Of a stretch of DNA of 64,000 bases, positions 1 through 64,000 are shown piece by piece. Source of the stretch: Anaerolineales bacterium (lineage in GTDB: Bacteria; Chloroflexota; Anaerolineae; Anaerolineales; UBA11579). The DNA lies in assembly GCA_035458505.1 (NCBI GenBank), contig DATHZS010000050.1, positions 6,173-70,172 on the forward strand, in the 5' to 3' direction. Positions within the stretch are counted from its first letter, which is position 1, and each line of letters begins with the position of its first letter. The position numbers and the translations under genes are program-made. A model generated the notes under the pieces. The model was not told the DNA's origin. It did no database searches and saw only the letters and a list, made by a program, of their open reading frames with translations.

Positions 1-909
1 TGCTTCCACAAGGTCAAATAGCAAATTCTCAAGCTCCGGATAGGCTTGGTGACAGATGGGATCTTGTTGGCAAGTAACAAAGAAACTTTGCAAGGAGGTA
101 TCAATATTGCTGATCGCCTCAGAGATTTGATCGGCTTGCGGTGGAACAACCGAATCCAGAATCACACTCCGAACCCCCTCAGGGTACTGCCGCATCACCT
201 CCAGGGCAAGGCGGGTTCCATACGAGACCGCGTACAAATCCCAGGAGGGAATTTCCAGGGCGGTTTGCAGATCTGCCAGATCGGCTGCGGATTGTTCGGT
301 GTTATACATTTTCAGATCGATTCCTTCCTCGATCAAGCGGCTGCGGCATTCCAAGAAAGCCTGGCTGGTTTGGGAACTGATTTCTTCGGTTGTCAGGAAT
401 TGTTCCAGGCTCCGGTCAATGAAGTCCAGGTGCTCGGGGCAGTCAAGCGCTGGTTGGGATAGCCCCACTCCGCGCTGGTCGAATAGGATCAGATCGTTTT
501 GTCCTAAGAACGATGAAATTTTTCCGAAGCTGTATTGGAGGGGTTTCAGAGCAGAGACTCCAGGACCACCTTCGATGTAGACCAGGGGAACCTGGCTGTC
601 AGCCGGGTCAGGGCTGTGGAAAATGGCGAAGGCTAGTTTTATCAGACGCCCATCTGGTTGGGTGCGATCCTCTGGAACGACAAGATATCCACATTCCAGA
701 TCCAACCCTTGGACCAACTCTTGCGGGAGAGAGAATGGGCACTCAGAAAGTTCTATGCTTGGTGTATAACCAGTTTGTTTTGGCGGTGGTGTGGCGGTCA
801 CTGCTGGAGGGGGAGCAATTTCAGGAGCAGCATTCGATGGGGTGTTGCTTCCGTTTGCACATGCAGTGAGCAGGATGCAAAGGAGTAGCAGTACATTTAT
901 GTTTTTCAT
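1..909 (-). CDS. Secreted alpha/beta-hydrolase lipoprotein (tripeptidyl-aminopeptidase/prolyl-aminopeptidase-like), 3' end outside window
   Basis: The minus frame is open from 909 to the window edge. My translation starts MKNINVLLLLCILLTACANGS (signal peptide plus lipobox LTAC). It continues ...VPLVYIEGGPGVSALKP... and ...DLYAVSYGTRLALEVMRQYP (GxSxG-type nucleophile elbow). The listed + strand ORFs at 46-994 are antisense shadows. Confidence 0.7.
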   Translation of the reverse strand, partial: MKNINVLLLLCILLTACANGSNTPSNAAPEIAPPPAVTATPPPKQTGYTPSIELSECPFSLPQELVQGLDLECGYLVVPEDRTQPDGRLIKLAFAIFHSPDPADSQVPLVYIEGGPGVSALKPLQYSFGKISSFLGQNDLILFDQRGVGLSQPALDCPEHLDFIDRSLEQFLTTEEISSQTSQAFLECRSRLIEEGIDLKMYNTEQSAADLADLQTALEIPSWDLYAVSYGTRLALEVMRQYPEGVRSVILDSVVPPQADQISEAISNIDTSLQSFFVTCQQDPICHQAYPELENLLFDLVEA

Positions 910-1052
910 TTCCTTTTTCCTTTTTAGGTGCGTTCAACCATACCTTGCGGAGATCTCTCCGAAAGGATCTGAGATGGTTGAAATTGATGGTTAGTTTGTT
1001 TGGGGATGTTGGCAGGGAGAATGGATCTCTTTCTCCCTGCCATGTGACGGTG

Positions 1053-1379
1053 TTAATCCGGTAGCTGTTCTAAAACCTGGAGCATTTGCTGGCGGTATTG
1101 CTTAAATGCGCGCCTTCCAAGATGGGTGAGCTTGAGCATCGTATTGGGGCGCTTCTCTTTGAATTCTTTGATCACCTGGATGTATTCTGCCTCCTCTAAC
1201 TTGCTCATGTGGGAGGAAAGGTTGCCCCAGGTCAAGCCAGTTTGCCTCATCAGGAAGGTAAAATCTGCACTTTCGACAACGTAGAGATAGGCCATGATCA
1301 GCAGGCGGGCAGGTTCGTGGATCAGCTTATCGATCTCCTGCATGCTGCCATCTGGGGTGGGCTGTTTGTCCGGGCTCAT
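1053..1379 (-). CDS. Winged-helix transcriptional regulator (ArsR-like, HTH_34-type)
   Basis: 108 aa. The pattern IHEPARLLIMAYL...F.FLMRQTGLTWGNLSSHMSKLEEAEYIQVIKEFKEKRPNTMLKLTHLGRRAFKQY matches the winged-helix family as I recall it. It lies 2 nt after the upstream membrane-protein gene. Confidence 0.75.
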   Translation of the reverse strand: MSPDKQPTPDGSMQEIDKLIHEPARLLIMAYLYVVESADFTFLMRQTGLTWGNLSSHMSKLEEAEYIQVIKEFKEKRPNTMLKLTHLGRRAFKQYRQQMLQVLEQLPD

Positions 1380-1381
1380 TG

Positions 1382-1990
1382 CTATTCTCCCTGGATGGGT
1401 TTTGTGGTCATCAGGAAGCGGGTGAAGAGTATCCCGCCGGGGACCAAGATCAGCAGGGATGCCGCCAGGAAGAGGACCGGCAGGTCCAGAAGCAGGACGG
1501 CAGCGAAGGTGGAACCGTAGATCAGGGCATAAATGTACAGGCGGTCAAAATCCAGGAAGTAGGCCATCACGCTGGTGATGAAAGCAATCCAGACCCCCAT
1601 ACCCACCGAGGAATACAGTTCACTGTTTTCAATGTTGAAGAGATCCGGCTGGCTGGTTTTCAGGATGGCGAAGGCTGCCAGAACAATCAGCGAGATCAGG
1701 TTGACGAGAATGATCTTGCCCAGATTCTTGGTGCGCTGCGTGCTGAACTTTACCTCTCCCAGTCGGGGGGCTGTGATCAGTTTCTTGCCGTAGATCAAAA
1801 AGAATACGGCAAAGATTTCAAGGAACAGCATGCCCAGTATTCGTAGGGCTTTGTTCTCCAGGGTGTTGAAGACGGTGAAGGTGTACATGGCGAACATCAT
1901 CAAGCCGAAGAAGATGTCCCAGATCCCATCCTGGTAGAAGGAACGGAAGGCTTTTCTTTCCAATTCTTTCAGATTAAGTGGTGCGTTCAT
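1382..1990 (-). CDS. Integral membrane protein (5-6 predicted TM helices), co-transcribed with the wHTH regulator
   Basis: 202 aa with several long hydrophobic segments. I recognise no enzymatic motif. Confidence 0.6.
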   Translation of the reverse strand: MNAPLNLKELERKAFRSFYQDGIWDIFFGLMMFAMYTFTVFNTLENKALRILGMLFLEIFAVFFLIYGKKLITAPRLGEVKFSTQRTKNLGKIILVNLISLIVLAAFAILKTSQPDLFNIENSELYSSVGMGVWIAFITSVMAYFLDFDRLYIYALIYGSTFAAVLLLDLPVLFLAASLLILVPGGILFTRFLMTTKPIQGE

Positions 1991-2195
1991 TTTTATCTCC
2001 TGATGCGTTGGCTGGTTATATTTGCGACGCCGCTTTATTTGTAACTCATTATACTTTGTATTGCAAAGTTATTAATAGTATATACCGTTTGTATCAAGAG
2101 TCAAGTGACTTTCATGAAAGGAAGATTAATATCGCCAATTTATCCATGGGGGATGAATGCTCTGACTGCTTCTCGAGAGTTGGAGGGGAAAACGA

Positions 2196-2224
2196 TTTAC
2201 ATTGAGGGGCGGATATGCTAAAAT
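2196..2224 (+). promoter_or_regulatory. Sigma-70-type promoter for the tetR-epimerase operon
   Basis: TTTACA (2196-2201), 17-nt spacer, TAAAAT (2219-2224), preceded by TGc (extended -10). Confidence 0.5.
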
Positions 2225-2225
2225 G

Positions 2226-2243
2226 ATACCGACCGGTCGGTAT
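2226..2243. promoter_or_regulatory. Perfect 18-bp palindrome, candidate TetR operator
   Basis: ATACCGACCGGTCGGTAT is self-complementary over all 18 nt. It lies between the -10 element and the TetR start codon at 2258. Confidence 0.5.
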
Positions 2244-2257
2244 TTATTGGAGAAAAA

Positions 2258-2866
2258 ATGCCCGCATACAACCCAAAACAAGAACGCGCCCTTCGGACTC
2301 GGGCGGCCATCCTGAAAGCCGCTCAAACCTGTTTTGCTCAAAATGGCTTCGATGCAACCGGGGTGGCTGAGATCTGCCAGCAAGCCAATCTCAGCAAAGG
2401 GGCTTTTTACCATCATTTTCCCAGTAAACAGGCCGTGTATCTGGAACTGCTCAACCAATGGCTCGCAGATTTCGATAATGGGATGGACTCTCTGAGAGCA
2501 CAGGCGGAAGATGTCCCTACCGTCTTGCGGATGCTCAGCACTACCTTCCCTTCGATCTTTGAGATTGCCGAAGGCCAGCTGCCGATCATGCTGGACCTAT
2601 GGGCAAAAGCCTCGCGCGATCCGGAAATCTGGCAGGCAACCATCGCGCCCTTTGAACACTATTACCAACTGATTACTGAGTTGATTGAAGACGGCATACA
2701 GGAAAACAGCCTGGTTGAAACGGATGCCCGGAAAACTGCCCTGATCATGATCTCTCTGGGAGTCGGAGCCCTGCTGCAGGGTTTGCTCTCGACAAACACT
2801 GAAGAATGGGGGCAGGTGGGTCAGGATGGAATCGACTGGATATTAAAATCAATTGAAAGGAAATGA
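2258..2866 (+). CDS. TetR/AcrR family transcriptional regulator
   Basis: 202 aa. The N-terminal HTH (RAAILKAAQTCFAQNGFDATGVAEICQQANLSKGAFYHHFPSKQAV) is the classic TetR_N signature. Confidence 0.9.
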   Translation: MPAYNPKQERALRTRAAILKAAQTCFAQNGFDATGVAEICQQANLSKGAFYHHFPSKQAVYLELLNQWLADFDNGMDSLRAQAEDVPTVLRMLSTTFPSIFEIAEGQLPIMLDLWAKASRDPEIWQATIAPFEHYYQLITELIEDGIQENSLVETDARKTALIMISLGVGALLQGLLSTNTEEWGQVGQDGIDWILKSIERK

Positions 2867-2875
2867 GACAATAAC

Positions 2876-3832
2876 ATGAAGGTTCTTGTGACAGGGGCTT
2901 TTGGCAATATCGGCACCGAAACTCTCTCTGAACTGCTCAAACGCGGCCATCAGGTGAGCGCATTTGATCTCAAGACCAGAGCCAATAAGCGCAAGGTCTG
3001 GCGGTACCGCGGCAGGCTGAACGTCTTCTGGGGCGACATCCGTAATCCGGATGATATTTTTAGGGTGGTTGCAGACCAGGATGTGGTTATCCATCTGGCG
3101 GCTGTGATTCCTCATTTATCTGCTACCGGCGTGAACAGCGAAGATCGCCCCGAATTTGCTGAAGCTGTCAATGTAGGCGGCACCCGCAATGTCATCGATG
3201 CGATCCTGGCTCATGCCCGACCCGCCCGGATGATTCTGGGATCTTCCCTGCATGTGTTCGGCAAAACCCAAAAAATACCGCCGCCGCGCCGGGCAACTGA
3301 CCCGGTTGCCCCGGTGGAGCATTACGCCCGCCACAAGGTGCAGATGGAATATATGGTCCGCACAGCTCCACTGGTGTGGAGCATCTTCCGCTTTGCAGCG
3401 GCTCTGCCAATCCGACTGATCATTGATCCGGGGATGTTCAATGTCCCGCTGGATAACAGGATTGAATACGTCCATTCCCGGGATGTCGCGGCAGCATTGA
3501 GCAATGCGCTTGAATGTGAGCAGGTGTGGGGGCGTACCTTGTTGATCGGGGGTGGGGAAGCCTGCCAGTTCTATTACCGGGATTTGATGAAGCAGGTGCT
3601 TGCCGCGGCAGGGATGGAGGAATTCCCTGAACAGGCGTTTACCAGCGAAGAATTCAGCACGGATTGGTTAGATACCGAAGAAAGCCAGCGTTTGCTGAAC
3701 TACCAGCAGCGCACGCTGAAGGATTATGCCAGTGAGATGCGCGCCAAGTTAGGTGGTCTGCGCTATGTAGTGCGGGTGCTGCGTCCCTGGATCACACGCT
3801 GGCTGTTGAGGCGGTCGCCGTATTTGCGGTGA
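2876..3832 (+). CDS. NAD-dependent epimerase/dehydratase family protein (extended SDR)
   Basis: 318 aa. N-terminal Rossmann motif MKVLVTGAFGNIGTE and a YxxxK-like YARHK. Confidence 0.85.
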   Translation: MKVLVTGAFGNIGTETLSELLKRGHQVSAFDLKTRANKRKVWRYRGRLNVFWGDIRNPDDIFRVVADQDVVIHLAAVIPHLSATGVNSEDRPEFAEAVNVGGTRNVIDAILAHARPARMILGSSLHVFGKTQKIPPPRRATDPVAPVEHYARHKVQMEYMVRTAPLVWSIFRFAAALPIRLIIDPGMFNVPLDNRIEYVHSRDVAAALSNALECEQVWGRTLLIGGGEACQFYYRDLMKQVLAAAGMEEFPEQAFTSEEFSTDWLDTEESQRLLNYQQRTLKDYASEMRAKLGGLRYVVRVLRPWITRWLLRRSPYLR

Positions 3833-3857
3833 ATCGACCGATCTGGAAAAGCAAAAA

Positions 3858-3888
3858 CGGGAGCTTGTAAAAGCTCCCGCTGTGTTTT
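3858..3888. terminator. Bidirectional rho-independent terminator between convergent genes
   Basis: Stem CGGGAGCTT / AAGCTCCCG with loop GTAA. It is flanked by an A-run upstream and CTGTGTTTT downstream. Confidence 0.6.
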
Positions 3889-3906
3889 GACTGGGTTCAT
3901 CAAAAT

Positions 3907-4587
3907 TTACTGAGCCGGGTTGTCTAACCGCAGGCCGTGACCGCGCACGGTGACGATGAAGCCGTGATCGCGATCTATTTCCATCAACCGGTCTCTCAAC
4001 CGCCGGACGAGTGCATCCAACGCCTGGTTGGAAACATCGTAAGCATGTTCTTCTCCCCACACAGCCGAGATCAGGTCGTGCCGGGTGACCACATCCCCAT
4101 CTGCCAGATAGAGCAGGTTGAGCATCGTAAATTGTGCGACCGAAAGCGGTGGGTGCAGTTCGGTTTCGTTGATCCATACCCGCCGGGAACGCTTATCCAG
4201 CTTCAGTTTTTTCTGTTCCATTGCGGTGCTTTCCAACCCGTCCGTGTCCAGGGGAACGGTGGCGTCGGAGCTAAGAAAGACAAACTGCTGGGCCAGGGCA
4301 ATCTGGATCGTGTCACCATCCTGTAATTTTACCGGATTGGCAGAAATCCGCTCGCTGTTCAGGTGGGTACCGTTTTTGCTGCCCAGATCTGAAAGGAGCA
4401 GATCACCATCTCGCATAACAATCTCGGCATGCCGCCGCGAGACCTGCTTATCTGGCGTAATGATGATAATGTCACAATTAACATCCCGGCCGATCACCAG
4501 GTTTTTGTCAATCATCCAACGTTTCCCGTCTAATGGCCCGGTTTGCCCGATCAGTACCGGATGATCCTGTTCTGTGTGGTTTTCCAT
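3907..4587 (-). CDS. FHA domain + OmpR/PhoB-type winged-helix DNA-binding regulator
   Basis: The N-terminal FHA pattern is GRDVNCDIIIITPDKQVSRRHAEIVMRDGDLLLSDLGSKNGTHLN. The C-terminal trans_reg_C pattern is LSVAQFTMLNLL...VVTRHDLISAVWGEE...NQALDALVRRLRDRL...IVTVRGHGLRL. I place the start at ATG 4587 (MENHTEQ) because GGAG lies 7 nt upstream. The listed ORF starts at 4632. Confidence 0.8.
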   Translation of the reverse strand: MENHTEQDHPVLIGQTGPLDGKRWMIDKNLVIGRDVNCDIIIITPDKQVSRRHAEIVMRDGDLLLSDLGSKNGTHLNSERISANPVKLQDGDTIQIALAQQFVFLSSDATVPLDTDGLESTAMEQKKLKLDKRSRRVWINETELHPPLSVAQFTMLNLLYLADGDVVTRHDLISAVWGEEHAYDVSNQALDALVRRLRDRLMEIDRDHGFIVTVRGHGLRLDNPAQ

Positions 4588-4604
4588 AGATGTGCTCCAG
4601 GTGT

Positions 4605-4632
4605 ATAATACCAGAAGAGAACGGCTGTGCAA
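4605..4632 (-). promoter_or_regulatory. Promoter of the FHA-wHTH regulator gene
   Basis: On the minus strand: TTGCAC (4632-4627), 16-nt spacer, TATTAT (4610-4605), preceded by TGG (extended -10). Confidence 0.45.
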
Positions 4633-4664
4633 ACATAGTATAACCCATGAAAGAATACTTATAA

Positions 4665-5651
4665 ATGGCTACATTAAAACCAGGAGATATTCTCAAAGAA
4701 CGCTACCGCATCCGCCGTTTTATCAGCCGCGGAGGGATGGGAAGTATCTACCAGGCAGAAGATATGCGCCTGGAAGGCCGTTTGTGCGCGGTAAAAGAGG
4801 TTCTGCTGGAAACTTCCCTACCAGGGGATACGAAACGCCAGACGAGAGAACAGTTCCAGCGGGAGGCGAACATCCTCGCACGTCTCGATCATCCGAACCT
4901 GCCGAAAGTATCCGATATCTTTTCGGAGGATCAGAGCGATTTTTTGGTGATGGACTATGTTCCAGGGAAAGATTTGAGAACCCTGATGATCGAAGCTCGC
5001 CAGCGGAAGGAGTTTTTGCCGGAACGCGATGTTCTCTCCTGGGCGATGCAGATTTGCAATGCGCTGATTTTCCTTCACAGCCAGCAGCCACCCATCTTGC
5101 ACCGGGATATAAAACCCAGCAACCTTAAGCTGACACCCAATGATGTGGTCAAACTGGTGGACTTTGGCCTGGTCAAGATCCTCTCTTCAGACGATGCAAC
5201 GATTACGATTGTGCAGGGGCGCGGGACAGCCCTTTATACTCCGTTAGAGCAGTATGGAGGAGATACTGGCCACACAGATGCCCGCAGTGATATTTATGCT
5301 CTTGGAGCGACTCTGTACCATCTGCTTACCAACACGCCTCCAACCGAAGCGCGCGAGCGCTTCCTTCATCCGGAGAGAGGGGTGAAAATGCGTGAGATTA
5401 ACCCCGATGTCAGCCCACGTACGGAACGGGCGGTGGAATGGGCACTGAGCCTTCATCCCGATCATCGACCTCAGAATATGATTATTTTCCGGGATACTTT
5501 ATTGGGAAATTGGAATCCCAGCCCTCGCCGGACAGGGGCGATGCCCCCACCGACTTTTTCAGATGTGATTTCTTCGGCCATCGAACGATCGCTGATTTGG
5601 GTGTCTGCAGGGTTGGTGATCCTCAGCCTGATCGCAACCCTGAGCCATTAG
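4665..5651 (+). CDS. Ser/Thr protein kinase (Hanks type), tail-anchored
   Basis: The motifs GGMGSIYQAED...CAVKE, HRDIKPSNL and DFGL are present. A single C-terminal TM (LIWVSAGLVILSLIATLSH) ends the protein, so there is essentially no extracytoplasmic domain. Confidence 0.9.
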   Translation: MATLKPGDILKERYRIRRFISRGGMGSIYQAEDMRLEGRLCAVKEVLLETSLPGDTKRQTREQFQREANILARLDHPNLPKVSDIFSEDQSDFLVMDYVPGKDLRTLMIEARQRKEFLPERDVLSWAMQICNALIFLHSQQPPILHRDIKPSNLKLTPNDVVKLVDFGLVKILSSDDATITIVQGRGTALYTPLEQYGGDTGHTDARSDIYALGATLYHLLTNTPPTEARERFLHPERGVKMREINPDVSPRTERAVEWALSLHPDHRPQNMIIFRDTLLGNWNPSPRRTGAMPPPTFSDVISSAIERSLIWVSAGLVILSLIATLSH

Positions 5652-5706
5652 ATTTTCGAATAACAATCCGGGTCCGGAAGGTTGCTTTGTGAAATAGCGA
5701 GTGGTG

Positions 5707-6303
5707 TTACTCAGTCTCGTCCATTTCCAGAGGGAGTGCTTTTTTTCTTTCCCTCAATTCTTGCATCAGCATACCGATAATCAGCACAATCAATCCTATC
5801 GTTATGCTTGAGTCGGCAATATTGAACACCGGGAAGCTTCCGACCGAGATGAAATCGAGCACATACCCATAGCGAATCCGGCTGATCAGGTTCCCCACTG
5901 CACCAGCCAGCTGCAGGATTAATGCAACCCTGAGCGCCCATTCTTTTTTCTCAATTTTTGGAAAGTAATAGATGATGAATAGCGATGCCGCGACAGCAAT
6001 AATGCTGATCACCAGGTTGATCTGGTTTTGATCCCTGAACAAGCCAAATGCAGTCCCCCTGTTTTGGAGATGAATGATTCGCGCATATGGGCTGAGAGCT
6101 GAGAGCTGGTCAGGGAGCCAGGAATTTCCAAGTGACAGGTTTTTCTCAACGAGGTCTTTAGTCCAAAAATCCAGGACGATAATTATCCCGGAACTGAGGA
6201 AGAGCAGCAGCAAATCTCTCCAAGCACCTCCGGATTCTGTCCCTGAGTCCGAAACTGGTTTGGCTTGCGGTGTGAGGTCTTGCTGGTTGTCAGGATTTGT
6301 CAT
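5707..6303 (-). CDS. lspA: Lipoprotein signal peptidase (signal peptidase II)
   Basis: 198 aa, four TM segments. Motifs NRGTAFGLF and FPVFNIADSSITIG are as in LspA. The start overlaps the stop of the upstream GH3 gene (ATGA). Confidence 0.85.
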   Translation of the reverse strand: MTNPDNQQDLTPQAKPVSDSGTESGGAWRDLLLLFLSSGIIIVLDFWTKDLVEKNLSLGNSWLPDQLSALSPYARIIHLQNRGTAFGLFRDQNQINLVISIIAVAASLFIIYYFPKIEKKEWALRVALILQLAGAVGNLISRIRYGYVLDFISVGSFPVFNIADSSITIGLIVLIIGMLMQELRERKKALPLEMDETE

Positions 6304-9125
6304 GAGTTTTTTCTTTTCTTTAAATCAAGGTCATCGGATGGTTTAGATCTGGAGAGCCAGCGCCAGATGATCCCGGAGGCCCATCCGATCAGGCTGCCGC
6401 CAGCCACGCTCAAGACGATGCCCCAAATGTTAAATTCACCGACCAGGGTAGAGGCTCCGGGCAGGTTGAAAGAAATATAGGCATTCACAATCAGCCCACC
6501 AATCAGGGCAGACAAACCCCAGCGGACTCCCCATCGAACCTGTCCAGCCAGGGCACCAGATTGGTAGGCGAATAAACTGATAAACAGGATCACGAGCAGG
6601 GCCAACATCCAGTCGATAAGATTGTTCACCACACGGGGTTCTTCGGGGGGGGGTGTTGGCGCGGGGATGATTTCGGTTGGGGTAATCGTGGCCGGTGCGA
6701 TCGTCTCTACGGGTGTGGATTCAGGGATTGTCGCGCCGGAGATATTGATCTGCACCTGGTTTGACATGGCCGCAGGCTGCCCGCTGGATGCCTGCACACT
6801 TAATGTGCCCGCCGTATCAAGGATAAAGTTGCTCTGGGCAATACCCTCTGAGGTCAGGCTGGTCAGTTCTCGCTGGGTGGATGTGCCTTCTGAGTTTGTG
6901 CTGATCAGGGTAAAGCGCACCAGGGTGTTATCCCGTACCGGGTGGCCGTTATAATCCAGGATCGGTCCGCTCTCCAAAACAACAATATCACCCCGGTTGA
7001 ATGGGGCAGATGTTGGGGTAGGTGTGCCCGGACCGACCTCGGCACTGCTGGTGCCCTCATGAGCAATTCGCAGCGGGATGGTTTGGGCTGAGTTTGGAGT
7101 GAGAGCTTGGTCAAGGATATACCCGACACTGTTCAGAGTGACTGGCGGGGCTCCAATTGCATTTAGTTCTTTGAACAGCAACCGGGCAGCTACTTCAATA
7201 AACTGGGGTTGCTTGCTATACAATCCAAAATATGCCGAGACAGTTGAAATCTCGGTGGCGTTCAAAAAATAGGGGGCATTGAGGCCAAATACAACGATCT
7301 TCTTATCCTGGAGAAGTTCGGGTGTTTCAGAAAGGAAGCGGCTGAACGCCAGGGAGCCGGGGCGATTGGAAGTCGGGTTTAGTTGTAGAAATACCAGCCA
7401 CTCTGCCCGCTGAATATTGGCGATCACCAGGCTTTCCGGGTCATTGCTCTGGCTGACAGCCTCATCGAGGTCCTCAAAAGTGTAGGAGGCCACATTACCG
7501 GGAACGATCAATCCATCCCCATTGGGACCATATAGTCGAATGATCACACTTTCCAAGGCATTTGGTGCGGGGGCTTTAATCTGAGCACAACTCGGGCATG
7601 GTTGGTAAGTTTGGGTATCGGTGAAGATGGTGATGAAATCTGTGGATGCGGGAGCATTAGGCAGCACATTGTTCAGGTTTTCAGGTGCCGGGCTGATGAG
7701 TGTGGCTCCCAGCCGGGCGACATCGAAGGTGGTTTCATTCGGCTCCCCGATGGCCTCGATCTGTTCTGAAGGGAGCAGGATATTCTCCTCGCTGAAAGAG
7801 TTGTTGTAGAGCTTATATTTCAGCATGAGGACCCGGAGCACAGCTGCATCGACCAATTGCGCAAACGAGACATCATCCCGATATTTTTGGGCAAAGAAGT
7901 TGAGGGTATTGACCATCGATGTATAGAGATCTGGGCTGTCTGGACCAACGAAGTTTCCGGTCAGGATCAGGTCGTTGCCAGCCAGGAGGGCATCCCTCGA
8001 GATAAATTTCGGATCGTATTTCTGTCCGATTTGTACGTAGTAACGCCGGATCGCCTGGGTTCCCAACTCATCGCTGACCACCAGGCCGCCGTTGGTATGC
8101 CACGTGCTGAGTTCTTGCAGGGAGAGCAGTTGCGACAGTGCCTGCGGATCGAGAGTGATCGGAGGGGTAATCGTGGAAATATTGCTCTGAAAGGCTTGGT
8201 ACCTCGCGTGGGTGAGCAGCAAACCATCGGTGATCGACAGAGGGTCGGCCCCCAGATCAGTGACCTTATAAAATGGAGGAAGTTCGGTCAGCAGAAGTTG
8301 ATCAAGCGTCTTCCTGATGGCCGGGATTTCATCGGAAAGTGGTTGATCGGCACCGACAAAGCCAGGGAAATTTTTGCTGATCACGGCCAGGCGGTTCCCA
8401 CTGCCCTGGTGCAGCCCATTAATAAACGCTGCTCCCATTTCTCCTACCCAGAATGCACTGCCTGAAAAACTATTCGTCCCCAGGTCTCCTGCCAGTTCAG
8501 GACGCGGGTTGACATGCACATTCAGTGAAGGTCCCAGGTAAAGATTGATCCCAACGGCACTTAGCTCCTGGGAAAGGAGTTCCCCGGTTTTCTGGGCCAG
8601 GTCGGTGTTCCAGGTTGCTCCGATTGCAAACTGGCTGGGTATGGCGCTCAATTGGTCCAGAATTTGGTTACCCGGATATCCATCTCCATCCTGTTTGATG
8701 GCGATGAGCAGCGGGATGACCGCCGGGCTAAATTGTTCCTGTGAGTCAGGGTTGATGGATGTTTGCCGCGAGTTATTGATCTCTGTCCGCTGAAGTTCCT
8801 GGATCAGCACCCAGAGATTGAGCAGGGCATTCTCATCCTGAGGGATATTATTGTTGCTGGCTTTGAGATTGACCCCGCCAATGTGGTAGCGGGAGATCAG
8901 GTCAATCAGTTCGGGATTTTCCTCGAGGTTGTTGCCTTCAAAATCAACTACAAACAACTGGCCAACGCGCTCTTCCGGAGTCAGGCGTGCAAGCAGTGCC
9001 CGGGCAAGTTCCTCTGTGCTCTGCACCTGTGAGTCTGGGGTTGCGTAGGATGTGCCAGTAGCAATCATCTCCACCATCACAAGCAGCATCAGCAAACCAC
9101 GTTTGATCAAATATCCCGGTTTCAT
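6300..9125 (-). CDS. Glycoside hydrolase family 3 N-terminal-domain protein with long C-terminal extension and multi-pass membrane anchor
   Basis: 941 aa. GH3-like blocks are LTPEERVGQLFVV, ISRYHIGGVNL, GINLYLGPSLNV, KNFPGF and GGLVVSDELG. The C-terminal ~90 aa has 3-4 hydrophobic helices. Confidence 0.75.
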   Translation of the reverse strand: MKPGYLIKRGLLMLLVMVEMIATGTSYATPDSQVQSTEELARALLARLTPEERVGQLFVVDFEGNNLEENPELIDLISRYHIGGVNLKASNNNIPQDENALLNLWVLIQELQRTEINNSRQTSINPDSQEQFSPAVIPLLIAIKQDGDGYPGNQILDQLSAIPSQFAIGATWNTDLAQKTGELLSQELSAVGINLYLGPSLNVHVNPRPELAGDLGTNSFSGSAFWVGEMGAAFINGLHQGSGNRLAVISKNFPGFVGADQPLSDEIPAIRKTLDQLLLTELPPFYKVTDLGADPLSITDGLLLTHARYQAFQSNISTITPPITLDPQALSQLLSLQELSTWHTNGGLVVSDELGTQAIRRYYVQIGQKYDPKFISRDALLAGNDLILTGNFVGPDSPDLYTSMVNTLNFFAQKYRDDVSFAQLVDAAVLRVLMLKYKLYNNSFSEENILLPSEQIEAIGEPNETTFDVARLGATLISPAPENLNNVLPNAPASTDFITIFTDTQTYQPCPSCAQIKAPAPNALESVIIRLYGPNGDGLIVPGNVASYTFEDLDEAVSQSNDPESLVIANIQRAEWLVFLQLNPTSNRPGSLAFSRFLSETPELLQDKKIVVFGLNAPYFLNATEISTVSAYFGLYSKQPQFIEVAARLLFKELNAIGAPPVTLNSVGYILDQALTPNSAQTIPLRIAHEGTSSAEVGPGTPTPTSAPFNRGDIVVLESGPILDYNGHPVRDNTLVRFTLISTNSEGTSTQRELTSLTSEGIAQSNFILDTAGTLSVQASSGQPAAMSNQVQINISGATIPESTPVETIAPATITPTEIIPAPTPPPEEPRVVNNLIDWMLALLVILFISLFAYQSGALAGQVRWGVRWGLSALIGGLIVNAYISFNLPGASTLVGEFNIWGIVLSVAGGSLIGWASGIIWRWLSRSKPSDDLDLKKRKNS

Positions 9126-9850
9126 AGGGTGTTTCGAACCTCAATAGCTTGCACAGGATCGTCAGTGATGATTCCCTGAAGTCCGAGATTGAACAATCGC
9201 TGCATTTCCTCCGGTTGGTTGACAGTATAGGTAATCACGGCCTGCCCTCTGAGCCTGGCGCGCTGTAAATATTTATGGGAAACAGAAGAATAATGCGGGT
9301 GCAGCGACCACGGTTTGATAAAAGTTGAGACCAATAGGCGCACAGCGGTACCAAAACCGTCTTCTAGCAGCAGCAGGCCGCATTTAGCCTGTGGGTCAGA
9401 ACGCCGGGTTCGAATGAGCAGCATCGGATCGAATGAGGAATAAATCACTTTACTGTTCAAATCCAATTCGTTCACCAATTGGGTTACTTTTTCCGGTAGA
9501 TAGGCGGCAGAACCTGAAAATCTTTTTAGCTCGATATTCAAAAACATCTGATCGCCGATCAATTCAAGAACATCCAAAAGGGTCGGAATGACTTCACCCT
9601 GACCTGCATCCAACCGGCGAAGTTCTTCCAGCGTCAATGCGTGGACTTTCCCCTGTCCATTGGTTGTCCGGGATACGTCATCATCGTGAATCACAACAAT
9701 CTGGTGGTCTGCGCTGAGATGGACATCCAGTTCAATCCCGTCTGCCCGTGAGGATAAGGCAGAACGGAAAGCTGCCATGGTGTTTTCAGGGGCGTAAGCG
9801 CTTGCGCCCCTGTGTGCGAAGATGGCTCGAAACAAGGTCTCTGGCTGCAT
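9122..9850 (-). CDS. Glycerophosphodiester phosphodiesterase family protein
   Basis: FAHRGASAYAPENTMAAF...GIELDVHLSADHQIVVIHDDDVSRTTNG is the GDPD signature. I chose the start at ATG 9850 (MQPETLF), 2 nt after the stop of the AAA gene. The listed ORF extends to 10006 and overlaps that gene. Confidence 0.85.
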   Translation of the reverse strand: MQPETLFRAIFAHRGASAYAPENTMAAFRSALSSRADGIELDVHLSADHQIVVIHDDDVSRTTNGQGKVHALTLEELRRLDAGQGEVIPTLLDVLELIGDQMFLNIELKRFSGSAAYLPEKVTQLVNELDLNSKVIYSSFDPMLLIRTRRSDPQAKCGLLLLEDGFGTAVRLLVSTFIKPWSLHPHYSSVSHKYLQRARLRGQAVITYTVNQPEEMQRLFNLGLQGIITDDPVQAIEVRNTL

Positions 9851-9852
9851 CT

Positions 9853-11163
9853 TTAGAGATCGACAAAATATGCCTCTGCCGCTCGATCCAACATATCTTT
9901 GCTCATGGCCGGTTCGATGTTCAAATAGCGGGAGATGTCGATGATCTGGTCGCAAATATCTCTGGGATGAGAGGCGCGCAGTTTTCGGTTTGGTTTGATA
10001 TACCATTCCTGCAGCAGGTAGGCCAGACCCTGGTCGCTGTACTGGACATGCTTGGTTTTGGCCACTTCTTTGAAGATTTCTCTGAATTCCTCGTAGTTTG
10101 GATCGCCAATCTCAATTTTGTGGCGCAAACGGCGCAAGAAAGCCTCATCGACCAGGTCTTTGGGAGGCAAATTGGTGGAAAAGATCACCAGAACGTCAAA
10201 GGGGATTTCGATCTTTCGTCCGGTGTGCAGGGTGAGGTAATCGATCCGATTTTCAAGCGGCACAATCCAGCGGTTGAGCAAATCCCGCGGGCGGACTTGC
10301 TGGCGGCCAAAGTCGTCAATCAGGAAAATGCCGCCATTGGCCTTCATCTGGAAGGCAGCTTCATAGTATTTATTGGTGTCATCGAACACGAAGTCCAGCC
10401 CGGCCATGGTTAATTCACCACCAACCACGATGAATGGGCGGCGGATGCGTACCCAACGCGGGTCTCTCCGGCTGCCGGATCGTAAAGACCCGGTTCCGGC
10501 ATCGGTGGTTTCATCATCGGAAGCCATCTGGTGATTCACCGAATCGTACAGCTTGACTACCTGTCCATCCACATACAGAGAGTACGGGATGTACATGGTG
10601 GTGGAGCCGCGCATATTGCCGATCGCCCGGGCAATGGTGGTTTTTCCATTGCCGGGAGGACCATACAGGAACATGGATGTCCCGGAGTTTACTGCGGGGC
10701 CAATCTGGTGAAATGTTTTTCTCGAGAGCACCAGCCCGGAAAGGGCCTGCCGCATCACACGCTGGGTGACGGTTGTCCGGCCGCGTGATTGCCTGAGGAT
10801 GGCCTGGTTATAGGTCTCGATCGGTACTGGGGCGGGGCCTGCGTATTGGCTGCGTTCCAGGGCTTCCCGTGCCCGTAAGATTCCCGCACCGGTGATTGCA
10901 TACTGGTACGCCCCCTGGCCTAGGCCACCCATCTGGGTGCGCACCTCAATGAACTTCTCGCGCTTCAGGTTTTCCAGAACCTGATCAACAATTCCGGTAA
11001 ACGGCAGGGCGATTCGTTCTGCAACCTGAAAACCGTTCAGATAACCACCAAAGTAGATGATTTTCAAAGCCAGGTCTTGTATCCAAAGCGTGGTCAGCCC
11101 CGAATCCTCAATGTTTGTCAGTGCAGGGGGGACAAAAGAGCTGTGTTCTGCGGGTCTTACCAT
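9853..11163 (-). CDS. AAA+ ATPase with N-terminal winged-helix-like domain, function unknown
   Basis: Walker A is LYGPPGNGKTT, Walker B is GGIFLIDDFG and sensor-1 is VIFSTN. The N-terminal ~110 aa looks like a wHTH. Confidence 0.8.
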   Translation of the reverse strand: MVRPAEHSSFVPPALTNIEDSGLTTLWIQDLALKIIYFGGYLNGFQVAERIALPFTGIVDQVLENLKREKFIEVRTQMGGLGQGAYQYAITGAGILRAREALERSQYAGPAPVPIETYNQAILRQSRGRTTVTQRVMRQALSGLVLSRKTFHQIGPAVNSGTSMFLYGPPGNGKTTIARAIGNMRGSTTMYIPYSLYVDGQVVKLYDSVNHQMASDDETTDAGTGSLRSGSRRDPRWVRIRRPFIVVGGELTMAGLDFVFDDTNKYYEAAFQMKANGGIFLIDDFGRQQVRPRDLLNRWIVPLENRIDYLTLHTGRKIEIPFDVLVIFSTNLPPKDLVDEAFLRRLRHKIEIGDPNYEEFREIFKEVAKTKHVQYSDQGLAYLLQEWYIKPNRKLRASHPRDICDQIIDISRYLNIEPAMSKDMLDRAAEAYFVDL

Positions 11164-11314
11164 GGTTGATTTCCTCCAGGCGTGGGTGTCCTGAGACTAG
11201 TTTTAACTCAACAGTACAATTATAGCATGCAGCCGAGGATCAACCACTTGAAAGGGAGGTAAATTTTTTATCTAAAACCGGTGAATACGCCCTGGTACGG
11301 TATAATTTTTACTT

Positions 11315-12004
11315 ATGGAATTTAAGCTCTCTGTGATTATGCCTGTTTACAATGAGCAGGATACCGTCCGTGAGATTGTCAGACGTGTGCGGGAGATGGA
11401 TCAGGTCTACGAACTGGTCATCGTGGATGATGGCTCTCACGATGGAACTCAGGCAATCTTGCAGGATTTATCCACTCTGCCTGGGGTGCGAGTGATCACC
11501 CATGGTCATAATCAAGGCAAAGGGGCGGCTGTGGTAACCGGGTTCAAAGCTGCCCGTGGAAATGTGTTCGTGGTTCAGGATGCTGACCTGGAGTATGATC
11601 CCCAGGATTACGGCAAGCTGCTGCAGCCTCTGAAAGAAGGGCAATGCGATGTCGTTTATGGTACCCGGTTTGCCACCTCAAAGATTCAGAAGGCGTTTTT
11701 CCTCAGTTATTTTGCCAATAAGTTTCTTACCTGGGTGACGAATGTGTTATACCGGTCAAAGCTGACTGATATGGAAACCTGCTACAAGGTGTTTCGCCGG
11801 GAGCTCGTGGAGAACATGACCATCCGGGCCCGCCGGTTTGAATTTGAGCCGGAATTCACGGCAAAACTTTTGAAACAAGGTGTGAAGGTGGTAGAAGTGC
11901 CGATCTCGTTTGATCCACGCGGTTATTCAGGGGGAAAAAAGATCACTGCATGGGATGGTGTAGTAGCCCTCTGGACTTTGATCAAATATCGATTTGTGGA
12001 TTGA
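11315..12004 (+). CDS. Family 2 glycosyltransferase (polyprenyl-phosphate sugar synthase-like)
   Basis: LSVIMPVYNEQDTV...LVIVDDGSHDGT...QDADLEYDP are GT2 DxD/ED-type motifs. Confidence 0.85.
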   Translation: MEFKLSVIMPVYNEQDTVREIVRRVREMDQVYELVIVDDGSHDGTQAILQDLSTLPGVRVITHGHNQGKGAAVVTGFKAARGNVFVVQDADLEYDPQDYGKLLQPLKEGQCDVVYGTRFATSKIQKAFFLSYFANKFLTWVTNVLYRSKLTDMETCYKVFRRELVENMTIRARRFEFEPEFTAKLLKQGVKVVEVPISFDPRGYSGGKKITAWDGVVALWTLIKYRFVD

Positions 12005-12040
12005 CCTGGCAGAAAGTTTGTTGTCTCTTCGGAGGAAGCG

Positions 12041-12856
12041 TTATCCCCTGTTATTTTCCATCCACCACACCGCATAGTCTACCAATTCTTTTTGCGGCAT
12101 CAGCCTGGCTTCTGCCATGGCGACCTGACCAAATGTTTCAAGCCCGGTATCGTTGGAAAAGGCTTTCCCAATTTGGGGAAAATCATCAGAATCCAGATTA
12201 AGGTTCGAAAACTCTACCCACTGCCGGCGCCCGTTGACCATCATCGGTGCACCATTTGTGAAATATTTTTTTGTCGTAAGATTGGCTCGGTATTCAGCCA
12301 GGTGGAGCGAGGTGTTGTTGGCATGCCCCACTCCGAGCAGCAGCACCCAGCCTTCCTGCTCGTAGATGCGTGCCAGTGGTGAGCCTTCTCCGAGGCCGTT
12401 TTCAAGGGTGTGTTCATCAACGATGGCCTTCGCTTCTGCCCCCCAGGCCGCGAAAGACAACTGCGGATGGTCGCTGCGGGTCACCCTGTCCTGCTTGCGG
12501 AAAGTCTCTGGGAGGATGCCCATCTTCCAGGTCAGGGTCAGTGCGGGGTCGTAGGCCGGCATGCTGCCGCGGATCGTCTCCCACCAGCTCTCCGGGACGG
12601 GCGGGTTTTGCCATTGTCCCGGGTCAGAAAGATCTCCAGAGTGGGTTGGCATGACTAAGGTCCCCTCCAGTCCAAGCAGTTCTTCAAGTGCCAGGATCAC
12701 GGCCACAGGCCCTCCGCTGATCCAACCCAGGGAATTGAAGGATGAATGAACCAGCAGCACCATGCCCGGCTGGATGCCTAATCCGGTCAGATCCTTTTTC
12801 AGGCTGTCTACTGTAGCTGGGCTGGGTGTGGAGTCAATCTTGCTGTTCCCGGTCAT
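12041..12856 (-). CDS. Aminoglycoside N(3)-acetyltransferase family protein (AAC(3)/YokD-like)
   Basis: 271 aa. LLVHSSFNSLGWISGGPVAVILALEELLG..GTLVMPTHSGDLSDP and LLLGVGHANNTSLHLAEY resemble the AAC(3) fold family as I recall it. Confidence 0.8.
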   Translation of the reverse strand: MTGNSKIDSTPSPATVDSLKKDLTGLGIQPGMVLLVHSSFNSLGWISGGPVAVILALEELLGLEGTLVMPTHSGDLSDPGQWQNPPVPESWWETIRGSMPAYDPALTLTWKMGILPETFRKQDRVTRSDHPQLSFAAWGAEAKAIVDEHTLENGLGEGSPLARIYEQEGWVLLLGVGHANNTSLHLAEYRANLTTKKYFTNGAPMMVNGRRQWVEFSNLNLDSDDFPQIGKAFSNDTGLETFGQVAMAEARLMPQKELVDYAVWWMENNRG

Positions 12857-12861
12857 CTGGG

Positions 12862-14553
12862 TTACCAGGCAAATTTCAGGTCTTTAATGTTGAGCTGCAG
12901 TGTCTGGCGGCCGTTGAAATCGTTGAGCTCAAAGGCATACATGATATCGATCATTCCCGGAATTTCAGAGACCAGGTGACCGAACCGAAACGCGATCGCA
13001 TCAAAGGTGATCTTTCCATCAGAGAGGATCAGCTTGAGATGGCTGCTATCCTTGCCTACTGCTCTCGCACCACGAACGGAAACCTTTCTGCTGATAAACA
13101 CCGGGTCTGGATTTTGTTGACCGGTTGGCTGCAGCCAGTTTAATTCTTTGATCAACACTGGTCTCAGCTCCACCAGTTCCACTTCGGCATCAGCCTTCAA
13201 GGATGGTTGCAGGTCCTGGTCGGTCAGCTCTTCTGAAGCCAATTCCTGCAGCCGGATGGTGAGCTCGGCGAGATTTTTATTCGGGACGGTAAAGCCGGCC
13301 GCCGCCGCATGACCTCCGAACTGGGTCAGCAAATCTGAGCATTTTTCCAATGCGTGGGTGATGTGAAATTCCGGGATGCTGCGGCAAGAGGCACGGGTGA
13401 ATTCTTCATTTCTAAATCCGACTACGGCTGGCCGGTAATATTGGTCTACCAGCCTCGAGGCGGCCAGGCCAACCACTCCGGGGTTGAACTCTGGATGATG
13501 GGCAAATAGGAGCATGCTGTTTGGATCATGTGCTCCTGAGATCGATTCTGCCAGATCCTGGATTTCCTGGGTGATCCGCTGTCGTTCCCGGTTTCGATTG
13601 TCCAGTACCTGGGCATACTGACCAGCTTCAAAAATATCCTGGGTGGTGAGCAATCTGAGGGCATCTTGTGCATCGCCGATCCGTCCGGCAGCATTGATGC
13701 GCGGCCCAATCCTGAATCCGATATCACTGGCACTGATCTTGGCTGCTGTGATTCCGCTTACCCCCATCAGCGAAGCCAATCCCTGCCGTTGAGGTGTTTT
13801 TAGATACTCCAGGCCTTTGCGGACCAACATCCGGTTTTCCCCGACCAGAGGGACAAGGTCAGCCACCGTTCCAATCGCCACAAGGTCTAACAGGTCATCT
13901 GCAGTCAGCTCTTCCGGCTGAAACGCCTCAATTAAGGCTTTTGCCAGCTTATAGGCTACGCCCACACCGGCCAGTACCTTTTCCGGGTAGGGGTCATCGG
14001 GCTGCTTGGGGTTGATCAGGGCGGCTGTGCGCGGCAGGTGAGTGCCGGTGGTATGGTGGTCGGTCACAATCAGCTCTAATCCGATCTCGTAGGCATGTTC
14101 TGCGTCTTCCACAGCCCGGATGCCGCAGTCAACTGTGATCACCAGGTCCACCCCGTCTTTCTTTAATTTGTCGAGGGCATTTGTGTTCAGGCCGTACCCT
14201 TCGGTAAAACGGTTGGGGATATAGGCACGTACATCTGCTTTTAGCGCGCGCATGGTTTGCAGCATGAGGGCTGTAGCGGTTACGCCATCTGCATCATAAT
14301 CTCCGTAGATCGCAATCCGCTCGTGGTTATGCAGGGCTTGCCCGATTCTTTCCACTGCTTTGCGTGTACCCATAAGTTCCATAGTCTCATGGTCTGGAGG
14401 AGAGGCATTCAGGAAAAAATTTGCTTCCTGGGAATTTTTAATATTTCGGTTATAGAGTACTTGCTGGAAGATGGGAGAAAACTCTGTCAGGTTTTTGGCA
14501 ACATCTTCAGGGATTGGTTCACTGATATCCCATTTTGTGTCTTGAATTATCAT
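12862..14553 (-). CDS. recJ: Single-stranded-DNA-specific exonuclease RecJ
   Basis: 563 aa. DHH motifs are IAIYGDYDADGVTA, VITVDCG and IVTDHH. The DHHA1 motif is GGHAAAAG. Confidence 0.9.
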   Translation of the reverse strand: MIIQDTKWDISEPIPEDVAKNLTEFSPIFQQVLYNRNIKNSQEANFFLNASPPDHETMELMGTRKAVERIGQALHNHERIAIYGDYDADGVTATALMLQTMRALKADVRAYIPNRFTEGYGLNTNALDKLKKDGVDLVITVDCGIRAVEDAEHAYEIGLELIVTDHHTTGTHLPRTAALINPKQPDDPYPEKVLAGVGVAYKLAKALIEAFQPEELTADDLLDLVAIGTVADLVPLVGENRMLVRKGLEYLKTPQRQGLASLMGVSGITAAKISASDIGFRIGPRINAAGRIGDAQDALRLLTTQDIFEAGQYAQVLDNRNRERQRITQEIQDLAESISGAHDPNSMLLFAHHPEFNPGVVGLAASRLVDQYYRPAVVGFRNEEFTRASCRSIPEFHITHALEKCSDLLTQFGGHAAAAGFTVPNKNLAELTIRLQELASEELTDQDLQPSLKADAEVELVELRPVLIKELNWLQPTGQQNPDPVFISRKVSVRGARAVGKDSSHLKLILSDGKITFDAIAFRFGHLVSEIPGMIDIMYAFELNDFNGRQTLQLNIKDLKFAW

Positions 14554-14717
14554 GTGCGTGTTTGTTCCTGTGTATTAAAGTCGGTTATTAGTATAACCGA
14601 TGTTGGTGGATGAGGGTATCGGGTTTCATCTGGTTGAAGAAACGGGGGATTTCTTGGATGGTTTTATCTGCTGCAAAGTTGACGCCCCGACCGATTTATA
14701 AAAAAATTCTTAAAATT

Positions 14718-14747
14718 TTGATTGCGCATAGATATATGTGTTATAAT
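14718..14747 (+). promoter_or_regulatory. Strong-looking extended -10 promoter inside the 550-bp AT-rich recJ/rpsU intergenic region
   Basis: TTGATT (14718-14723), 18-nt spacer, TGtTATAAT (14739-14747). Confidence 0.4.
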
Positions 14748-15109
14748 GTATATATAAATGGGTCTTGGAAGTATCTTCCAGCAAAAGAAATGGTTTATCG
14801 ACACTCCGTTTGGATGATTTTTCCCTAGAAAAATTGACGGTACTGCGCACAGTTCGCAATGCAGAAAACCCAATTTTTGAAAAGGTTGTGTACCAACGAT
14901 TGGGGTGATTTAGGGAGATGAACCGATAATCAAGATAGTACAACAACTTGATTGGCGCCGGTTTGTTGAAGAGACAATCACGACGTTGGTAATTAGCTGG
15001 GTCGTCCAAGCGATTTTCAGTCATTTTTGTGTTCCTATTGGACGAAGTGTTCCAGCCCTGCAAGACAGTCGAAAAGATGATGATCACACTTTATAAGGAG
15101 GTGTTGTTT

Positions 15110-15322
15110 TTGGTAAAGGTAACAAGAAGGAATAACGAGAGCAATATGCAACTCGCCCGCCGCTTTCGCAAGGTTGTATCCCAGAGTGGGAAATTGAGTG
15201 CCCTGCGAAAGAAACGTTGGTTTATCTCTAACAGCGAAGAACGACGTATTGCGAAAAAGAAAGCTATTCGTCGCCAGAACCGGAAAACGGCCAAGAATAC
15301 CCGGAAACGCAGAAGATTTTAA
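15110..15322 (+). CDS. rpsU: 30S ribosomal protein S21
   Basis: VKVTRRNNESNMQLARRFRKVVSQSGKLSALRKKRWFISNSEERRIAKKKAIRR fits the S21 pattern. I chose the TTG start at 15110, downstream of AAGGAGGTG (15095-15103). The listed ORF starts at 15029. Confidence 0.8.
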   Translation: MVKVTRRNNESNMQLARRFRKVVSQSGKLSALRKKRWFISNSEERRIAKKKAIRRQNRKTAKNTRKRRRF

Positions 15323-15349
15323 AAAAATTACCCACAGGAAAGGAGTTTC

Positions 15350-15598
15350 ATGCCCGAGAAAGAATCGAAAATAAAGGTTGAGGGAACTGTGGTTGAAGTG
15401 CTGCCCGGTACTCAGTTCACCGTGGAACTGGATAATGGACATCAGGTTTTGGCGTATCCTTCAGGAAAAATGAGGAAATATTATATCCGTCTTTTATTAG
15501 GCGACCGGGTTGTCATGGAAATTTCTCCATATGATCTTTCCCGAGGTCGGATCACCTACCGTTATTGGAAGCAGAGAAATAAACCGCAGAACGCATAA
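15350..15598 (+). CDS. infA: Translation initiation factor IF-1
   Basis: [64 protein letters not shown] is canonical IF-1. Confidence 0.9.
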
Positions 15599-15609
15599 GA
15601 GGAGATGAA

Positions 15610-16119
15610 ATGGTTTTAACTACGAAATTAACCAAAGGCGATTGGATTGTTCACTCAAATTATGGGCTTGGGCAGGTGCAAGGTGAGGATACAAAAGTGC
15701 TTGAGGGAGAAGAAACCGATTATTACATCGTCAAGACCGACTCAGCCACGTATTGGCTGCCCCAGGATGGTCTCGACACGGATGCGATCCGTGAAGTAGC
15801 GTCCAAGACACAATTCCAAAAAGCACTCAATGAGATTAAAGCAGAGCCCTGTGTGATGGAGAAAGATTATCGAAAACGCCGGGCCAGGATTGTAAGTGTC
15901 ATCTCTTCCAATGCCGTGGTTGAGTTTGCCAAATTAATTCGGGATTTGTATTGGCGCAGACGGCAAAAGCATTTGAATGAAAACGAGAAACGCGTGCTTG
16001 ACCTGATTAAAGAACGATTTGCCAGGGAATGGTCAGTTGCGGCGGAAATTAATGAAGCAGAAGCACTCTCAAAACTTGAAAGCACCTTGGGGATGGTATT
16101 TGAAAATCAAAAGGAATAA
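15610..16119 (+). CDS. carD: CarD/CdnL family RNA-polymerase-binding transcription factor
   Basis: The N-terminal Tudor-like motif is GDWIVHSNYGLGQVQG...YYIV. The size (169 aa) is typical. Confidence 0.85.
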   Translation: MVLTTKLTKGDWIVHSNYGLGQVQGEDTKVLEGEETDYYIVKTDSATYWLPQDGLDTDAIREVASKTQFQKALNEIKAEPCVMEKDYRKRRARIVSVISSNAVVEFAKLIRDLYWRRRQKHLNENEKRVLDLIKERFAREWSVAAEINEAEALSKLESTLGMVFENQKE

Positions 16120-16122
16120 GAA

Positions 16123-16278
16123 ATGCGAGAGAGACACAAAGAAATCCGCAGGAGAAGGCAGAAAAGAGCCAAACTCAAGAAGTTAAAAGCGATTCTTGCC
16201 GAAACAAAGGATAGAAATAAACGAGATGAAATCATCACTAAGATCAAAAAATATGAATATCAGTTCAAACCTGATTGA
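16123..16278 (+). CDS. Small, highly basic 51-aa protein (below the ORF-track cutoff)
   Basis: My translation: MRERHKEIRRRRQKRAKLKKLKAILAETKDRNKRDEIITKIKKYEYQFKPD. It starts 4 nt after the carD stop and is followed directly by a terminator. Confidence 0.45.
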   Translation: MRERHKEIRRRRQKRAKLKKLKAILAETKDRNKRDEIITKIKKYEYQFKPD

Positions 16279-16304
16279 TTTCTGATCGATAAAAATTAAC
16301 AGTA

Positions 16305-16346
16305 AAAGAGGATACGGATGCTTAATTCTGTATCCTCTTTTCGTTT
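16305..16346 (+). terminator. Rho-independent terminator of the rpsU-infA-carD unit
   Basis: Stem AAAGAGGATAC / GTATCCTCTTT, followed by TTTTCGTTT. Confidence 0.7.
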
Positions 16347-16395
16347 CCGCTTCTCCGTTGGATCTGCCCAGGACTTTTCTTAATGTTATTGAGAG

Positions 16396-16424
16396 TTGAC
16401 TCTGCACTCAAAGACTGCTATTAT
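16396..16424 (+). promoter_or_regulatory. Near-consensus promoter placed so that the yvcK-like mRNA would be (almost) leaderless
   Basis: TTGACT (16396-16401), 17-nt spacer, TATTAT (16419-16424). The ATG at 16434 lies 9 nt after the -10 element. Confidence 0.5.
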
Positions 16425-16433
16425 CGCTTTGCG

Positions 16434-17771
16434 ATGAAACAATTTTGGAGTACGTTTCCCTCCCGCTTAAAACGAGATGTTCAACAGTTGGTCCTCTGGC
16501 TTAGCCCTGGCCTGGGGGTAAAAAGATGGTTCTTTCTCTTGTTGTTTGGCGCAACAATGTTGGCGGTTGGTTTGGCGTTTGTGCTTCTGGATATCTATCG
16601 CCAGGCTCCTCCGGATAGCTGGATTTCGACCTCATTGTCCTTTATCTCATTACAGTTTTTGCCGCGCCTCTTGCGAGCCCTGATCTTTGGGGGATTGGGG
16701 GTTGCCTTTGTCCTGATCGGCATCACCCGGCTCAATCGGACGATCATGCGGCCTTTCATTCAGCCGGGCAAACCGGTGGTGAATACCCTGGTGCAGTACA
16801 GCCGTCTGGATCGCGGTCCCCAGATTGTGGTGATTGGGGGAGGGCATGGTCTATCCATGCTGCTGCGCGGCCTGAAAAAATATACCCGGAATATCACCGC
16901 GATTGTCACCGTTGCGGATGATGGCGGATCTTCGGGAAAATTGCGGGAGACAAAGGGGATGCTGCCCCCCGGGGATATCCGCAACTGCCTGGCAGCGCTC
17001 TCCAGTGATGAAGACCTGATCACACAACTCTTTCAGTATCGCTTCACCGCGGAAGAACCGGACCTCGAAGGACATTCGTTTGGGAATTTGCTGATCTCGG
17101 CTCTTTCAGATATCACGGGGAGTTTTGAGCTTGCAGTTGTAGAGGCAGGGCGGGCTTTGTCTGTCAATGGCCAGGTGGTGCCTTCTACCTTGAAAGATGT
17201 TCGCCTTGTGGCGGATAAAAGTTTGCCTTATATGCGGCGTGAAGTCCGGGTTAAAGGGGAAAGCCGGATCCCGGAAGTGAGGGGTGAGGTGCGGCGTTTG
17301 TGGCTGGAACCGAATAATCCGCCTGCTTATCCTGCCGCCATTCGCGCCCTGCTCCAGGCGGATATGATCGTTGTTGGACCAGGCAGCTTATATACCAGTA
17401 TTTTGCCCAATTTACTTGTGCCGGATATTAATTCTGCGATGCGTTCCAGTACCGCCTTCAAAGTGTATGTGTGCAATGTCACCACCCAGCCGGGTGAAAC
17501 CGATGATTACGATTGCGGGGATCATATCCGGGCGATTGAAGCGCATGTTGGAAATGGATTGTTCGACCTGATCGTTAGCAACTGCGAGACGACCGCTGAA
17601 CTGGCTGAAGGGTTGCAGTGGGTGGAAGCCAGCCCTGACTTGGATGAGTATTACGCGGTATACCGTTCCAGCCTGACCGACCCGGAAGTGCCTCACCGTC
17701 ACAATTCAGAAAAACTGGCACAGGCCCTGATAGACCTGTTTATGGAGCGTACGGGTCCGCTGGTCGTCTGA
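16434..17771 (+). CDS. YvcK/CofD-like (gluconeogenesis factor family) protein with N-terminal membrane anchor
   Basis: The core IVVIGGGHGLSMLLRGLK...ITAIVTVADDGGSSG...PGDIRNCL...GPGSLYTSILPNLLV is the YvcK/UPF0052 signature. The N-terminal ~110 aa has 2-3 TM helices. I moved the start to ATG 16434 because a promoter sits inside the longer listed ORF (16383). Confidence 0.85.
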   Translation: MKQFWSTFPSRLKRDVQQLVLWLSPGLGVKRWFFLLLFGATMLAVGLAFVLLDIYRQAPPDSWISTSLSFISLQFLPRLLRALIFGGLGVAFVLIGITRLNRTIMRPFIQPGKPVVNTLVQYSRLDRGPQIVVIGGGHGLSMLLRGLKKYTRNITAIVTVADDGGSSGKLRETKGMLPPGDIRNCLAALSSDEDLITQLFQYRFTAEEPDLEGHSFGNLLISALSDITGSFELAVVEAGRALSVNGQVVPSTLKDVRLVADKSLPYMRREVRVKGESRIPEVRGEVRRLWLEPNNPPAYPAAIRALLQADMIVVGPGSLYTSILPNLLVPDINSAMRSSTAFKVYVCNVTTQPGETDDYDCGDHIRAIEAHVGNGLFDLIVSNCETTAELAEGLQWVEASPDLDEYYAVYRSSLTDPEVPHRHNSEKLAQALIDLFMERTGPLVV

Positions 17772-17778
17772 TCGTCGT

Positions 17779-18294
17779 CTATTTTCCCGGGCAGCCTTTA
17801 CGAATCACCGTGGTTCGGATGTTCCTGCGGGCCCAGACGTAATGGCTGGAGGTATTGCCAGCGATCCAGTGTAATAAGGGGGATCTCCCGGTCCAGGTGT
17901 AATAGTTGATCTCAAAGATTTCCTCCTCCGACATCCCTTGAATAAGATTAAAAATCTCTCGATAAGAGGTTTGGGATTGTTGCAGAACATCCTCGAGGGG
18001 GTCATCTTTGTGGTTTTCATACCCGGATTGGTTCAGCCTGGGCAGTTCTCGCCAGGTATACCCTCGAGCCGGGGTTTCCGGAGTTTTACCGTCTATCCCT
18101 GCATGGTACCAATTGATGAAACGCTGTTCCCAGTCAACCAGATGCGCAAGAATGTCTTTGACGGACCAATCGCCCATGGACCCAGGCCATACCATTTGCT
18201 CGGGGGACAGCCCGGAATATTTTTTTATCAAATCCTGATAGCTGAGCTGGATGCTTTCCACTAATTCCTGTTTGGTTTTTGCTCTTCTGCTCAT
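17779..18294 (-). CDS. ClbS/DfsB (DUF1706) or DinB-like four-helix-bundle protein
   Basis: 171 aa. The pattern KQELVESIQLSYQDLIKK...WSVKDILAHLVDWEQ...W.ELPRLNQ resembles ClbS/DfsB as I recall it. Confidence 0.6.
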   Translation of the reverse strand: MSRRAKTKQELVESIQLSYQDLIKKYSGLSPEQMVWPGSMGDWSVKDILAHLVDWEQRFINWYHAGIDGKTPETPARGYTWRELPRLNQSGYENHKDDPLEDVLQQSQTSYREIFNLIQGMSEEEIFEINYYTWTGRSPLLHWIAGNTSSHYVWARRNIRTTVIRKGCPGK

Positions 18295-18396
18295 CTCGTC
18301 TCTCCTGCATTTCTATACTAAGTTAATCAAAACCTAAAGACTGGTCAGGATTGTGTTTAGTTTCACAATTTTACTCTTTTATTTCAATGATTGGTT

Positions 18397-18405
18397 TGAT
18401 ATAAT
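18397..18405 (+). promoter_or_regulatory. Extended -10 element upstream of gap
   Basis: TGaTATAAT lies 90 nt upstream of the gap ATG. The -35 is poor (TTTTAT at 17-nt spacing). Confidence 0.35.
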
Positions 18406-18486
18406 TAACATTTGGTAGGTCAAAAAGACCTTCATCTATTCAATCACAGCAGTTGAGACATACTGTACTATTATTTTGTTTTTTAG

Positions 18487-19518
<1,032 letters not shown>

Positions 19519-19648
19519 TTTGGTTGAGATTCCGTTTCAATTACTCAAGCCGGGAACCCTGGTTCCTGGCTTGGGCTGATCATTTGGGTCAAGGTGGTTA
19601 CCAACAGATAACCACCCTCTGTCCCTAAATCTTTTATAGGCTGAGGTT

Positions 19649-20824
19649 ATGTTCAAGAAAAAAACAATCCGTGAAGTGGATGTTCGCGATAAGCGAGTAT
19701 TGGTGCGGGTGGACTTTAATGTTCCTCTGGCAGACGGCCGGGTGATGGATGATACCCGGATTCAGGCGGCTTTGCCAACAATCGAATATCTTCTCGAACA
19801 GAACGCGGCGGTAATCTTATGCTCACATCTGGGCAGGCCGAAGAGCGCTGAAGACCTTGAGTTCTCCATGCGCCCCACTGCGGAACACCTGAAAACCCTC
19901 GTGAAAACTCCGGTATTCTTTTCCGACGACTGCATTGGTCCGATAGCCGAACAGGCAGCCGAAGCATTGCAGCCGGGACAGATTTTAGTGCTGGAAAATA
20001 CCCGTTTCCATCCAGGGGAAAAGGCCAACGACCCGGGGATGGCTAAACAGCTTGCTGGCCTGGCAGATGTGTACGTCAACGACGCGTTCGGCTCTGCTCA
20101 TCGGGCACACGCGTCCACCACAGGGGTAGCTGATTATTTGCCGGCTGTGGCAGGATTTTTGCTGGAAAAGGAGATTGTCTATTTGGGGCAGACGATTGCC
20201 GACCCGAAACGCCCTTTTATTGCCATCATGGGCGGGGCGAAGATCAGCGATAAGATCGGAGTGATCCGCAATTTGCTGGCAAAAGCCGACAAAGTTTTTA
20301 TTGGCGGCGGGATGGCCAATACTTTCTTCAAAGCAACAGGCACCCAGGTGGGAGGTTCTCTGGTTGAGGATGAAGCCCTGGATACTGCCGGGGAATTACT
20401 TGCCATGGGGAATGATAAACTGGTGCTGCCAGTCGATATGGTTGTGGCCGACGCATTTTCCAATGAGGCTGCCACTCAGACCCTGCCGGTGGGAGATGTA
20501 CCCGAAGGGTGGCGGATCCTGGATGTTGGCCCGGAAACACTGGCTGTTTTCGGCAAAATTCTTGAGGGTGCCGGCACCGTGGTTTGGAACGGCCCGATGG
20601 GCGTGTTTGAATTCCCGGCTTTTGCCAAGGGCACGTTTGGTCTCGCCAGGCTGATTGCCGATTGCGGAGCGACGACAATTATTGGTGGCGGTGACTCAAC
20701 CTCTGCAGTCAACCAGTCTGGCTTGGCTGATAAGATCACGCATATCTCAACCGGCGGCGGTGCTTCTCTTGAAATGCTGGAAGGCAAAGTCCTTCCCGGT
20801 TTAGCCGCTTTAGATGATGCTTAA
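19649..20824 (+). CDS. pgk: Phosphoglycerate kinase
   Basis: [15 protein letters not shown] and GGGDS...[10 protein letters not shown] are present. Confidence 0.95.
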
Positions 20825-20850
20825 CAATACTGCCAAAGAAAGGTGATTAC

Positions 20851-21606
20851 ATGCGAGTACCTCTTGTTGCAGGAAATTGGAAATTAAATAAAACAGTAGC
20901 AGAAGCCCGGCAGTTGGTGACAGAAATGCTTCCTGGCTTGCAGGCTGTTCCTTCGGTAGAAAACCTGGTATGCCCCCCCTTTATGGCTTTGCCAGCTGTG
21001 GCTGAGATGTTGAAAGGCACCAAAGTGGCTGTCGGTGGGCAGAACGTATATTGGGAAGATCAGGGGGCCTATACGGGTGAGATCTCTCCGGGGATGCTGG
21101 CAGAATACTGTCAGTTTGTTATCATCGGGCATTCTGAACGCAGGGCGTATTTCGGCGAAACTGACCAGACGGTCAACCGTCGCGTCCGATCCGCCCTGGC
21201 ACACCGGCTGATCCCGGTAGTGTGTGTTGGGGAGACGCTTGAAGAGAATGAAGCCGGAAACACCAACCAGGTGATCGCACGCCAGATGCAGGACGGCTTG
21301 GCTGGGCTCCAGATCAGTGATGCCAGCCAGCTGGTGATCGCATACGAACCTGTCTGGGCGATCGGCACAGGAAAGGCCGCCTATCCGGAAGATGCCTCCC
21401 GTGTGATCGGCCAGGTGATCCGGCCTGCACTGGTCCAGCTGTTTGGCGAAGCAGTATCACAGGGCGTACGTGTGCTTTATGGTGGTTCTGTAAAACCATC
21501 CAACGCAGCAGAATTCTTCAGCGAAGAAGAAGTGGATGGGGCTTTGGTTGGCGGTGCCAGCCTGAAAGCGGCTGATTTTATCGGGATTACCGAAGCCGCA
21601 GCCTGA
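20851..21606 (+). CDS. tpiA: Triosephosphate isomerase
   Basis: AGNWKLN, IIGHSERR, AYEPVWAIGTG and YGGSVKP are present. Confidence 0.95.
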   Translation: MRVPLVAGNWKLNKTVAEARQLVTEMLPGLQAVPSVENLVCPPFMALPAVAEMLKGTKVAVGGQNVYWEDQGAYTGEISPGMLAEYCQFVIIGHSERRAYFGETDQTVNRRVRSALAHRLIPVVCVGETLEENEAGNTNQVIARQMQDGLAGLQISDASQLVIAYEPVWAIGTGKAAYPEDASRVIGQVIRPALVQLFGEAVSQGVRVLYGGSVKPSNAAEFFSEEEVDGALVGGASLKAADFIGITEAAA

Positions 21607-21632
21607 AACTGATCTATATTTTAACTTTCGAT

Positions 21633-21668
21633 ATAGTGGCCTTGATCTGCCTTCAAGGCCACTATTTT
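21633..21668 (+). terminator. Rho-independent terminator after tpiA
   Basis: 13-bp stem ATAGTGGCCTTGA / TCAAGGCCACTAT, 7-nt loop, then TTTT. Confidence 0.7.
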
Positions 21669-21685
21669 GATAAGAATGAACACGG

Positions 21686-22447
21686 ATGAATTTGCTTAGT
21701 AATGTCCTCTGGCTGATATTGACCATGGCCATGCTGGCCTGGTTGCAGATACGCCTTCACCGGGAAGTGCAGTTATTCTTCCTGCTGATCACGCGAAACC
21801 CAAAGCTGGCGATCCTGCTGTTTTCCCTTGTCTTTCTGCCTGGGGTTTTCCTCCATGAACTGAGTCATTATTTGGCGGCCAAACTCCTCCGGGTGCGAAC
21901 AGGCCGTTTCTCGATTCTTCCGAGAGATAAGGGAGATGGCACATTGCAGTTGGGGTTCGTGGAAATTTCAGCGACAGATCCAATCAGGGAGAGCCTGATC
22001 GGCGCGGCCCCTCTTCTGGCAGGGAGCGTGTTTGTTTCTGTGGCTGGCATTTCCTATTTGAAGTTGGATGCCATTTGGGCTGCACTGGTCCAACAGGGAT
22101 TAGGGGAAGGGATCAGTGAACTGTTTGTTCTTTTCAAGCAGCCAGATGTGTGGCTCTGGCTTTACCTGGCATTGGCCGTTTCCAGCACGATGTTTCCCTC
22201 ATCCTCAGATCGCCGCCCGATGACCAAACTCCTGATCGGTCTGGTACTGTTGCTGACGGTTGTATTGTTATTCGGAGCCGGGGTTTGGCTGCTGAACCTC
22301 GTCGGACCGGGGGTGACCCGCACACTTGGCGCAGCTTCCGTAATCTTTGGGGTTTCAGCCGGACTGCATTTAATGCTGCTGATCCCCCTGGCGCTTATCC
22401 GTCGTTTGTTGGTGGACCTGATCGGGGTAAAGGTCAGCACGGCCTGA
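21686..22447 (+). CDS. Polytopic membrane protein with HExxH motif (M50/site-2-protease-like metalloprotease candidate)
   Basis: 253 aa, at least 6 TM segments. HELSH lies at the end of TM2 (FLHELSHYLAAKLL). Confidence 0.55.
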   Translation: MNLLSNVLWLILTMAMLAWLQIRLHREVQLFFLLITRNPKLAILLFSLVFLPGVFLHELSHYLAAKLLRVRTGRFSILPRDKGDGTLQLGFVEISATDPIRESLIGAAPLLAGSVFVSVAGISYLKLDAIWAALVQQGLGEGISELFVLFKQPDVWLWLYLALAVSSTMFPSSSDRRPMTKLLIGLVLLLTVVLLFGAGVWLLNLVGPGVTRTLGAASVIFGVSAGLHLMLLIPLALIRRLLVDLIGVKVSTA

Positions 22448-22500
22448 ACTTACTGGCAGAAAAGCGCAAACGCGGCCAACCATGTACCCATCAGGGCAGT

Positions 22501-23865
22501 TTAATCAGAAGATTTTTGTCTCTGGGGGTCGTAGATGCGGAAATACGGAGCTTCGGATTTTTTAGCTGCATACATCGCCTCATCCGCTAAGCGAATTAAT
22601 GTTTCATAGTTGTTTCCGTGGTCCGGGAAAATACTTCCGCCAACGCTTACACTGATTTCTATGCGTTGATCCTGGAGGATATATTCGCTGCTGAGCATCG
22701 CGTAGATTTTCTCTGCGACAATACGAGCATGGTCGAATTGTTTGAGCTGGTGTGCGATCAGGGTAAATTCATCACCGGAAATGCGGGAAACCGTATCGTA
22801 TTCTCTCAGGTTGATGCGCAGGCGGTTCGCGATTTCAACCAGCAGCTTGTCTCCGATAAGATGCCCGTAAGAATCGTTGATCGATTTGAAATCGTTCACG
22901 TCCAGGAAAAAAACACCCAGCATCTGGCGGTTGCGCTTGGAATACGAAATGGCATGCTCAAGGATCTCCCGGAACATGATCCGGTTTGGCAGGTTTGTGA
23001 GGGGATCGTGAGTAGCTAAGTGACGGATCTGATTTTCGGTCTGCTTGCGTTCGGTGATATCGGTGACCGTTGCATAAATCATCAGATTGCCATTCTCTTC
23101 CCAGTTGGCTTGTGCATTATTGCTCACCCAGATCGTGTTACCATCCGCACAGCTAATCCGATATTCAAGTTCGCTGCTGATGCCTTTCGCGAGCAGCTCG
23201 ATAAAATTCACCCATCGTGTAACATCATCTGGATGGATAACCGCCTGCCATGCATCCCAGCTGCCTAAGAATTTTTGCAACGGGTACCCGGTCAGTTCTT
23301 GAATGTTTTCAGAAAGGTAGCGGTTTTTAAAACCAGTGGTTGGGGAGTATTCTGCGATGTAGAAATGTGCGCTGACAGAGTTCACCAACAGCCGGAAACG
23401 CTCATCGCTCTCCCGCAGGTTCTCAACCGCTTTTCGGAAAGCAGTGATATCTTGTTTGATCGCAATATAATGGGTGGTTTCACCTGTATCATCCACGACA
23501 GGTGTGATGGTCATATCTTCTTGGTATAAAGTGCCATCTTTTCTCTTGTTGATGACTTCTCCACGCCAGACTTTTCCTGCTGAGATCGTTCTCCATAAAT
23601 CCAGGTAAAAGCTATCAGGATGTTGGTGAGACCGAAAGATGCTGGTCTTTTTATTTTTCAGCTCTTCTGGTGTGTATCCTGTCAGCTTGGTGATAGCTGG
23701 ATTGACCCAGATGATGAACCCATCCCGGTCAGTGATCACGACACCATTTGCAGCAGATTCAAGTGCCGTGATTTGGATATTTTTCAGCTTATCTGTGTGA
23801 ATGCGCTGTGGTTGTTTCATGTCCAACTCATTAAGTGGATGTAGGCTGTGATGTTTTTTTGACAA
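22501..23865 (-). CDS. PAS-PAS-GGDEF diguanylate cyclase (SGDEF variant, RxxD I-site present)
   Basis: Two PAS/PAC blocks (ITDRDGFIIWVNPAITKLTGY...; ...HPDDV...) are followed by HLATHDPLTNLPNR...FLDVNDFKSINDSYGH..GD...REYDTVSRISGDEF. Confidence 0.85.
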   Translation of the reverse strand: MSKKHHSLHPLNELDMKQPQRIHTDKLKNIQITALESAANGVVITDRDGFIIWVNPAITKLTGYTPEELKNKKTSIFRSHQHPDSFYLDLWRTISAGKVWRGEVINKRKDGTLYQEDMTITPVVDDTGETTHYIAIKQDITAFRKAVENLRESDERFRLLVNSVSAHFYIAEYSPTTGFKNRYLSENIQELTGYPLQKFLGSWDAWQAVIHPDDVTRWVNFIELLAKGISSELEYRISCADGNTIWVSNNAQANWEENGNLMIYATVTDITERKQTENQIRHLATHDPLTNLPNRIMFREILEHAISYSKRNRQMLGVFFLDVNDFKSINDSYGHLIGDKLLVEIANRLRINLREYDTVSRISGDEFTLIAHQLKQFDHARIVAEKIYAMLSSEYILQDQRIEISVSVGGSIFPDHGNNYETLIRLADEAMYAAKKSEAPYFRIYDPQRQKSSD

Positions 23866-23958
23866 TTGGTGAGGAGTAAGATTTAAGTTTGGGTGTTAAT
23901 CTCCATTCGTGTCTTTTTTATCTGTATGGAAAAGGGAAAGATTGAGGGAAAACGATGG

Positions 23959-23999
23959 ACAACAAACAGCGGCTTTGACTGCTCACCGCTTTTTGTTGT
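23959..23999 (-). terminator. Hairpin downstream of upp (possible terminator)
   Basis: ACAACAAA-c-AGCGG ... CCGCT-t-TTTGTTGT. On the minus strand the 3' arm is U-rich, but no clean U-tract follows. Confidence 0.4.
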
Positions 24000-24024
24000 G
24001 GAAATTTTCCTCAAACTTGCCGGA

Positions 24025-24651
24025 TCATCCGGTGCCAAATTGCCGGTCTCCGGCATCACCTAATCCAGGCACAATATAGCCAATCTCGTTCAGGTGGCTG
24101 TCAAGGGCAGCCATATAGATGGGGACCTCAGGATGGTGCTTTTGCAGGTTCTCCACACCTTCGGGGGCAGCCAGCAGGGCGACAAATTTGATCCGGTGAA
24201 CCCCCCATCTTTTCAGAATATCCACCGTCGCAACTGCTGAACCGCCGGTTGCCAGCATCGGGTCGAGGACCAGGCACACCTTTACCGTTGGTGCAATCGG
24301 GAGTTTGTTATAGTACTCTACCGGCTGCAGAGTGCGCTCATCCCGGTAAAGACCAATATGCCAGACTTCTGCATTAGGCATCAGACCCCAAACTCCCTCC
24401 ACCATTCCCAGCCCGGCGCGCAAGATCGGCACCAGGCCGATTTTATCACTCAGCTCTGCGCCCATTGCCTGTCCCATCGGCGTAGTGACTTCCAGCGGGT
24501 TGGTTTTGAGGTCGCTGGTTGCCTCATAGGTCAGTAGGGCAGAAAGTTCCCGCACCAGTTCGCGAAACTTTTTCGGGGAGGTATTGACATCTCTCAGTTT
24601 GGTTAATTTATGGGTTACCAATGGATGGTCGGATACATAAACATTCGTCAT
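24025..24651 (-). CDS. upp: Uracil phosphoribosyltransferase
   Basis: The 208-aa protein has [10 protein letters not shown] and the PRPP loop [12 protein letters not shown]. Confidence 0.95.
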
Positions 24652-24844
24652 CTCGTCCTCCTGGGTGATGAGTTTTTACAAAGGCGGGTCAGATTATTTT
24701 TCATCTTGCCTAATTAAGAGGGTATTATATCGTAAGCTGTGGATTCTCTCATATATTCATCATTAAAGATTCTGATTTGGTACTGGAGAGGGATTTGTTT
24801 GGCGCAGGTAGCACAAATGTACGGCATTGTTGTATAATCTCTCT

Positions 24845-25870
24845 ATGGATGACTCTCAAAACAGATTGGTAAACCCGGACCGGCGTGATGAAGACCAGTT
24901 CGATCTCACCTTACGCCCGCAGTATCTTAAAGAAATGATCGGCCAGGAGAAGATCAAAGAGAACCTGGCGATCTTGATTGAAGCAGCCAGGCACCGGGGC
25001 GAACCACTTGACCATGTCTTGTTTTACGGCCCCCCGGGATTGGGGAAAACCACCCTGGCGCATATTTTGGCCAATGAAATGGGCGTGAATATCAAGGTGA
25101 CTGCCGGGCCTGCCATCGAACGGCAAGGCGACCTGGCGGCCATCCTGTCCAACCTGCGTGAGGGCGATGTGCTTTTCATTGATGAGATTCACCGCTTGGG
25201 GCGGGCTGTGGAAGAAGTACTTTATCCTGCAATGGAAGATTTTGCCCTGGATATCGTGATCGGCAAAGGGCCTGCGGCCAGGTCGGTGCGGTTAAAATTG
25301 CCGCGGTTCACCGTGATTGGCGCGACCACCCGCCTGGCATTGGTCACAGCCCCGCTTCGAGCGCGTTTCGGGGCTGTTTACCGGATGAATTTCTATACAC
25401 AGGAAGCGATGGAATCGATTGTGGAGCGTGCCGCCCTGCGTTTGGCAGTTCAGGCAGAAGATGACGGGATCCGCGAGATTGCCCTGCGGGCACGCGGGAC
25501 ACCACGCGTCGCCTTGCGTCTGCTCCGGCGGGTGCGAGATTTTGCCCAGGTACGCGCCGATGGCACCATCACGGTTGCGGTGGCAGACGATGCCCTCAAC
25601 CTGCTGGATGTAGATGCACTTGGGCTGGATGATATGGACCGGCGCGTCCTGCGTGCCATCATTGAGAAATACAACTGCGGCCCGGTCGGGCTGAATACGA
25701 TTGCGGCCTCCGTTCATGAAGAGCAGGACACAATCAAAGACGTTGTTGAGCCATATCTGCTCCAGCTGGGATTTTTGGAACGGACTTCTCAGGGACGGAT
25801 GGCCACTCAGCAAGCCTGCGAACACCTCGGCCTGCCCTATCCAGACAATCAACCCCCCAGACTTTTCTAA
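24845..25870 (+). CDS. ruvB: Holliday junction branch migration helicase RuvB
   Basis: [39 protein letters not shown] and GTPR are present. I chose ATG 24845 (MDDSQ) rather than the listed TTG 24827, which lies under a TATAAT box. Confidence 0.9.
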
Positions 25871-25873
25871 ACC

Positions 25874-26107
25874 ATGGACCTGACAGCAATTGGCAAGATT
25901 TTGGCCATCATTGGAGCTGTATTATTACTGGTCGGCGGCGGGTTGGTGCTGATGGGCAAATTCGGCGTTAAGTTGGGGCAGCTGCCCGGCGATATCCGGA
26001 TTCAGACTGAGACCTTCACCTGTGCGTTTCCCCTGGTCAGTTCAATCCTGATTTCCCTTTTGCTGACCGTAGTGCTCAATGTGCTGCTGCGGTGGCTGAA
26101 TAAATGA
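25874..26107 (+). CDS. DUF2905-type small membrane protein
   Basis: 77 aa. LGQLPGDIRIQTETFTCAFPLVSSILISLLLTVVLN matches the DUF2905 pattern as I recall it. It sits between ruvB and queA, which is common synteny. Confidence 0.7.
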   Translation: MDLTAIGKILAIIGAVLLLVGGGLVLMGKFGVKLGQLPGDIRIQTETFTCAFPLVSSILISLLLTVVLNVLLRWLNK

Positions 26108-26117
26108 GGACTGCCGG

Positions 26118-27134
26118 ATGAAACTTTCTGAATTTGACTACACCTTACCACCAGAAAGGATCGCCCAAACCCCGGTTGAGCCGCGTGATTCATCCCGCTT
26201 GCTGGTGTTGGACCGCAGCACTGGCACCCTGCAGCACTCGGTTTTTTCGGATATTCTCACATTTCTGAACCCTGGCGACCTGCTGGTGATCAATCAGACC
26301 CGGGTGCTTCCGGCGCGACTCTATGCCACGAAAATTCCAACCGGCGGGAAGATCGAACTGTTGCTGCTCAACCGCCGGGATCCAACCCTTTGGGAAGTCC
26401 TCGTGGGAGGGAAGCGAGTCAATCTCGGCAAGAAACTGTCTTTGCCAGAAGGCCTGATCGCTGAAGTGGAGGAAGAATTGGAAGGCCCGCGCCGCCTGAT
26501 CAGGTTCAATCGCCCACTCGAAGGCTTGCTCGAAAAAATTGGACGGATGCCCTTACCCCCTTATATCCATGAGCGTTTGCAGGACCAGGAACGTTACCAG
26601 ACCGTGTATGCCCAAGAACCCGGTTCAGCCGCCGCGCCAACCGCAGGGCTGCATTTTACCCCCGGGTTGTTAGCCCGGTTGAAAGAAGCAGGCATTACGA
26701 TTGCCGAGGTCACCCTGCATGTCGGGCTGGATACCTTTGCTCCTGTCACAGAAGATGATGTCACCCAGCATCATATCCACACGGAATGGTGCCGCCTCTC
26801 CTCCGAGGCCGCGCGGAAGATCAACCAAACCCGGCAGGCTGGCGGACGGGTGATTGCGGTGGGTACCACAAGCGTCCGCACACTGGAATCGGCGGCTCTG
26901 CAAGCGGATGGCCGGGTCTCAGGTTTTGAAGGGCCGACAGATTTGTATATCCTGCCTGGCTATCAGTTCAAGGTTGTGGATGCCATGATCACCAACTTTC
27001 ACCTGCCGCGCTCCACCCTGCTGATGCTGGTCAGTGCATTTGCCTCCAAACAAGCCATCCTCGAGGCCTACCAGACAGCCGTCGAACATGAGTACCGGTT
27101 TTATTCTTTTGGAGATGCGATGTTGATCGTATAA
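26118..27134 (+). CDS. queA: tRNA preQ1(34) S-adenosylmethionine ribosyltransferase-isomerase
   Basis: FDYTLPPERIAQTP, PLPPYI, YQTVYA, AAPTAGLHFT, VGTTSVRTLES, NFHLPRSTLLMLVSAF and RFYSFGDAMLI are present. Confidence 0.95.
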   Translation: MKLSEFDYTLPPERIAQTPVEPRDSSRLLVLDRSTGTLQHSVFSDILTFLNPGDLLVINQTRVLPARLYATKIPTGGKIELLLLNRRDPTLWEVLVGGKRVNLGKKLSLPEGLIAEVEEELEGPRRLIRFNRPLEGLLEKIGRMPLPPYIHERLQDQERYQTVYAQEPGSAAAPTAGLHFTPGLLARLKEAGITIAEVTLHVGLDTFAPVTEDDVTQHHIHTEWCRLSSEAARKINQTRQAGGRVIAVGTTSVRTLESAALQADGRVSGFEGPTDLYILPGYQFKVVDAMITNFHLPRSTLLMLVSAFASKQAILEAYQTAVEHEYRFYSFGDAMLIV

Positions 27135-27208
27135 AGCGGTGTGGCGTTTTTTCACTCAGGGATGCTGACCTTTTGTATAATGAAAAACAAGAAGATTCAA
27201 AGAGGTGC

Positions 27209-28525
27209 ATGATGCGAGCTGTTGATATCATTATAAAAAAACGGGATAATGGAGAACTCTCCACCGAAGAAATCCAATTTTTTGTTACCGGCTATACGCG
27301 GGGGGAGATTCCCGACTACCAGGCGGCTTCCTGGGCAATGGCAGTGCTGTTGAATGGCATGACTCCCAGGGAGATTACTGATCTCACATTGGCCATGGCA
27401 CACTCCGGGGATATGCTGGACCTGAGTGGCGTGCTCGATATCGTCTTGGACAAACATTCCACTGGCGGGGTAGGCGATAAAACTTCCCTGGTGGTGCTGC
27501 CTGTGGTCGTGGCCAGTGGGGTGGCGGTGGGTAAAATGTCCGGGCGTGGTTTGGGGTTCAGCGGTGGTACATTGGATAAAATGGAATCAATCCCTGGCTA
27601 CCGGACAGACCTGACCAAATCCGAATTTTTGGCTCAATTAAAATCCATCGGCATCGTGCTGACCGGGCAAACCGGGGACCTGGCACCGGCGGATGGCAAA
27701 TTATACGCGCTGAGAGACGTTACCGGGACTGTACCTGCCATTCCCCTGATTGCGTCCTCGATCATGAGCAAGAAGATCGCTGCCGGTGCTCAGCGGATTG
27801 TCTTGGATGTCAAAACCGGCCTGGGAGCCTTTATGCAAACCCTCGAAGGAGCCCGGGAGTTGGCTGAGATGATGGTGGAAATTGCCCGGTTGGCTGGCCG
27901 GCGGGCGACCGGTTTGATCTCGGACATGAACCAGCCCCTGGGGTTTGCGGTAGGGAATGCGATTGAAGTGAAGGAAGCCATTCACACCCTGCAGGGCGAC
28001 GGTCCACCAGATTTTACCGAGCACTGCCTGGAAGTGGCTGCCCACATGCTCAACCTGACCGACAAAGCCAACTCGGTTGCCGAAGGCCGCGAGATTGTGG
28101 ATCATGTCTACCGGTCTGGCACGGCGCTGGAGAAGTTCAGGCAGTTGGTCCAGGCGCAAGGTGGAGATGTGAGCTACGTGGATGACCCCGGAAAGCTGCC
28201 CAAGGCGAAGATCATTGAAACAGTCACCGCTCCCCGGGCAGGGTATCTCTCTCAGGTGCATGCCCGGATGGTTGGGGAAACTGCCGTGGTGCTCGGTGCA
28301 GGCCGTTCGAAAAAGGGGGAACCTGTCAGGCATGAGGTCGGGATCGAAATCCATCATAAGGTTGGTGATTATCTGGAAAAAGGAGCACCGCTGTTTACAA
28401 TCCACGCAGACTCGGAGGCTTTGCTCCAGCAGGCGGTACCGGAACTTCTCGAGGCTCATCAATGGAGCGATCAACCGGTCAGACCGTTGCCCCTATTTTA
28501 TGATGCGGTCTTCTCCAGGGAATGA
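27209..28525 (+). CDS. pdp: Pyrimidine-nucleoside (thymidine) phosphorylase
   Basis: IIKKRDNGELS, DKHSTGGVGDKTSL and KMSGRGLGFSGGTLDK are present. The start is at the ATG pair 27209/27212 after AGAGGTG. The listed ORF starts at 27173. Confidence 0.9.
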   Translation: MMRAVDIIIKKRDNGELSTEEIQFFVTGYTRGEIPDYQAASWAMAVLLNGMTPREITDLTLAMAHSGDMLDLSGVLDIVLDKHSTGGVGDKTSLVVLPVVVASGVAVGKMSGRGLGFSGGTLDKMESIPGYRTDLTKSEFLAQLKSIGIVLTGQTGDLAPADGKLYALRDVTGTVPAIPLIASSIMSKKIAAGAQRIVLDVKTGLGAFMQTLEGARELAEMMVEIARLAGRRATGLISDMNQPLGFAVGNAIEVKEAIHTLQGDGPPDFTEHCLEVAAHMLNLTDKANSVAEGREIVDHVYRSGTALEKFRQLVQAQGGDVSYVDDPGKLPKAKIIETVTAPRAGYLSQVHARMVGETAVVLGAGRSKKGEPVRHEVGIEIHHKVGDYLEKGAPLFTIHADSEALLQQAVPELLEAHQWSDQPVRPLPLFYDAVFSRE

Positions 28526-28545
28526 CCCTGATTGTTGCAGAATAC

Positions 28546-28587
28546 AAAACAGCCCCCAACTGGCTTTGTGGGGGCTGTTTTTTTCTA
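28546..28587. terminator. Bidirectional terminator between convergent pdp and degV
   Basis: Stem AACAGCCCCCA / TGGGGGCTGTT, then a T7 run, with an A-rich 5' flank. Confidence 0.65.
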
Positions 28588-28613
28588 CGTAAAAGAAAAG
28601 CAGTAGTCTACGT

Positions 28614-29477
28614 TCAGGATTCGTAGTCGAAACCGGCCATATAGGCGATTCCGACTGTACCGGGTCCGGTATGGGTGCCGACCGTAGGGGCCACGGAGGT
28701 GACCATGCGGGCTTTGAGGGGGAGTTTTTTGCCGATTATCTCCAGCACCGCTTCCGCATCTTCAGGCGCATTGGCATGAATGGCCGCCATATAAATTGGC
28801 CGCCTGTCCCCGATTCTCTCGATGATCATATCGGCCAGACGGGCGAGCGATTTTTTGCGTGTTCGGACGTTTTCCGCTGGTTCAATCGCGCCATCTGTGA
28901 CTTGCAGGATTGGCTTGAGATTGAGCGCTGAACCTAACAGTCGTTTCGCTCCCCCAATCCGCCCGCCGCGGTGCAGGAATTCGAGCGTGTTGACCGTCAG
29001 CAAAATGCCCGTGTGCTTGCAGGCTTCCTCAACAACTGCCCGGCATTCAGCCAAAGATTTACCATCCTGTGCAGCCTTCACGGCCATCAGGAGCGGCCAA
29101 CCCTCACCCATCGAAGCAGAGAGTGTGTCAACATTCTCGATATTGGCGTCAGGCATCATCGCTTTTGCCTGTTCAGCAGATGAAAAGGTGCCGGACAATT
29201 TGCTAGAGATATGCACACCGAGGATGTCCTTGCCCTCAGCAATCAATTCTTCGTATAAGTCTTTAAAATACGCCGGTGTGGGTTGTGATGTGGTTGGCAA
29301 GGTGCTTGAGTTTTCCAGCCGGGTGAAGAATTCTTCTGCGGTGATGTCATACCAATCGCGCAATTCTTCCCCATCCCAAATCACTACCGCTGGGGAAACC
29401 TTAATGCCATACTTGTCAATCCAATCTCTTGGAATATAGGCAGTTGAGTCAGTGATCAATGCGACTTTATTTCCCAT
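28614..29477 (-). CDS. DegV family fatty-acid-binding protein
   Basis: VALITDSTAYIP...TSQPTP are typical DegV blocks. 287 aa. Confidence 0.9.
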   Translation of the reverse strand: MGNKVALITDSTAYIPRDWIDKYGIKVSPAVVIWDGEELRDWYDITAEEFFTRLENSSTLPTTSQPTPAYFKDLYEELIAEGKDILGVHISSKLSGTFSSAEQAKAMMPDANIENVDTLSASMGEGWPLLMAVKAAQDGKSLAECRAVVEEACKHTGILLTVNTLEFLHRGGRIGGAKRLLGSALNLKPILQVTDGAIEPAENVRTRKKSLARLADMIIERIGDRRPIYMAAIHANAPEDAEAVLEIIGKKLPLKARMVTSVAPTVGTHTGPGTVGIAYMAGFDYES

Positions 29478-29668
29478 TTTCAGATCTCCTATTATCCACC
29501 ATGTTGGTGATACGGTCTATTTAAATTTGGAAAATCAGCACTAGAACAGCCAAAATTCTGTTTTAGGCTTCCAATATTACTAAAACACGAATGATTTTCA
29601 AAAGTTACGATGGAGAGATTTTTAATTGCAAACCCTGTGTGAGATCGTTTATCGGCAAGAAAAAAATC

Positions 29669-29845
29669 CTACCGGTCGGCTTGGTCTGATGGCGGCTGTT
29701 GTTTGTCAGCTTTCCTGATCTCGAGTGCCAGTTGCTCTTCCAGGTCATCCAGTTCCGCCATCATTGCAGGCGGGATTGAGTGGGCAGGCAAACGGTTTTT
29801 TATGTCTTCGATTTGCTTCTTTAGAGTGTCAATGCGTTCGTTCAT
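29669..29845 (-). CDS. Small 58-aa protein translationally coupled to the amidohydrolase gene (below ORF-track cutoff)
   Basis: My translation: MNERIDTLKKQIEDIKNRLPAHSIPPAMMAELDDLEEQLALEIRKADKQQPPSDQADR. Its ATG overlaps the amidohydrolase TGA (ATGA at 29842-29845). Confidence 0.5.
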   Translation of the reverse strand: MNERIDTLKKQIEDIKNRLPAHSIPPAMMAELDDLEEQLALEIRKADKQQPPSDQADR

Positions 29846-31449
29846 GCGCTAATTTCCCGATAGACCCACTCTCCCCCCAGCATGGTGGCGGCAGGCTTGA
29901 GGTCTCTCAGCTCATCCGCAGGGATGCTGAAAGGGTCCTGTTTGAGTACGATCAGGTCTGCCAGGAAACCGGGGGCCAACATGCCCTGGCGGGTCTCCGT
30001 ACCGGAAGTGTAGGCGGCACCGGTTGTATAAGCTCTCAACGCCTCGATCAAGGCGATCCGCTCCTGGGGGTACCAGCCTTCGGGGCCTGGTGCCCCGTTT
30101 CCTTTTTGACGGGTGATGGCCGCGTGCAACCCGTGAAACGGGTTTGGGCTGTCTACCGGGGCATCGGACCCAAAAGCGAGCCTGGTGTTGGCCTGAAGCA
30201 GGGTGTGCCAGGCATAGGCATAACGGGACCGCTCTCCCCAGCCCAGGTCAGCCATCTCGAGATCGGATGTGGCGTGGATGGGCTGCATGGAGGCAATCAG
30301 GTCCAGCTCGGCCAGCCGGGAGATATCTCCGGGGTGCAGCACCTGCACATGCTCGATGCGGTGGCGAAGGTGGGGCAGCCGGTTGGTTTTTTCAAAACGG
30401 CGCAGTTGTTCAAAGCCATCCAGCATTTGGTGGTTGGCCGCATCGCCGATGGCATGGATGGTCAGGGAAAGCCCATTCAGTATGGCTTTTTCACCAAATT
30501 CAACCAGGTCTTCAGCATCCAGCAGCAGCATTCCCGTGTTGTCGGGGTCATCCTGGTAGGGGGTCAGCATGGCGGCTGTGCGGGGTCCCAGCGCGCCATC
30601 TGCAAAGGCCTTGATCGAGCCGATGCGCAGTAAATTGTCTCCGAAACCAGTGCGAAGCCCGGTTTCAATAATGGTATCCAGCGACTCAACGGGCAGGTTC
30701 TTGTTCACCCTGAGCTTTAACCGGCCCTGGCTGCGCAGGGTTTGCAGCGTGATAAAGCTGGGGATGCGGTCGAAATCGTGCACAGCCGTAATGCCCATCT
30801 GCCAGAGCTGCTTCTGGGCGTGCTCGAACATCGCCAATGTCGCCTCATCGGTTGGTGCTGGCAGCAGGTGGTCAAAGACCTTCATCGCTTCTTCCAGGAT
30901 CAACCCGGTCGGTTGTCCGGAGGCATCTCTCTGGAAGACCCCTTTCGGCGGGTCTGGAGTTTGGGCATCGATCCCGGCTGCACGCAGCGCGGCACTGTTC
31001 ACCCAGGCAGCATGCAGTGAAACCGCCATCAGCAGGACCGGGTGATCCTGTGCGGCAGCATCTAGCTCTGATGCTGTGGGAAATTGTCCTCCCCACAGAT
31101 CCTGGCTCCAGCCGTACCCCTGTATCCAGGAACCTTTGGGTGTCTGGGCAGCTTTCTTTGCCACCTGATCGAGAATGGCCTGCTTGCTGCTGCCGTACAG
31201 GTGCAGAGATTCGAGCATATTGGCATATTGGCGCAGGTGGATGTGGGCATCGGTCAGGCCCGGAAGGATTGTGAGACCATTCAGGTCTTCTTCCTGGGCC
31301 CTGTCGGCAAATTCAGCCCGGATCTGGTCGCTCTCCCCAACCGCAATCACCCGGCTGTCATGTTCAGGATGTTCGCGGATCACCAGAGCGCTGGCGGTGG
31401 GTTGGCGGGGGTTGAGCGTGTGGATCTTGGCGTTATACAGGATTTTCAT
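29842..31449 (-). CDS. Amidohydrolase-3 family metal-dependent hydrolase (YtcJ-like)
   Basis: 535 aa. PGLTDAHIHL, HAIGD, IEHVQV and FGSDAPV are TIM-barrel metal ligand motifs. Confidence 0.85.
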   Translation of the reverse strand: MKILYNAKIHTLNPRQPTASALVIREHPEHDSRVIAVGESDQIRAEFADRAQEEDLNGLTILPGLTDAHIHLRQYANMLESLHLYGSSKQAILDQVAKKAAQTPKGSWIQGYGWSQDLWGGQFPTASELDAAAQDHPVLLMAVSLHAAWVNSAALRAAGIDAQTPDPPKGVFQRDASGQPTGLILEEAMKVFDHLLPAPTDEATLAMFEHAQKQLWQMGITAVHDFDRIPSFITLQTLRSQGRLKLRVNKNLPVESLDTIIETGLRTGFGDNLLRIGSIKAFADGALGPRTAAMLTPYQDDPDNTGMLLLDAEDLVEFGEKAILNGLSLTIHAIGDAANHQMLDGFEQLRRFEKTNRLPHLRHRIEHVQVLHPGDISRLAELDLIASMQPIHATSDLEMADLGWGERSRYAYAWHTLLQANTRLAFGSDAPVDSPNPFHGLHAAITRQKGNGAPGPEGWYPQERIALIEALRAYTTGAAYTSGTETRQGMLAPGFLADLIVLKQDPFSIPADELRDLKPAATMLGGEWVYREISA

Positions 31450-31520
31450 CAGTTTTCTAGGCGGTTAAAGAATCCACGCCAGCACCCGCTTGGGAAAGCA
31501 GGATGCCAGCGCGGTTGGGT

Positions 31521-32381
31521 TTAGCTGTTGAGCAGCTTATCGGCGAGCGTGTTCAAATCTTCTGCATCGTAATATTCAATCGTGATCATACCGCCTTTGC
31601 TGGTGTGCCGGATGGTGGTCTTGAAGCCTAATTCAGCTTCCAGTTGGTTTTCCAGGGCAATCAGCTCAGGTGATTTTTGAGGCTGGGAGACGGGTTGGCT
31701 CGGGGTGACCTGCCCTTTCAGGTGGCGCACCAATTCTTCAGTATCTCTCACGCTGAAGGTTTTCTTGATGATGGTGGTGAGGGCTGCAGTTTGCTGCTCG
31801 TGCGAGAGACCTTTCAGGGCTCTGGCATGTCCTTCGCTGATTTTTTTATCCACCAGGGCTTTCTTCACCTCATCTGCGACTTCCAGCAGGCTGAGGGTAT
31901 TGGTCACGGCTGAACGGCTTTTACCGACGCTGTCAGCGATTTGTTCATGGGTCAGGTTAAAGCTCTGCGACAGGTGCTGGTAGGCTTCTGCGGTTTCTAA
32001 TGGGCTCAGGTCGGCGCGCTGCACGTTCTCGATCAGGGCGAGCAGGAGCATTTCCTGCTGAGTGGCTTCCCGCATGATGGCAGGCACTGTTTTCATCCCA
32101 GCTTGTTTAGAAGCCTGCCAGCGGCGTTCACCAGCAATCAGATAATACTCGTCCGGCTGATCCGCTTTGGTCAGGATCAATGGCTGGATCACCCCATGCT
32201 CTGTGATCGAGGCTGCCAGGTCTTTTAATTCGTCCGGATCAAAGACCGTCCGGGGCTGCTGCGGATTGGGCCGAATTTTCTCAACCGGAATCTGGATGAC
32301 ACCGGTGTCTGCGGTTTGAGTGTCAGTTGGCGTGATCAGGGCCCCCAGACCTTTGCCAAGTCCTGTTTTGCGAGAGGACAT
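31521..32381 (-). CDS. parB: Chromosome partitioning protein ParB/Spo0J
   Basis: GLGKGLGALI, PNPQQPR, GVIQPLIL, LIAGERRWQAS and ENVQRADLSPLE are present. Confidence 0.9.
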   Translation of the reverse strand: MSSRKTGLGKGLGALITPTDTQTADTGVIQIPVEKIRPNPQQPRTVFDPDELKDLAASITEHGVIQPLILTKADQPDEYYLIAGERRWQASKQAGMKTVPAIMREATQQEMLLLALIENVQRADLSPLETAEAYQHLSQSFNLTHEQIADSVGKSRSAVTNTLSLLEVADEVKKALVDKKISEGHARALKGLSHEQQTAALTTIIKKTFSVRDTEELVRHLKGQVTPSQPVSQPQKSPELIALENQLEAELGFKTTIRHTSKGGMITIEYYDAEDLNTLADKLLNS

Positions 32382-32571
32382 ACATTGCTCCTTATGTCAA
32401 AATGCAAGGATTGCTTGCAGAGTATTTTACCTTACAATTCGTGGGATGATGGCAATCACCTGGCGTTGGTACCATTGTTATGCAGAAAACATCCCCGGGT
32501 TCACCCTAAACGAAAAATTTTTAGAACTTTCGGGTTTTTCGACGGGTGTTGGTCTGTTATTGGCCCGTGGA

Positions 32572-33357
32572 TTACGGCTGAGGCAGCATTTTTTCATCCG
32601 CCAGGAGAATCTCCTTGGCTAATTCTCCAAACGCAATCGCCCCTGGTGAGTTAGGCTGGTAGGCCAGGATTGGCAGTCCGTACGAGGGCGCTTCCGCCAG
32701 GCGAACGCTGCGCGGGATCACCGTTTTGAAGGCTTTTTCCTGGAAATACGCCCGGACCTCATCCTCAACATCCTTCGAAAGATTGGTGCGCGGGTCATAC
32801 ATCGTGAGGAGCACGCCCCGGATCTTCAGATCATGGAAGACCGCTTTCTGCACCTGCTCGATGGTCTGCAGCAGCTGGCTGATCCCTTCCAGAGCCAGGT
32901 ATTCACATTGCACGGGGATGATCAGGCCGTTTTTGGCTGCAATCATGCCGTTCAGGGTTAAGATGCCCATCGCGGGTGGGCAGTCAATCAGCACGTAATC
33001 ATAGCGCTCATGAATCCCTTCCACCACATGGCGCAGCCGGGATTCCCGTTCCTCTTCGTTGATCAATTCGACTTCAGCCCCGGTCAGGTCGGGTGAGGAG
33101 GGCAGTAGAGACAGCTTTAAGCGCGGGTTGTGCAGGATCGCGTCTCGGACACTCCCGTCGTTGAGCAGGGCCTGGTAGACCCCATTTTGTACAGATCGTT
33201 TGTCGATTCCCAGACAAGAGGTTGCATTGGCCTGGGGGTCAATGTCAATGATAAGTACCTTCTGGCCGAAATGCGCCAGGTATGCGCCGAGGTTGATGGC
33301 GGTAGTGGTTTTACCGACCCCGCCTTTTTGATTGAGTATGGTGTAAACCAGTGCCAC
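32572..33357 (-). CDS. parA: Chromosome partitioning ATPase ParA/Soj
   Basis: The deviant Walker A is NQKGGVGKTTTAINL, and DIDPQANATS is present. Confidence 0.9.
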   Translation of the reverse strand: MALVYTILNQKGGVGKTTTAINLGAYLAHFGQKVLIIDIDPQANATSCLGIDKRSVQNGVYQALLNDGSVRDAILHNPRLKLSLLPSSPDLTGAEVELINEEERESRLRHVVEGIHERYDYVLIDCPPAMGILTLNGMIAAKNGLIIPVQCEYLALEGISQLLQTIEQVQKAVFHDLKIRGVLLTMYDPRTNLSKDVEDEVRAYFQEKAFKTVIPRSVRLAEAPSYGLPILAYQPNSPGAIAFGELAKEILLADEKMLPQP

Positions 33358-33359
33358 GC

Positions 33360-34214
33360 TTATTGCACCTCTTTCATCAATTGGTATAGGATTTCTTCTG
33401 TGGGGGCGCTGTCCAGCCCCGTCCGTCGAACCGAATCAGAGGCGATCTGTACGGCCAGTTCACCGGCTTTTAGGGGATTGCCAGTGTACGACAGTTGAGT
33501 GAAAAAGGTCGCGGCAAAGATATCCCCGGCTCCGGTGGGGTCAATGGTTTCGATTTGCGGGGCAGGGAGGGTGTAAATATTGCCCTCGGTGTAAATATCC
33601 GCGCCGTGTGCCCCTTTGGTGACTGCCAGGATCCGGACAGAGGCTGCCATCTGGTTGATGATGTCCTGATTGTAATTTACGTCTTCCTCGGAGAGTACCG
33701 CTGCATTGACTTGCTGGAGGATGTATCCTGATTCCGGCCAATCGGCCCAGGAAACTAGCCCTTCCTGATCCCATTGGCGGTACCAGCCTTGCAGGGAGAG
33801 ATAAATATCCGAATGGGTAAAATGCCGCACGATATTTGGCGGGATCTCCTGGGCAACAGGGGCCAGATGGATAATGCGGGGCTGCCGCCAGGATTCCGGG
33901 ATGTGATAGAAATCAATTTTGGGTGCCAGGGAATGGATCTTTTGCTGCCGCCCGGTGTCGAGGTACACATTCTCAAAGGTGGTGCTGTGATCGCAGAGCT
34001 GGTTGGCAATGCTGAGGTCGCTCAGTGCTCCCGGGTCGCATTCCTCCGCCCAGGATGTGACAATTCCAACCCGCATCCCGAGCGCATGGGCGGTCAGCCC
34101 GGAAAAGGATACCGCTCCACCCAGGCGGTTTCCCTCTGGGGTGATGTCTTGTGTGATATGTCCGATGAGCAGATAATCCACCGGTTGGATCCCAGGAAAG
34201 GTGAGCATAGACAT
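33360..34214 (-). CDS. PfkB family carbohydrate kinase
   Basis: 284 aa. The C-terminal motif is DPTGAGDIFAATF. It lies 2 nt upstream of parA. Confidence 0.8.
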   Translation of the reverse strand: MSMLTFPGIQPVDYLLIGHITQDITPEGNRLGGAVSFSGLTAHALGMRVGIVTSWAEECDPGALSDLSIANQLCDHSTTFENVYLDTGRQQKIHSLAPKIDFYHIPESWRQPRIIHLAPVAQEIPPNIVRHFTHSDIYLSLQGWYRQWDQEGLVSWADWPESGYILQQVNAAVLSEEDVNYNQDIINQMAASVRILAVTKGAHGADIYTEGNIYTLPAPQIETIDPTGAGDIFAATFFTQLSYTGNPLKAGELAVQIASDSVRRTGLDSAPTEEILYQLMKEVQ

Positions 34215-34298
34215 AATTATACCAGTCAGGTCCGAGGGTACAAGATTGGAGATAAACGAACAATGAGAGCAGGCAGGATGTGATTGCTAACCATTGAA

Positions 34299-34337
34299 TA
34301 AAAAAAGGCGAGCATTCAGTACTCGCCTTTTTTTTGT
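34299..34337. terminator. Bidirectional terminator; ends the rpmH...jag operon on the minus strand
   Basis: A7, then stem GGCGAG / CTCGCC, then T8. Confidence 0.7.
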
Positions 34338-34355
34338 TATTTACGAACGTGAGCG

Positions 34356-35204
34356 TTAGTTGACTGGAATGATGGTTACTTTCCGGCGAGGTTCCTCGCC
34401 TACGCTCTCCGTAGAGACATCCTGGTTGTCTCTCAGTTCCAGGTGGATGATCCGGCGTTCATTGGCAGGCATGGGCTCCAGCATTTGTTTGCGCCCGGTT
34501 TTTACAGCCTGGCTGGCCATACGGCGGGCCAGGTTGCGCAGGTTTTGCTCCCGCCGGGTGCGGTAGCCTTCCACATCTACGATCAGGTTGACACCGCGGC
34601 CAACTTCTTTGCCCACGATCAGCCGGGTGATGTACTGCAGGGCGTTCAGCGTCTCGGCCTGCTTGCCGATCAGGATGCTCAGATCATCCCCCAAAATGTT
34701 GATATGGATTCCAGGCCGGTCTAACTCGTCCTCGGGTTGCAGGATGGTTGCTTTGACGGATACCCTGGGCAGGTTCATTTTTTCCAGGAGCTCTGAGACG
34801 GTGGCTTTGGCAATTGCACTTACATTTTCCAGGTCTGACGAATAATCAGTGCCATCATCAAAAACATCGTCTTCCTCATCCTCAAAATCCGAGTCAAAAT
34901 CCTCCTCCTCTTCCTCTTCCTCTTCCTCTTCTTCTTCGAGGTCTTGCTCGAGTTCATTGGGTTGAGAAGCGGGTGGTGAAGCAGGTGCCACATTATTGGG
35001 CTTGATATCCTGACCCTGGTTCTTGAGAGTCAGGCGAACCCGGGCTTGCCGGTTGCCCAGACCAAAGAGCCCTTTGCTGCCTTCGTCGAGGATTTCGATT
35101 TCTACCTGATCTCTCGCGAGGCCTAGCTCTTTCAATCCCTGGTTAATCGCTTCCTCAACCGATGGGGCGATGATCTCCAGTGTTGCTCTTGATTCTTGAT
35201 TCAT
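34356..35204 (-). CDS. jag: Jag/KhpB RNA-binding protein (Jag_N, KH, R3H) with acidic insert
   Basis: The N-terminal EAINQGLKELGL is present. The C-terminal R3H region is EPMPANERRIIHLEL. An insert of E/D runs (EEEEEEEEEEEDFDSDFEDEEDD) lies between them. Confidence 0.85.
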   Translation of the reverse strand: MNQESRATLEIIAPSVEEAINQGLKELGLARDQVEIEILDEGSKGLFGLGNRQARVRLTLKNQGQDIKPNNVAPASPPASQPNELEQDLEEEEEEEEEEEEDFDSDFEDEEDDVFDDGTDYSSDLENVSAIAKATVSELLEKMNLPRVSVKATILQPEDELDRPGIHINILGDDLSILIGKQAETLNALQYITRLIVGKEVGRGVNLIVDVEGYRTRREQNLRNLARRMASQAVKTGRKQMLEPMPANERRIIHLELRDNQDVSTESVGEEPRRKVTIIPVN

Positions 35205-35232
35205 GTGTCCCTCGCTTTCTCTTGGTTGTAGG

Positions 35233-36039
35233 CTATTTGGTCTCTTTTCTTCCCAGAATGGTGGAAAAATTAATTCTGCCCATCAATACGTATTGTAGTA
35301 AGCTGACCACGTTGCTCGCAACGAAGTAGATGGCCAATCCGGCAGAATAGCTGTAAGACAGCCAGGCCATCAGTACAGGAATATACAGGGTCATCATCCG
35401 GCCCATCGCAGCGCCCTGATCGTTCGGATTTGTAGAGGTTGGGGTGGTCCATTTCGATTGGAAATAGGATGTGACAAATACGATGACCGCCAGGACGGGG
35501 ATACCAAATTCACCTAGACCCCAGCTTTCCGGCAGAATGCGGGATAAACCGTACCAACGTTCCGGCTGGCTCAAGTCCATCCATAAGAATTGGCTGTTCA
35601 GTGGGAGCAAGCCGGAGGCATTGCTCAGGCTGATATCAGGGATCAGGTCGATGAGTTGGATCGGGCTGGTGGCCAGTGCTTTGGTCACGGACCAGTAAAG
35701 GCCGATGATGATCGGGAACTGGAGCAGTGTAGGCAAGCAGGACCCGAGCGGGTTGATCCCGAGTTCCTGGTACAGTTTCATTTGCTCCTGGGCAAATTTT
35801 TCCCGGTCGATCTTGCCTTCTTTTTGCTTCTTCTGCAATTTTTTGTACTCAGGATTCTCGTTGAGTTTCTGCATGTTCTTCGACATCTCAAGCTGAGATT
35901 TTGTCAGAGGGAACAAAGCAATCCGGATGACGAGGGTAAAAATGATGATTGCCCAACCGAAGTCATTGACTCCGTTCCCGAGAAAGTCATAAATAAACAG
36001 AAGGATGTTGACAAACGGGGTGATTATAAAATCTAACAT
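35233..36039 (-). CDS. yidC: Membrane protein insertase YidC (short, monoderm type)
   Basis: 268 aa. WAIIIFTLVIRIALFPLT...QELGINPLGSCLPTLLQFPI matches the 60-kDa inner-membrane-insertase core. Confidence 0.9.
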   Translation of the reverse strand: MLDFIITPFVNILLFIYDFLGNGVNDFGWAIIIFTLVIRIALFPLTKSQLEMSKNMQKLNENPEYKKLQKKQKEGKIDREKFAQEQMKLYQELGINPLGSCLPTLLQFPIIIGLYWSVTKALATSPIQLIDLIPDISLSNASGLLPLNSQFLWMDLSQPERWYGLSRILPESWGLGEFGIPVLAVIVFVTSYFQSKWTTPTSTNPNDQGAAMGRMMTLYIPVLMAWLSYSYSAGLAIYFVASNVVSLLQYVLMGRINFSTILGRKETK

Positions 36040-36054
36040 AGGCTGTTGTCCTAA

Positions 36055-37152
36055 TTAATTTTCTGGCGTGAACTGCCAGAGGGATTCAAGTTTGGAGTTG
36101 AAGGCAAAAACAATCGAATCGCTCCCCACTGCACTGACCAGGATCAGATCTTCGCCTGCGACCAGGGGTGTGCCATGAAACTCGATTGGATTATCCTCAT
36201 CTCCAAATTCTTCTTTCCAGAGCCGATCGCCATCTGTGTCGTATGAAGCGATTGTTCCGCTGCGTGTGGCAACGTAAATCGCATCATTCAAAAAGAGGGC
36301 AGACCCGGTGATGGCGCTGCCAGCCTGGACCTGTTTTTCCCAAATCAGGCTGCCATCGGTGATGTCAATCGCGTACAGGTTTGCATTCAAATCGGTGGCA
36401 TACAGGGTGTTATTCGGACCGAATGACGGGCTTCCCCACACCCAGCCTTCGGTTGCCGTTTCCCAAACTACCGAACCATTGCTGCTGTCTATTGCCATGA
36501 TTTTGCTGCCGAATGAACCAACATACAGGATGCCGTTCTCATCAATGATCGGGCTGTTGACTGCGGATGCGCCCAGATCGACGCGCCAGATTTCATTGCC
36601 GGTTTCGATATTGACGGCATAGAGGAAGTGGTCCTGTGAGGCCAGATAGAGCCGGTTATCCTCGATGAGCGGCTTTGCCCAGATGGCTGCCTCGGTCACA
36701 AAATTCCATGGGGAGTCCCCGTCAGGTGTGACGGCATACAGCACGCCATTGGAATTTGGATAGTAGATCAGTCCATTGGCGACTTCCGGTTTGGCAATCC
36801 AGCGATTTTTGGTCGAATTGAAGAATTCCTTCACGGCTCCGCTGTCGAGGTCAATCTCATATACCTTGTTATCGTAACTGCCAGCCAGGAGAGTATCCTC
36901 ATCCAGCAGGAGAGGGGCATGGAAGAACGTTGCTCCCCGGGGTGGTTCGGCGGGGTATGCATCGAGCTGGTCGCCGTCATCGGTCAGGTCGATGTGGTAG
37001 ATCGCCTGGTTGTAGGCAACATAGGCCGTATCACCATCAATTGTGATCCCCGGCCAACTGCCTGCGATCATGCCGCTTCCGCTGCAGCCGGAGATCAGTA
37101 AGCTGAGAAAGATCAGCATTATTGTGAGTACTAGGGTTTTGGTTTTGGTCAT
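36055..37152 (-). CDS. PQQ-like (BamB-type) beta-propeller repeat lipoprotein
   Basis: I chose the start at MTKTKTLVLTIMLIFLSLLISGCSG (signal peptide plus lipobox). Repeated LYA(V/I).....G...W motifs (YAVNIETGNEIWRV, MAIDSSNGSVVWE, YAIDITDGSLIWE) are typical of PQQ_2 propellers. The listed ORF (to 37305) would overlap yidD. Confidence 0.75.
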   Translation of the reverse strand: MTKTKTLVLTIMLIFLSLLISGCSGSGMIAGSWPGITIDGDTAYVAYNQAIYHIDLTDDGDQLDAYPAEPPRGATFFHAPLLLDEDTLLAGSYDNKVYEIDLDSGAVKEFFNSTKNRWIAKPEVANGLIYYPNSNGVLYAVTPDGDSPWNFVTEAAIWAKPLIEDNRLYLASQDHFLYAVNIETGNEIWRVDLGASAVNSPIIDENGILYVGSFGSKIMAIDSSNGSVVWETATEGWVWGSPSFGPNNTLYATDLNANLYAIDITDGSLIWEKQVQAGSAITGSALFLNDAIYVATRSGTIASYDTDGDRLWKEEFGDEDNPIEFHGTPLVAGEDLILVSAVGSDSIVFAFNSKLESLWQFTPEN

Positions 37153-37192
37153 ATTTTTATCTCTTGGTTTCCTAAATTTTTTTGATCCTGTC

Positions 37193-37504
37193 TCATGGGA
37201 CCGGATCGTACCCGCCTTTGCTGAAAGGATTGCAGCGCAGGACGCGGGTGAATGCCATCCATCCGCCTTTGAACGCACCATATTTGTAGATCGCCTGGTA
37301 ACCATAATGGGAACAGGTGGGGTAAAAACGGCAGGTATCTGCAGGTAATGTCTTTGAGACAGTTTTCTGATACAGGCGGATTAGGGCGAGCAAGGGGAAT
37401 CTGGCTAGATTCTTAAAATTAAACGGAAGATCCTTGAGAGAAGGAGAATGGTGTTCATGGATTTCCGGTTTTTTCGGTTCACTAAGCATTGGGTTAATGG
37501 TCAT
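37193..37504 (-). CDS. yidD: Membrane protein insertion efficiency factor YidD
   Basis: [54 protein letters not shown] is the YidD signature. The start overlaps the rnpA stop (ATGA). Confidence 0.85.
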
Positions 37505-37845
37505 TGCTGTTTATTCAAAAGGTCTGCCCGGGTGAGCAGCTTTGCCAGGATCTGGTCAAGGTCGGAGCTGTTAGCCTGATGGATGCTGTGTCTGGCAATC
37601 AGGACGCAATCGTGCCCTGGCCTGATGTGAGGAAGGTGTACCTGTATCGCAGCCCTAAGGATTCGCTTCGCCCGGTTACGGGCAACAGCATTGCCAACAG
37701 ATTTACCAGCGGCAATGCCGAAACGGATGTCTTCGTTCTCTGTGGGCAGGTACAGCAAAACAACAAACGGGTGGGCAATGGCTTTGCCAAAGCGCCGCAC
37801 CCGTTGAAAGTCCGCTGACTTTTTGAGGCGAAACCGCTTGTTCAC
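37501..37845 (-). CDS. rnpA: Ribonuclease P protein component
   Basis: 114 aa. [11 protein letters not shown]...[18 protein letters not shown] is the RNR motif. Confidence 0.85.
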
Positions 37846-37898
37846 CGATCACAAATAAGCACAGATACAACCCGAGATCCAGGCCTTAACAGGACTGG

Positions 37899-38075
37899 TT
37901 AACTGTTCCAGTTCGTTTTCTTAACGTGGTTGTTCATCAGGGTGGACAGCCTCTTGCGGCCTTTCGCCCGGCGGCGTCTGAGGACATCTCGTCCTCCACG
38001 GGTTTGCATACGGGCACGGAACCCATGAACACGCACACGTCGACGTTTTTTTGGTTGGTATGTTCTTTTCGGCAT
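37899..38075 (-). CDS. rpmH: 50S ribosomal protein L34 (58 aa, C-terminally extended; below ORF-track cutoff)
   Basis: My translation: [58 protein letters not shown]. The first ~45 aa are canonical L34. Confidence 0.85.
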
Positions 38076-38134
38076 TTTATCCTCGTTCTATTAAATGATA
38101 ATTGCACGCACTTAGTTTGTCTAAGCGCCGAGAG

Positions 38135-38163
38135 ATTATACCGTACCACGTTAGATTGGTCAA
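38135..38163 (-). promoter_or_regulatory. Promoter of rpmH operon
   Basis: On the minus strand: TTGACC (38163-38158), 17-nt spacer, TATAAT (38140-38135). Confidence 0.5.
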
Positions 38164-38391
38164 TCAAGTTTTCTTCAATTCGGGCAGCAATATTGCGGTT
38201 CTCCATCAAGGGTGGCTGTTGCAGTTACTCATTCAATCGGGATTTTTCAATTCCCGCGTTTTCTCTTACGGGTGATCGTTCTTTCCTTAAAATACCATTG
38301 CCTTGATGATCCTCTCCGGAAAGAGGGGAACCCCATCAATCGCGGTCTTTAAATTCTCTCGCCTGGGGATAAAAATCATGCTTTGGATTCA

Positions 38392-38420
38392 TTGACAGTC
38401 CCGCTCAAGCTCGATATAAT
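38392..38420 (+). promoter_or_regulatory. Perfect consensus sigma-70 promoter of rplU-rpmA-rpmE
   Basis: TTGACA (38392-38397), 17-nt spacer, TATAAT (38415-38420). Confidence 0.6.
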
Positions 38421-38423
38421 AGC

Positions 38424-38533
38424 TCCCGCGAATTGCCCCGGCGACCAGGCTGGGGCAGTGTATTGTAATTATCAATCTAAATCCCCAACTTCCCCGTCCA
38501 CCGGCGGGTGCTGAACAGCACTCTCACGCGGGA
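38424..38533 (+). promoter_or_regulatory. Candidate structured 5' leader of rplU (ribosomal-protein autoregulatory leader?)
   Basis: Closing helix TCCCGCG (38424-30) / CGCGGGA (38527-33) encloses three hairpins. They are TGCCCC...GGGGCA (38334+100 region, 38434-38457), CCCGTC-cacc-GGCGGG (38493-38508) and GTGCTG-aa-CAGCAC (38508-38521). All pairings were found by eye only. Confidence 0.35.
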
Positions 38534-38563
38534 TGAACGGTGAAGTGAAGATTGGAGGAAAAA

Positions 38564-39121
38564 ATGAAGTATGCGATTGTCGAAAGTGGCGGCAAGCAGT
38601 ATAAAGCCGTCGAAGGAGCTACGATTGATGTGGATCTCCTGCCCCTGGAAGTGGGTAAAACACTGGACCTGAGCGATGTGCTCCTGATCTCTGATGAAGA
38701 TACCATCCTCATCGGGACGCCGACCGTAGAAGGTGCCAAGATCTCTGCAACGGTCGTGGCACAGATCAAAGCCCCGAAGGTCATCGTTTTCAAGTATAAG
38801 TCCCGTCAGCGCTACCGTGTCAAACAGGGTCATCGTCAGAAGTACACCCGTCTGGCCGTAGACGAGATCGCCTATAAAGGCAGCAAGAAGGCAGCGGCGC
38901 CCGCCAAGGCTGAAGACTCACCTGAAGCCAAAGCTGAGCCGAAACCAAAAGCTGCTCCCAAAACAAAGACAAAGACCAAAACAAAGACAAAGACCAAAAC
39001 AAAGACGAAGACCAAAACAAAGACTCAGGCGAAAACGAAAACAGCCAGTAAAACTGCAGCCAAAACCAAAACAAGCACCAAAAAAGCTGCACCCAAAAAG
39101 TCAACCAAAAAGTCGGATTAG
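38564..39121 (+). CDS. rplU: 50S ribosomal protein L21 with ~80-aa Lys/Thr/Ala-rich C-terminal tail
   Basis: MKYAIVESGGKQYKAVEG...VVAQIKAPKVIVFKYKSRQRYRVKQGHRQKYTRL is canonical L21. The tail is ...PKTKTKTKTKTKTKTKTKTKTQAKTKTASKTAAKTKTSTKKAAPKKSTKKSD. The start is ATG 38564, 5 nt after GGAGG. Confidence 0.9.
   Translation: MKYAIVESGGKQYKAVEGATIDVDLLPLEVGKTLDLSDVLLISDEDTILIGTPTVEGAKISATVVAQIKAPKVIVFKYKSRQRYRVKQGHRQKYTRLAVDEIAYKGSKKAAAPAKAEDSPEAKAEPKPKAAPKTKTKTKTKTKTKTKTKTKTKTQAKTKTASKTAAKTKTSTKKAAPKKSTKKSD
38960..39027 (+). repeat. 18-bp tandem repeat (about 3.8 copies) inside the rplU tail
   Basis: AAAACAAAGACAAAGACC occurs twice exactly (38960-38977, 38978-38995). A third copy has 1 substitution (38996-39013), followed by a partial copy. 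Confidence 0.9.
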
Positions 39122-39153
39122 TCCACGGCTTTTATCAGGAATGAGAGGTAGTC

Positions 39154-39423
39154 ATGGCTCATAAAAAAGGTGGCGGTTCATCCCGCAACGGTAGAGATAG
39201 CAAATCAAAACGCCTAGGCGTAAAAAGATACGCCGGTGAATTTGTACTGTCCGGCAACATTCTGGTCCGCCAGCGCGGCACTAAAATTTATCCGGGAACC
39301 AACGTTGGTATGGGTCGAGATCATACATTGTTTGCGACCACCAATGGTGTGGTAGTTTACGAAGATATCCGGGGCGGCAAAAAGAGCGTTCGGGTGGAGC
39401 CAGTGGCTTCATCCGGCGACTGA
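39154..39423 (+). CDS. rpmA: 50S ribosomal protein L27
   Basis: [48 protein letters not shown] is canonical L27. There is no N-terminal propeptide. Confidence 0.95.
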
Positions 39424-39458
39424 TGCCGGTCTGGTGCATAGATAAGAGGTAATTGAAG

Positions 39459-39923
39459 ATGAAGAAAGATATTCATCCGACTTATTTTCCTGAGGCGCGC
39501 GTGATTTGTGCCTGTGGTGAAACCTGGACAGTTGGATCCACCCAGGAAGAAATTCGCGTCGATATTTGTTCAGCCTGTCACCCATTTTTTACCGGTGAGC
39601 AGCGCATTGTGGACACTGAAGGTCAGGTTGACCGCTTCTACAAGCGGTTGGAAGCTCGCCAGCGTTATGTCAGCGAGCAGGAAGAGCGCGAAGCATCCAA
39701 GACATCCCCCGACCGGGCGTTGAAAGAATTTGAGGTCAGCGCACGGGCAACCAAAATGTTGGTGGATGCAGGTATCCAAACCGCAGGCGACCTGATTGCC
39801 AAACTGCAAGAAGGCGGCGATGAGGCTGTTTTAGCGATTGATGGTTTTGGACGCAAATCCCTGGCCGATTTCAAAAAATCCATGCGCCGCATGGGGTACG
39901 AACTTCCTGAAGATCAGGAATAA
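39459..39923 (+). CDS. rpmE: 50S ribosomal protein L31 fused to a C-terminal helix-hairpin-helix domain resembling the RNAP alpha C-terminal domain
   Basis: [63 protein letters not shown] is L31. An 86-aa extension follows, containing [62 protein letters not shown]. Confidence 0.85.
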
Positions 39924-39947
39924 GTCTGTAATCAAAATAGTTTCCTA

Positions 39948-39974
39948 AAACGCCCGCTTGCCGGGCGTTTTTTG
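39948..39974 (+). terminator. Rho-independent terminator of the rplU-rpmA-rpmE operon
   Basis: Stem AAACGCCCG / CGGGCGTTT, 5-nt loop, then a T-run. Confidence 0.75.
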
Positions 39975-40220
39975 GTTCCTGAAGAAAATGACGAAGGCGG
40001 CTGGATGGGTTCGACAGGAACTTTTCCCATCAGCAGGCCGATTGTGGATGCAATCAGACTGCGTTGCTTGTCATCCCCATCAACATCAAGTAAACTTTGG
40101 TATATGCCCCACTGAAAACAGGGCAGCTTGAGTTTCCATGCCGGTGGCCCTGGTAACTGTCCATTGCGTAGTGGTTCTCAGATTCCTTTTATTATTCCAG
40201 CAATCAAGAGAGAGGTATGC

Positions 40221-40793
40221 ATGTCTGATCAGAAAGGTGTAGTCGAAATTATTACTGGTTCTATGTTCTGTGGAAAGACGGACGAAATGATTCGCCGCTT
40301 ACGGAGAGCGGCAATCGCCCGGCAGAAGGTTCAGGTGTTCAAGCCGGCCATCGATATCCGGTACGATGAAGTTAAAGTCGTCTCGCATGCCGGGAGCCAG
40401 TTCGATGCTACTCCAATCACATCATCGGATGATATCCGCGCCAATCTGGATGAGAATACTACCGTGGTCGCCATTGATGAGGCGCAATTTATTGATGACG
40501 GAATTGTTGATCTGGTCAATGAATTGGCGGAAAAAGGGCTTCGGGTGATTGTAGGCGGGCTTGACCTCGATTTCAGGGGAGAACCATTTGGGTCTATGCC
40601 GGTGCTGATCTCCCAGGCGGAACATGTCGATAAGCTGCATGCAATTTGTATGGTATGCGGTAAAGACGCCTCTCGCACGCAGCGGCTGGTCAACGGACAA
40701 CCAGCAAATTATCACGATCCGGTGGTCATCGTCGGAGCGGATGAAATGTACGAGGCGCGCTGCCGGAAATGCCACCAGGTGCCGGGCCGTTGA
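40221..40793 (+). CDS. tdk: Thymidine kinase
   Basis: [12 protein letters not shown] (P-loop), VAIDEAQF and the zinc ribbon C..CG...R.C..CH are present. I chose the start at ATG 40221 (MSDQKG). The listed ORF starts at 40128. Confidence 0.9.
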
Positions 40794-40805
40794 GGAGGTT
40801 CGATC

Positions 40806-41369
40806 ATGTATAAGGAGTACACGCAATTTTTGGAAGAGGTGTTGATTACCGAAGCACAGCTCCAGGAGAGGATCGCCGAGCTGGGCAAGCAGATCACAAA
40901 GGATTATGCCGGAGAAGATCTTTTGCTGGTCTGTGTGTTGCGGGGCGGGGTCATGTTCCTCACAGATCTGATGCGGAACCTGGACCTGCCGCATATGATC
41001 GACTTTATGGCGCTCTCTTCTTATGGTGTGGGAGCTCGGAAAACTTCGGGAAAGGTGCGCATCACGATGGACCTGACAATGGATATTTTTGGCCGCAACG
41101 TACTCGTGGTGGAAGATATCGTCGACAGCGGGCATACCATGGCGTCCCTGCTGGAGGTGCTCTCTACCCGCCAGCCGAAAACTCTGAAAATCTGCACTTT
41201 GCTGGACAAGGCTTCCCGCAGAGAGGTGGATATTCAATTAGATTATGTTGGATTTAACATTGAAGACAAATTTGTCTTTGGCTACGGCCTGGACCTGGAT
41301 GAATATTATCGCGACCTGCCATTTGTGGGGGTAGTAGATCTGAATGCTTTCACACCGAATGAAGATTGA
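40806..41369 (+). CDS. hpt: Hypoxanthine phosphoribosyltransferase
   Basis: The PRPP motif VLVVEDIVDSGHT is present, and KICTLLDK is present. Confidence 0.9.
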   Translation: MYKEYTQFLEEVLITEAQLQERIAELGKQITKDYAGEDLLLVCVLRGGVMFLTDLMRNLDLPHMIDFMALSSYGVGARKTSGKVRITMDLTMDIFGRNVLVVEDIVDSGHTMASLLEVLSTRQPKTLKICTLLDKASRREVDIQLDYVGFNIEDKFVFGYGLDLDEYYRDLPFVGVVDLNAFTPNED

Positions 41370-41407
41370 CAGATCGGGTTTGTAATTATTTAGAGAGTGG
41401 AGTCACT

Positions 41408-42910
41408 GTGAGCATCAAGAGTGGATTTTCTTCGCTGGTGGATCGTGTAACTGGCGTGCTGGAGACAATCTCCGTAGATCCCCGCACCGTTTATCTGGTG
41501 GGTGGATCTGTGCGCGATGCTCTATTGAAATTCCCCTCCCATGACCTGGATTTTGTGTTGGAAAAGGACGCCCTGCGGACTGCCCGGAAAGTGGCAAATG
41601 CCCTGGGGGGTGCCTATTACACCATGGATGAAGATTTTCAGGTCGGTCGGGTGGTGCTGGAAGATGCTGAAGGGGTCCGGCAGGTGCTGGATTTTGCCGC
41701 CTTGCAGAAAGCAGACCTTGAGGGAGATCTGCGCAACAGAGATTTCACCATCAATGCCATCGCCGTGGCTTTGAATGATCCGGGAACCCTGATCGACCCT
41801 CTTGGCGGTGTCGAAGACCTGCTGAAGAAGCGGTTGCGGGTATGCTCCCCGGACTCTCTGAACCAGGACCCGGTGAGAGTAATTCGGGCAGTCCGCATGT
41901 CCACCAGCTACAAGCTCGCCATTTTGCCGGAAACCCGCAGCCTGATCGAGCCTGCGGTACAGCGATTAGGAAAAGTCTCGGTTGAGCGCGTGCGCGATGA
42001 ATTCCTAAAAGTGCTTGACGCGCCGAAACCGGTGGTCAGCCTGCGGATGCTGGATTTGTTCGGTGTCATGGAACACATTCTCCCGCAGGTTGCTGAGATG
42101 AAGGGTGTCACCCAATCAGCACCTCACATCTATGATGTCTGGGAACACTCCCTGCATACGGTTGGAGCGATGGAGAAGATTCTAAAGCTGCTGGATGAGT
42201 CATACGTCCATGAGAACGAGTTTGGGGGAGACCTTTTGAGCGGTCTGCTTTCCCAGCGGTTAGGCCGCTACCGCAAAGAAATCAGTGCCCACCTGAACAC
42301 TGCACTGGTCGCCGACCGGCCTTACCGCCCGGTTTTATTCCTGGCTGCCCTGTGTCACGACTTCACCAAGCCGCGCCACCGTACCGTAGAAGACTCGGGG
42401 CGGATCCGGTTTATCGGCCATGAAACCAGTGGGGCGGAGGAGATCTCCAAACAGGGGTCGGCAATGCGCCTGAGCCGAACAGAGATCCACCGGATCTCGC
42501 TCATTGTTCAAAACCATATGCGTCCCTGGCAGTTAGCCAAGCAACCAGAACCGCCTTCACGGAAAGCGGTGTACCGCTTCTGGCGGGATACTGGCCCGGC
42601 CGGGGTGGATATTGTACTCCTGGCCCTGGCCGACCTGGTCGGGGTTTATGGACATACCCTTCCCCAGGATGTGCTGCAAAAGCATCTGGATATTGCCCGC
42701 ACTATGCTCGAGGCGTATTGGGAAACACCTCGACAGGTTACTCCGGATTTGCTGCTGAACGGCAGCGAGATGATGGACGTATTCCAGCTTGAGCCTGGAC
42801 CAAAAATTGGCGAGCTCCTGGAGGTCTTACGCGAAGCGCAGGCTGTGGGAGCCGTGGAGACACGTGAACAGGCCATCCGATTCCTCACTGATACCCTGGC
42901 TGATTCTTAG
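41408..42910 (+). CDS. cca: CCA-adding tRNA nucleotidyltransferase / poly(A) polymerase family protein with HD domain
   Basis: The head domain is YLVGGSVRDALL...DLDF...RDFTINA. The HD region is LCHDFTKP. I chose GTG 41408, 7 nt after GGAG. The listed TTG 41366 overlaps the hpt stop and is also possible. Confidence 0.8.
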   Translation: MSIKSGFSSLVDRVTGVLETISVDPRTVYLVGGSVRDALLKFPSHDLDFVLEKDALRTARKVANALGGAYYTMDEDFQVGRVVLEDAEGVRQVLDFAALQKADLEGDLRNRDFTINAIAVALNDPGTLIDPLGGVEDLLKKRLRVCSPDSLNQDPVRVIRAVRMSTSYKLAILPETRSLIEPAVQRLGKVSVERVRDEFLKVLDAPKPVVSLRMLDLFGVMEHILPQVAEMKGVTQSAPHIYDVWEHSLHTVGAMEKILKLLDESYVHENEFGGDLLSGLLSQRLGRYRKEISAHLNTALVADRPYRPVLFLAALCHDFTKPRHRTVEDSGRIRFIGHETSGAEEISKQGSAMRLSRTEIHRISLIVQNHMRPWQLAKQPEPPSRKAVYRFWRDTGPAGVDIVLLALADLVGVYGHTLPQDVLQKHLDIARTMLEAYWETPRQVTPDLLLNGSEMMDVFQLEPGPKIGELLEVLREAQAVGAVETREQAIRFLTDTLADS

Positions 42911-42987
42911 GGGTTAAATTTCCGCAGGAACCCGTCAGGGTGTTTCATCGTTATAAAGCTAGAAAAAAATTTCAGAGAGAGTAGTGA

Positions 42988-43566
42988 ATGAATTCAAAGC
43001 AAAGATCGATAGTCGCCTTACTTACGGCCGGAATATTTCTGACTGCTTGTGGAGGGCTCAGTGCTAACCAGGAGCCCGACCAGAATGCAGTGAATGGTGC
43101 TGCAGAAAACAATCTGGAGAATGAATCTCTTAGCGCTGAAGACAATGGTGCTCCTTCGGATCAGGGTCAGGCAGAAGAACCGCCAGCGAGTGCTGAGAGT
43201 TTGGCAGCCGAAACCTGGGTGCTGACCAGCTACGGCAGCCCGGATCAACCTCAGGCCATCCTGGAAGGAGTGGTAATCTCACTCGAGTATCAACCCATCC
43301 AGGGACGTTTGGGAGGCACGGCAGGCTGCAACAGCTATTTCGGTGGGGTCACGATTGACGAAGACCAGCAGTTGTTTTCGATTGGAACGATCGGGATGAC
43401 CCGTAAGGCGTGCGCTGAGCCGATCATGGAGCAGGAATCAGCTTTTATCCGCATGCTCGAAAAAGTGACCCGCTATGCCATTTTGGATGGAAACTTGTTC
43501 CTTTACACGGGGAGCGGAGAGGTGCTGACTTTTGTTCCCGGAGAAGTGCCCTCCGGAAGACAATAA
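42988..43566 (+). CDS. META (HslJ-like) domain lipoprotein
   Basis: The signal peptide plus lipobox is LTACGG. WVLTSYG...GGTAGCNSYFGG...MTRKAC...E..F...L is typical of the META domain. Confidence 0.8.
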   Translation: MNSKQRSIVALLTAGIFLTACGGLSANQEPDQNAVNGAAENNLENESLSAEDNGAPSDQGQAEEPPASAESLAAETWVLTSYGSPDQPQAILEGVVISLEYQPIQGRLGGTAGCNSYFGGVTIDEDQQLFSIGTIGMTRKACAEPIMEQESAFIRMLEKVTRYAILDGNLFLYTGSGEVLTFVPGEVPSGRQ

Positions 43567-43597
43567 CCGGAATACCCCCAAGACTTCCCCAAATTCG

Positions 43598-43632
43598 AAC
43601 CGCCCGTACAAGGCCTTGTACGGGCGGTTTTT
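43598..43632. terminator. Bidirectional terminator between META gene and xseB
   Basis: 32-nt perfect palindrome AACCGCCCGTACAAGG/CCTTGTACGGGCGGTT, followed by TTTTT. Confidence 0.7.
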
Positions 43633-43774
43633 CAGTTAGGTGACTGGGGCTGCGTTTCACGCTTTTGTTCTCCTGGCGTAATTCATTTGCCCGGCAGAAA
43701 CAAACGCCTCGTCGGCCTGTTCATTTTATCGTCTTGAAACCGGAACAGGCATCCCGCTTGCTTTCAGCTCCTGA

Positions 43775-44014
43775 TCAATCCTCAAAATCATCCACGGCCC
43801 CATCCGCATTGAGCTGCTGGACTTTCAGTTCTGCCTGTTCCAGCAGGGTGGTGCAGTGGCGGAAGAGGGTCTGGCCGCGTTCATAGAGAGACAGGGTTTC
43901 TTCCAGTGGTTTGTCTCCGGCTTCCAGCTGATCGATCACTGTTTTCAGTTCTTCAAATGCCTGCTCGTAGCTGAGCGCATCAAGGTCCAAATCTTTATTC
44001 ATTACTCTCTCCAT
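43775..44014 (-). CDS. xseB: Exodeoxyribonuclease VII small subunit
   Basis: 79 aa. SYEQAFEELKTVIDQLEAGDKPLEETLSLYERGQTLFRHC is present. Confidence 0.9.
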   Translation of the reverse strand: MERVMNKDLDLDALSYEQAFEELKTVIDQLEAGDKPLEETLSLYERGQTLFRHCTTLLEQAELKVQQLNADGAVDDFED

Positions 44015-45236
44015 TTTCGGTTACTTTGGCATGCACCGCACCATCACTTACCTGGATCTTCAGGTCATCGCCTGGTTGAACATCCTGAGTGCGCTTTACC
44101 AGCGAACCTGCCCGGGTCACGACGGCATAGCCGCGCTCGAGTACGTTGGTCGGGTTGAGTGCGGTCAGCTGTTGGGTGAGACCTTGCAGCTGGGTCCGGG
44201 CAAGGGCAATGCGGTGTTGAATGGCCCGTTCTGCCTGGCGATACAGCTCGTCCGTTTTTTGACGTGCGGAGGCCATGCGGGCGGAGGGTGAGGAACGCTG
44301 CAGCCGGTGATGACTTTGGGACAGGGACCATCGCTGTGATTCGATCACCTCCGCGGCAGCCCTGAACAGTTGTGCCTGGCGCTCCAGCAGCAGGTCCTGC
44401 AGTTCTTGCCGGTCGGGAACGGCCAGTTCGGCAGCAGCGGTGGGCGTGGGGGCGCGCAGGTCGGCGGTGAAATCGGCAATCGTGAAATCGGTTTCGTGGC
44501 CGACGCCGCTGATGACAGGTGCGCGTGAACCAAAGATCGCTCTGGCGACAGTTTCATCATTGAACGCCCATAAGTCCTCGATTGAACCTCCACCACGGCA
44601 TACCAGGAGGACATCCGGCTGGATGATCTCATTCAGGGATTGGATAGCCTGGACAATTTCCATCGGTGCGGCATCTCCCTGCACCGCTGCCGGGGCAACC
44701 ACCACCCGAGCCAGCGGGTAGCGCCTGCGGAGGGTATTGAGAATATCCCGGATGGCTGCCCCTGTCGGGGAGGTCACCACCCCGATCACGCGTGGTGCGG
44801 CAGGTATCGGGCGCTTGCGCTCTTCGTCAAACAATCCCTCGGCTTCCAGCTTATTCTTCAGGCGGATAAACTCCTGGAACAGCAATCCTTCTCCCGCCGG
44901 ACGGATCTGGTCAGCATACAATTGATACTGCCCTCCGGCTTCATAAACGCTGATGCTGCCATGCACTTCAACGGCCGATCCATCCTGGGGGAGATTGGTC
45001 TGGCGCAAGACCTGGTTGCGCCACATCACGCAGCGCAGTGAGGCCTGCGAATCTTTTAGGGTGAAGTACATGTGCCCGGATTTTGGGATCGACAGGTTGG
45101 AGACTTCGCCCCTGACCCAGACATCCTGCAGGGTTGGATCGGATTCGATCAGCCCGCGCAGGTGGCTGTTAAGTTCAAAAACGCTTAAACTACGGGCTGG
45201 CTGTGGGAAAAAAGACATCTGTTCTTCCATGTGCAT
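43995..45236 (-). CDS. xseA: Exodeoxyribonuclease VII large subunit
   Basis: There is an OB-fold N-terminus (VWVRGEVSN...SGHMYFTLKD), and GVVTSPTGAAIRD and RGGGSIEDLW are present. It overlaps xseB by 20 nt. An alternative start is at 45218. Confidence 0.9.
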   Translation of the reverse strand: MHMEEQMSFFPQPARSLSVFELNSHLRGLIESDPTLQDVWVRGEVSNLSIPKSGHMYFTLKDSQASLRCVMWRNQVLRQTNLPQDGSAVEVHGSISVYEAGGQYQLYADQIRPAGEGLLFQEFIRLKNKLEAEGLFDEERKRPIPAAPRVIGVVTSPTGAAIRDILNTLRRRYPLARVVVAPAAVQGDAAPMEIVQAIQSLNEIIQPDVLLVCRGGGSIEDLWAFNDETVARAIFGSRAPVISGVGHETDFTIADFTADLRAPTPTAAAELAVPDRQELQDLLLERQAQLFRAAAEVIESQRWSLSQSHHRLQRSSPSARMASARQKTDELYRQAERAIQHRIALARTQLQGLTQQLTALNPTNVLERGYAVVTRAGSLVKRTQDVQPGDDLKIQVSDGAVHAKVTENGESNE

Positions 45237-45342
45237 GAGGATAAACCGGAAGGTGTGGAACTGTCAAGCAGAAGGATTGGAGGTGGACCGTGCTATTCTT
45301 TCAGAATTCGGTTCGGCGCTTGCGTGGTTTCAGATGAGTTTT

Positions 45343-45370
45343 TTGAAAATGTCCAACACTCTGCTAAAAT
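45343..45370 (+). promoter_or_regulatory. Promoter upstream of the HIT gene
   Basis: TTGAAA (45343-48), 16-nt spacer, TGcTAAAAT (45362-70). Confidence 0.45.
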
Positions 45371-45386
45371 ATAGGAGCAGAAAAAA

Positions 45387-45896
45387 TTGGGATACAGTAT
45401 TCACCATCATGGCGATGCACGTATGAAACATCTTTGGTCACCCTGGCGTATGCGTTATATTACTGAATTCAAAAAGAATGGCTGTGTTTTTTGTGGTGCC
45501 CTGGAATTGGAAGACGGGCCAGAGAACCTGATTGTATCTCGGGGGCAGAAAACATTTGTTATCCTGAATGCGTTTCCCTATACCAGCGGCCATCTGATGG
45601 TCCTGCCGTACCAGCACGTTCCTGATTTGTCTGACCTGGATGCAGAAACGCGTGCCGAGATGATGGAAATGGTGACCAAATCCAGCCAGGTGCTGAGAAC
45701 CCTCTATACTCCTGAAGGATTTAATATTGGGATCAATATGGGCGAGGCGGCTGGGGCTGGGATTGAAGAGCACATTCACATCCACATTGTGCCGCGCTGG
45801 ATGGGAGATACCAATTTTATGACCGCTGTCGGGCAAACCAGGGTACTGCCTGAAGCCCTAGATGAAACCTACCGCCGGGTAAAGGATGCATGGTAA
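45387..45896 (+). CDS. HIT family nucleotide hydrolase/transferase
   Basis: The histidine triad is EHIHIHIVPRW. CVFC and NAFPYTSGHLMVLP are present. The start is either TTG 45387 (AGGAG 9 nt upstream) or ATG 45423. Confidence 0.85.
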   Translation: MGYSIHHHGDARMKHLWSPWRMRYITEFKKNGCVFCGALELEDGPENLIVSRGQKTFVILNAFPYTSGHLMVLPYQHVPDLSDLDAETRAEMMEMVTKSSQVLRTLYTPEGFNIGINMGEAAGAGIEEHIHIHIVPRWMGDTNFMTAVGQTRVLPEALDETYRRVKDAW

Positions 45897-45948
45897 GCAT
45901 ATCCCGGCGATTTGTTTTTAAAATAAACTATTGAAATTGGAGAGATGT

Positions 45949-47157
45949 ATGAGCAGTAAACAATTCGAACCTGTAATTCTCAGTGCCGTGCGCACCCCGA
46001 TTGGTCGTTTTTTGGGCGGATTAAGCTCCGTACCGGCTACCCAACTGGGGGCTGTCGTGGTGAAGGAGGCTGTCTCGCGGGCGGGGGTAGAAACCCCGGC
46101 AGAGATCGCTGAGGTGTTGATGGGTTGTGTTGTCCCGGCTGGGTTAGGACAGAATCCTGCCCGCCAGGCTGCGATCCATGCCGGTCTGCCTAGCAGTGTT
46201 GGAGCCAGCACACTCAACAAGGTCTGTGGCTCTGGACTGAAAACTGTCATGCTGGCATCCCAGGCGATCAAAGCCGGAGATGGGGAACTGTTTGTGGCTG
46301 GCGGTATGGAGAGCATGAGCCGGGCGCCGTTCCTGGTGCATGGCCGCTTAGGCCAGATGCGATATGGCCATGCACAGCTGGTGGATGCCTTGCAGTATGA
46401 TGGGCTCTGGGACCCATTTGAGGAGTGGATTATGGGCGAGGCGTCGGATTTTATTGCGGAGGAATACCAGGTGACCCGCGAGGCGATGGACCAGTTCGCT
46501 TATGAGAGCCATCAAAAAGCAATTGCGGCGATTGACAGTGGCAAATTCAGTCAGGAGATTGTTCCGGTCGAAGTTCCGGGGAGGAAAGGCCAGGTAACCG
46601 TGGTGGATACCGATGAATCGCCCCGGCGGGATACAACCCCTGAAGCGCTCGCTAACCTGAAACCGGTGTTTAGAGAAGATGGCAGATCCACTGCTGGCAA
46701 TGCCCCGGGTTTGAGTGATGGCGCTTCAGCAGTAGTGGTCGCCAGCAGGGAGAAAGCTGAAGCCATGGGGAAGAAGCCTCTTGCACGCGTGGTGGGATAC
46801 GCTCAGCAGGCGGTAGACCCAAAATTTATTTTCATTGCCCCGGCGAGAGCCATCCCTGTCCTGCTGGATAAAGTTGGCTGGACGATGGAGGATGTTGACC
46901 TGGTGGAATTGAACGAGGCGTTCGCCGCCCAGGTGCTGGCAGATGGATATGACATGAAGAAAATCGGCTGGGACTGGGACAAAGTGAATGTCAACGGCGG
47001 TGGGATTGCCCTCGGCCACCCGATCGGGGCCAGCGGGGCGCGTGTGCTCACCACGCTGATCTATGCCCTGCAGGACCGCGGATTGAAGCGCGGGATTGCT
47101 TCCTTGTGCCTGGGTGGTGGTGAAGCGGTTGCTCTGGCCGTGGAGATTGAAGACTAA
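45949..47157 (+). CDS. Acetyl-CoA C-acetyltransferase (thiolase II)
   Basis: LNKVCGSGLK (active Cys) is present, and the C-terminus has NVNGGGIALGHPIGASGAR and CLGGGEAVA. Confidence 0.9.
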   Translation: MSSKQFEPVILSAVRTPIGRFLGGLSSVPATQLGAVVVKEAVSRAGVETPAEIAEVLMGCVVPAGLGQNPARQAAIHAGLPSSVGASTLNKVCGSGLKTVMLASQAIKAGDGELFVAGGMESMSRAPFLVHGRLGQMRYGHAQLVDALQYDGLWDPFEEWIMGEASDFIAEEYQVTREAMDQFAYESHQKAIAAIDSGKFSQEIVPVEVPGRKGQVTVVDTDESPRRDTTPEALANLKPVFREDGRSTAGNAPGLSDGASAVVVASREKAEAMGKKPLARVVGYAQQAVDPKFIFIAPARAIPVLLDKVGWTMEDVDLVELNEAFAAQVLADGYDMKKIGWDWDKVNVNGGGIALGHPIGASGARVLTTLIYALQDRGLKRGIASLCLGGGEAVALAVEIED

Positions 47158-47193
47158 CCTCGGAAGAACACTCGATGAAGAGCAGGAGATTGA

Positions 47194-48039
47194 ATGGAGA
47201 TCAAAAAGATTTTTGTGGTGGGTGCAGGAACCATGGGGAATGGGATTTCCCAAACAGCTGCAGTGGCTGGTTACCAGGTGACCATGATGGATGTCGATCC
47301 GGCAGCCTTGGAACGGGGGATGCAAACGATTGAAAAGTCGGTCAACAAGCTGTTCGAGAAAGAACGGATCGATGCTAACCAGCGCAATGCTGCGCTCGGA
47401 ATCCTGACTACAACTGTGATGGAGGGGATTGCCGAGGCTGATTTTGTGATTGAGGCTGCCACCGAGAATCCGGAGCTGAAATTCAAGATCTTCGAGGAAA
47501 TGGATCGCCTCGCCCGCCCTGGGGTCATCCTTTCTTCAAACACCTCCTCGATCAGTTTGACCAAACTGGCAGCCAGGACCAGCCGGCCGGACAGCGTGGT
47601 TGGGATGCACTTTTTCAATCCGGTGCCGATGATGGCCCTGGTAGAGGTGGTGCGCGGTCTGCAAACCTCCGATGAGGTGACCCAGACGGTTGTATCCCTG
47701 GCAGAGGCTCTCGGCAAAACTCCGGTTGTGGTCAACGATTCGCCGGGATTTGTCTCGAACCGCATCCTGTGTCCGATGATCAATGAAGCGGTGTATGTGC
47801 TCCAGGATGGGATTGCCGAACCTGAGGCCATCGATACCGTGATGAGGTTAGGTATGGCGCATCCGATGGGGCCGCTGGCTCTGGCAGATTTGATTGGTTT
47901 GGATGTGGTCTATTTTGTGATGCAGGTGCTCCACCGGGATCTGGGTGATGATAAATACCGTCCGGCTCCGCTGCTTGCCCGGATGGTGGATGCCGGATAC
48001 CTGGGCCGGAAAACCGGCCGGGGTTTTTATCAGTACTAG
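47194..48039 (+). CDS. hbd: 3-hydroxybutyryl-CoA dehydrogenase
   Basis: [21 protein letters not shown] and GFVSNR are present. Confidence 0.9.
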
Positions 48040-48058
48040 CCCTGGTGCAGTGCATTGT

Positions 48059-48098
48059 AAACAGGCAGTTGAGTCATGACTCAACCGCCTGTTTTTTT
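48059..48098 (+). terminator. Rho-independent terminator after hbd
   Basis: Long stem AAACAGGC-a-GTTGAGTCA/TGACTCAAC-c-GCCTGTTT, followed by T7. Confidence 0.75.
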
Positions 48099-48168
48099 GG
48101 CGGTGGTTTGGTTATTTGAGCTTTATAGGTTTTTTGATCTTTGCCAGTATTCGTACTACAATATAAGA

Positions 48169-48687
48169 ATGGACTATGTTCAGAATTTTATTTCAATCGA
48201 AGATCAAACCCGCGCCGCCATGCAGCAGTGGGCCAGCGGGATTGGGGTGGCAACGGCAGAGTATGACGGTGTTCGCCATGGGATGACGGTGAGCTCTTTT
48301 ACTTCCGTATCCATGGACCCGCCTCTGGTGCTGGTTTCCATGCAAAAAGATACCCGCACTCACGACCTGGTGCTCAGTTCCGGGGCGTTTGGAGTGACCT
48401 TACTGGCTGGGGATCAGCAGGAGATTTCGGACCGTTTCGCAGGCCGGACTGTTAAGGATGACCAGCGTTTTGAAGGATTGGAAATATTTAACCTGGAGAC
48501 TGGCAGCCCGTTGTTGGCTGGAGGATTGGCCGTTTTTGATTGCCGGTTGAAAGCAAGTTTTGATGCCAACACCACCACGGTCATGTTTGGAGAAGTGGTC
48601 ACTGCTCTGGTAAGCAACCGTCCCGAGGAGGTTTTGGAACCATTGCTGTATCACAATCAGGGGTATCGCTGGCTGAAGGAAGTATAA
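48169..48687 (+). CDS. Flavin reductase-like FMN-binding protein
   Basis: AAMQQWASGIGVATAEYDGVRHGMTVSSFTSVSMDPPLVLVSM is present. I chose ATG 48169 because the listed start 48076 lies inside the hbd terminator stem. Confidence 0.8.
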   Translation: MDYVQNFISIEDQTRAAMQQWASGIGVATAEYDGVRHGMTVSSFTSVSMDPPLVLVSMQKDTRTHDLVLSSGAFGVTLLAGDQQEISDRFAGRTVKDDQRFEGLEIFNLETGSPLLAGGLAVFDCRLKASFDANTTTVMFGEVVTALVSNRPEEVLEPLLYHNQGYRWLKEV

Positions 48688-48727
48688 CAGGCGTTCATTC
48701 ACGATTGCATTGAGTTGCGGAAGCTGT

Positions 48728-50788
48728 TCAGTAGGCGGGGTGGTAGAAGTGATAGGGCAGGTTTTGATTTTTTGACCTGTACATGGCAGTATCAGCTTGT
48801 TGAATAACTTTTTCCGGTATCAGGGAATCCTGTGGATAGAGGCTGATCCCGATACTTACCCCAATCCTTAAGGATGTCCCCGATACATCAAATGGTGTTT
48901 CCATCCTCTGATTAATTTTGTGGATGATCTTCTCCACATCGGCAACCGATTCCACCCCCTCCAGGAGGAGGGTGAATTCATCCCCGCTCATCCGGGCCAG
49001 GGTATCGTGCTGGCGCACACTGTTTTTCAGTCTGTTGGCGATCTGGATCAAAACCTCATCACCTGCTGCGTGCCCAAATTCATCATTCACATCTTTGAAG
49101 TTATCAAGATCAATGAAAGCAACCGCAACACAATAGTTCCCTACATCGGCATGTTCACATGCGGTCATGAACCTGCTGAAGAACAGCTCCCGGTTGGGCA
49201 GCTTGGTCAACGGGTCGTGAGTGGCGAGGTGGCGCAGGGTGTCTTCATTCTTTTTCCGCTCGCTGATATCTCTAACGATGCAAATGATATTGGTAGGTGC
49301 TTGTTGGTTATCGAATATCACGCCAAAATTGATCTCTACCGGAATGGAGTGCTGATCTTTATGCTTGAATTGCCATTCTGATATCGGCAGGTGGTGCTCA
49401 TGTTTCAGACGATCCAGGGTTTGCCTGAATGTCAGGATCTCCTTTTCGTCAAGGAGGTCCTGGATATGTTTGCCTATTATTTCCTGTGGGCTCAACCCAA
49501 ACAACTCAGTCGCCCGCTGATTTGATTCCAGGATCATTCCCTCCAATGCAATCATCAGGACAGCGTCATTGGCCTGGTTGAACAGGGTTCTGAAGCTGTA
49601 TTCGCTTTGCCAGAGCTCATTTTCCATTTCTACCTGTTGGGTAATTTCCCGAACGTTCACCACAATCCCGCTGACCGAGTCAATGTGCAGCATGTTGATC
49701 AGTGTACTGTCAAAATAAAGCCAGCGGCCATCCCTGTGCAGCCCCAAAATCGGTCCTGATTTAAGCACGGTGCCGGGAGGGCTGATGAGGATTTCCTCGA
49801 ACAATTTGATCACTTGGTGTTGATGGTCCGGGTGAACGAACTCTTCAAAGCGATGGTTGAGTACCATCCGGGGTTCAAACTTGGTGATATTGATACTGGA
49901 AGGGCTGATGTATTCAATCACGCTTTCCTCATTGAGGATCATGGTAATATCGGATGAATGCTCTGTGATCGAACGGAAGCGTTCTTCGCTGGTTTTCAGG
50001 GCTTGCTGGGCTTCTACCCGGGAGGTAATATCCATGAGAACTCCCTGGCCTCCACTGACCTGGCCCTGGTCGAACAACAATTCCACCACATTTGCCACCC
50101 ATAGTTTGCGTTGATCTTTGGTGATGATCGGGAATTCAGCGTAGGTTTTTTGAGTTTTGTTCTTTATCTGCCGGGCATAGAATAAATTAGTTTTGATCCG
50201 CCAATCGGGATGGATCAGCTCTGCGAAATGTTTCCCGATCAGTTCTTTTGGGGTAAATCCGCTCAGGCTTTCTGCTGAAGGTGTAATGTATTCTACCCGG
50301 CCAAACTCATCAAACAGGACAATGATATTACTGCTGTGGTTGAGCAACTGGCGGTAGCGTTTTTCGCTTTGTCTTAATGCTGCGGAAACCTGGTGCCGGT
50401 TCTGTAAGGCTTGCTGGTACCTCAGGCGGGTCTCCTGCAAGTACCCGACCAGATAAGGGCCCAGGATAAAGATCAGGTACAGGCAGACAAAAATGTAATA
50501 GAAATACCATTCCCCCACTTCAGCCATCAGCGGCAGCTGCATCCACCTGAAAATAAAATAGTTGATCGGGCCAAAGAGAATTCCCACGGCCAGCCCCCAC
50601 CGGCGTCCGAGCAAAAAGCCGGCTATTAAAGTGGGAAAGAAATAAAATGTGAGCGCTGCCCGGTCAAGTTGGTTGAACAGAAAAGGGAAACAGAGGATAT
50701 AAATTGACAGGGATACCGGCACCACCCAGATCCTTTTAAGGGCGTCAATCGAGCGGATTTTTTCTTGAAACGTAACGAGCTCTTTCAT
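48728..50788 (-). CDS. Membrane-anchored multi-PAS diguanylate cyclase (SGDEF variant with RxxD I-site)
   Basis: 686 aa. The N-terminus has ~4-5 TM helices. At least three PAS/PAC units follow, then HLATHDPLTKLPNR...FIDLDNFKDVNDEFGH..GD...RQHDTLARMSGDEF. Confidence 0.85.
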   Translation of the reverse strand: MKELVTFQEKIRSIDALKRIWVVPVSLSIYILCFPFLFNQLDRAALTFYFFPTLIAGFLLGRRWGLAVGILFGPINYFIFRWMQLPLMAEVGEWYFYYIFVCLYLIFILGPYLVGYLQETRLRYQQALQNRHQVSAALRQSEKRYRQLLNHSSNIIVLFDEFGRVEYITPSAESLSGFTPKELIGKHFAELIHPDWRIKTNLFYARQIKNKTQKTYAEFPIITKDQRKLWVANVVELLFDQGQVSGGQGVLMDITSRVEAQQALKTSEERFRSITEHSSDITMILNEESVIEYISPSSINITKFEPRMVLNHRFEEFVHPDHQHQVIKLFEEILISPPGTVLKSGPILGLHRDGRWLYFDSTLINMLHIDSVSGIVVNVREITQQVEMENELWQSEYSFRTLFNQANDAVLMIALEGMILESNQRATELFGLSPQEIIGKHIQDLLDEKEILTFRQTLDRLKHEHHLPISEWQFKHKDQHSIPVEINFGVIFDNQQAPTNIICIVRDISERKKNEDTLRHLATHDPLTKLPNRELFFSRFMTACEHADVGNYCVAVAFIDLDNFKDVNDEFGHAAGDEVLIQIANRLKNSVRQHDTLARMSGDEFTLLLEGVESVADVEKIIHKINQRMETPFDVSGTSLRIGVSIGISLYPQDSLIPEKVIQQADTAMYRSKNQNLPYHFYHPAY

Positions 50789-50872
50789 TGTTTTCTACCG
50801 GTAATTGGTTGTCGGGGTATTTTCACTATATCCAAAAAAGCATCGCGAAAGGATATAAATTTCATACCATTT

Positions 50873-50914
50873 GGAAAAATAAAAACAACTTGAGTGAGTC
50901 CACTCAAGTTGTTT
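50873..50914 (-). terminator. Strong rho-independent terminator closing the 56777-50934 minus-strand unit
   Basis: 14-bp stem AAACAACTTGAGTG / CACTCAAGTTGTTT, 4-nt loop. On the minus strand it is followed by TTTTTATTTTT. Confidence 0.7.
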
Positions 50915-50933
50915 CGGGTTTGGTTCGCTGGCC

Positions 50934-52160
50934 TTATGGGCCCCACTGAAGTTGATATCCATTAATGCCTAGAGGTATGACAGGCTCCTCAGAGGGAGGG
51001 ATAACCACAATTGGACCGGTGCGCGGCCATCCGGCAGGCTCGCCGGTAACCGGTTGGACGGCAGCTGCAAGGCTGCCATCTTCAGCCCAGAGCACTTCAT
51101 AATTAAGCCAATGGTCTGGCCTTAGGATTGTACGGCTGCTCACTCCATCGCTGGCGCTGTTCACCAGCAGCAGTGGGACTTCACCGCTGGGAAATGAGGG
51201 GGTATTTGTGTAAAAATACCGGATGTCTCCATTTTCCAGCACGACTGGCCACCCTGCAAAGTTCAGCGTATCATCCTGCGAGGTGGTTGGGATTAACTCG
51301 GTTTCGATACCAGTCGTCGTGTCGATCCGCCACAAACCAGAGTCCACCATCCCCAGATATGGACTGGCGATGACGATGGAGCGGCTGTCGGGCGACCAGG
51401 TGGGTTGGCAGCAGACGATCCCTTCTCCCAATTTCAACACCTCAGGATTCCCGGGGGTGTAGAGTCCAAGCGTTCCGGCTTCGTAATAGCCGATATTGAG
51501 TAAAAGTTGGCTGCCATCTGGAGACCATTGATACGGGGAATAAATCGCTTCTGGAAAGAGCATTCCCTCCCCGCGATCCTCCAGATCATTGGGCAGAATA
51601 TGCTCATCTTGCCGGGTGTCAAAATGGTAGAGATGAAGCCCGTTTCTGCCGTAGGCCAGGGTGCTGCCATCCGGCGACCAGCTCAGGCCGCTGATCTTTT
51701 GTGTGAAGAAATATTCATCTGTTTCAGTATTCGCCTCGCTTCCATCCACCAGGATCTCGTGTTGCTCTCCAGTAGAATTGAGCACATGAAGCTGGTTGTT
51801 TGTGATATAGGCGATGCGGCCATCAGCCTGCGATACCGCAAACTCATCAACCGAACCTGTTTCTGCGGTTACTCTTGAGGTGGTAGTTCCATCCCGGCTG
51901 AGTACCCAGACCTGAAAATTCTCACCATCTGCGCTGCTTAGGTAATACAGCGCATGCGGTAAAAGGGTGTCTGGATCCTGGGTGTTTTGTACCAATATCG
52001 GGGTGTCTTGTGGTGTGCCGGCCCCGAGCGCGGTTTGCGTGCCTGCGACATTTGTTGCAACTAATGCATCAGATGCGCTCCCTGTACCGGAGTTGTTCGC
52101 GGGCAGGGTGCATCCGATCAGCACCATACAAGTGAACAAAATAAAAATGATCTGTTTCAT
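50934..52160 (-). CDS. TolB/PD40-like beta-propeller lipoprotein
   Basis: The signal peptide plus lipobox is FTCMVLIGCT. Repeated WSPDGS-type motifs (LSWSPDGSTLAY, YQWSPDGSQLLL, PTWSPDSRSIVI) are present. Confidence 0.7.
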   Translation of the reverse strand: MKQIIFILFTCMVLIGCTLPANNSGTGSASDALVATNVAGTQTALGAGTPQDTPILVQNTQDPDTLLPHALYYLSSADGENFQVWVLSRDGTTTSRVTAETGSVDEFAVSQADGRIAYITNNQLHVLNSTGEQHEILVDGSEANTETDEYFFTQKISGLSWSPDGSTLAYGRNGLHLYHFDTRQDEHILPNDLEDRGEGMLFPEAIYSPYQWSPDGSQLLLNIGYYEAGTLGLYTPGNPEVLKLGEGIVCCQPTWSPDSRSIVIASPYLGMVDSGLWRIDTTTGIETELIPTTSQDDTLNFAGWPVVLENGDIRYFYTNTPSFPSGEVPLLLVNSASDGVSSRTILRPDHWLNYEVLWAEDGSLAAAVQPVTGEPAGWPRTGPIVVIPPSEEPVIPLGINGYQLQWGP

Positions 52161-52165
52161 CGGAC

Positions 52166-52432
52166 TTACACCTGGTGAAATTGATCCACATTGATCACAA
52201 AGAGGGTGGCGCGTTTCATGCCTGCTTCTTCCGGTTCTTTAACCGTATCTCGAATGATTTGGATCGCATGTTCAACCTTTTCATTGTCCACGCCTGCGAT
52301 CATGGTTGAATTTCCCCGGCGAAAATATGCACCAGTGGATGGCAGCAAGGTGACGGGATAGCCTGCCCGGTTGAGTGCAGTAGCTACTTCATCTTTATCC
52401 GAGTCTTGTAAGATGCAAATAATCATTTTCAT
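52166..52432 (-). CDS. DarA/PstA-like PII-fold protein (cyclic-di-AMP receptor family, DUF970), short 88-aa form
   Basis: The protein reads MKMIICILQDSDKDEVATALNRAGYPVTLLPSTGAYFRRGNSTMIAGVDNEKVEHAIQIIRD...RATLFVINVDQFHQV. It parallels B. subtilis DarA/YaaQ as I recall it (MKLIVAVVQDQDSNRLL...TTGGFLKSGNTTFMIGVED...ATVFVLPVDEFHQF). Confidence 0.75.
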   Translation of the reverse strand: MKMIICILQDSDKDEVATALNRAGYPVTLLPSTGAYFRRGNSTMIAGVDNEKVEHAIQIIRDTVKEPEEAGMKRATLFVINVDQFHQV

Positions 52433-52434
52433 GG

Positions 52435-54279
52435 TTAAATTTCCTCATAATGTTCGACGTTGAATACGTAAACATTTGAATTGTTAATTTTGATTTCTTT
52501 CTCTGACTGGCTGCCAGGTAAAGGTAACAGGTTGAAAAGCCCTCGGCGGAATGTGGGGGTTTCCTCACAGCAATTGATAATCGTTTCGACAACGTCCTCC
52601 ACCTGTGTTTCTTCAATGCCGATCAACAAGGTGATGGAGGGTAGCCCGCTGGGACCCAGATGACTTGCCAGCCGGGTTGTGGGGATGCCCATGATGCTCA
52701 TCATATGCAAAGTTTCGTACATATCCGCTTCAGCCACGGAGGCAAAGATCAGTTTTGAAATCGGTGGTTGGTCTTTGGTCCGGCGGGTCAGCAGGTCGCC
52801 ATAGCTCAGATCCTGGTTCAGTAAGGCTGCATCCACCTCGTTCACCAGCAAGGTAAAGGTATCTTTGTTGATCGTCCCGGTTGATAAGAGGTTGTTATAG
52901 GTGTTTCGCTGAGTTCGCAGCATTTCCTGAAAAGCCTTGTCGAGTTCGGCCACTTCAACACTGCTATCTGAGTTCATAATATCGTGCACCAGTTCTTTTC
53001 TTAGCTCGATCTGCCGCAAAATGGGAACTTCTAATATTGTCCAGGCGTGTTCGGAGATCAGGCCTTCCGCACGCAGTTCTTTGAGCCGGTCGTAGGAGTG
53101 TTGAGAGGCGACAGCGCGCGCCTGATGCCGTTCGTACGCTTCCTGGGTCTTTGTGCGGGCTCCAAAGCCTAGACGTTTGATGATCGGGCGCATGGTGGTA
53201 CCCTGGACCAGCAAGGTAAAGAGAACAACGCCAAAGGTCATATCTTGCAGCAAAGTTTGGGTATCCAATCCGAGTGATTCGGGCAGGGTGAGGGCCAGGG
53301 CCAGAGAGATGGCTCCCCGCAAGCCACCCCAGTAAATCACATGCTGCATGCGAAAGGGGATCCTGAAAAAGCGAGTGGAGAGAGGGTATATGACCACGGC
53401 CCGGGCGAAGAGCACTGCGGCGATCGCAAAAAGAATTGGCTGCCAGCTGGAGAGCAGAGCCGCCAGGTCAATCACGAGCCCGATCAACAAAAAAGCAAAG
53501 GAGTTTGCCAGGTATGCCGCTAATTCCCAGAAATTGAACAAACTGATCCGGGTGGTGGGGCTCATCCCGCGCTCCCCAAGATTACCGATGACCAAACCGG
53601 CAACAACCACAGCCAGCACACCACTGACGTGAATTTCCTCCGCAATCAGGTAAGAGCCATACGCGGCGACAGTGGTCAGGGTGACTTCAATCAGGTGGTT
53701 GTTGACCAGCCGGATAATGTAAGACATGATCCAACTGACGATGGCTCCGACGATAATCCCTCCACCAGCCGTCAGGATGAAGTTCGTGACCAGCCCGGTT
53801 ACGCTGAACTCGGTCACTCCGAGAGCGATGGCGATCATCAGGTTGAAGATCACGATGGCAGTACCATCATTGAACAGGCTTTCACCTTCCAACAGGATGA
53901 GGAGTTGTTGCGGCACTCCTAATGCTCGGAAGAGGGCGACCACTGCGACCGGGTCGGTTGCGGCAATCAGTGCCCCAAAAATAAGCGCAACCTGGAGTGG
54001 AATTGCGGTTCCCCAGGAGACGATTAAACCGACCAGGAGCATCGTGATCAGAACACCGGGAATGGCAAATGCTACGATTTCCTTGAAATGCCGCCGAAGT
54101 TCTTCAAATTTAATATGAAAAGCGGCTTCAAATATCAGCGGCGGGACCAAAATGGTCAGAATTAGCTCCGGTACCAACAATCCGCTCAGCGGAAGTTCAC
54201 CCATGATTGGAGAAGCGACCTGCTGCAGCACCACAGCAAGCCCTAACCCCATCAGGACGAGCCCAACGGTGTATGGCAT
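52435..54279 (-). CDS. CPA1 (NhaP-type) Na+(K+)/H+ antiporter with C-terminal DarA/PstA-like domain; true 5' end probably upstream of 54279
   Basis: The transporter core has LIFGALIAATDPVAV, EGESLFNDGTAIV and WGGLRGAISLALAL. A long cytoplasmic tail follows. Its last 106 aa (52438-52755) repeat the DarA-like pattern KLIFASV...TRLAS...ITLLIGIEE...VYVFNVEHYEEI. The in-frame region 54280-54375 encodes a further TM helix but has no ATG/GTG/TTG. Confidence 0.85.
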   Translation of the reverse strand: MPYTVGLVLMGLGLAVVLQQVASPIMGELPLSGLLVPELILTILVPPLIFEAAFHIKFEELRRHFKEIVAFAIPGVLITMLLVGLIVSWGTAIPLQVALIFGALIAATDPVAVVALFRALGVPQQLLILLEGESLFNDGTAIVIFNLMIAIALGVTEFSVTGLVTNFILTAGGGIIVGAIVSWIMSYIIRLVNNHLIEVTLTTVAAYGSYLIAEEIHVSGVLAVVVAGLVIGNLGERGMSPTTRISLFNFWELAAYLANSFAFLLIGLVIDLAALLSSWQPILFAIAAVLFARAVVIYPLSTRFFRIPFRMQHVIYWGGLRGAISLALALTLPESLGLDTQTLLQDMTFGVVLFTLLVQGTTMRPIIKRLGFGARTKTQEAYERHQARAVASQHSYDRLKELRAEGLISEHAWTILEVPILRQIELRKELVHDIMNSDSSVEVAELDKAFQEMLRTQRNTYNNLLSTGTINKDTFTLLVNEVDAALLNQDLSYGDLLTRRTKDQPPISKLIFASVAEADMYETLHMMSIMGIPTTRLASHLGPSGLPSITLLIGIEETQVEDVVETIINCCEETPTFRRGLFNLLPLPGSQSEKEIKINNSNVYVFNVEHYEEI

Positions 54280-54371
54280 GCGTAATCTTTGGACTGCAAT
54301 CCCGACAATACTGGCAATAAAGATCAGGCCAATAAAGATTTGCAGAAACGGGAGTAACTCATGTGAGTTTT

Positions 54372-56777
54372 CTATGTTTCTTCCTCCAATTGTGTAGGGA
54401 TATTTTCTACCAGACAGGGAATCTGATCTGAAATGACCGTTCTTTCCCCATCAAGAAAACGTATCTCTACTTGTTCAGCAGAACTAATTATCCAGGTGCC
54501 ATGATAACATATTCTCACTGGCCAGGGAAAAGGGTTTTTATGCAGGACCTGGACTTTCCAGGGTGAGATGGGGCGGATGCCGACGATTTCTAAAAATTGA
54601 CCCGCTGATGGTAGTCCGATCAGATGGTTGCGCTGCCCGGAGGCTGACAATTGACTGGAATGGTAGAAGGTTCGGAAGCTGTCTTCCTGTTTCAGGTTAT
54701 GAATGATCGCCTGCATCAGGCGTGAGAAGATTTCTGCCGCTTTCTCGGTTTCACCATACTCCAGCAAGCCTTCAACAACCATGGCATTCCAGGGCAGCCA
54801 GGTGAGCAGGCCGGTTTCTTCAGCCTCTTTGGTGTTCGGTTTTGGGAGGGCCGGAATCCCATACGGCTGGTTGTAAAAACTATCGTTAAATAGCTTGCGC
54901 TCAAGGATCCTGTCTAGCTGTTTTTCCGTAACCATTTTTGCCCAGATCGGTGTGAGCAAGGTATGATCGTCCTGATAATGATCGGTGACTTGCAGGACAG
55001 CTCTGCCTTTGGAGGGTAAGCCGGAGATATGGATGTGTTCGATCTCTGAATAGAGGTTTGGCAGAGTATAAATGCAGATTCCCTGCACCCACACCAGGTA
55101 TTCCGGCTGGATGGTTTCCACCCGGTGCTGCCCGTTGGGCAGGTAGCCGTGGATGGAGATTTCCACCTGGGGTTTGGGTGAATCCTCTGCTTCAAGGCGG
55201 ATTTGTAAACGTGTGGGCAGATCAAAAACGAGGTCGATGAGGATTTCTCCAGACCCGGTGCGCTCTCCGAGATTTTCACCTTTTTGGGTTTCGTGGCTGT
55301 CCCGATCCCAATACTGGAAGGACCCGCGGCGCCCATTCCAGGAATTTTGAACGGCACTGTGGAGGTTGTTGGAGAGAGCCTCCAGGTAGGTGAGAGGTTC
55401 TTTTTGATCGGTGATCTCTGCGATCTTTTTCAGCAGGACGGTTTCACGGTAAAGATAAGCGCTCAGGTCTGGGCTTTCGACTGCGGTAATTTCGGTCCCT
55501 TGCGCCCAGGGTTGCCAGCGAGAAAAGAACGGGTTCTCATCGTAACCTGTCTGGACCAGGTTGCCCCATTCCGGAATGCCGTCTGAATCTCGGTCGTTGC
55601 TTTCCCAAAACCAGGTTTGCAGATACCACAGCAGAGGGCGAAATACCCGAGAGAGGAAAGTCCGGTCTTCGGTGAACTGGTAGATCCGCCATGCCAGGCT
55701 GACCAGGAATGGGGCGGCAGATAAGCTGCTGCGCTGCCCCCCAAGTCCAGGTTTGTGATCTACAAACCCGTTTTCCTGCTGGTGGTGGATGAAATTTTCC
55801 AGCACACCGGTAGCAATGGCTGAATTTCCGGGAAGCAAAAAATGGGAAAGATACCAGGCCTCCAGGGGTGTCTGCCCATTCCAGAGGTGATTGTATTCCG
55901 CACCGCTGCCCTGTTGGGAGTATCCCTGATCGGGCAACCGGGTTGAAACAAAGCTGGTGTGCGGCAGATGTTCGCTTCCGGCAAAGAGCAGATTGAGAGC
56001 CGCTTTCTGGCTAAATGCCAGGGCTGCATCCCAATCCGGCTCACCGGTGTATATCTCGGGGAGTTGGGAGGCGAGCATTTTGATCCGGATGATTTCTGCA
56101 TCCCAGTTCTGAGAAGCAGTCAGGCGTGCGTGCCGGAAGGCTTCTTCCTCATCCGGGAGAGCAGTCTGAATCCATGTAAAGCGGCGAAACTGTCCCGGGG
56201 CCAGTTCCAAATTGTGAAACAGGTTGGGGTAGGGGCTGGCTTCTCCTTCTGCTCCGCCCGTAATGAAAAAAATTGGTGACAGGTCTTCTGTTTGTCCCTG
56301 AAGGACGGTGGTTGCTTCCCTTTTACGCGGGACCATGGGTCTGCCTTCTGGGTTGGGAGTCAGAACCACCGCCATCTCAAAGCGCAGTTTTCGCTCCAGA
56401 TCGCCAACGTTTTCGATCCATACCCGCCCCGCTGCTGTTTGGCTGTCGGGAATCCAATATTCCATCAGGACATCAATGCCTGGATAGGGAGAAAATTTAA
56501 GTTTCGCGTAGTTGGGAGCAAACTCGACAATCGTCAGTGGGGTATCGAATTCTGCTGGATTGGAAACAGTTTGGTGCGATTCAACAAACTGCGGAAAAAT
56601 TCGCATGCTGCGGGCCCGCAGACCGAAGGTGGTTTGGAGAACCACCGCAGCAGGGTCACTCCGCCCGATCATCAGTTCCCAGATCTGATCGTTGGCATAA
56701 GACAGGGGGCTTAGACGCGGGTCGGCAGCAAGTACCAGATGTTTCGGGTCATCAAGGTGCAGTTTCCATGTACGCAT
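54372..56777 (-). CDS. Putative (alpha/alpha)6-barrel glycoside hydrolase (GH63/MGH1/GDE_C-like)
   Basis: 801 aa. The central region LEAWYLSHFLL...ENFIHHQQENGFVDHKPG...APFLVSLAWRIYQFTEDRTFL...DSDGIPEWGN...GYDENPFF resembles six-hairpin glycosidases. The family assignment is tentative. Confidence 0.55.
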   Translation of the reverse strand: MRTWKLHLDDPKHLVLAADPRLSPLSYANDQIWELMIGRSDPAAVVLQTTFGLRARSMRIFPQFVESHQTVSNPAEFDTPLTIVEFAPNYAKLKFSPYPGIDVLMEYWIPDSQTAAGRVWIENVGDLERKLRFEMAVVLTPNPEGRPMVPRKREATTVLQGQTEDLSPIFFITGGAEGEASPYPNLFHNLELAPGQFRRFTWIQTALPDEEEAFRHARLTASQNWDAEIIRIKMLASQLPEIYTGEPDWDAALAFSQKAALNLLFAGSEHLPHTSFVSTRLPDQGYSQQGSGAEYNHLWNGQTPLEAWYLSHFLLPGNSAIATGVLENFIHHQQENGFVDHKPGLGGQRSSLSAAPFLVSLAWRIYQFTEDRTFLSRVFRPLLWYLQTWFWESNDRDSDGIPEWGNLVQTGYDENPFFSRWQPWAQGTEITAVESPDLSAYLYRETVLLKKIAEITDQKEPLTYLEALSNNLHSAVQNSWNGRRGSFQYWDRDSHETQKGENLGERTGSGEILIDLVFDLPTRLQIRLEAEDSPKPQVEISIHGYLPNGQHRVETIQPEYLVWVQGICIYTLPNLYSEIEHIHISGLPSKGRAVLQVTDHYQDDHTLLTPIWAKMVTEKQLDRILERKLFNDSFYNQPYGIPALPKPNTKEAEETGLLTWLPWNAMVVEGLLEYGETEKAAEIFSRLMQAIIHNLKQEDSFRTFYHSSQLSASGQRNHLIGLPSAGQFLEIVGIRPISPWKVQVLHKNPFPWPVRICYHGTWIISSAEQVEIRFLDGERTVISDQIPCLVENIPTQLEEET

Positions 56778-56930
56778 ATTAGCATTTTAAGAGCAGATTG
56801 GTCTCTGGTCAAAGGTTTTACCCGTTTATTTGAAGTTGCTCCGGGAACAAACCGGCTTAAATTTCGTTATAAAGACAAGATCCGGCCGCATTTTCGGCAG
56901 GTTTTTTGCCATTTTTTGTGCCTGCTTGCT

Positions 56931-56960
56931 TTGGACATTGTTTCTGCCCTGTGCTAAAAT
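56931..56960 (+). promoter_or_regulatory. Promoter upstream of maoC-like gene and PBP gene
   Basis: TTGGAC (56931-36), 18-nt spacer, TGcTAAAAT (56952-60). Confidence 0.45.
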
Positions 56961-57028
56961 CAAAAGGATTATATGGTCAAGAGTTTATTTTTTTGCATGA
57001 TGGTTTGGATCTTTATTGGAGGATGAGG

Positions 57029-57502
57029 ATGACATCGATGGTAAAAGCCACAGATGATTTGTGGTTTGAGGATTTTGAAGTTGGGGAATCTCAAACAACA
57101 CCCGGCCGTACGATTACCGAGACGGACATGGTAAATTTTGCCGGTATTTCAGGTGATTTCAACCCGATCCACATGGATGCAGAATTCGCAAAAACCGGGC
57201 CGTTTGGCCGGAGGGTGGTCTTTGGGCTGCTGGTGATGTCGATTGCCTCAGGCCTGGTGGTTCAAACCGGGATAGTGAAAGGGCTGCAGGGAGGATTTAG
57301 AGAGATCACTCAATGGAAGTTCATGAAACCCGTTTTTATCGGTGACACGATCCATGTTGAATACGAGATTACCGAATCCCGCCCCATGCCTCGAGCAGGC
57401 GGAGGATTGATCGTTTTAGAGCAGCGTATAAAAAACCAATATCAGGAAACTGTGATGAAAGGGAGTTGGACAGGTTTTGTGCTCAACCGTCCAGCGAACT
57501 GA
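57029..57502 (+). CDS. MaoC-like (R)-specific enoyl-CoA hydratase/dehydratase (hot-dog fold)
   Basis: FEDFEVGE...TITETDMVNFAGISGDFNPIHMDAEFA is present. The start is ATG 57029, 6 nt after GGAGG. The listed ORF starts at 56906. Confidence 0.85.
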   Translation: MTSMVKATDDLWFEDFEVGESQTTPGRTITETDMVNFAGISGDFNPIHMDAEFAKTGPFGRRVVFGLLVMSIASGLVVQTGIVKGLQGGFREITQWKFMKPVFIGDTIHVEYEITESRPMPRAGGGLIVLEQRIKNQYQETVMKGSWTGFVLNRPAN

Positions 57503-57526
57503 GCACAGGCCAATTAAGGTGTGAGT

Positions 57527-60500
57527 ATGGGAACTGAAGAAGAACGCCCTGATCTGGATGATCATGATGGGGATGAAATCGAGGAAAACCCGATTGATCG
57601 TTTTCGGCGATTGACCTCCAGTTCATCTGAGCCGCAGGAACCTCCAACCGACGATACTTTGGGTTTATACCGCGCTGGACCTGCACCGAAGCCTGATTCT
57701 GAGGATGCAGGGAAAATTGGCGATACCCCAGATCATACCTTTGGATGGCATGGCATCGGGCGTGGGGAGTCAGAACCCCCTCAGCCACCAGAGCACGATG
57801 TAACCGAAGAAGAAGATTCTTCACAGTCAGCACCTCTTTCAGAGACAGGGGATGAACCGCTTGATCTGGCAGGCACAGGCGAAGCGGATGATGCTCAGCC
57901 CGCAGATGCCCTCCCACCAGATCCTGACGCGGATGACTCCTCCAAACAAGAGGGACCCCAGAGTGACAAGTCTCAACCTAAACCACGGGCGGATTTTCTC
58001 CCGGTAATCTCCCCGGAAGATCGGGACTCAAGACCAGAACCTGGTCAGGAAAAAACGGATCTTTATGCGCATTTGGGAGATACTCCACCAAGCACAGGCC
58101 GTCGCAAGGAACAGATTCCACCTCCGCCGCCCTTGGGGCGTTCTGGTCAGACACCTCCCCCGGCACTGGATGAGGAAGGGATGCCGCTGCCCCGTAAGGT
58201 GACCGAAGACGATCTGGATGCAACACGGGTATCCCCCGCGGCTTTCACCCCGCCTTCCAGCCAACCGGGGCGCAAACCGACTCAACCTCCACCCAGGCGC
58301 CGTCCGGTACGTTCTGTACCAGCCTCAACACCCAACAAAAGCCAACGCCGGCGAACCAAGCCGCCCCGCGCGCCGAAGACCCAGCGGCAGCCAGGCCCCC
58401 CATGGTTTGGAAATTGTTTTGCGAGGGCATCGATCATGCTGCTTTTCCTGGGGCTGATCTTCCTGGTTGGTGCTTTTTCCTTTATGCTGGTGCAGTATTA
58501 CAGGATTTCCTCCACCCTTCCGGATGTTGAAGCGGAGGATATCCGCGGCCGGATATCCCAATTTGAGACAACCCGAATCCTGGACCGCAATGGAGACCTG
58601 CTGTACGAAATCATCGACCCGAACGCAGGACGCAGAACCTATGTCACTTTGGATGAGATTTCTCCCTACATCGTCGCGGCTACTGTCGCCACAGAAGATA
58701 AAGATTTTTACAGTCATCCCGGGGTCAATTCATTTGCCATCATCCGCGCTTTTGTTCAAAATGCCCAGAGCGGGGAAGTAGTTTCAGGCGCTTCCTCGAT
58801 CACGCAGCAAGTGGCCAGGATGTTGTTCCTGGAACCGGAGGAAGCCTCCCAGCGCACCTATCTCCGAAAGGTCAAGGAAGCCATTCTGGCGATTGAACTG
58901 ACCAATAAATATACCAAGGATGAGATTCTTGAACTCTACCTCAACGAGAATTTCTACGGCAATCTGGCATATGGGATTGAGGCGGCCGCCGAAACTTATT
59001 TTGGCACCACAGCGGATAAGATCACCCTGGAGCAAGGTGCATTTTTAGCTGGCCTGCCCCAGGCGCCTTCGGTATACGATGTGTACACCAACCGGCGGGT
59101 GGCTCTAGACCGTCAGAAGTATGTGGTGCAGCTGATGTATCAGGCCAGCCTGGACCAAAACTGCATCTATGTTTCTAACAGCATTCAGCGCATTTGCGTG
59201 GACTATGATACCGCTTCCCAGGCCGCTTTCGCCCTGGAAGATTATGAGTTTAATCAACCCGAAGTTCGGATGCGCTTCCCGCACTGGGTGAATTACATCC
59301 GCACCTTGCTGGAATTGCAGTATGACGCCCAGACGATCTACCGCTCCGGATTCACCGTAGAGACGACAATTGATCCCCGCCTCCAGCAAATGGCAGTTAA
59401 TACCCTGCAATCGAATATCGGCAAGCTGCAAGGCAGCAATGTTCAGAGCGGGGCATTGGTAGCTGCCATCCCGGTTTCCGGAGAAATCCTGGCCATGGTG
59501 GGCTCGGTCGATTTTTATAATGAGGAGATCGATGGGCAGATCAATATGGCGGATTCCCCGCGTCAGCCTGGTTCCGCGATCAAACCGGTCACCTATATCG
59601 CAGCCTTTGAAAAAGGCTGGACGCCGGCTACGCTGATCTGGGATGTGGAAACGGAATTTCCCCCTTCGGGTAATCCCAACGATCCAAGCCCTCCGTATAT
59701 TCCGGTTAATTATGATGAAAAATATCACGGCCCGGTGACGGTGCGGACTGCGCTGGGAAGTTCTTACAACGTACCAGCCGTCAAGGCATTGGATTTTGTT
59801 GGTATTTATGATGATCCCAACACGCCTGTTGAAGATGGGATGATCGCCATGGGGCAGCGTTTGGGAATCACCACCTGGGATAAAAGTGAATATTACGGGC
59901 TTGCCCTTACCCTGGGCAGCGGCAGTGTGAAATTGGTGGATATGGTGTCTGTCTATGGGGTGTTTGCGAATATGGGCAAAAAGGTTCCCCTGGTTGCGAT
60001 TACCCGCATCACCGACTCCACAGGAGCAGTGTTGTTTGAGCACCAGCCTACTGACGGGGAGCAGGTTGTGCGGCCAGAACATGCGTACCTGATCTCGGAT
60101 ATCCTCTCGGATAACATAGCCAGAACCCCTGGTTTTGGCCCAAATTCCCTCCTGAAGCTGCCCTTCCCTGCGGCTGTTAAAACAGGAACCACCAACGATT
60201 TTAGAGATAACTGGACAATTGGCTACACACCCAACCTGGTGGTTGGAGTGTGGGTCGGGAACCCGGATAATACGGCGATGGCGAAAGGTGTCAGCGGTGT
60301 AACGGGGGCTGGGCCGGTCTGGGCAGAGTATATGCTCTCGGCTGTGCAGGAGCTGGAAGGGGCTAATCCGGCATCCTTCCTCAAACCGCCCGGAATTGTG
60401 GAAGTGATCGTGTGTGAGGTTTCAGGAACCATCCCATCCAAGTACTGCCCGAATCAGCGGAGGGAGATCTTTGCCCGCGACCAGCTTCCCCTGCCTGAAA

Positions 60501-61168
60501 CTGAGGATTTATGGAAAGAAGTCGAGGTGGATACCTGGACGCAGATGTTCCCCTCAAATGAATGTGGGGATTTCCGCGCCCGGCAATTGGTCTTGAATGA
60601 GACCGAGTTTTGGGCCCAGGAATGGATCCTGGATACCGGGGCGGGGCAGTCCTGGGCCGAAGAGATCGGGTTTAAACGGCCGGCGTATTTTATCCCCCAA
60701 AAGAAATGCGAACAAAACGATGACCCAGCAATACTCTCTTTTGAAGGGCTTTCCGAAAACCAGCAAATTACTACGACAGAACTCCCAATCATCCTGCGGG
60801 TGTGGGGTGGAGCCCGGTTTAGACAATTTACTCTATCTTACCGGGTATTGCCTGGCACCAGTTGGACTCAACTGCAAAGTTTTACCGAACAGAGCAAGGA
60901 GCCGAAAGATTTTTATGTCTGGGACCTTGCAGAAGTTCCGGATGGCAAGATCGAGCTGCGTGTCAGGATGGAAGGCAAGAGGAACGCTGTGGCTGAGAAA
61001 GTGATTACCCTGGAAATTATCCAGCCGACTCCCACGCCGACACCCACGCCTACAGAGACACCCACCCCAACCATTACGCCCACTCCGACAGAGACCTTGA
61101 CCCCAACGGCAACCTTTACGCCATCTAGCACCCCTACACCTAGTATAACGCCTACAGAAAAACCATAG
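57527..61168 (+). CDS. Class A penicillin-binding protein (glycosyltransferase + transpeptidase) with ~295-aa disordered cytoplasmic N-terminal tail and Thr/Pro-rich C-terminal tail
   Basis: GT51 motifs are ATEDKDFYSHPG, GASSITQQVAR and KDEILELYLN. Transpeptidase motifs are SPRQPGSAIKP (SxxK), SYN (SxN) and KTGTTND (KTG). There is a single TM at about aa 297-327. The start is ATG 57527 after AAGGTG. Confidence 0.9.
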   Translation: MGTEEERPDLDDHDGDEIEENPIDRFRRLTSSSSEPQEPPTDDTLGLYRAGPAPKPDSEDAGKIGDTPDHTFGWHGIGRGESEPPQPPEHDVTEEEDSSQSAPLSETGDEPLDLAGTGEADDAQPADALPPDPDADDSSKQEGPQSDKSQPKPRADFLPVISPEDRDSRPEPGQEKTDLYAHLGDTPPSTGRRKEQIPPPPPLGRSGQTPPPALDEEGMPLPRKVTEDDLDATRVSPAAFTPPSSQPGRKPTQPPPRRRPVRSVPASTPNKSQRRRTKPPRAPKTQRQPGPPWFGNCFARASIMLLFLGLIFLVGAFSFMLVQYYRISSTLPDVEAEDIRGRISQFETTRILDRNGDLLYEIIDPNAGRRTYVTLDEISPYIVAATVATEDKDFYSHPGVNSFAIIRAFVQNAQSGEVVSGASSITQQVARMLFLEPEEASQRTYLRKVKEAILAIELTNKYTKDEILELYLNENFYGNLAYGIEAAAETYFGTTADKITLEQGAFLAGLPQAPSVYDVYTNRRVALDRQKYVVQLMYQASLDQNCIYVSNSIQRICVDYDTASQAAFALEDYEFNQPEVRMRFPHWVNYIRTLLELQYDAQTIYRSGFTVETTIDPRLQQMAVNTLQSNIGKLQGSNVQSGALVAAIPVSGEILAMVGSVDFYNEEIDGQINMADSPRQPGSAIKPVTYIAAFEKGWTPATLIWDVETEFPPSGNPNDPSPPYIPVNYDEKYHGPVTVRTALGSSYNVPAVKALDFVGIYDDPNTPVEDGMIAMGQRLGITTWDKSEYYGLALTLGSGSVKLVDMVSVYGVFANMGKKVPLVAITRITDSTGAVLFEHQPTDGEQVVRPEHAYLISDILSDNIARTPGFGPNSLLKLPFPAAVKTGTTNDFRDNWTIGYTPNLVVGVWVGNPDNTAMAKGVSGVTGAGPVWAEYMLSAVQELEGANPASFLKPPGIVEVIVCEVSGTIPSKYCPNQRREIFARDQLPLPETEDLWKEVEVDTWTQMFPSNECGDFRARQLVLNETEFWAQEWILDTGAGQSWAEEIGFKRPAYFIPQKKCEQNDDPAILSFEGLSENQQITTTELPIILRVWGGARFRQFTLSYRVLPGTSWTQLQSFTEQSKEPKDFYVWDLAEVPDGKIELRVRMEGKRNAVAEKVITLEIIQPTPTPTPTPTETPTPTITPTPTETLTPTATFTPSSTPTPSITPTEKP
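61022..61165 (+). repeat. Imperfect ACN-CCN (Thr-Pro) coding repeat at the PBP C-terminus
   Basis: It encodes PTPTPTPTPTETPTPTITPTPTETLTPTATFTPSSTPTPSITPTEKP. Confidence 0.8.
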
Positions 61169-61176
61169 CCGACAAA

Positions 61177-62598
61177 ATGACAAATCAAAACCTGGAACTT
61201 GACACCCGATCCGCTCGATATTCCTCCGTCCGAATTGTCCTCCTCCGTGTACTGGTAGCGAACCTGGCTGTAACGCTTCTGAAAATTGTTGTCGGAATTA
61301 TGACTGGTGTGCTGGCAGTCGTCGCCGATGGATTTCATTCTCTGGTCGATTCATCCTCCAATTTAATCGGTCTGGCAGCTATCAGCCTGGCCCGTCGTCC
61401 CGCAGACGATTCCCACCCGTATGGATACCAGCGTTATGAGACCTTAGGGGCTCTTTCGATTGGTGTGCTGATGCTGGTTGCCGCATGGGAAATTGCCAGC
61501 GCGATCATTGAACGGCACCTTCGGGGAGGCGAACCGGAGATCGATCTCATCTCCCTGGTTTTGGTCATGATGACCTTCCCTGTCAATCTGGTTGTGGTGA
61601 TCCTGGAACGCCGTTCCGGCAGGCAGTTGCAGTCAGAGATTTTGCTGGCAGACGCACGCCATACCCAGACAGATTTGTACGTGACCGGGTCTGTGCTATT
61701 TTCCCTGGTCGGGATCTGGCTCGGCTGGGTTTGGCTGGATTTGGTGGTCGCCGCGGGTGTGGTGGTGTTGATCGTGCGTTCCGCGATTGGAATTTTGCGG
61801 GATGCCTCTCTGTGGCTGACGGACAGAATGGTGGTGGATATAGATCAGGTGGCTGAGGTTGCCTACAGTGTGCCTGGGGTGTTGTTTGTCCACCGCATTC
61901 GTTCTCGTGGTACTCCTGAAGCCGCCTTTGTAGACCTGCACGTAAAAGTATCACCTTCGATGAGCACATCTCGTGCCCATGCAATCGCCTCAGAAGTCGA
62001 GCGGCGTATGGTGACAGAGGTTGAGACCGTCAAGGAAGTGCTCGTGCATATCGAACCGGCGAAGAAGGAAAGGCTTTCATTGTGGGACCGAATGGCTGAG
62101 GACATCCGCAGGCTGGCGGAAGGGCTTGGACTGGGCGTGCACGATTTACACATTCATGTCGGGGAATCCGAAGGGTACGTGGTTGAGATCCATCTGGAAT
62201 TCGACGATCAGATTTTATTGCGGGAGGCGCATGAACTTGCCGAACACTTCGAACTCGATGTTCAGCGCTACTGGCCGGAAGTCGAACAGGTCATCACTCA
62301 CCTGGAACCCTTGCCGCAAAAAGTGCTCACCCTGAAAAACACAGAAAGCACACACCTGGAAGAGAAAATTCTTCAGGTGATCAGCCGGATTGTGGAACAG
62401 GACCAAGTCAAGTCTCTGCACCTGTATCAGACTGCCGGACATCTCCACGCAAATTTGGTGCTGGTGTTCAATGAGGATATTTTATTGAACCAGGCTCATG
62501 AGATGGCTGAAAAAGTGGAACTTGTGTTGCGCAGTCAATTTTTAGACCTGGAACATGTCATGGTCCATGTGGAGCCGGTCATCAATGAAGCAAGATAA
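61177..62598 (+). CDS. Cation diffusion facilitator (CDF) metal efflux transporter with three tandem cytoplasmic C-terminal domains
   Basis: The TM core has DGFHSLVD and DARHTQTDL. Three repeats follow, each ending in H(I/L/V)EP: ...VLVHIEPA, ...VITHLEPL and ...VMVHVEPV. Confidence 0.85.
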   Translation: MTNQNLELDTRSARYSSVRIVLLRVLVANLAVTLLKIVVGIMTGVLAVVADGFHSLVDSSSNLIGLAAISLARRPADDSHPYGYQRYETLGALSIGVLMLVAAWEIASAIIERHLRGGEPEIDLISLVLVMMTFPVNLVVVILERRSGRQLQSEILLADARHTQTDLYVTGSVLFSLVGIWLGWVWLDLVVAAGVVVLIVRSAIGILRDASLWLTDRMVVDIDQVAEVAYSVPGVLFVHRIRSRGTPEAAFVDLHVKVSPSMSTSRAHAIASEVERRMVTEVETVKEVLVHIEPAKKERLSLWDRMAEDIRRLAEGLGLGVHDLHIHVGESEGYVVEIHLEFDDQILLREAHELAEHFELDVQRYWPEVEQVITHLEPLPQKVLTLKNTESTHLEEKILQVISRIVEQDQVKSLHLYQTAGHLHANLVLVFNEDILLNQAHEMAEKVELVLRSQFLDLEHVMVHVEPVINEAR

Positions 62599-62605
62599 TT
62601 AAAAG

Positions 62606-64000
62606 TTAACGATTGGGGGAAGTGGATGTCAGGCGGTAAATTTCGACAGGTTCGCTCTTGCCTTTTAAAATCTTGGATGTGACGAACTCAGCTTGGACCT
62701 TATCTTTGATGACCAGGTAGGTCTGTTTGCTGACCAGGATGGGGAACCCGAATTCTTTGGTCTGGTCTTGCAGACGGGCAGCCAGGTTGGCGGCATCTCC
62801 GATGACAGTATAGTTGACTCGCTGTTCGGAGCCAAGCAGGCCAACAAACACCTCGCCCGTGTTCAGCCCAATTCCCATATTAAGTCCCTCAGACAGGATT
62901 TTTTCCGAAAGCCAGGCTTTGTTCAGTTTTTGCAGCGCGGCGTTCATTTCCAGGGCAGCGAAGGCAGCCCGGATGGCGTGGTCTTTATGCGGGATTGGCT
63001 CGCCAAAAAAGGCGATGATCGCGTCTCCCTCGTATTTGTCCACCGTCCCGCCATATTGGTGAATGATCTCGCTCATCGTTTTCAGGTAAGGATTCAATAA
63101 AACAACCACGTCTTCTGGCTTCATCCTCTCAGAGAGTGAAGTGAAATCTCGCAGATCTGAAAACAGGATGGTCAATTCCGTGCGTTTATTCAGGCTGTTG
63201 ATATCCTGGGTCTCTAGCAGCTGGTCCACCATTTGAGGCGAGATAAACCGGCTGAATAAGCTGCGGACGCGGCGTTTCTCTATTTCCTGGCTGACTGCCT
63301 GCTCAAGGGTGGGGATCACGACACCCAGGATGAGCATCAGCAATGGGGAAACAATGGTGATCTGCAGGCCGCTGCGGTAGAAAATGAGCTGGCGTAAAGC
63401 CAGATAGGTGATGGCGGCGATTGACATCAGGAAAATGGTGAGTGTTGGCCTGGAGGAGGAGATCAGCAGTCTTGAGACGAGGGCCATCCCCAGAATGAGC
63501 AGCAACGCACCCCACGGTGGGGTCAGCGAGAGGTATTTCCCTGACAGTAAGGTGGCAATGGTATTCGCAACCACTTCAACTCCCGGGGTCAGGTTGGTGG
63601 CAGAGTAGGGTGTCGGGTACAGATCCTGCAGGGTTTCGCTAGAGGCACCGATCAGGACGATCTTATCCCTGAAGATAGATGGATCGTAATCCCCTTCAAT
63701 CAGGTATGCTGCGGAGTACGTTGGGTAGGTCTGTGGCGGTCCGGCATAATTAATCAGCAGTTCATTTCTTTGATTGAGGGGAATCTCATTCCCATTGAAC
63801 AGGATGGATGCCGGGGTTGGGTTGGACGGAGGAGCCGTGCCCAGATAGACCCTGGTGACTTCGAAAGCCCAGTTGTAATAGAACTCCCCTTCAAAATGTT
63901 TATAGCCGGTTACCCCGCGAACGATGGCATCATCGTCCCGTTCGATTTCTGTAATGCCAAAGCCATCAATCACGGGGAGGAAGAGTTCCTCTGGGATGTC
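62606..64000 (-). CDS. CHASE2 sensor + class III adenylate/guanylate cyclase, 5' end outside window
   Basis: The frame stays open upstream of the listed GTG 63973 to the window edge. The extracytoplasmic CHASE2-like part is followed by 3 TM helices. The cyclase domain is ELTILFSDLRDFTSLSE...DKYEGDAIIAFFG...GLNTGEVFVG..G....YTVIGDAANLAARL. Confidence 0.85.
   Translation of the reverse strand, partial: DIPEELFLPVIDGFGITEIERDDDAIVRGVTGYKHFEGEFYYNWAFEVTRVYLGTAPPSNPTPASILFNGNEIPLNQRNELLINYAGPPQTYPTYSAAYLIEGDYDPSIFRDKIVLIGASSETLQDLYPTPYSATNLTPGVEVVANTIATLLSGKYLSLTPPWGALLLILGMALVSRLLISSSRPTLTIFLMSIAAITYLALRQLIFYRSGLQITIVSPLLMLILGVVIPTLEQAVSQEIEKRRVRSLFSRFISPQMVDQLLETQDINSLNKRTELTILFSDLRDFTSLSERMKPEDVVVLLNPYLKTMSEIIHQYGGTVDKYEGDAIIAFFGEPIPHKDHAIRAAFAALEMNAALQKLNKAWLSEKILSEGLNMGIGLNTGEVFVGLLGSEQRVNYTVIGDAANLAARLQDQTKEFGFPILVSKQTYLVIKDKVQAEFVTSKILKGKSEPVEIYRLTSTSPNR

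Follow-up and report, generated by a model that had tools for sequence, protein, structure and literature searches.

Why would a ribosomal protein at a subunit bridge carry a domain otherwise known only from RNA polymerase? The question is raised by rpmE, a gene in the 64,000-nucleotide stretch of Anaerolineales DNA analyzed here (the window), whose product joins ribosomal protein bL31 to a module resembling the C-terminal domain of the RNA polymerase alpha subunit (alpha-CTD). The alpha-CTD binds DNA, transcription activators and NusA. To our knowledge, the bridges between transcription and translation known so far are all separate factors, namely NusG, NusA and RfaH, and the mechanisms of coupling outside of E. 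coli and Bacillus constitute an open question on which such a fusion bears. No description of an L31-alpha-CTD fusion was found in a full-text literature search, and databases label the fusion proteins simply as '50S ribosomal protein L31'. An earlier, sequence-only reading of the window had pointed out the fusion and proposed that the added module could tether the ribosome to nucleic acid or to RNAP-associated factors.

Architecture of the rpmE product

The 154-residue protein is encoded by one continuous plus-strand open reading frame (39453/39459..39923 in the window). Its start codon is likely the ATG at 39459, preceded by a Shine-Dalgarno-like AAGAGG 10 nt to its 5' side (39443..39448, plus strand). 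From that ATG, rpmE spans 39459..39923 including its TAA stop codon (39921-39923), an assignment that draws on the reading frame, Pfam and NCBIfam profiles and homologues. The gene is the last of an rplU-rpmA-rpmE unit on the plus strand. According to the list of reading frames, rplU (38552-39121) encodes a bL21 with a K/T/A-rich tail, and rpmA, encoding bL27, lies between it and rpmE (39154-39423). A consensus promoter can be read at 38392-38420, ahead of the unit (rplU and rpmA together span 38552..39423), and a hairpin followed by a T-run resembling an intrinsic terminator closes it (39955..39975, plus strand).

The first 64 residues (39459..39650, plus strand) form a Zn-type bL31 core of type A, confirming the ordinary, cysteine-containing L31 that had been recognized in the first ~70 residues. 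The Pfam family PF01197 (Ribosomal_L31) matches residues 1-64 over model positions 1-64 of 65 with 100.1 bits (cut-off 27), and both NCBIfam L31 equivalogs are passed (NF000612, 99.1 bits against 70; TIGR00105, 89.4 bits against 38.35). L31 chains in the PDB match the same residues with E ~1e-20 and 54-58% identity. C17, C19, C37 and C40 supply the four Zn ligands in a CxC ... CxxC arrangement and are each at least 90% conserved in alignment A2, while the L31 core of Ardenticatenaceae-type fusions is without these ligands. An 11-residue segment of the core, the counterpart of the part of E. coli bL31 that binds the 30S head, is likewise conserved. The Zn cysteines and the head-binding segment are thus common to the fusion and to type A bL31 such as E. 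coli RpmE and T. thermophilus L31, which are also single-copy and encoded in a ribosomal protein operon. The difference lies beyond the core: canonical bL31 stops at ~66-72 residues, whereas the fusion continues for ~85 more with a helical stalk and a folded domain. L31 of other Chloroflexota has basic/acidic C-terminal tails of 30-45 residues without the domain.

No second L31 gene stands beside the fusion. A profile scan of the whole metagenome-assembled genome (MAG) returned one PF01197 match above cut-off, and the same holds for G043, G258, G076 and G242, four genomes that are closed or nearly so, each with one match and no L31 gene besides the fusion. The protein must therefore serve as the ribosomal bL31; judged from these gene complements, the fusion gene is the cell's single bL31. 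Its place in the 70S ribosome would be bridge B1b, the position expected by homology to other bacteria.

The extension in the same reading frame had been described as 86 residues long, and residues 69-154 plus the stop codon indeed occupy 39663-39923. A charged linker (residues 65-85; 39651..39713, plus strand) is delimited by helix prediction, column conservation and pairwise identity. It is followed by the alpha-CTD-type domain with two helix-hairpin-helix motifs, (HhH)2 (residues 86-148; 39714..39902, plus strand), which is assigned by PF03118, AlphaFold2 (AF2), Foldseek and alignment with E. coli RpoA; the peptide earlier singled out as its core corresponds to residues 88-149. A short acidic tail (39903..39920, plus strand) is defined by column conservation in 40 sequences. 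In the full-length AF2 model (40-sequence alignment, pLDDT 80), beta-strands at residues 10-34 of the L31 part are followed by a long helix at 56-81 and a five-helix bundle at 88-144. The end of the core (residues 56-64) and the linker are predicted to form one continuous helix of ~39 Å, after which comes a conserved S-P-(D/E)-R-P motif. Averaged over sequence pairs, identity reaches 76% for the core, 46% for the linker and 55% for the domain, where L101, G129, G131, L135, K139 and G146 are invariant. At the DNA level the homologues at hand are ~60% identical, a divergence at which saturation of synonymous sites is expected.

The likeness of the extension to the RpoA C-terminal domain, first noticed as a residue pattern, is borne out by profiles and by predicted structure. 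PF03118 (RNA_pol_A_CTD; cut-off 23.8) scores 29.9 bits at residues 75-142 of the whole protein, 32.3 bits with the domain alone and 31.4 bits in the genome scan, and eight NCBIfam rpoA models align with residues ~58-152. A profile of the domain searched against PDB sequences gave 51 matches at E<=0.01, all of them RpoA with a best E of 4e-10, so the resemblance is well above chance; the AR1/AR2 chains of E. coli NusA were not among the matches at this threshold. A model of the domain alone (AF2, 17 sequences, pLDDT 84, pTM 0.70) is predicted to adopt the compact five-helix (HhH)2 fold of the RpoA alpha-CTD (PF03118; PDB 1LB2, 3K4G, 9ZUM, 7VPD). Its top 50 Foldseek matches in the PDB are all RpoA alpha-CTDs, and the isolated-CTD chains superpose with target-normalized TM scores of 0.7-0.89 and rmsd of 1.0-2.1 Å over 59-70 columns (for instance 7vpd_S, 9dvt_A, 3n4m, 1lb2, 3k4g and 9zum).

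Alignment with residues 245-329 of E. coli RpoA (L136) indicates which functional surfaces persist. In the DNA-binding '265 determinant' (R265, N268, G296, K298 and S299), the counterparts of four residues are kept among 40 aligned sequences: R96 for R265 (R in 37/40), G131 for G296 (40/40), K133 for K298 (38/40) and S134 for S299 (34/40). N268 is not conserved, as its counterpart, K99, stands in a variable position occupied by D, K or E. In some sublineages the K298/S299 equivalents are replaced as well (GFGQAAL, GFTQSAL, GIGQTAL). Assigning names from the alpha-CTD literature, we take the site of a 4-5 residue insertion (QEGGD) to be that of the E. coli '287 determinant'; a 3-5 residue insertion before helix 4 is common to the L31 module and the RpoA CTDs of Anaerolineae. 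Compared with the RpoA alpha-CTD, the module has extra conserved basic residues (K139, K140 and R143) and a terminal G-Y-E-L-P-E motif made of G146-Y147-E148 and the acidic tail (G146 in 40/40, Y147 in 35/40 and P150 in 38/40), and the net charge of the domain is ~+1. It has bL31 as its partner, with no RpoA N-terminal domain attached, and a genuine rpoA lies elsewhere in the genome (contig C24; 334 residues, CTD 67.8 bits). On these sequence grounds the module is a paralogous alpha-CTD-type domain and not an RNAP subunit.

Such a fold could also act away from the ribosome. Free bL31 carrying the module might take part in autogenous control of its operon, or serve as a decoy or competitor for alpha-CTD-binding factors, for example to signal the level of free ribosomal protein. 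In E. coli, bL31 represses the translation of its own gene, rpmE (PMC7297116), and activators converge on the alpha-CTD fold, the Foldseek matches including PDB complexes with CAP, Spx, RpaA, GlnR and AfsR. This explanation is nonetheless quite improbable: as the fusion is the sole bL31, most copies should sit in ribosomes, and the CAP-contacting surface of the 287 determinant carries the class-specific insertion.

Distribution and origin of the module

A protein search with the fusion returned 7,994 matches. Among the 120 listed, lengths range from 139 to 162 residues, most are flagged with PF01197 plus PF03118, and the sources are named as Anaerolineales, Anaerolineae or Chloroflexota. Across 400 sampled genomes of the phylum, full-length matches occur in 35/35 from the same order, a count that includes this MAG, and no full-length fusion was found in other classes. 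Long forms of L31 reach beyond the order within its own class: in a 150-genome sample of Anaerolineae, ~8 further families have the fusion (f5, f9, f94, f97, f104, f124, f125 and one f119 genome). Loci with GTDB names belong to Anaerolineales, Anaerolineaceae and Ardenticatenaceae. The fusion is thus conserved through an abundant and mostly uncultured bacterial order. No ribosomal alpha-CTD module of any kind is present in many Anaerolineae families, nor in any other Chloroflexota class that was sampled, so the module must be dispensable for the basic process.

This distribution disposes of the suspicion that a stop codon was lost in one particular assembly: order-wide conservation rules out both a lost stop and an assembly artefact. 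The broader idea of an artefact, by a lost stop or a chimeric contig, or of a decaying and non-functional appendage could appeal to the source of the window, a MAG that is 74% complete, yet it has practically nothing left to stand on, given the same architecture, 148-162 residues long, in independent assemblies that include closed genomes, and a domain that keeps 55% identity and invariant glycines and admits indels only in frame.

Several candidates for a pre-fusion form, which came from long read-through matches, were rejected. Instead of a split gene pair, G162 has purK-like DNA downstream. The extension in G434 is helical and without the domain, that in G409 is a short tail only, and a Nitrospirae locus (L077) encodes a plain L31 of 67 residues. 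A separate locus, L143 (G512:C9, minus strand, 1275-1793), encodes an L31 fusion whose linker is longer and strongly acidic (VEEQVEEQVEERVEQKVEE) and whose module retains the equivalent of N268 (RIYNSL). From its sequence, L143 may represent an independent, more RpoA-like acquisition.

Where did the module come from? PF03118 has three matches in the genome, namely rpoA (334 residues, 67.8 bits), rpmE and NusA (638 residues, at 435-494). The L31 module is 33% identical to the CTD of its own RpoA (E 3e-9) and 36% identical over 61 residues to the C-terminal domain of its own NusA (E 8e-10), so that the two are about equal in pairwise similarity. The short insertion offers a better clue. It is present in the RpoA CTDs of 6/6 Anaerolineae sampled, with or without an L31 fusion, where it consists of 3 residues of LEKGED type at the site of the E. 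coli 287 determinant (L001:760-1764, L106-L120), and it is not found in ten RpoA CTDs from other Chloroflexota classes. Confinement of the insertion to Anaerolineae implies that the module was recruited inside this class. Neither RpoA nor NusA could be named as the donor: pairwise scores are equal, and a 68-column tree separates the ribosomal modules only from the RpoA CTDs. In that tree all RpoA CTDs form one supported clade (96/86) with the ribosomal modules outside, and the L21 copies described below fall in an unresolved cluster with L31 copies of Anaerolineales.

NusA of this genome (L003:202-2118, contig C9) has one alpha-CTD-like (HhH)2 domain, followed by ~140 residues of low-complexity tail that is acidic and then basic; a related domain occurs in NusA-sized frames of most of 41 genomes of the order. 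NusA of Anaerolineales, with its single (HhH)2 domain and long acidic tail, differs from E. coli NusA, which has AR1/AR2. Besides its 36% identity, the Anaerolineales domain shares the same insertion with the L31 module, and the pairing of AR2 with the alpha-CTD in E. coli is a precedent for the partner proposed below.

Related modules on bL21 and bS16 and a possible docking role

The alpha-CTD-type module is not confined to bL31. An exhaustive phmmer search with residues 72-154 gave 288 representative clusters, in which Pfam confirmed bL21 with an alpha-CTD (P0194, P0219, P0230 and P0164) and bS16 with an alpha-CTD (P0268; L139:2769-3302). The bL21 fusions form a rare family of ~10 clusters and 201-223 residues. 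One 323-kb contig from a close relative (L137; ena:ERZ27256783:k141_1518644) has the same rplU-rpmA-rpmE-tdk-hpt order as the window and carries the module on both bL21 (L137:6001-6606) and bL31 (L137:6972-7436). The bL21 copy, attached by a K/A/P-rich linker of ~35 residues, is 61% identical over 64 residues to the bL31 copy of the same contig (E 2e-24), far closer than to any RpoA, and from the sequences the module was probably copied from rpmE to rplU in this lineage. Unlike the bL21 of L137, that of the window (38552-39121) has only its K/T/A-rich tail.

Fusions to bS16 are more numerous, with at least 55 clusters carrying the domain among the 120 S16 homologues listed; the named sources among these matches are Chloroflexi or Anaerolineae, and one fusion lies in an ffh-rpsP context. 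In the 150-genome class sample, full-length bS16 fusions were found in G403, G404, G424 and G443 (families f86, f87 and f107), and none in genomes that carry the L31 fusion. The L31 of G404, G424 and G443 is plain, and G403 has no L31 match at threshold. Resting on four bS16-fusion genomes, the pattern is suggestive of bS16 and bL31 as complementary, interchangeable carriers. Fusions to all three proteins share the module, the insertion, the G-x-G-x-K hairpin and the C-terminal attachment to a ribosomal protein; they differ in carrier, in ribosomal site and in linker, which is flexible and K/A/P-rich in place of the helix of bL31. That the module has also spread to bL21 and bS16 seems not to have been reported before. 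As for the bS16 of the window's own genome (G000:C100:27964-28260), it stands in a 205-residue open frame, about twice the usual length, in which PF03118 has no match.

Both bL21 and bS16 lie far from bL31, on the solvent sides of the 50S subunit and of the 30S body. This geometry weighs upon a structural account of the fusion, in which the module is a lineage-specific extension unconnected to transcription. It would pack on 16S rRNA, on proteins of the head, or on mRNA or tRNA close to it, and would stabilize or tune both bridge B1b and the swivelling of the head. Extensions of ribosomal proteins usually bind rRNA, and L31 of other Chloroflexota is tailed too, as noted above; HhH hairpins bind the nucleic-acid backbone regardless of sequence, the G-x-G-x-K hairpin and R96 are conserved, and R63 of E. 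coli bL31 already touches 16S rRNA (PMC7297116). A single site-specific rRNA pocket, however, cannot serve all three carriers, and near-identical modules sit on bS16 and, by a long flexible linker, on bL21, far from the bL31 site; the domain is also nearly neutral in charge. We consider a purely structural role rather unlikely. Even then, the fusion would be a clear instance of bacterial ribosomal proteins gaining a folded domain that has moved from one of them to another. The same three carriers tell against the off-ribosome explanation, as modules on bS16 and bL21 would call for three separate regulatory circuits.

Occurrence at three distant sites, by way of a stiff helix or a floppy linker, argues against one fixed rRNA pocket and suggests instead a tethered head with a common ligand outside the ribosome. 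In E. coli, the N-terminal domain of bL31 binds uL5 on the central protuberance, and its C-terminal part binds the 30S head at uS13, uS14 and uS19, R63 contacting 16S rRNA (PMC7297116). By analogy, the Zn-ribbon part and the 11-residue segment of the fusion would sit where the 50S central protuberance faces the 30S head, at bridge B1b, and from the head-binding end a charged helix of ~26 residues would project the folded (HhH)2 domain. Given the conservation of the head-binding segment, out of which the predicted helix runs on, we infer from the model that the module is held at a distance of some tens of angstroms from the 30S head. There it could serve to dock a ligand that is not part of the ribosome core.

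The ligand that we favor is the transcription machinery, either the C-terminal domain of NusA (or its N-terminal domain) or the CTD of RpoA itself. The alpha-CTDs of E. coli bind both NusA AR2 and the NusA N-terminal domain (PMC5842316), and alpha-CTD-NusA contacts are also found inside the coupled complex TTC-B, where the 30S head is the docking site of RNAP and NusG (bioRxiv 10.1101/2020.03.01.972380). Because RpoA, NusA and bL31 of these bacteria all carry the class-specific domain, such a pairing seems preferable to the second choice, DNA, which would be bound through the retained surface of R265/G296/K298/S299 type. Either ligand would keep ribosomes near transcribing RNAP or near the nucleoid. 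We regard it as tentative, though quite conceivable, that bL31 bears a helix-borne docking head of alpha-CTD type for one of these ligands. Its extension, that Anaerolineae ribosomes have a built-in device for coupling or tethering, in which an alpha-CTD paralogue on bL31, or on bS16 or bL21, pairs with the NusA domain, RNAP alpha or DNA, is a more doubtful proposition. If true, a ribosomal protein itself would hold ribosome and RNAP together, as opposed to only NusG and NusA in E. coli.

The proposal of the sequence-only reading, tethering to nucleic acid or to RNAP-associated factors, gains indirect support here from the module on bL21 and bS16, the related domain of NusA and the retained equivalents of R265, G296, K298 and S299. 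Three features weaken it: the N268 equivalent is lost, the net charge is near neutral, and some sublineages conserve the K298/S299 counterparts less well. Together with the patchiness of the distribution, the first two of these also speak against a strong claim of binding to either transcription machinery or DNA. With the modules of bS16 and bL21, the fusion nevertheless makes a concrete candidate for a link, carried by the ribosome itself, to the nucleoid or the transcription machinery, and one that is open to test: the isolated domain of 70 residues should be easily expressed, and cultured Anaerolineales exist for cryo-EM of their ribosomes.

Other alpha-CTD-like proteins and bL21 fusions

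Among 15 genomes with extra PF03118 matches, the extras included no bL21 or bS16 fusion and consisted of NusA-sized frames, a second RpoA-like paralogue and a small coiled-coil protein. The second RpoA-like protein is seen in family f22 of another Chloroflexota class (L122, G231:C1:3333790-3333963 region; L121; L123), in frames of 359-373 residues that stand beside the regular rpoA. In another locus from outside of Anaerolineae, also Chloroflexota (L126, G071:C1:2579129-2579305), a stand-alone protein of ~148 residues combines a coiled-coil N-terminus with an alpha-CTD-like C-terminus.

The C-terminus of bL21 accepts other partners as well. It is fused to PF02817 (E3_binding, a peripheral-subunit-binding domain; P0346, P0351, P0345 and P0353), for example in Gemmatimonadota, and to HHH_5 plus PF14229 (P0315), and from these sequences it seems to be a hot spot for fusions to small domains. 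Larger Chloroflexota proteins (P0192, 872 residues; P0209, 1173 residues; P0271) begin with an alpha-CTD-like domain that is followed by GH18 and N_BRCA1_IG. Two others, P0131 (736 residues) and P0170 (592 residues), consist of 6-7 tandem alpha-CTD-like repeats, with PF03118 scores of 260 and 164 bits.

Follow-up and report, generated by a model that had tools for sequence, protein, structure and literature searches.

The window, the 64-kb stretch of Anaerolineales DNA analysed here (64,000 nucleotides), comes from an Anaerolineae (Chloroflexota) bacterium and carries on its minus strand an operon of four genes. The operon codes for an MGH1-like hydrolase, a CPA1 antiporter whose tail is the L module, the short protein S and a beta-propeller lipoprotein. 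Counted from the first letter of the window, the features are:

54372..56777, minus strand: cytoplasmic MGH1-like glycoside hydrolase (GH37/GH63 six-hairpin clan), 801 aa, which opens the conserved cluster.
54373..54387, minus strand: probable non-canonical antiporter start, with GGAGGA (54387-54382), 6 nt and ATA (54375-54373).
52435-54279, minus strand: CPA1 antiporter gene as called, an ORF of 614 aa.
53128..54375, minus strand: CPA1 transmembrane transport domain (Na_H_Exchanger) with the ATDP and FNDG motifs, from Pfam and TIGR00831.
52765..53127, minus strand: helical cytoplasmic linker of about 120 aa, residues 385-505 of the 614-aa call, from TIGR00831 coverage and SOS1 alignment.
52438..52764, minus strand: L module, the antiporter-fused, full-length PstA/DarA-like PII-fold domain, from CdAMP_rec and AlphaFold2/Foldseek.
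52166..52432, minus strand: S module, a free-standing DarA-like protein of 88 aa without B'-loop, from CdAMP_rec, phmmer and AlphaFold2/Foldseek.
52304..52339, minus strand: T'-loop segment of S, STGAYFRRGNST, residues 32-43, from alignment to PstA.
50934..52160, minus strand: predicted lipoprotein of 408 aa with PD40/TolB-like beta-propeller repeats, beginning 5 nt past the S stop.
50882..50915, minus strand: terminator-like hairpin, a 15-bp stem followed by a T-run, the probable operon end.

The antiporter-S junction reads ...GAGGAAATT TAA cc ATG, with 2 nt separating the antiporter stop (52437-52435) from the S ATG (52432). A GAGGA Shine-Dalgarno sequence for S sits within the final antiporter codons, and translation of S is tightly coupled to that of L. 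At its other end, the antiporter reading frame extends upstream of the called ATG into a region that encodes a conserved TM1 and has no in-frame ATG, GTG or TTG. The probable start is therefore ATA at 54375-54373, which shares bases with the TAG stop codon of the hydrolase and would give a 646-aa antiporter. Antiporter start and hydrolase stop are laid out in the same way in the related locus L081. The beta-propeller lipoprotein gene is kept downstream in the window's clade, with a counterpart in L081 and in another locus, L082.

Residues 1-368 of the antiporter match the Pfam family Na_H_Exchanger (1.3e-75), and the protein scores 292.3 bits with TIGR00831 (a_cpa1), above the cutoff of 279.6 bits for CPA1. 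D109, N137, D138, R293 and R321 are unchanged across 88 antiporter homologues, and SOS1 has ATDP and FNDG at the aligned positions; the conserved TDP/ND motifs and the two arginines have a role in ion binding. The nearest relatives in the PDB are SOS1/NHX7, SLC9C1 and NHEs, with NhaP1 and PaNhaP found farther away. The linker is included in the TIGR00831 match. It is also matched by the helices that follow the membrane part of plant SOS1, in an alignment (1.8e-58) that runs to query residue 518 in the numbering of the 646-aa antiporter, SOS1/NHX7 and SLC9C1 being the closest solved relatives of transport domain and helical linker together. In SOS1 and SLC9C1 a cyclic-nucleotide-binding domain, with no separate small subunit, follows the linker at the position equivalent to the tail, whereas the antiporter of the window has a PII fold there and is accompanied by S. 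Profile searches of the antiporter and the neighbouring genes gave no match to a TrkA_C/RCK_C domain.

A first-pass annotation of this DNA had read the end of the antiporter as a DarA/PstA-like domain and the 88-aa ORF downstream as a second DarA-like protein, and both readings are borne out by profile and fold searches. Both ORFs are present on the minus strand at the positions and with the sequences then quoted. S scores 74.2 bits (1.2e-20) with CdAMP_rec (PF06153), covering positions 1-66 only of the 109 in the profile. The same profile on antiporter residues 509-611 gives 25.9 bits in the full-length protein, borderline relative to the gathering score of 27. With the isolated tail it rises to 30.5 bits (4.5e-7), above that score, and the match spans profile positions 2-107 of 109, end to end. 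A phmmer search with S retrieves PstA of L. monocytogenes (4rww, 3.7e-14) and of S. aureus as well as B. subtilis YaaQ/DarA. The canonical PII profile (PF00543) gives S 20.4 bits, under its cutoff of 25, and has no match to the tail. Single-chain AlphaFold2 models of S (pLDDT 90.1) and of the tail (pLDDT 81.6) both have the PII-like beta-alpha-beta-beta-alpha-beta fold. Foldseek comparison with the PDB places PstA/DarA on top for each of them, with E 1.5e-8 and TM 0.82 for S and with 4d3h, 3m05, 4rww and 4wk1 at E 3.8e-5 for the tail, canonical PII proteins ranking lower in both cases. With the NCBIfam DarA equivalog NF058593, S and the tail reach 71.7 and 29.7 bits. Since both are far below the cutoff of 140, they are, on these scores, relatives of DarA and not DarA orthologues.

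The long loop region had also been described as shortened in both copies. This holds for S, which is shorter than PstA by about 21 B'-loop residues and has KRA in place of GGA, and does not hold for the tail, whose B'-loop has normal length with NNS replacing GGA; canonical L modules of relatives do have the long B'-loop, residues 65-94 in PstA, with its terminal GGA kink. The residues of PstA that contact c-di-AMP are defined in PMC4316997 and PMC4475381, and S segment 32-43 corresponds to the PstA c-di-AMP motif TGGFLxxGNTT. The T'-loop motif used for comparison was TKLxxxGGFLxxGNTT. In the window the T'-loop of S reads TLLPSTGAYFRRGNST, with T28, G34, N41 and T43 retained and GGFL changed to GAYF. 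GAYF is the consensus of the clade, in whose S alignment G34, R39, G40 and T43 are invariant, T33, F37, R38 and N41 are conserved to at least 90%, and R26 is replaced by P. The T'-loop of the tail reads TRLASHLGPSGLPSIT and retains T28 and T43. Compared with PstA, it has lost GGFL (LGPS) and N41 (S), and the tail also carries NNS for GGA and N for T97. Antiporter homologues at about 47-51% identity have the canonical LPSTGGFLGRRNVTLLIG...VGGATIF motifs in their tails. Mutagenesis of PstA defines the residues needed for c-di-AMP binding, with T28A, N41A and GGFL to AAAA abolishing or weakening it (PMC4316997). Because the window tail has lost such residues, direct c-di-AMP sensing by this tail, as first envisaged, is unlikely.

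The association of the two modules extends well beyond the window. Among the matches listed, the tail is present in all of the 120 closest antiporter homologues, and the antiporter::L fusion occurs in many Anaerolineae genomes. S is found directly 3' of L in 72 of 77 loci (38/42 with antiporter::L, 34/35 with free L), the L stop and S start being a median of 2 nt apart and between -1 and +4 nt in 85 of 91 pairs. The S family has 126 members, every one of 88-89 aa, with a mean column identity of 72%. The tail of the closest listed homologues and the uniform S family show that the L-S pairing is not due to chance. Pairing of L with S is obligate throughout the family, and the fusion and its paralogue are a conserved pair, as had been supposed. 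Three forms are found: antiporter-fused L with S, free L with S, and single-chain L-S proteins of 206-260 aa (L N-terminal, S C-terminal), which account for 37 of the best 150 cluster representatives in a search with the tail profile, one of these clusters having 46 members. In this 50%-identity representative library full-length fusions are rare and fusion matches are mostly C-terminal fragments. Chloroflexota is the only phylum among the genome-collection matches listed, and stand-alone tandem L-S genes have no conserved neighbours in their loci. Locus L007 carries a second antiporter, of CPA2 type, behind which come a weakly P-II-like ORF, then free L and S. The idea that S is present only where the tail is degenerate (subfunctionalisation) was rejected, as fusions with canonical tails in GTDB genomes precede one to three S genes. 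In agreement with the first-pass annotation, which knew of no described example, the literature searched (PF06153/DUF970 fusions, PstA/DarA with NhaP/CPA1, c-di-AMP in Chloroflexi/Anaerolineae) contains no description of a DarA-like domain fused to an antiporter or of the L-S arrangement.

A residue census in unique sequences (101 S, 53 free L) reveals a complementary pattern. In S, R26 is found in 84 sequences, T28 in 101, G47 in 100 and Q108 in 83; T28, T43, G47, T97 and F99 are near-invariant, about half of the proteins have S or V at position 41, and a K-R pair is conserved where PstA has G94-G95. In free L, R26 is found in none and Q108 is replaced by E in 44, while the GGFL positions are kept in 34-47, N41 in 46, G94 in 47, G95 in 50, A96 in 49 and F99 in 52. 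Judged by these residues, one PstA c-di-AMP half-site is kept family-wide by L and the other half by S, a division that suggests an L/S heteromer with composite sites. The canonical composite site cannot form in the window, given the loss of GGFL, N41, GGA and T97 from the tail and the changes R26 to P and GGFL to GAYF in S. Ligand sensing, if any, would fall on the 88-aa S or, in relatives whose tails are canonical, on the interface of L with S. Binding of c-di-AMP persists in lysates for PstA with the B'-loop deleted (PMC4316997), which supports ligand binding without this loop.

We favour, with confidence evenly balanced for and against, the reading that L/S is a heteromeric PII-like sensor controlling the antiporter, and possibly the hydrolase too, within osmotic homeostasis. 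L and S would together cap the cytoplasmic face of the antiporter dimer as a PII-like heteromer, with nucleotide sites between the subunits. Across the wider family L would give the T'-loop/B'-loop half-site (GGFL, N41, GGA, T97, F99) and S the complementary one (R26, T28, G47, Q108). The most likely ligand would be c-di-AMP, whose occupancy would alter the cap and, via the helical linker, tune cation/H+ exchange. The L/S unit may have the co-transcribed hydrolase under its control as well and link ion export to compatible-solute breakdown; such joint control would fit what is known of c-di-AMP as a regulator of osmotic homeostasis, this nucleotide governing potassium and osmolyte balance and being essential in many bacteria. 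In the window's clade the tail would be a pseudo-receptor scaffold, any ligand sensing being left to S with its fixed variant loop GAYF. Single-chain L-S proteins support the heteromer as Rosetta-stone evidence, and the L/S modules beside the CPA2-type antiporter of L007 provide a further link between DarA-like proteins and antiporters. The cyclic-nucleotide-binding domain that SOS1 and SLC9C1 carry where the tail sits here also favours this reading. Against the cap stands the mismatch between trimeric PII-like proteins and dimeric CPA antiporters, and the distance of S and tail from the DarA equivalog cutoff also counts against the proposal. Neither partner is universal, as there are L-S pairs without antiporter and fusions without upstream hydrolase. 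The wider generalisation, that Chloroflexota possess DarA/PstA-type obligate two-paralogue heteromers wired by fusion to a CPA1 antiporter and by operon to a compatible-solute-type hydrolase, is tentative and on balance doubtful.

The hydrolase scores 59.4 bits with Pfam PF22422 (cutoff 27) and has a weaker Trehalase match. A search of the PDB with its single sequence found no match; a profile of 14 orthologues gave hits to YgjK (5e-8), TreA trehalase (2.8e-5) and T. thermophilus TTHA0978/4wva (1.4e-4). In Chloroflexota a conserved cluster consists of this ~800-aa MGH1-like hydrolase, then L, antiporter-fused or free, then S. The hydrolase gene lies directly 5' of 14 of the 28 complete antiporter::L genes and is absent upstream in 12; it is also directly 5' of 24 of the 35 free L genes, where the antiporter is absent, and a further 6 of these 35 free L-S pairs are second pairs behind an antiporter or S. 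Since the L-S pair also stands directly behind the hydrolase without an antiporter, the antiporter is not its sole candidate target. These arrangements, together with the overlap of antiporter start and hydrolase stop in the window and L081, would be explained if the hydrolase were the primary L/S target, enzymes being targets of many PII proteins, and the antiporter fusion secondary and lineage-specific, serving as membrane tether or for co-expression without gating. We consider this unlikely, as the covalent fusion in every one of the closest homologues listed, and in many Anaerolineae genomes, is stronger evidence of a physical and functional link, 12 complete fusions do without the upstream hydrolase, and L007 ties further L/S modules to a second antiporter. 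Control of the antiporter by L/S and targeting of the hydrolase are compatible with each other.

The nature of the ligand can also be read differently. L/S might bind ATP/ADP, cAMP, another cyclic dinucleotide or nothing at all, at least in the window's clade, and be an energy-state or structural module. The scores far under the DarA equivalog cutoff are in line with this, as are the fixed GAYF and P26 and the degenerate tail of the window's clade, and the S or V at position 41 and K-R pair of many S proteins. Neither a diadenylate cyclase nor a c-di-AMP phosphodiesterase turned up in the 64 kb of the window or the 1.58 Mb of related loci, which are small genome fractions. This search combined a motif scan of window and loci, Pfam annotation of about 50 window ORFs and tblastn of the 1.58 Mb with a CdaA probe. 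The ydaO (c-di-AMP) riboswitch was likewise absent from the window and 15 loci, the RNAs found being tRNAs and 6S RNA. These negative results speak against c-di-AMP within the sequences searched and carry no information on entire genomes. SbtB shows that a PII-like protein can bind several adenine nucleotides (PMC8654305, PMC9974498). Against a different ligand, the residues near-invariant in S and the GGFL, N41 and GGA conserved in canonical L are the contacts of PstA with c-di-AMP. Direct reading of the sequences shows, moreover, that the Walker-like B-loop motif TGxxGDGKI, by which PII proteins bind ATP (PMC4316997), is in neither S nor the tail. We regard binding of another ligand, or of none, as rather improbable.

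Still less credible is the view of the window tail as a relic in decay that regulates nothing, S acting independently on unrelated targets. No part of the antiporter evolves faster than the tail (mean within-clade identity to the window protein of 49%, against 58% in the linker and 68% in the membrane domain), and the ligand residues of the tail are gone. However, dozens of homologues with identities as low as about 50% keep the tail at full length, its PII fold is predicted with confidence, it has conserved clade-specific motifs (IPTTRL, TLLIG, FRRGLFNLLP, VYVFNVEHYEEI), and S remains translationally coupled to it. A resemblance due to chance or to faulty annotation, such as a spurious ORF or low-complexity match, could invoke the borderline score of the full-length antiporter with CdAMP_rec, but it is already contradicted by the score of the isolated tail, by predicted folds that match PstA first and by conservation and synteny across more than 100 loci, and is highly improbable.

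Known members of the PstA/DarA family (PF06153; 4rww, 4d3h, 4wk1, 4rle) are free-standing homotrimers of about 109 aa per chain, with three specific c-di-AMP sites between the subunits, and are present in single copy in most bacteria. L and S have in common with them the ferredoxin fold of PII-like type and the short T'-loop, S retaining T28, N41, T43, G47, T97, F99 and Q108 and the canonical L of relatives GGFL, N41, GGA, T97 and F99. They differ in being two specialised, paired paralogues, of which L, joined to a membrane transporter, possesses the B'-loop, has no R26 and carries E at 108, whereas S is devoid of B'-loop and has K-R for G94-G95. Paralogous PII proteins that form hetero-oligomers are known in NifI1/NifI2, a pair encoded side by side, and in GlnB/GlnK. 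Unlike L/S, these are canonical PII proteins that bind ATP and 2-oxoglutarate and serve nitrogen control, and we know of no complementary division of half-sites, loop-less subunit or single-chain tandem form among such heteromers.

Among transporters, a close parallel is offered by the CpaA and KhtT/KhtU systems of Firmicutes, monovalent cation/proton antiporters under a cytoplasmic domain of a c-di-AMP-receptor family. In B. subtilis c-di-AMP stimulates export via these systems (PMC10636490), which are of CPA2 type and sense it through RCK_C/TrkA_C domains (PMC7288161); here the exchanger is CPA1, with a PII-fold domain and no RCK_C. The GlnK-AmtB, SbtB-SbtA and PII-NrtBCD systems (PDB 8wm7) resemble the window in having a PII-superfamily protein encoded beside a membrane transporter. 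GlnK, SbtB and PII form homotrimers of their own and dock reversibly to partners that are trimeric or of ABC type; such regulators act on the transporter with an output thought to use the long loop (PMC4475381, PMC9974498). Here, in contrast, one paralogue is covalently attached to a transporter of a dimer-forming family and the second is made alongside.

The target of DarA-type receptors had been described in the first-pass annotation as hard to pin down. This agrees with a 2023 review, in which the partner and function of DarA are still an open question (PMC10636490), and must be tempered by a 2026 preprint (PMC13484208) in which GlnR/GlnA are proposed to be the partners of S. aureus PstA. 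Few predictors of physical partnership are as reliable as natural gene fusions. A DarA-type domain on an antiporter, with a trehalase/mannosylglycerate-hydrolase-like neighbour, points to testable partner classes in line with c-di-AMP physiology. The obligate long/short pairing, the complementary half-sites and the single-chain forms predict a heteromeric PII architecture that would be new for the DarA/PstA family. If such heteromers are indeed wired to antiporter and hydrolase, the DarA family would gain its first effector class defined in structural terms. PII signalling would gain a new mode, heteromeric and mismatched in symmetry, as in a trimer of two antiporter tails and one S. Even with another ligand, the system would be a tractable model for the regulation of a dimeric secondary transporter by a sensor of trimeric fold.

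The genes of interest lie on the minus strand and are listed in the direction of transcription.

54372-56777, minus strand: MGH1-like glycoside hydrolase, 801 aa, cytoplasmic (PF22422, 59.4 bits), upstream of the antiporter
52435-54279, minus strand: antiporter, 614 aa
52166-52432, minus strand: short DarA-like protein, 88 aa, termed S
50934-52160, minus strand: predicted lipoprotein, 408 aa, with PD40/TolB-like beta-propeller repeats, starting 5 nt after S

The antiporter and S sequences are as quoted in the first-pass annotation. Their junction reads ...GAGGAAATT-TAA-cc-ATG, with a stop-to-start spacing of 2 nt and a GAGGA Shine-Dalgarno sequence ahead of S inside the last antiporter codons. 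The 614-aa ORF is a CPA1 antiporter (Pfam Na_H_Exchanger, 1.3e-75; TIGR00831 a_cpa1, 292 bits versus a cutoff of 279.6). CdAMP_rec (PF06153; gathering score 27) matches its residues 509-611 with 25.9 bits when the whole protein is searched and with 30.5 bits (4.5e-7) when the tail is taken by itself. S scores 74.2 bits (1.2e-20), covering only profile positions 1-66 of 109, and matches in sequence PstA of L. monocytogenes (3.7e-14), PstA of S. aureus and YaaQ/DarA of B. subtilis. AlphaFold2 models built from family alignments have high confidence, with pLDDT values of 81.6 (tail) and 90.1 (S); for both, the best Foldseek matches in the PDB are PstA/DarA structures, with canonical PII proteins ranking behind them. 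Since profile, sequence and Foldseek results all point to PstA/DarA, the annotated DarA/PstA-like C-terminal module on an antiporter, with a DarA-like ORF next door, is confirmed by the profile search and the fold predictions of tail and S. The claim that both copies are loop-shortened holds for S, whose long B'-loop is shorter by about 21 residues, and fails for the tail, which is full length. We call this full-length module L, either fused to the antiporter (antiporter::L) or free.

Plant SOS1/NHX7 is the closest solved relative of the antiporter (1.8e-58), in an alignment that also spans the helical linker; close as well are sperm SLC9C1 and NHEs, and NhaP1 and PaNhaP are more distant. The original NhaP-type label is thus only loosely right, and the protein is classed from its sequence as a TIGR00831 (a_cpa1) exchanger with a SOS1-like helical extension. 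The DarA-like domain occupies the position, after the transport part, at which a cyclic-nucleotide-binding domain is found in SOS1 and SLC9C1. Catalytic-type residues are invariant; K+/H+ equivalog models score below their own cutoffs and Na+ versus K+ is not assignable from sequence. The called ATG (54279) leaves out a conserved first transmembrane helix encoded in frame upstream, in a stretch with no ATG, GTG or TTG (54280-54387 region, minus strand). A GGAGGA box, 6 nt and then an ATA (54375-54373) overlapping the hydrolase TAG stop are found on the minus strand, a layout shared by the 77%-identical relative L081 (9890-10000). The arrangement points to translational coupling or to initiation at the non-canonical ATA codon, and the real antiporter is probably a 646-aa protein.

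The tail domain ends 120/120 of the nearest antiporter homologues listed, whose source, when named, is Anaerolineales, Anaerolineae or Chloroflexota and no other. At least 18 tail-bearing loci occur in GTDB species genomes, all from Chloroflexota among the matches listed; in CPA1 relatives from other phyla, among the matches listed in the same scan, the alignment stops at about residue 490, before the tail. A degenerate tail is common to homologues with at least 50% identity to the window antiporter, and those at about 47-51% identity (626-704 aa) display canonical LPSTGGFLGRRNVTLLIG...VGGATIFTFEVERYEEF motifs. By its distribution, the fusion is a family trait with a putative intact ancestor.

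The partnership of L with S is also widespread. A metagenome scan seeded with the S family, hence independent of the antiporter, gave 80 loci, where the gene directly before S on the same strand is antiporter::L in 30, free L in 31 and, in 9, an L truncated at the edge of the contig; 5 have no usable upstream DNA and 5 are without L. One to 3 S genes lie immediately downstream of 14 of the 18 listed GTDB fusions, all 14 canonical-tailed, which rules out the idea that S is present only where the tail is degenerate. All loci together, S follows 38/42 antiporter::L and 34/35 free L genes, at a median distance of 2 nt from L stop to S start (-1 to +4 nt in 85/91 pairs). Of 1.84 billion cluster representatives searched by profile, 2027 are relatives (E <= 1e-3), and 37 of the best 150 are single-chain proteins of 206-260 aa with L at the N-terminus, a short linker and S at the C-terminus; one such cluster has 46 members. 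Adjacency, coupling and occasional fusion of genes are a well-known mark of proteins that work as subunits in the same complex. Tandem proteins like P0246, P0248, P0254, P0260 and P0261 have canonical GGFL/GN motifs in both halves, and tandem genes in loci L083-L085 stand alone, without conserved neighbours. S genes without upstream L or antiporter are found in loci L147 and L149 (3998-4267) and may be cluster remnants; L147 has a flavin reductase near S, as beside the window's cluster.

Structures and mutagenesis place the c-di-AMP site of PstA at the subunit interface, formed by R26, T28, G47 and Q/H108 of one monomer and by T'-loop residues G34-G35-F36-L37, N41, the kink at G94-G95-A96, T97 and F99 of its neighbour; binding is lost or much reduced in the T28A, N41A and GGFL->AAAA mutants, and deletion of the B'-loop (delta 71-87) retains it in lysates (PMC4316997, PMC4475381). 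In PstA numbering, the window's S retains T28, N41, T43, G47, T97, F99 and Q108, with GGFL replaced by GAYF, R26 by P and GGA by KRA. The window's tail retains T28, T43 and G47, and the loss of other key residues (GGFL->LGPS, N41->S, GGA->NNS, T97->N, Q108->E) makes direct c-di-AMP sensing by this tail appear unlikely. Among 101 unique S sequences, R26 is found in 84, T28 in 101, G47 in 100, Q108 in 83, T97 in 99 and F99 in 97, position 36 is aromatic (F 80/101, Y 19/101) and a conserved K-R pair takes the place of G94-G95. The 53 unique free L sequences have R at position 26 in 0/53, T28 in just 31/53 and E at 108 in 44/53; they keep the B'-loop, G34 (46/53), F36 (45/53), L37 (47/53), N41 (46/53), G94 (47/53), G95 (50/53), A96 (49/53) and F99 (52/53). 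In this census L retains the half of the PstA site that bears the loop, and S the complementary half, the pattern expected if functional sites sit at L/S interfaces. In the window's clade both partners are altered together, the tail being degenerate and the S loop variant: the clade consensus of S is LPSTGAYFRRGN(A/S)T with G34, R39, G40 and T43 invariant, and GAYF occurs in 28/101 unique S sequences.

A second S subtype reads GGF(L/M)R(R/S)GVVT, with V in place of N41. It follows a second, free L in loci L007 (14068-14331) and L011 (about 7580-7843), is the latter member of an S gene pair in L004 (5417-5692) and comes in L010 (5812-6090) after a tail encoded in an ORF separate from the antiporter. 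Since N41A weakens c-di-AMP binding by PstA, this subtype may bind the nucleotide differently or not at all. In L007 (12145-14331), CPA1::L and S are followed downstream by a second antiporter, of CPA2/Kef type (405 aa), then by an ORF of 122 aa with weak P-II-like similarity, a free long DarA-like gene of 112 aa and the second S. The antiporters beside which DarA-like modules cluster are thus of more than one type.

The explanation that we favour, plausible though far from secure, is that L and S together make up a heteromeric sensor of PII-like type, joined to the antiporter by the helical linker. Its occupancy by a nucleotide, most likely c-di-AMP, would modulate cation exchange and possibly also the co-transcribed hydrolase. 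Such a model would agree with the physiology of c-di-AMP, which stimulates the export of cations and restricts the build-up of osmolytes (PMC10636490). An appealing guess at how a trimeric fold might sit on a dimeric transporter is a combination of two tails with one S.

The hydrolase has a Trehalase match weaker than PF22422, and a profile of its 14 orthologues reaches YgjK (GH63), trehalase TreA and T. thermophilus TTHA0978/4wva (PDB). Characterised cytoplasmic members of its enzyme clan cleave compatible solutes, among them trehalose, mannosylglycerate and glucosylglycerate. Its gene is directly upstream of 24/35 free L genes (6 more free L belong to second pairs) and of 14/28 complete antiporter::L genes, with 2 more nearby; these counts indicate a conserved cluster ordered hydrolase, antiporter::L or free L, then S. 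The hydrolase could itself be the primary target, which we regard as rather unlikely, weighing its place before free L genes against the fusion of L to the antiporter. The lipoprotein gene is kept at the same position in the close relatives L081 and L082, and a strong hairpin after it probably closes the unit.

A similarly doubtful alternative is that the ligand is something else or none, especially in the window's clade with its altered motifs; searches of the 64-kb window and of related loci totalling 1.58 Mb turned up neither a cyclase nor a phosphodiesterase nor a ydaO riboswitch, and on the other side stand the half-sites kept by L and S across the family. The tail is the fastest-evolving part of the antiporter in the window's clade (mean identity 49%; linker 58%, membrane domain 68%); clade-specific conserved motifs persist in it despite this fast evolution, and its being a relic is quite improbable. 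That the DarA/PstA resemblance is an artefact is scarcely conceivable beside the concordant matches, even with a score under the gathering value for the tail within the full-length antiporter.

Other genes of the window deserve mention. A 156-aa ORF (39453-39923) joins ribosomal protein L31 (residues 3-66) to an RNA polymerase alpha C-terminal-like domain (77-144), an unusual fusion. Two PAS-PAS-GGDEF diguanylate cyclases are encoded at 22501-23865 and 48728-50788, the second being membrane-anchored, on the same strand as the operon and just past its terminator. In this environmental Anaerolineae chromosome the ORF at 12041-12856 strongly matches the aminoglycoside 3-N-acetyltransferase family (Antibiotic_NAT, 8.6e-90), and a 1215-aa class A penicillin-binding protein (57521-61168) has a proline-rich N-terminal extension of about 300 aa and a C-terminal Pro-Thr repeat tail.

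It is already known that c-di-AMP controls cation/proton antiporters through RCK_C, and that PII-like proteins regulate transporters. The PF00999 plus PF06153 architecture exists in databases as precomputed Pfam hits, and some S proteins are named "cyclic-di-AMP receptor" by NCBI. A literature search found no DarA/PstA-type domain on a transporter, in agreement with the first-pass annotation, which knew of no described example; nor did it find a paper describing L/S pairs or c-di-AMP signalling in Anaerolineae. The antiporter::L/S system is a source of testable partners for this enigmatic receptor family.
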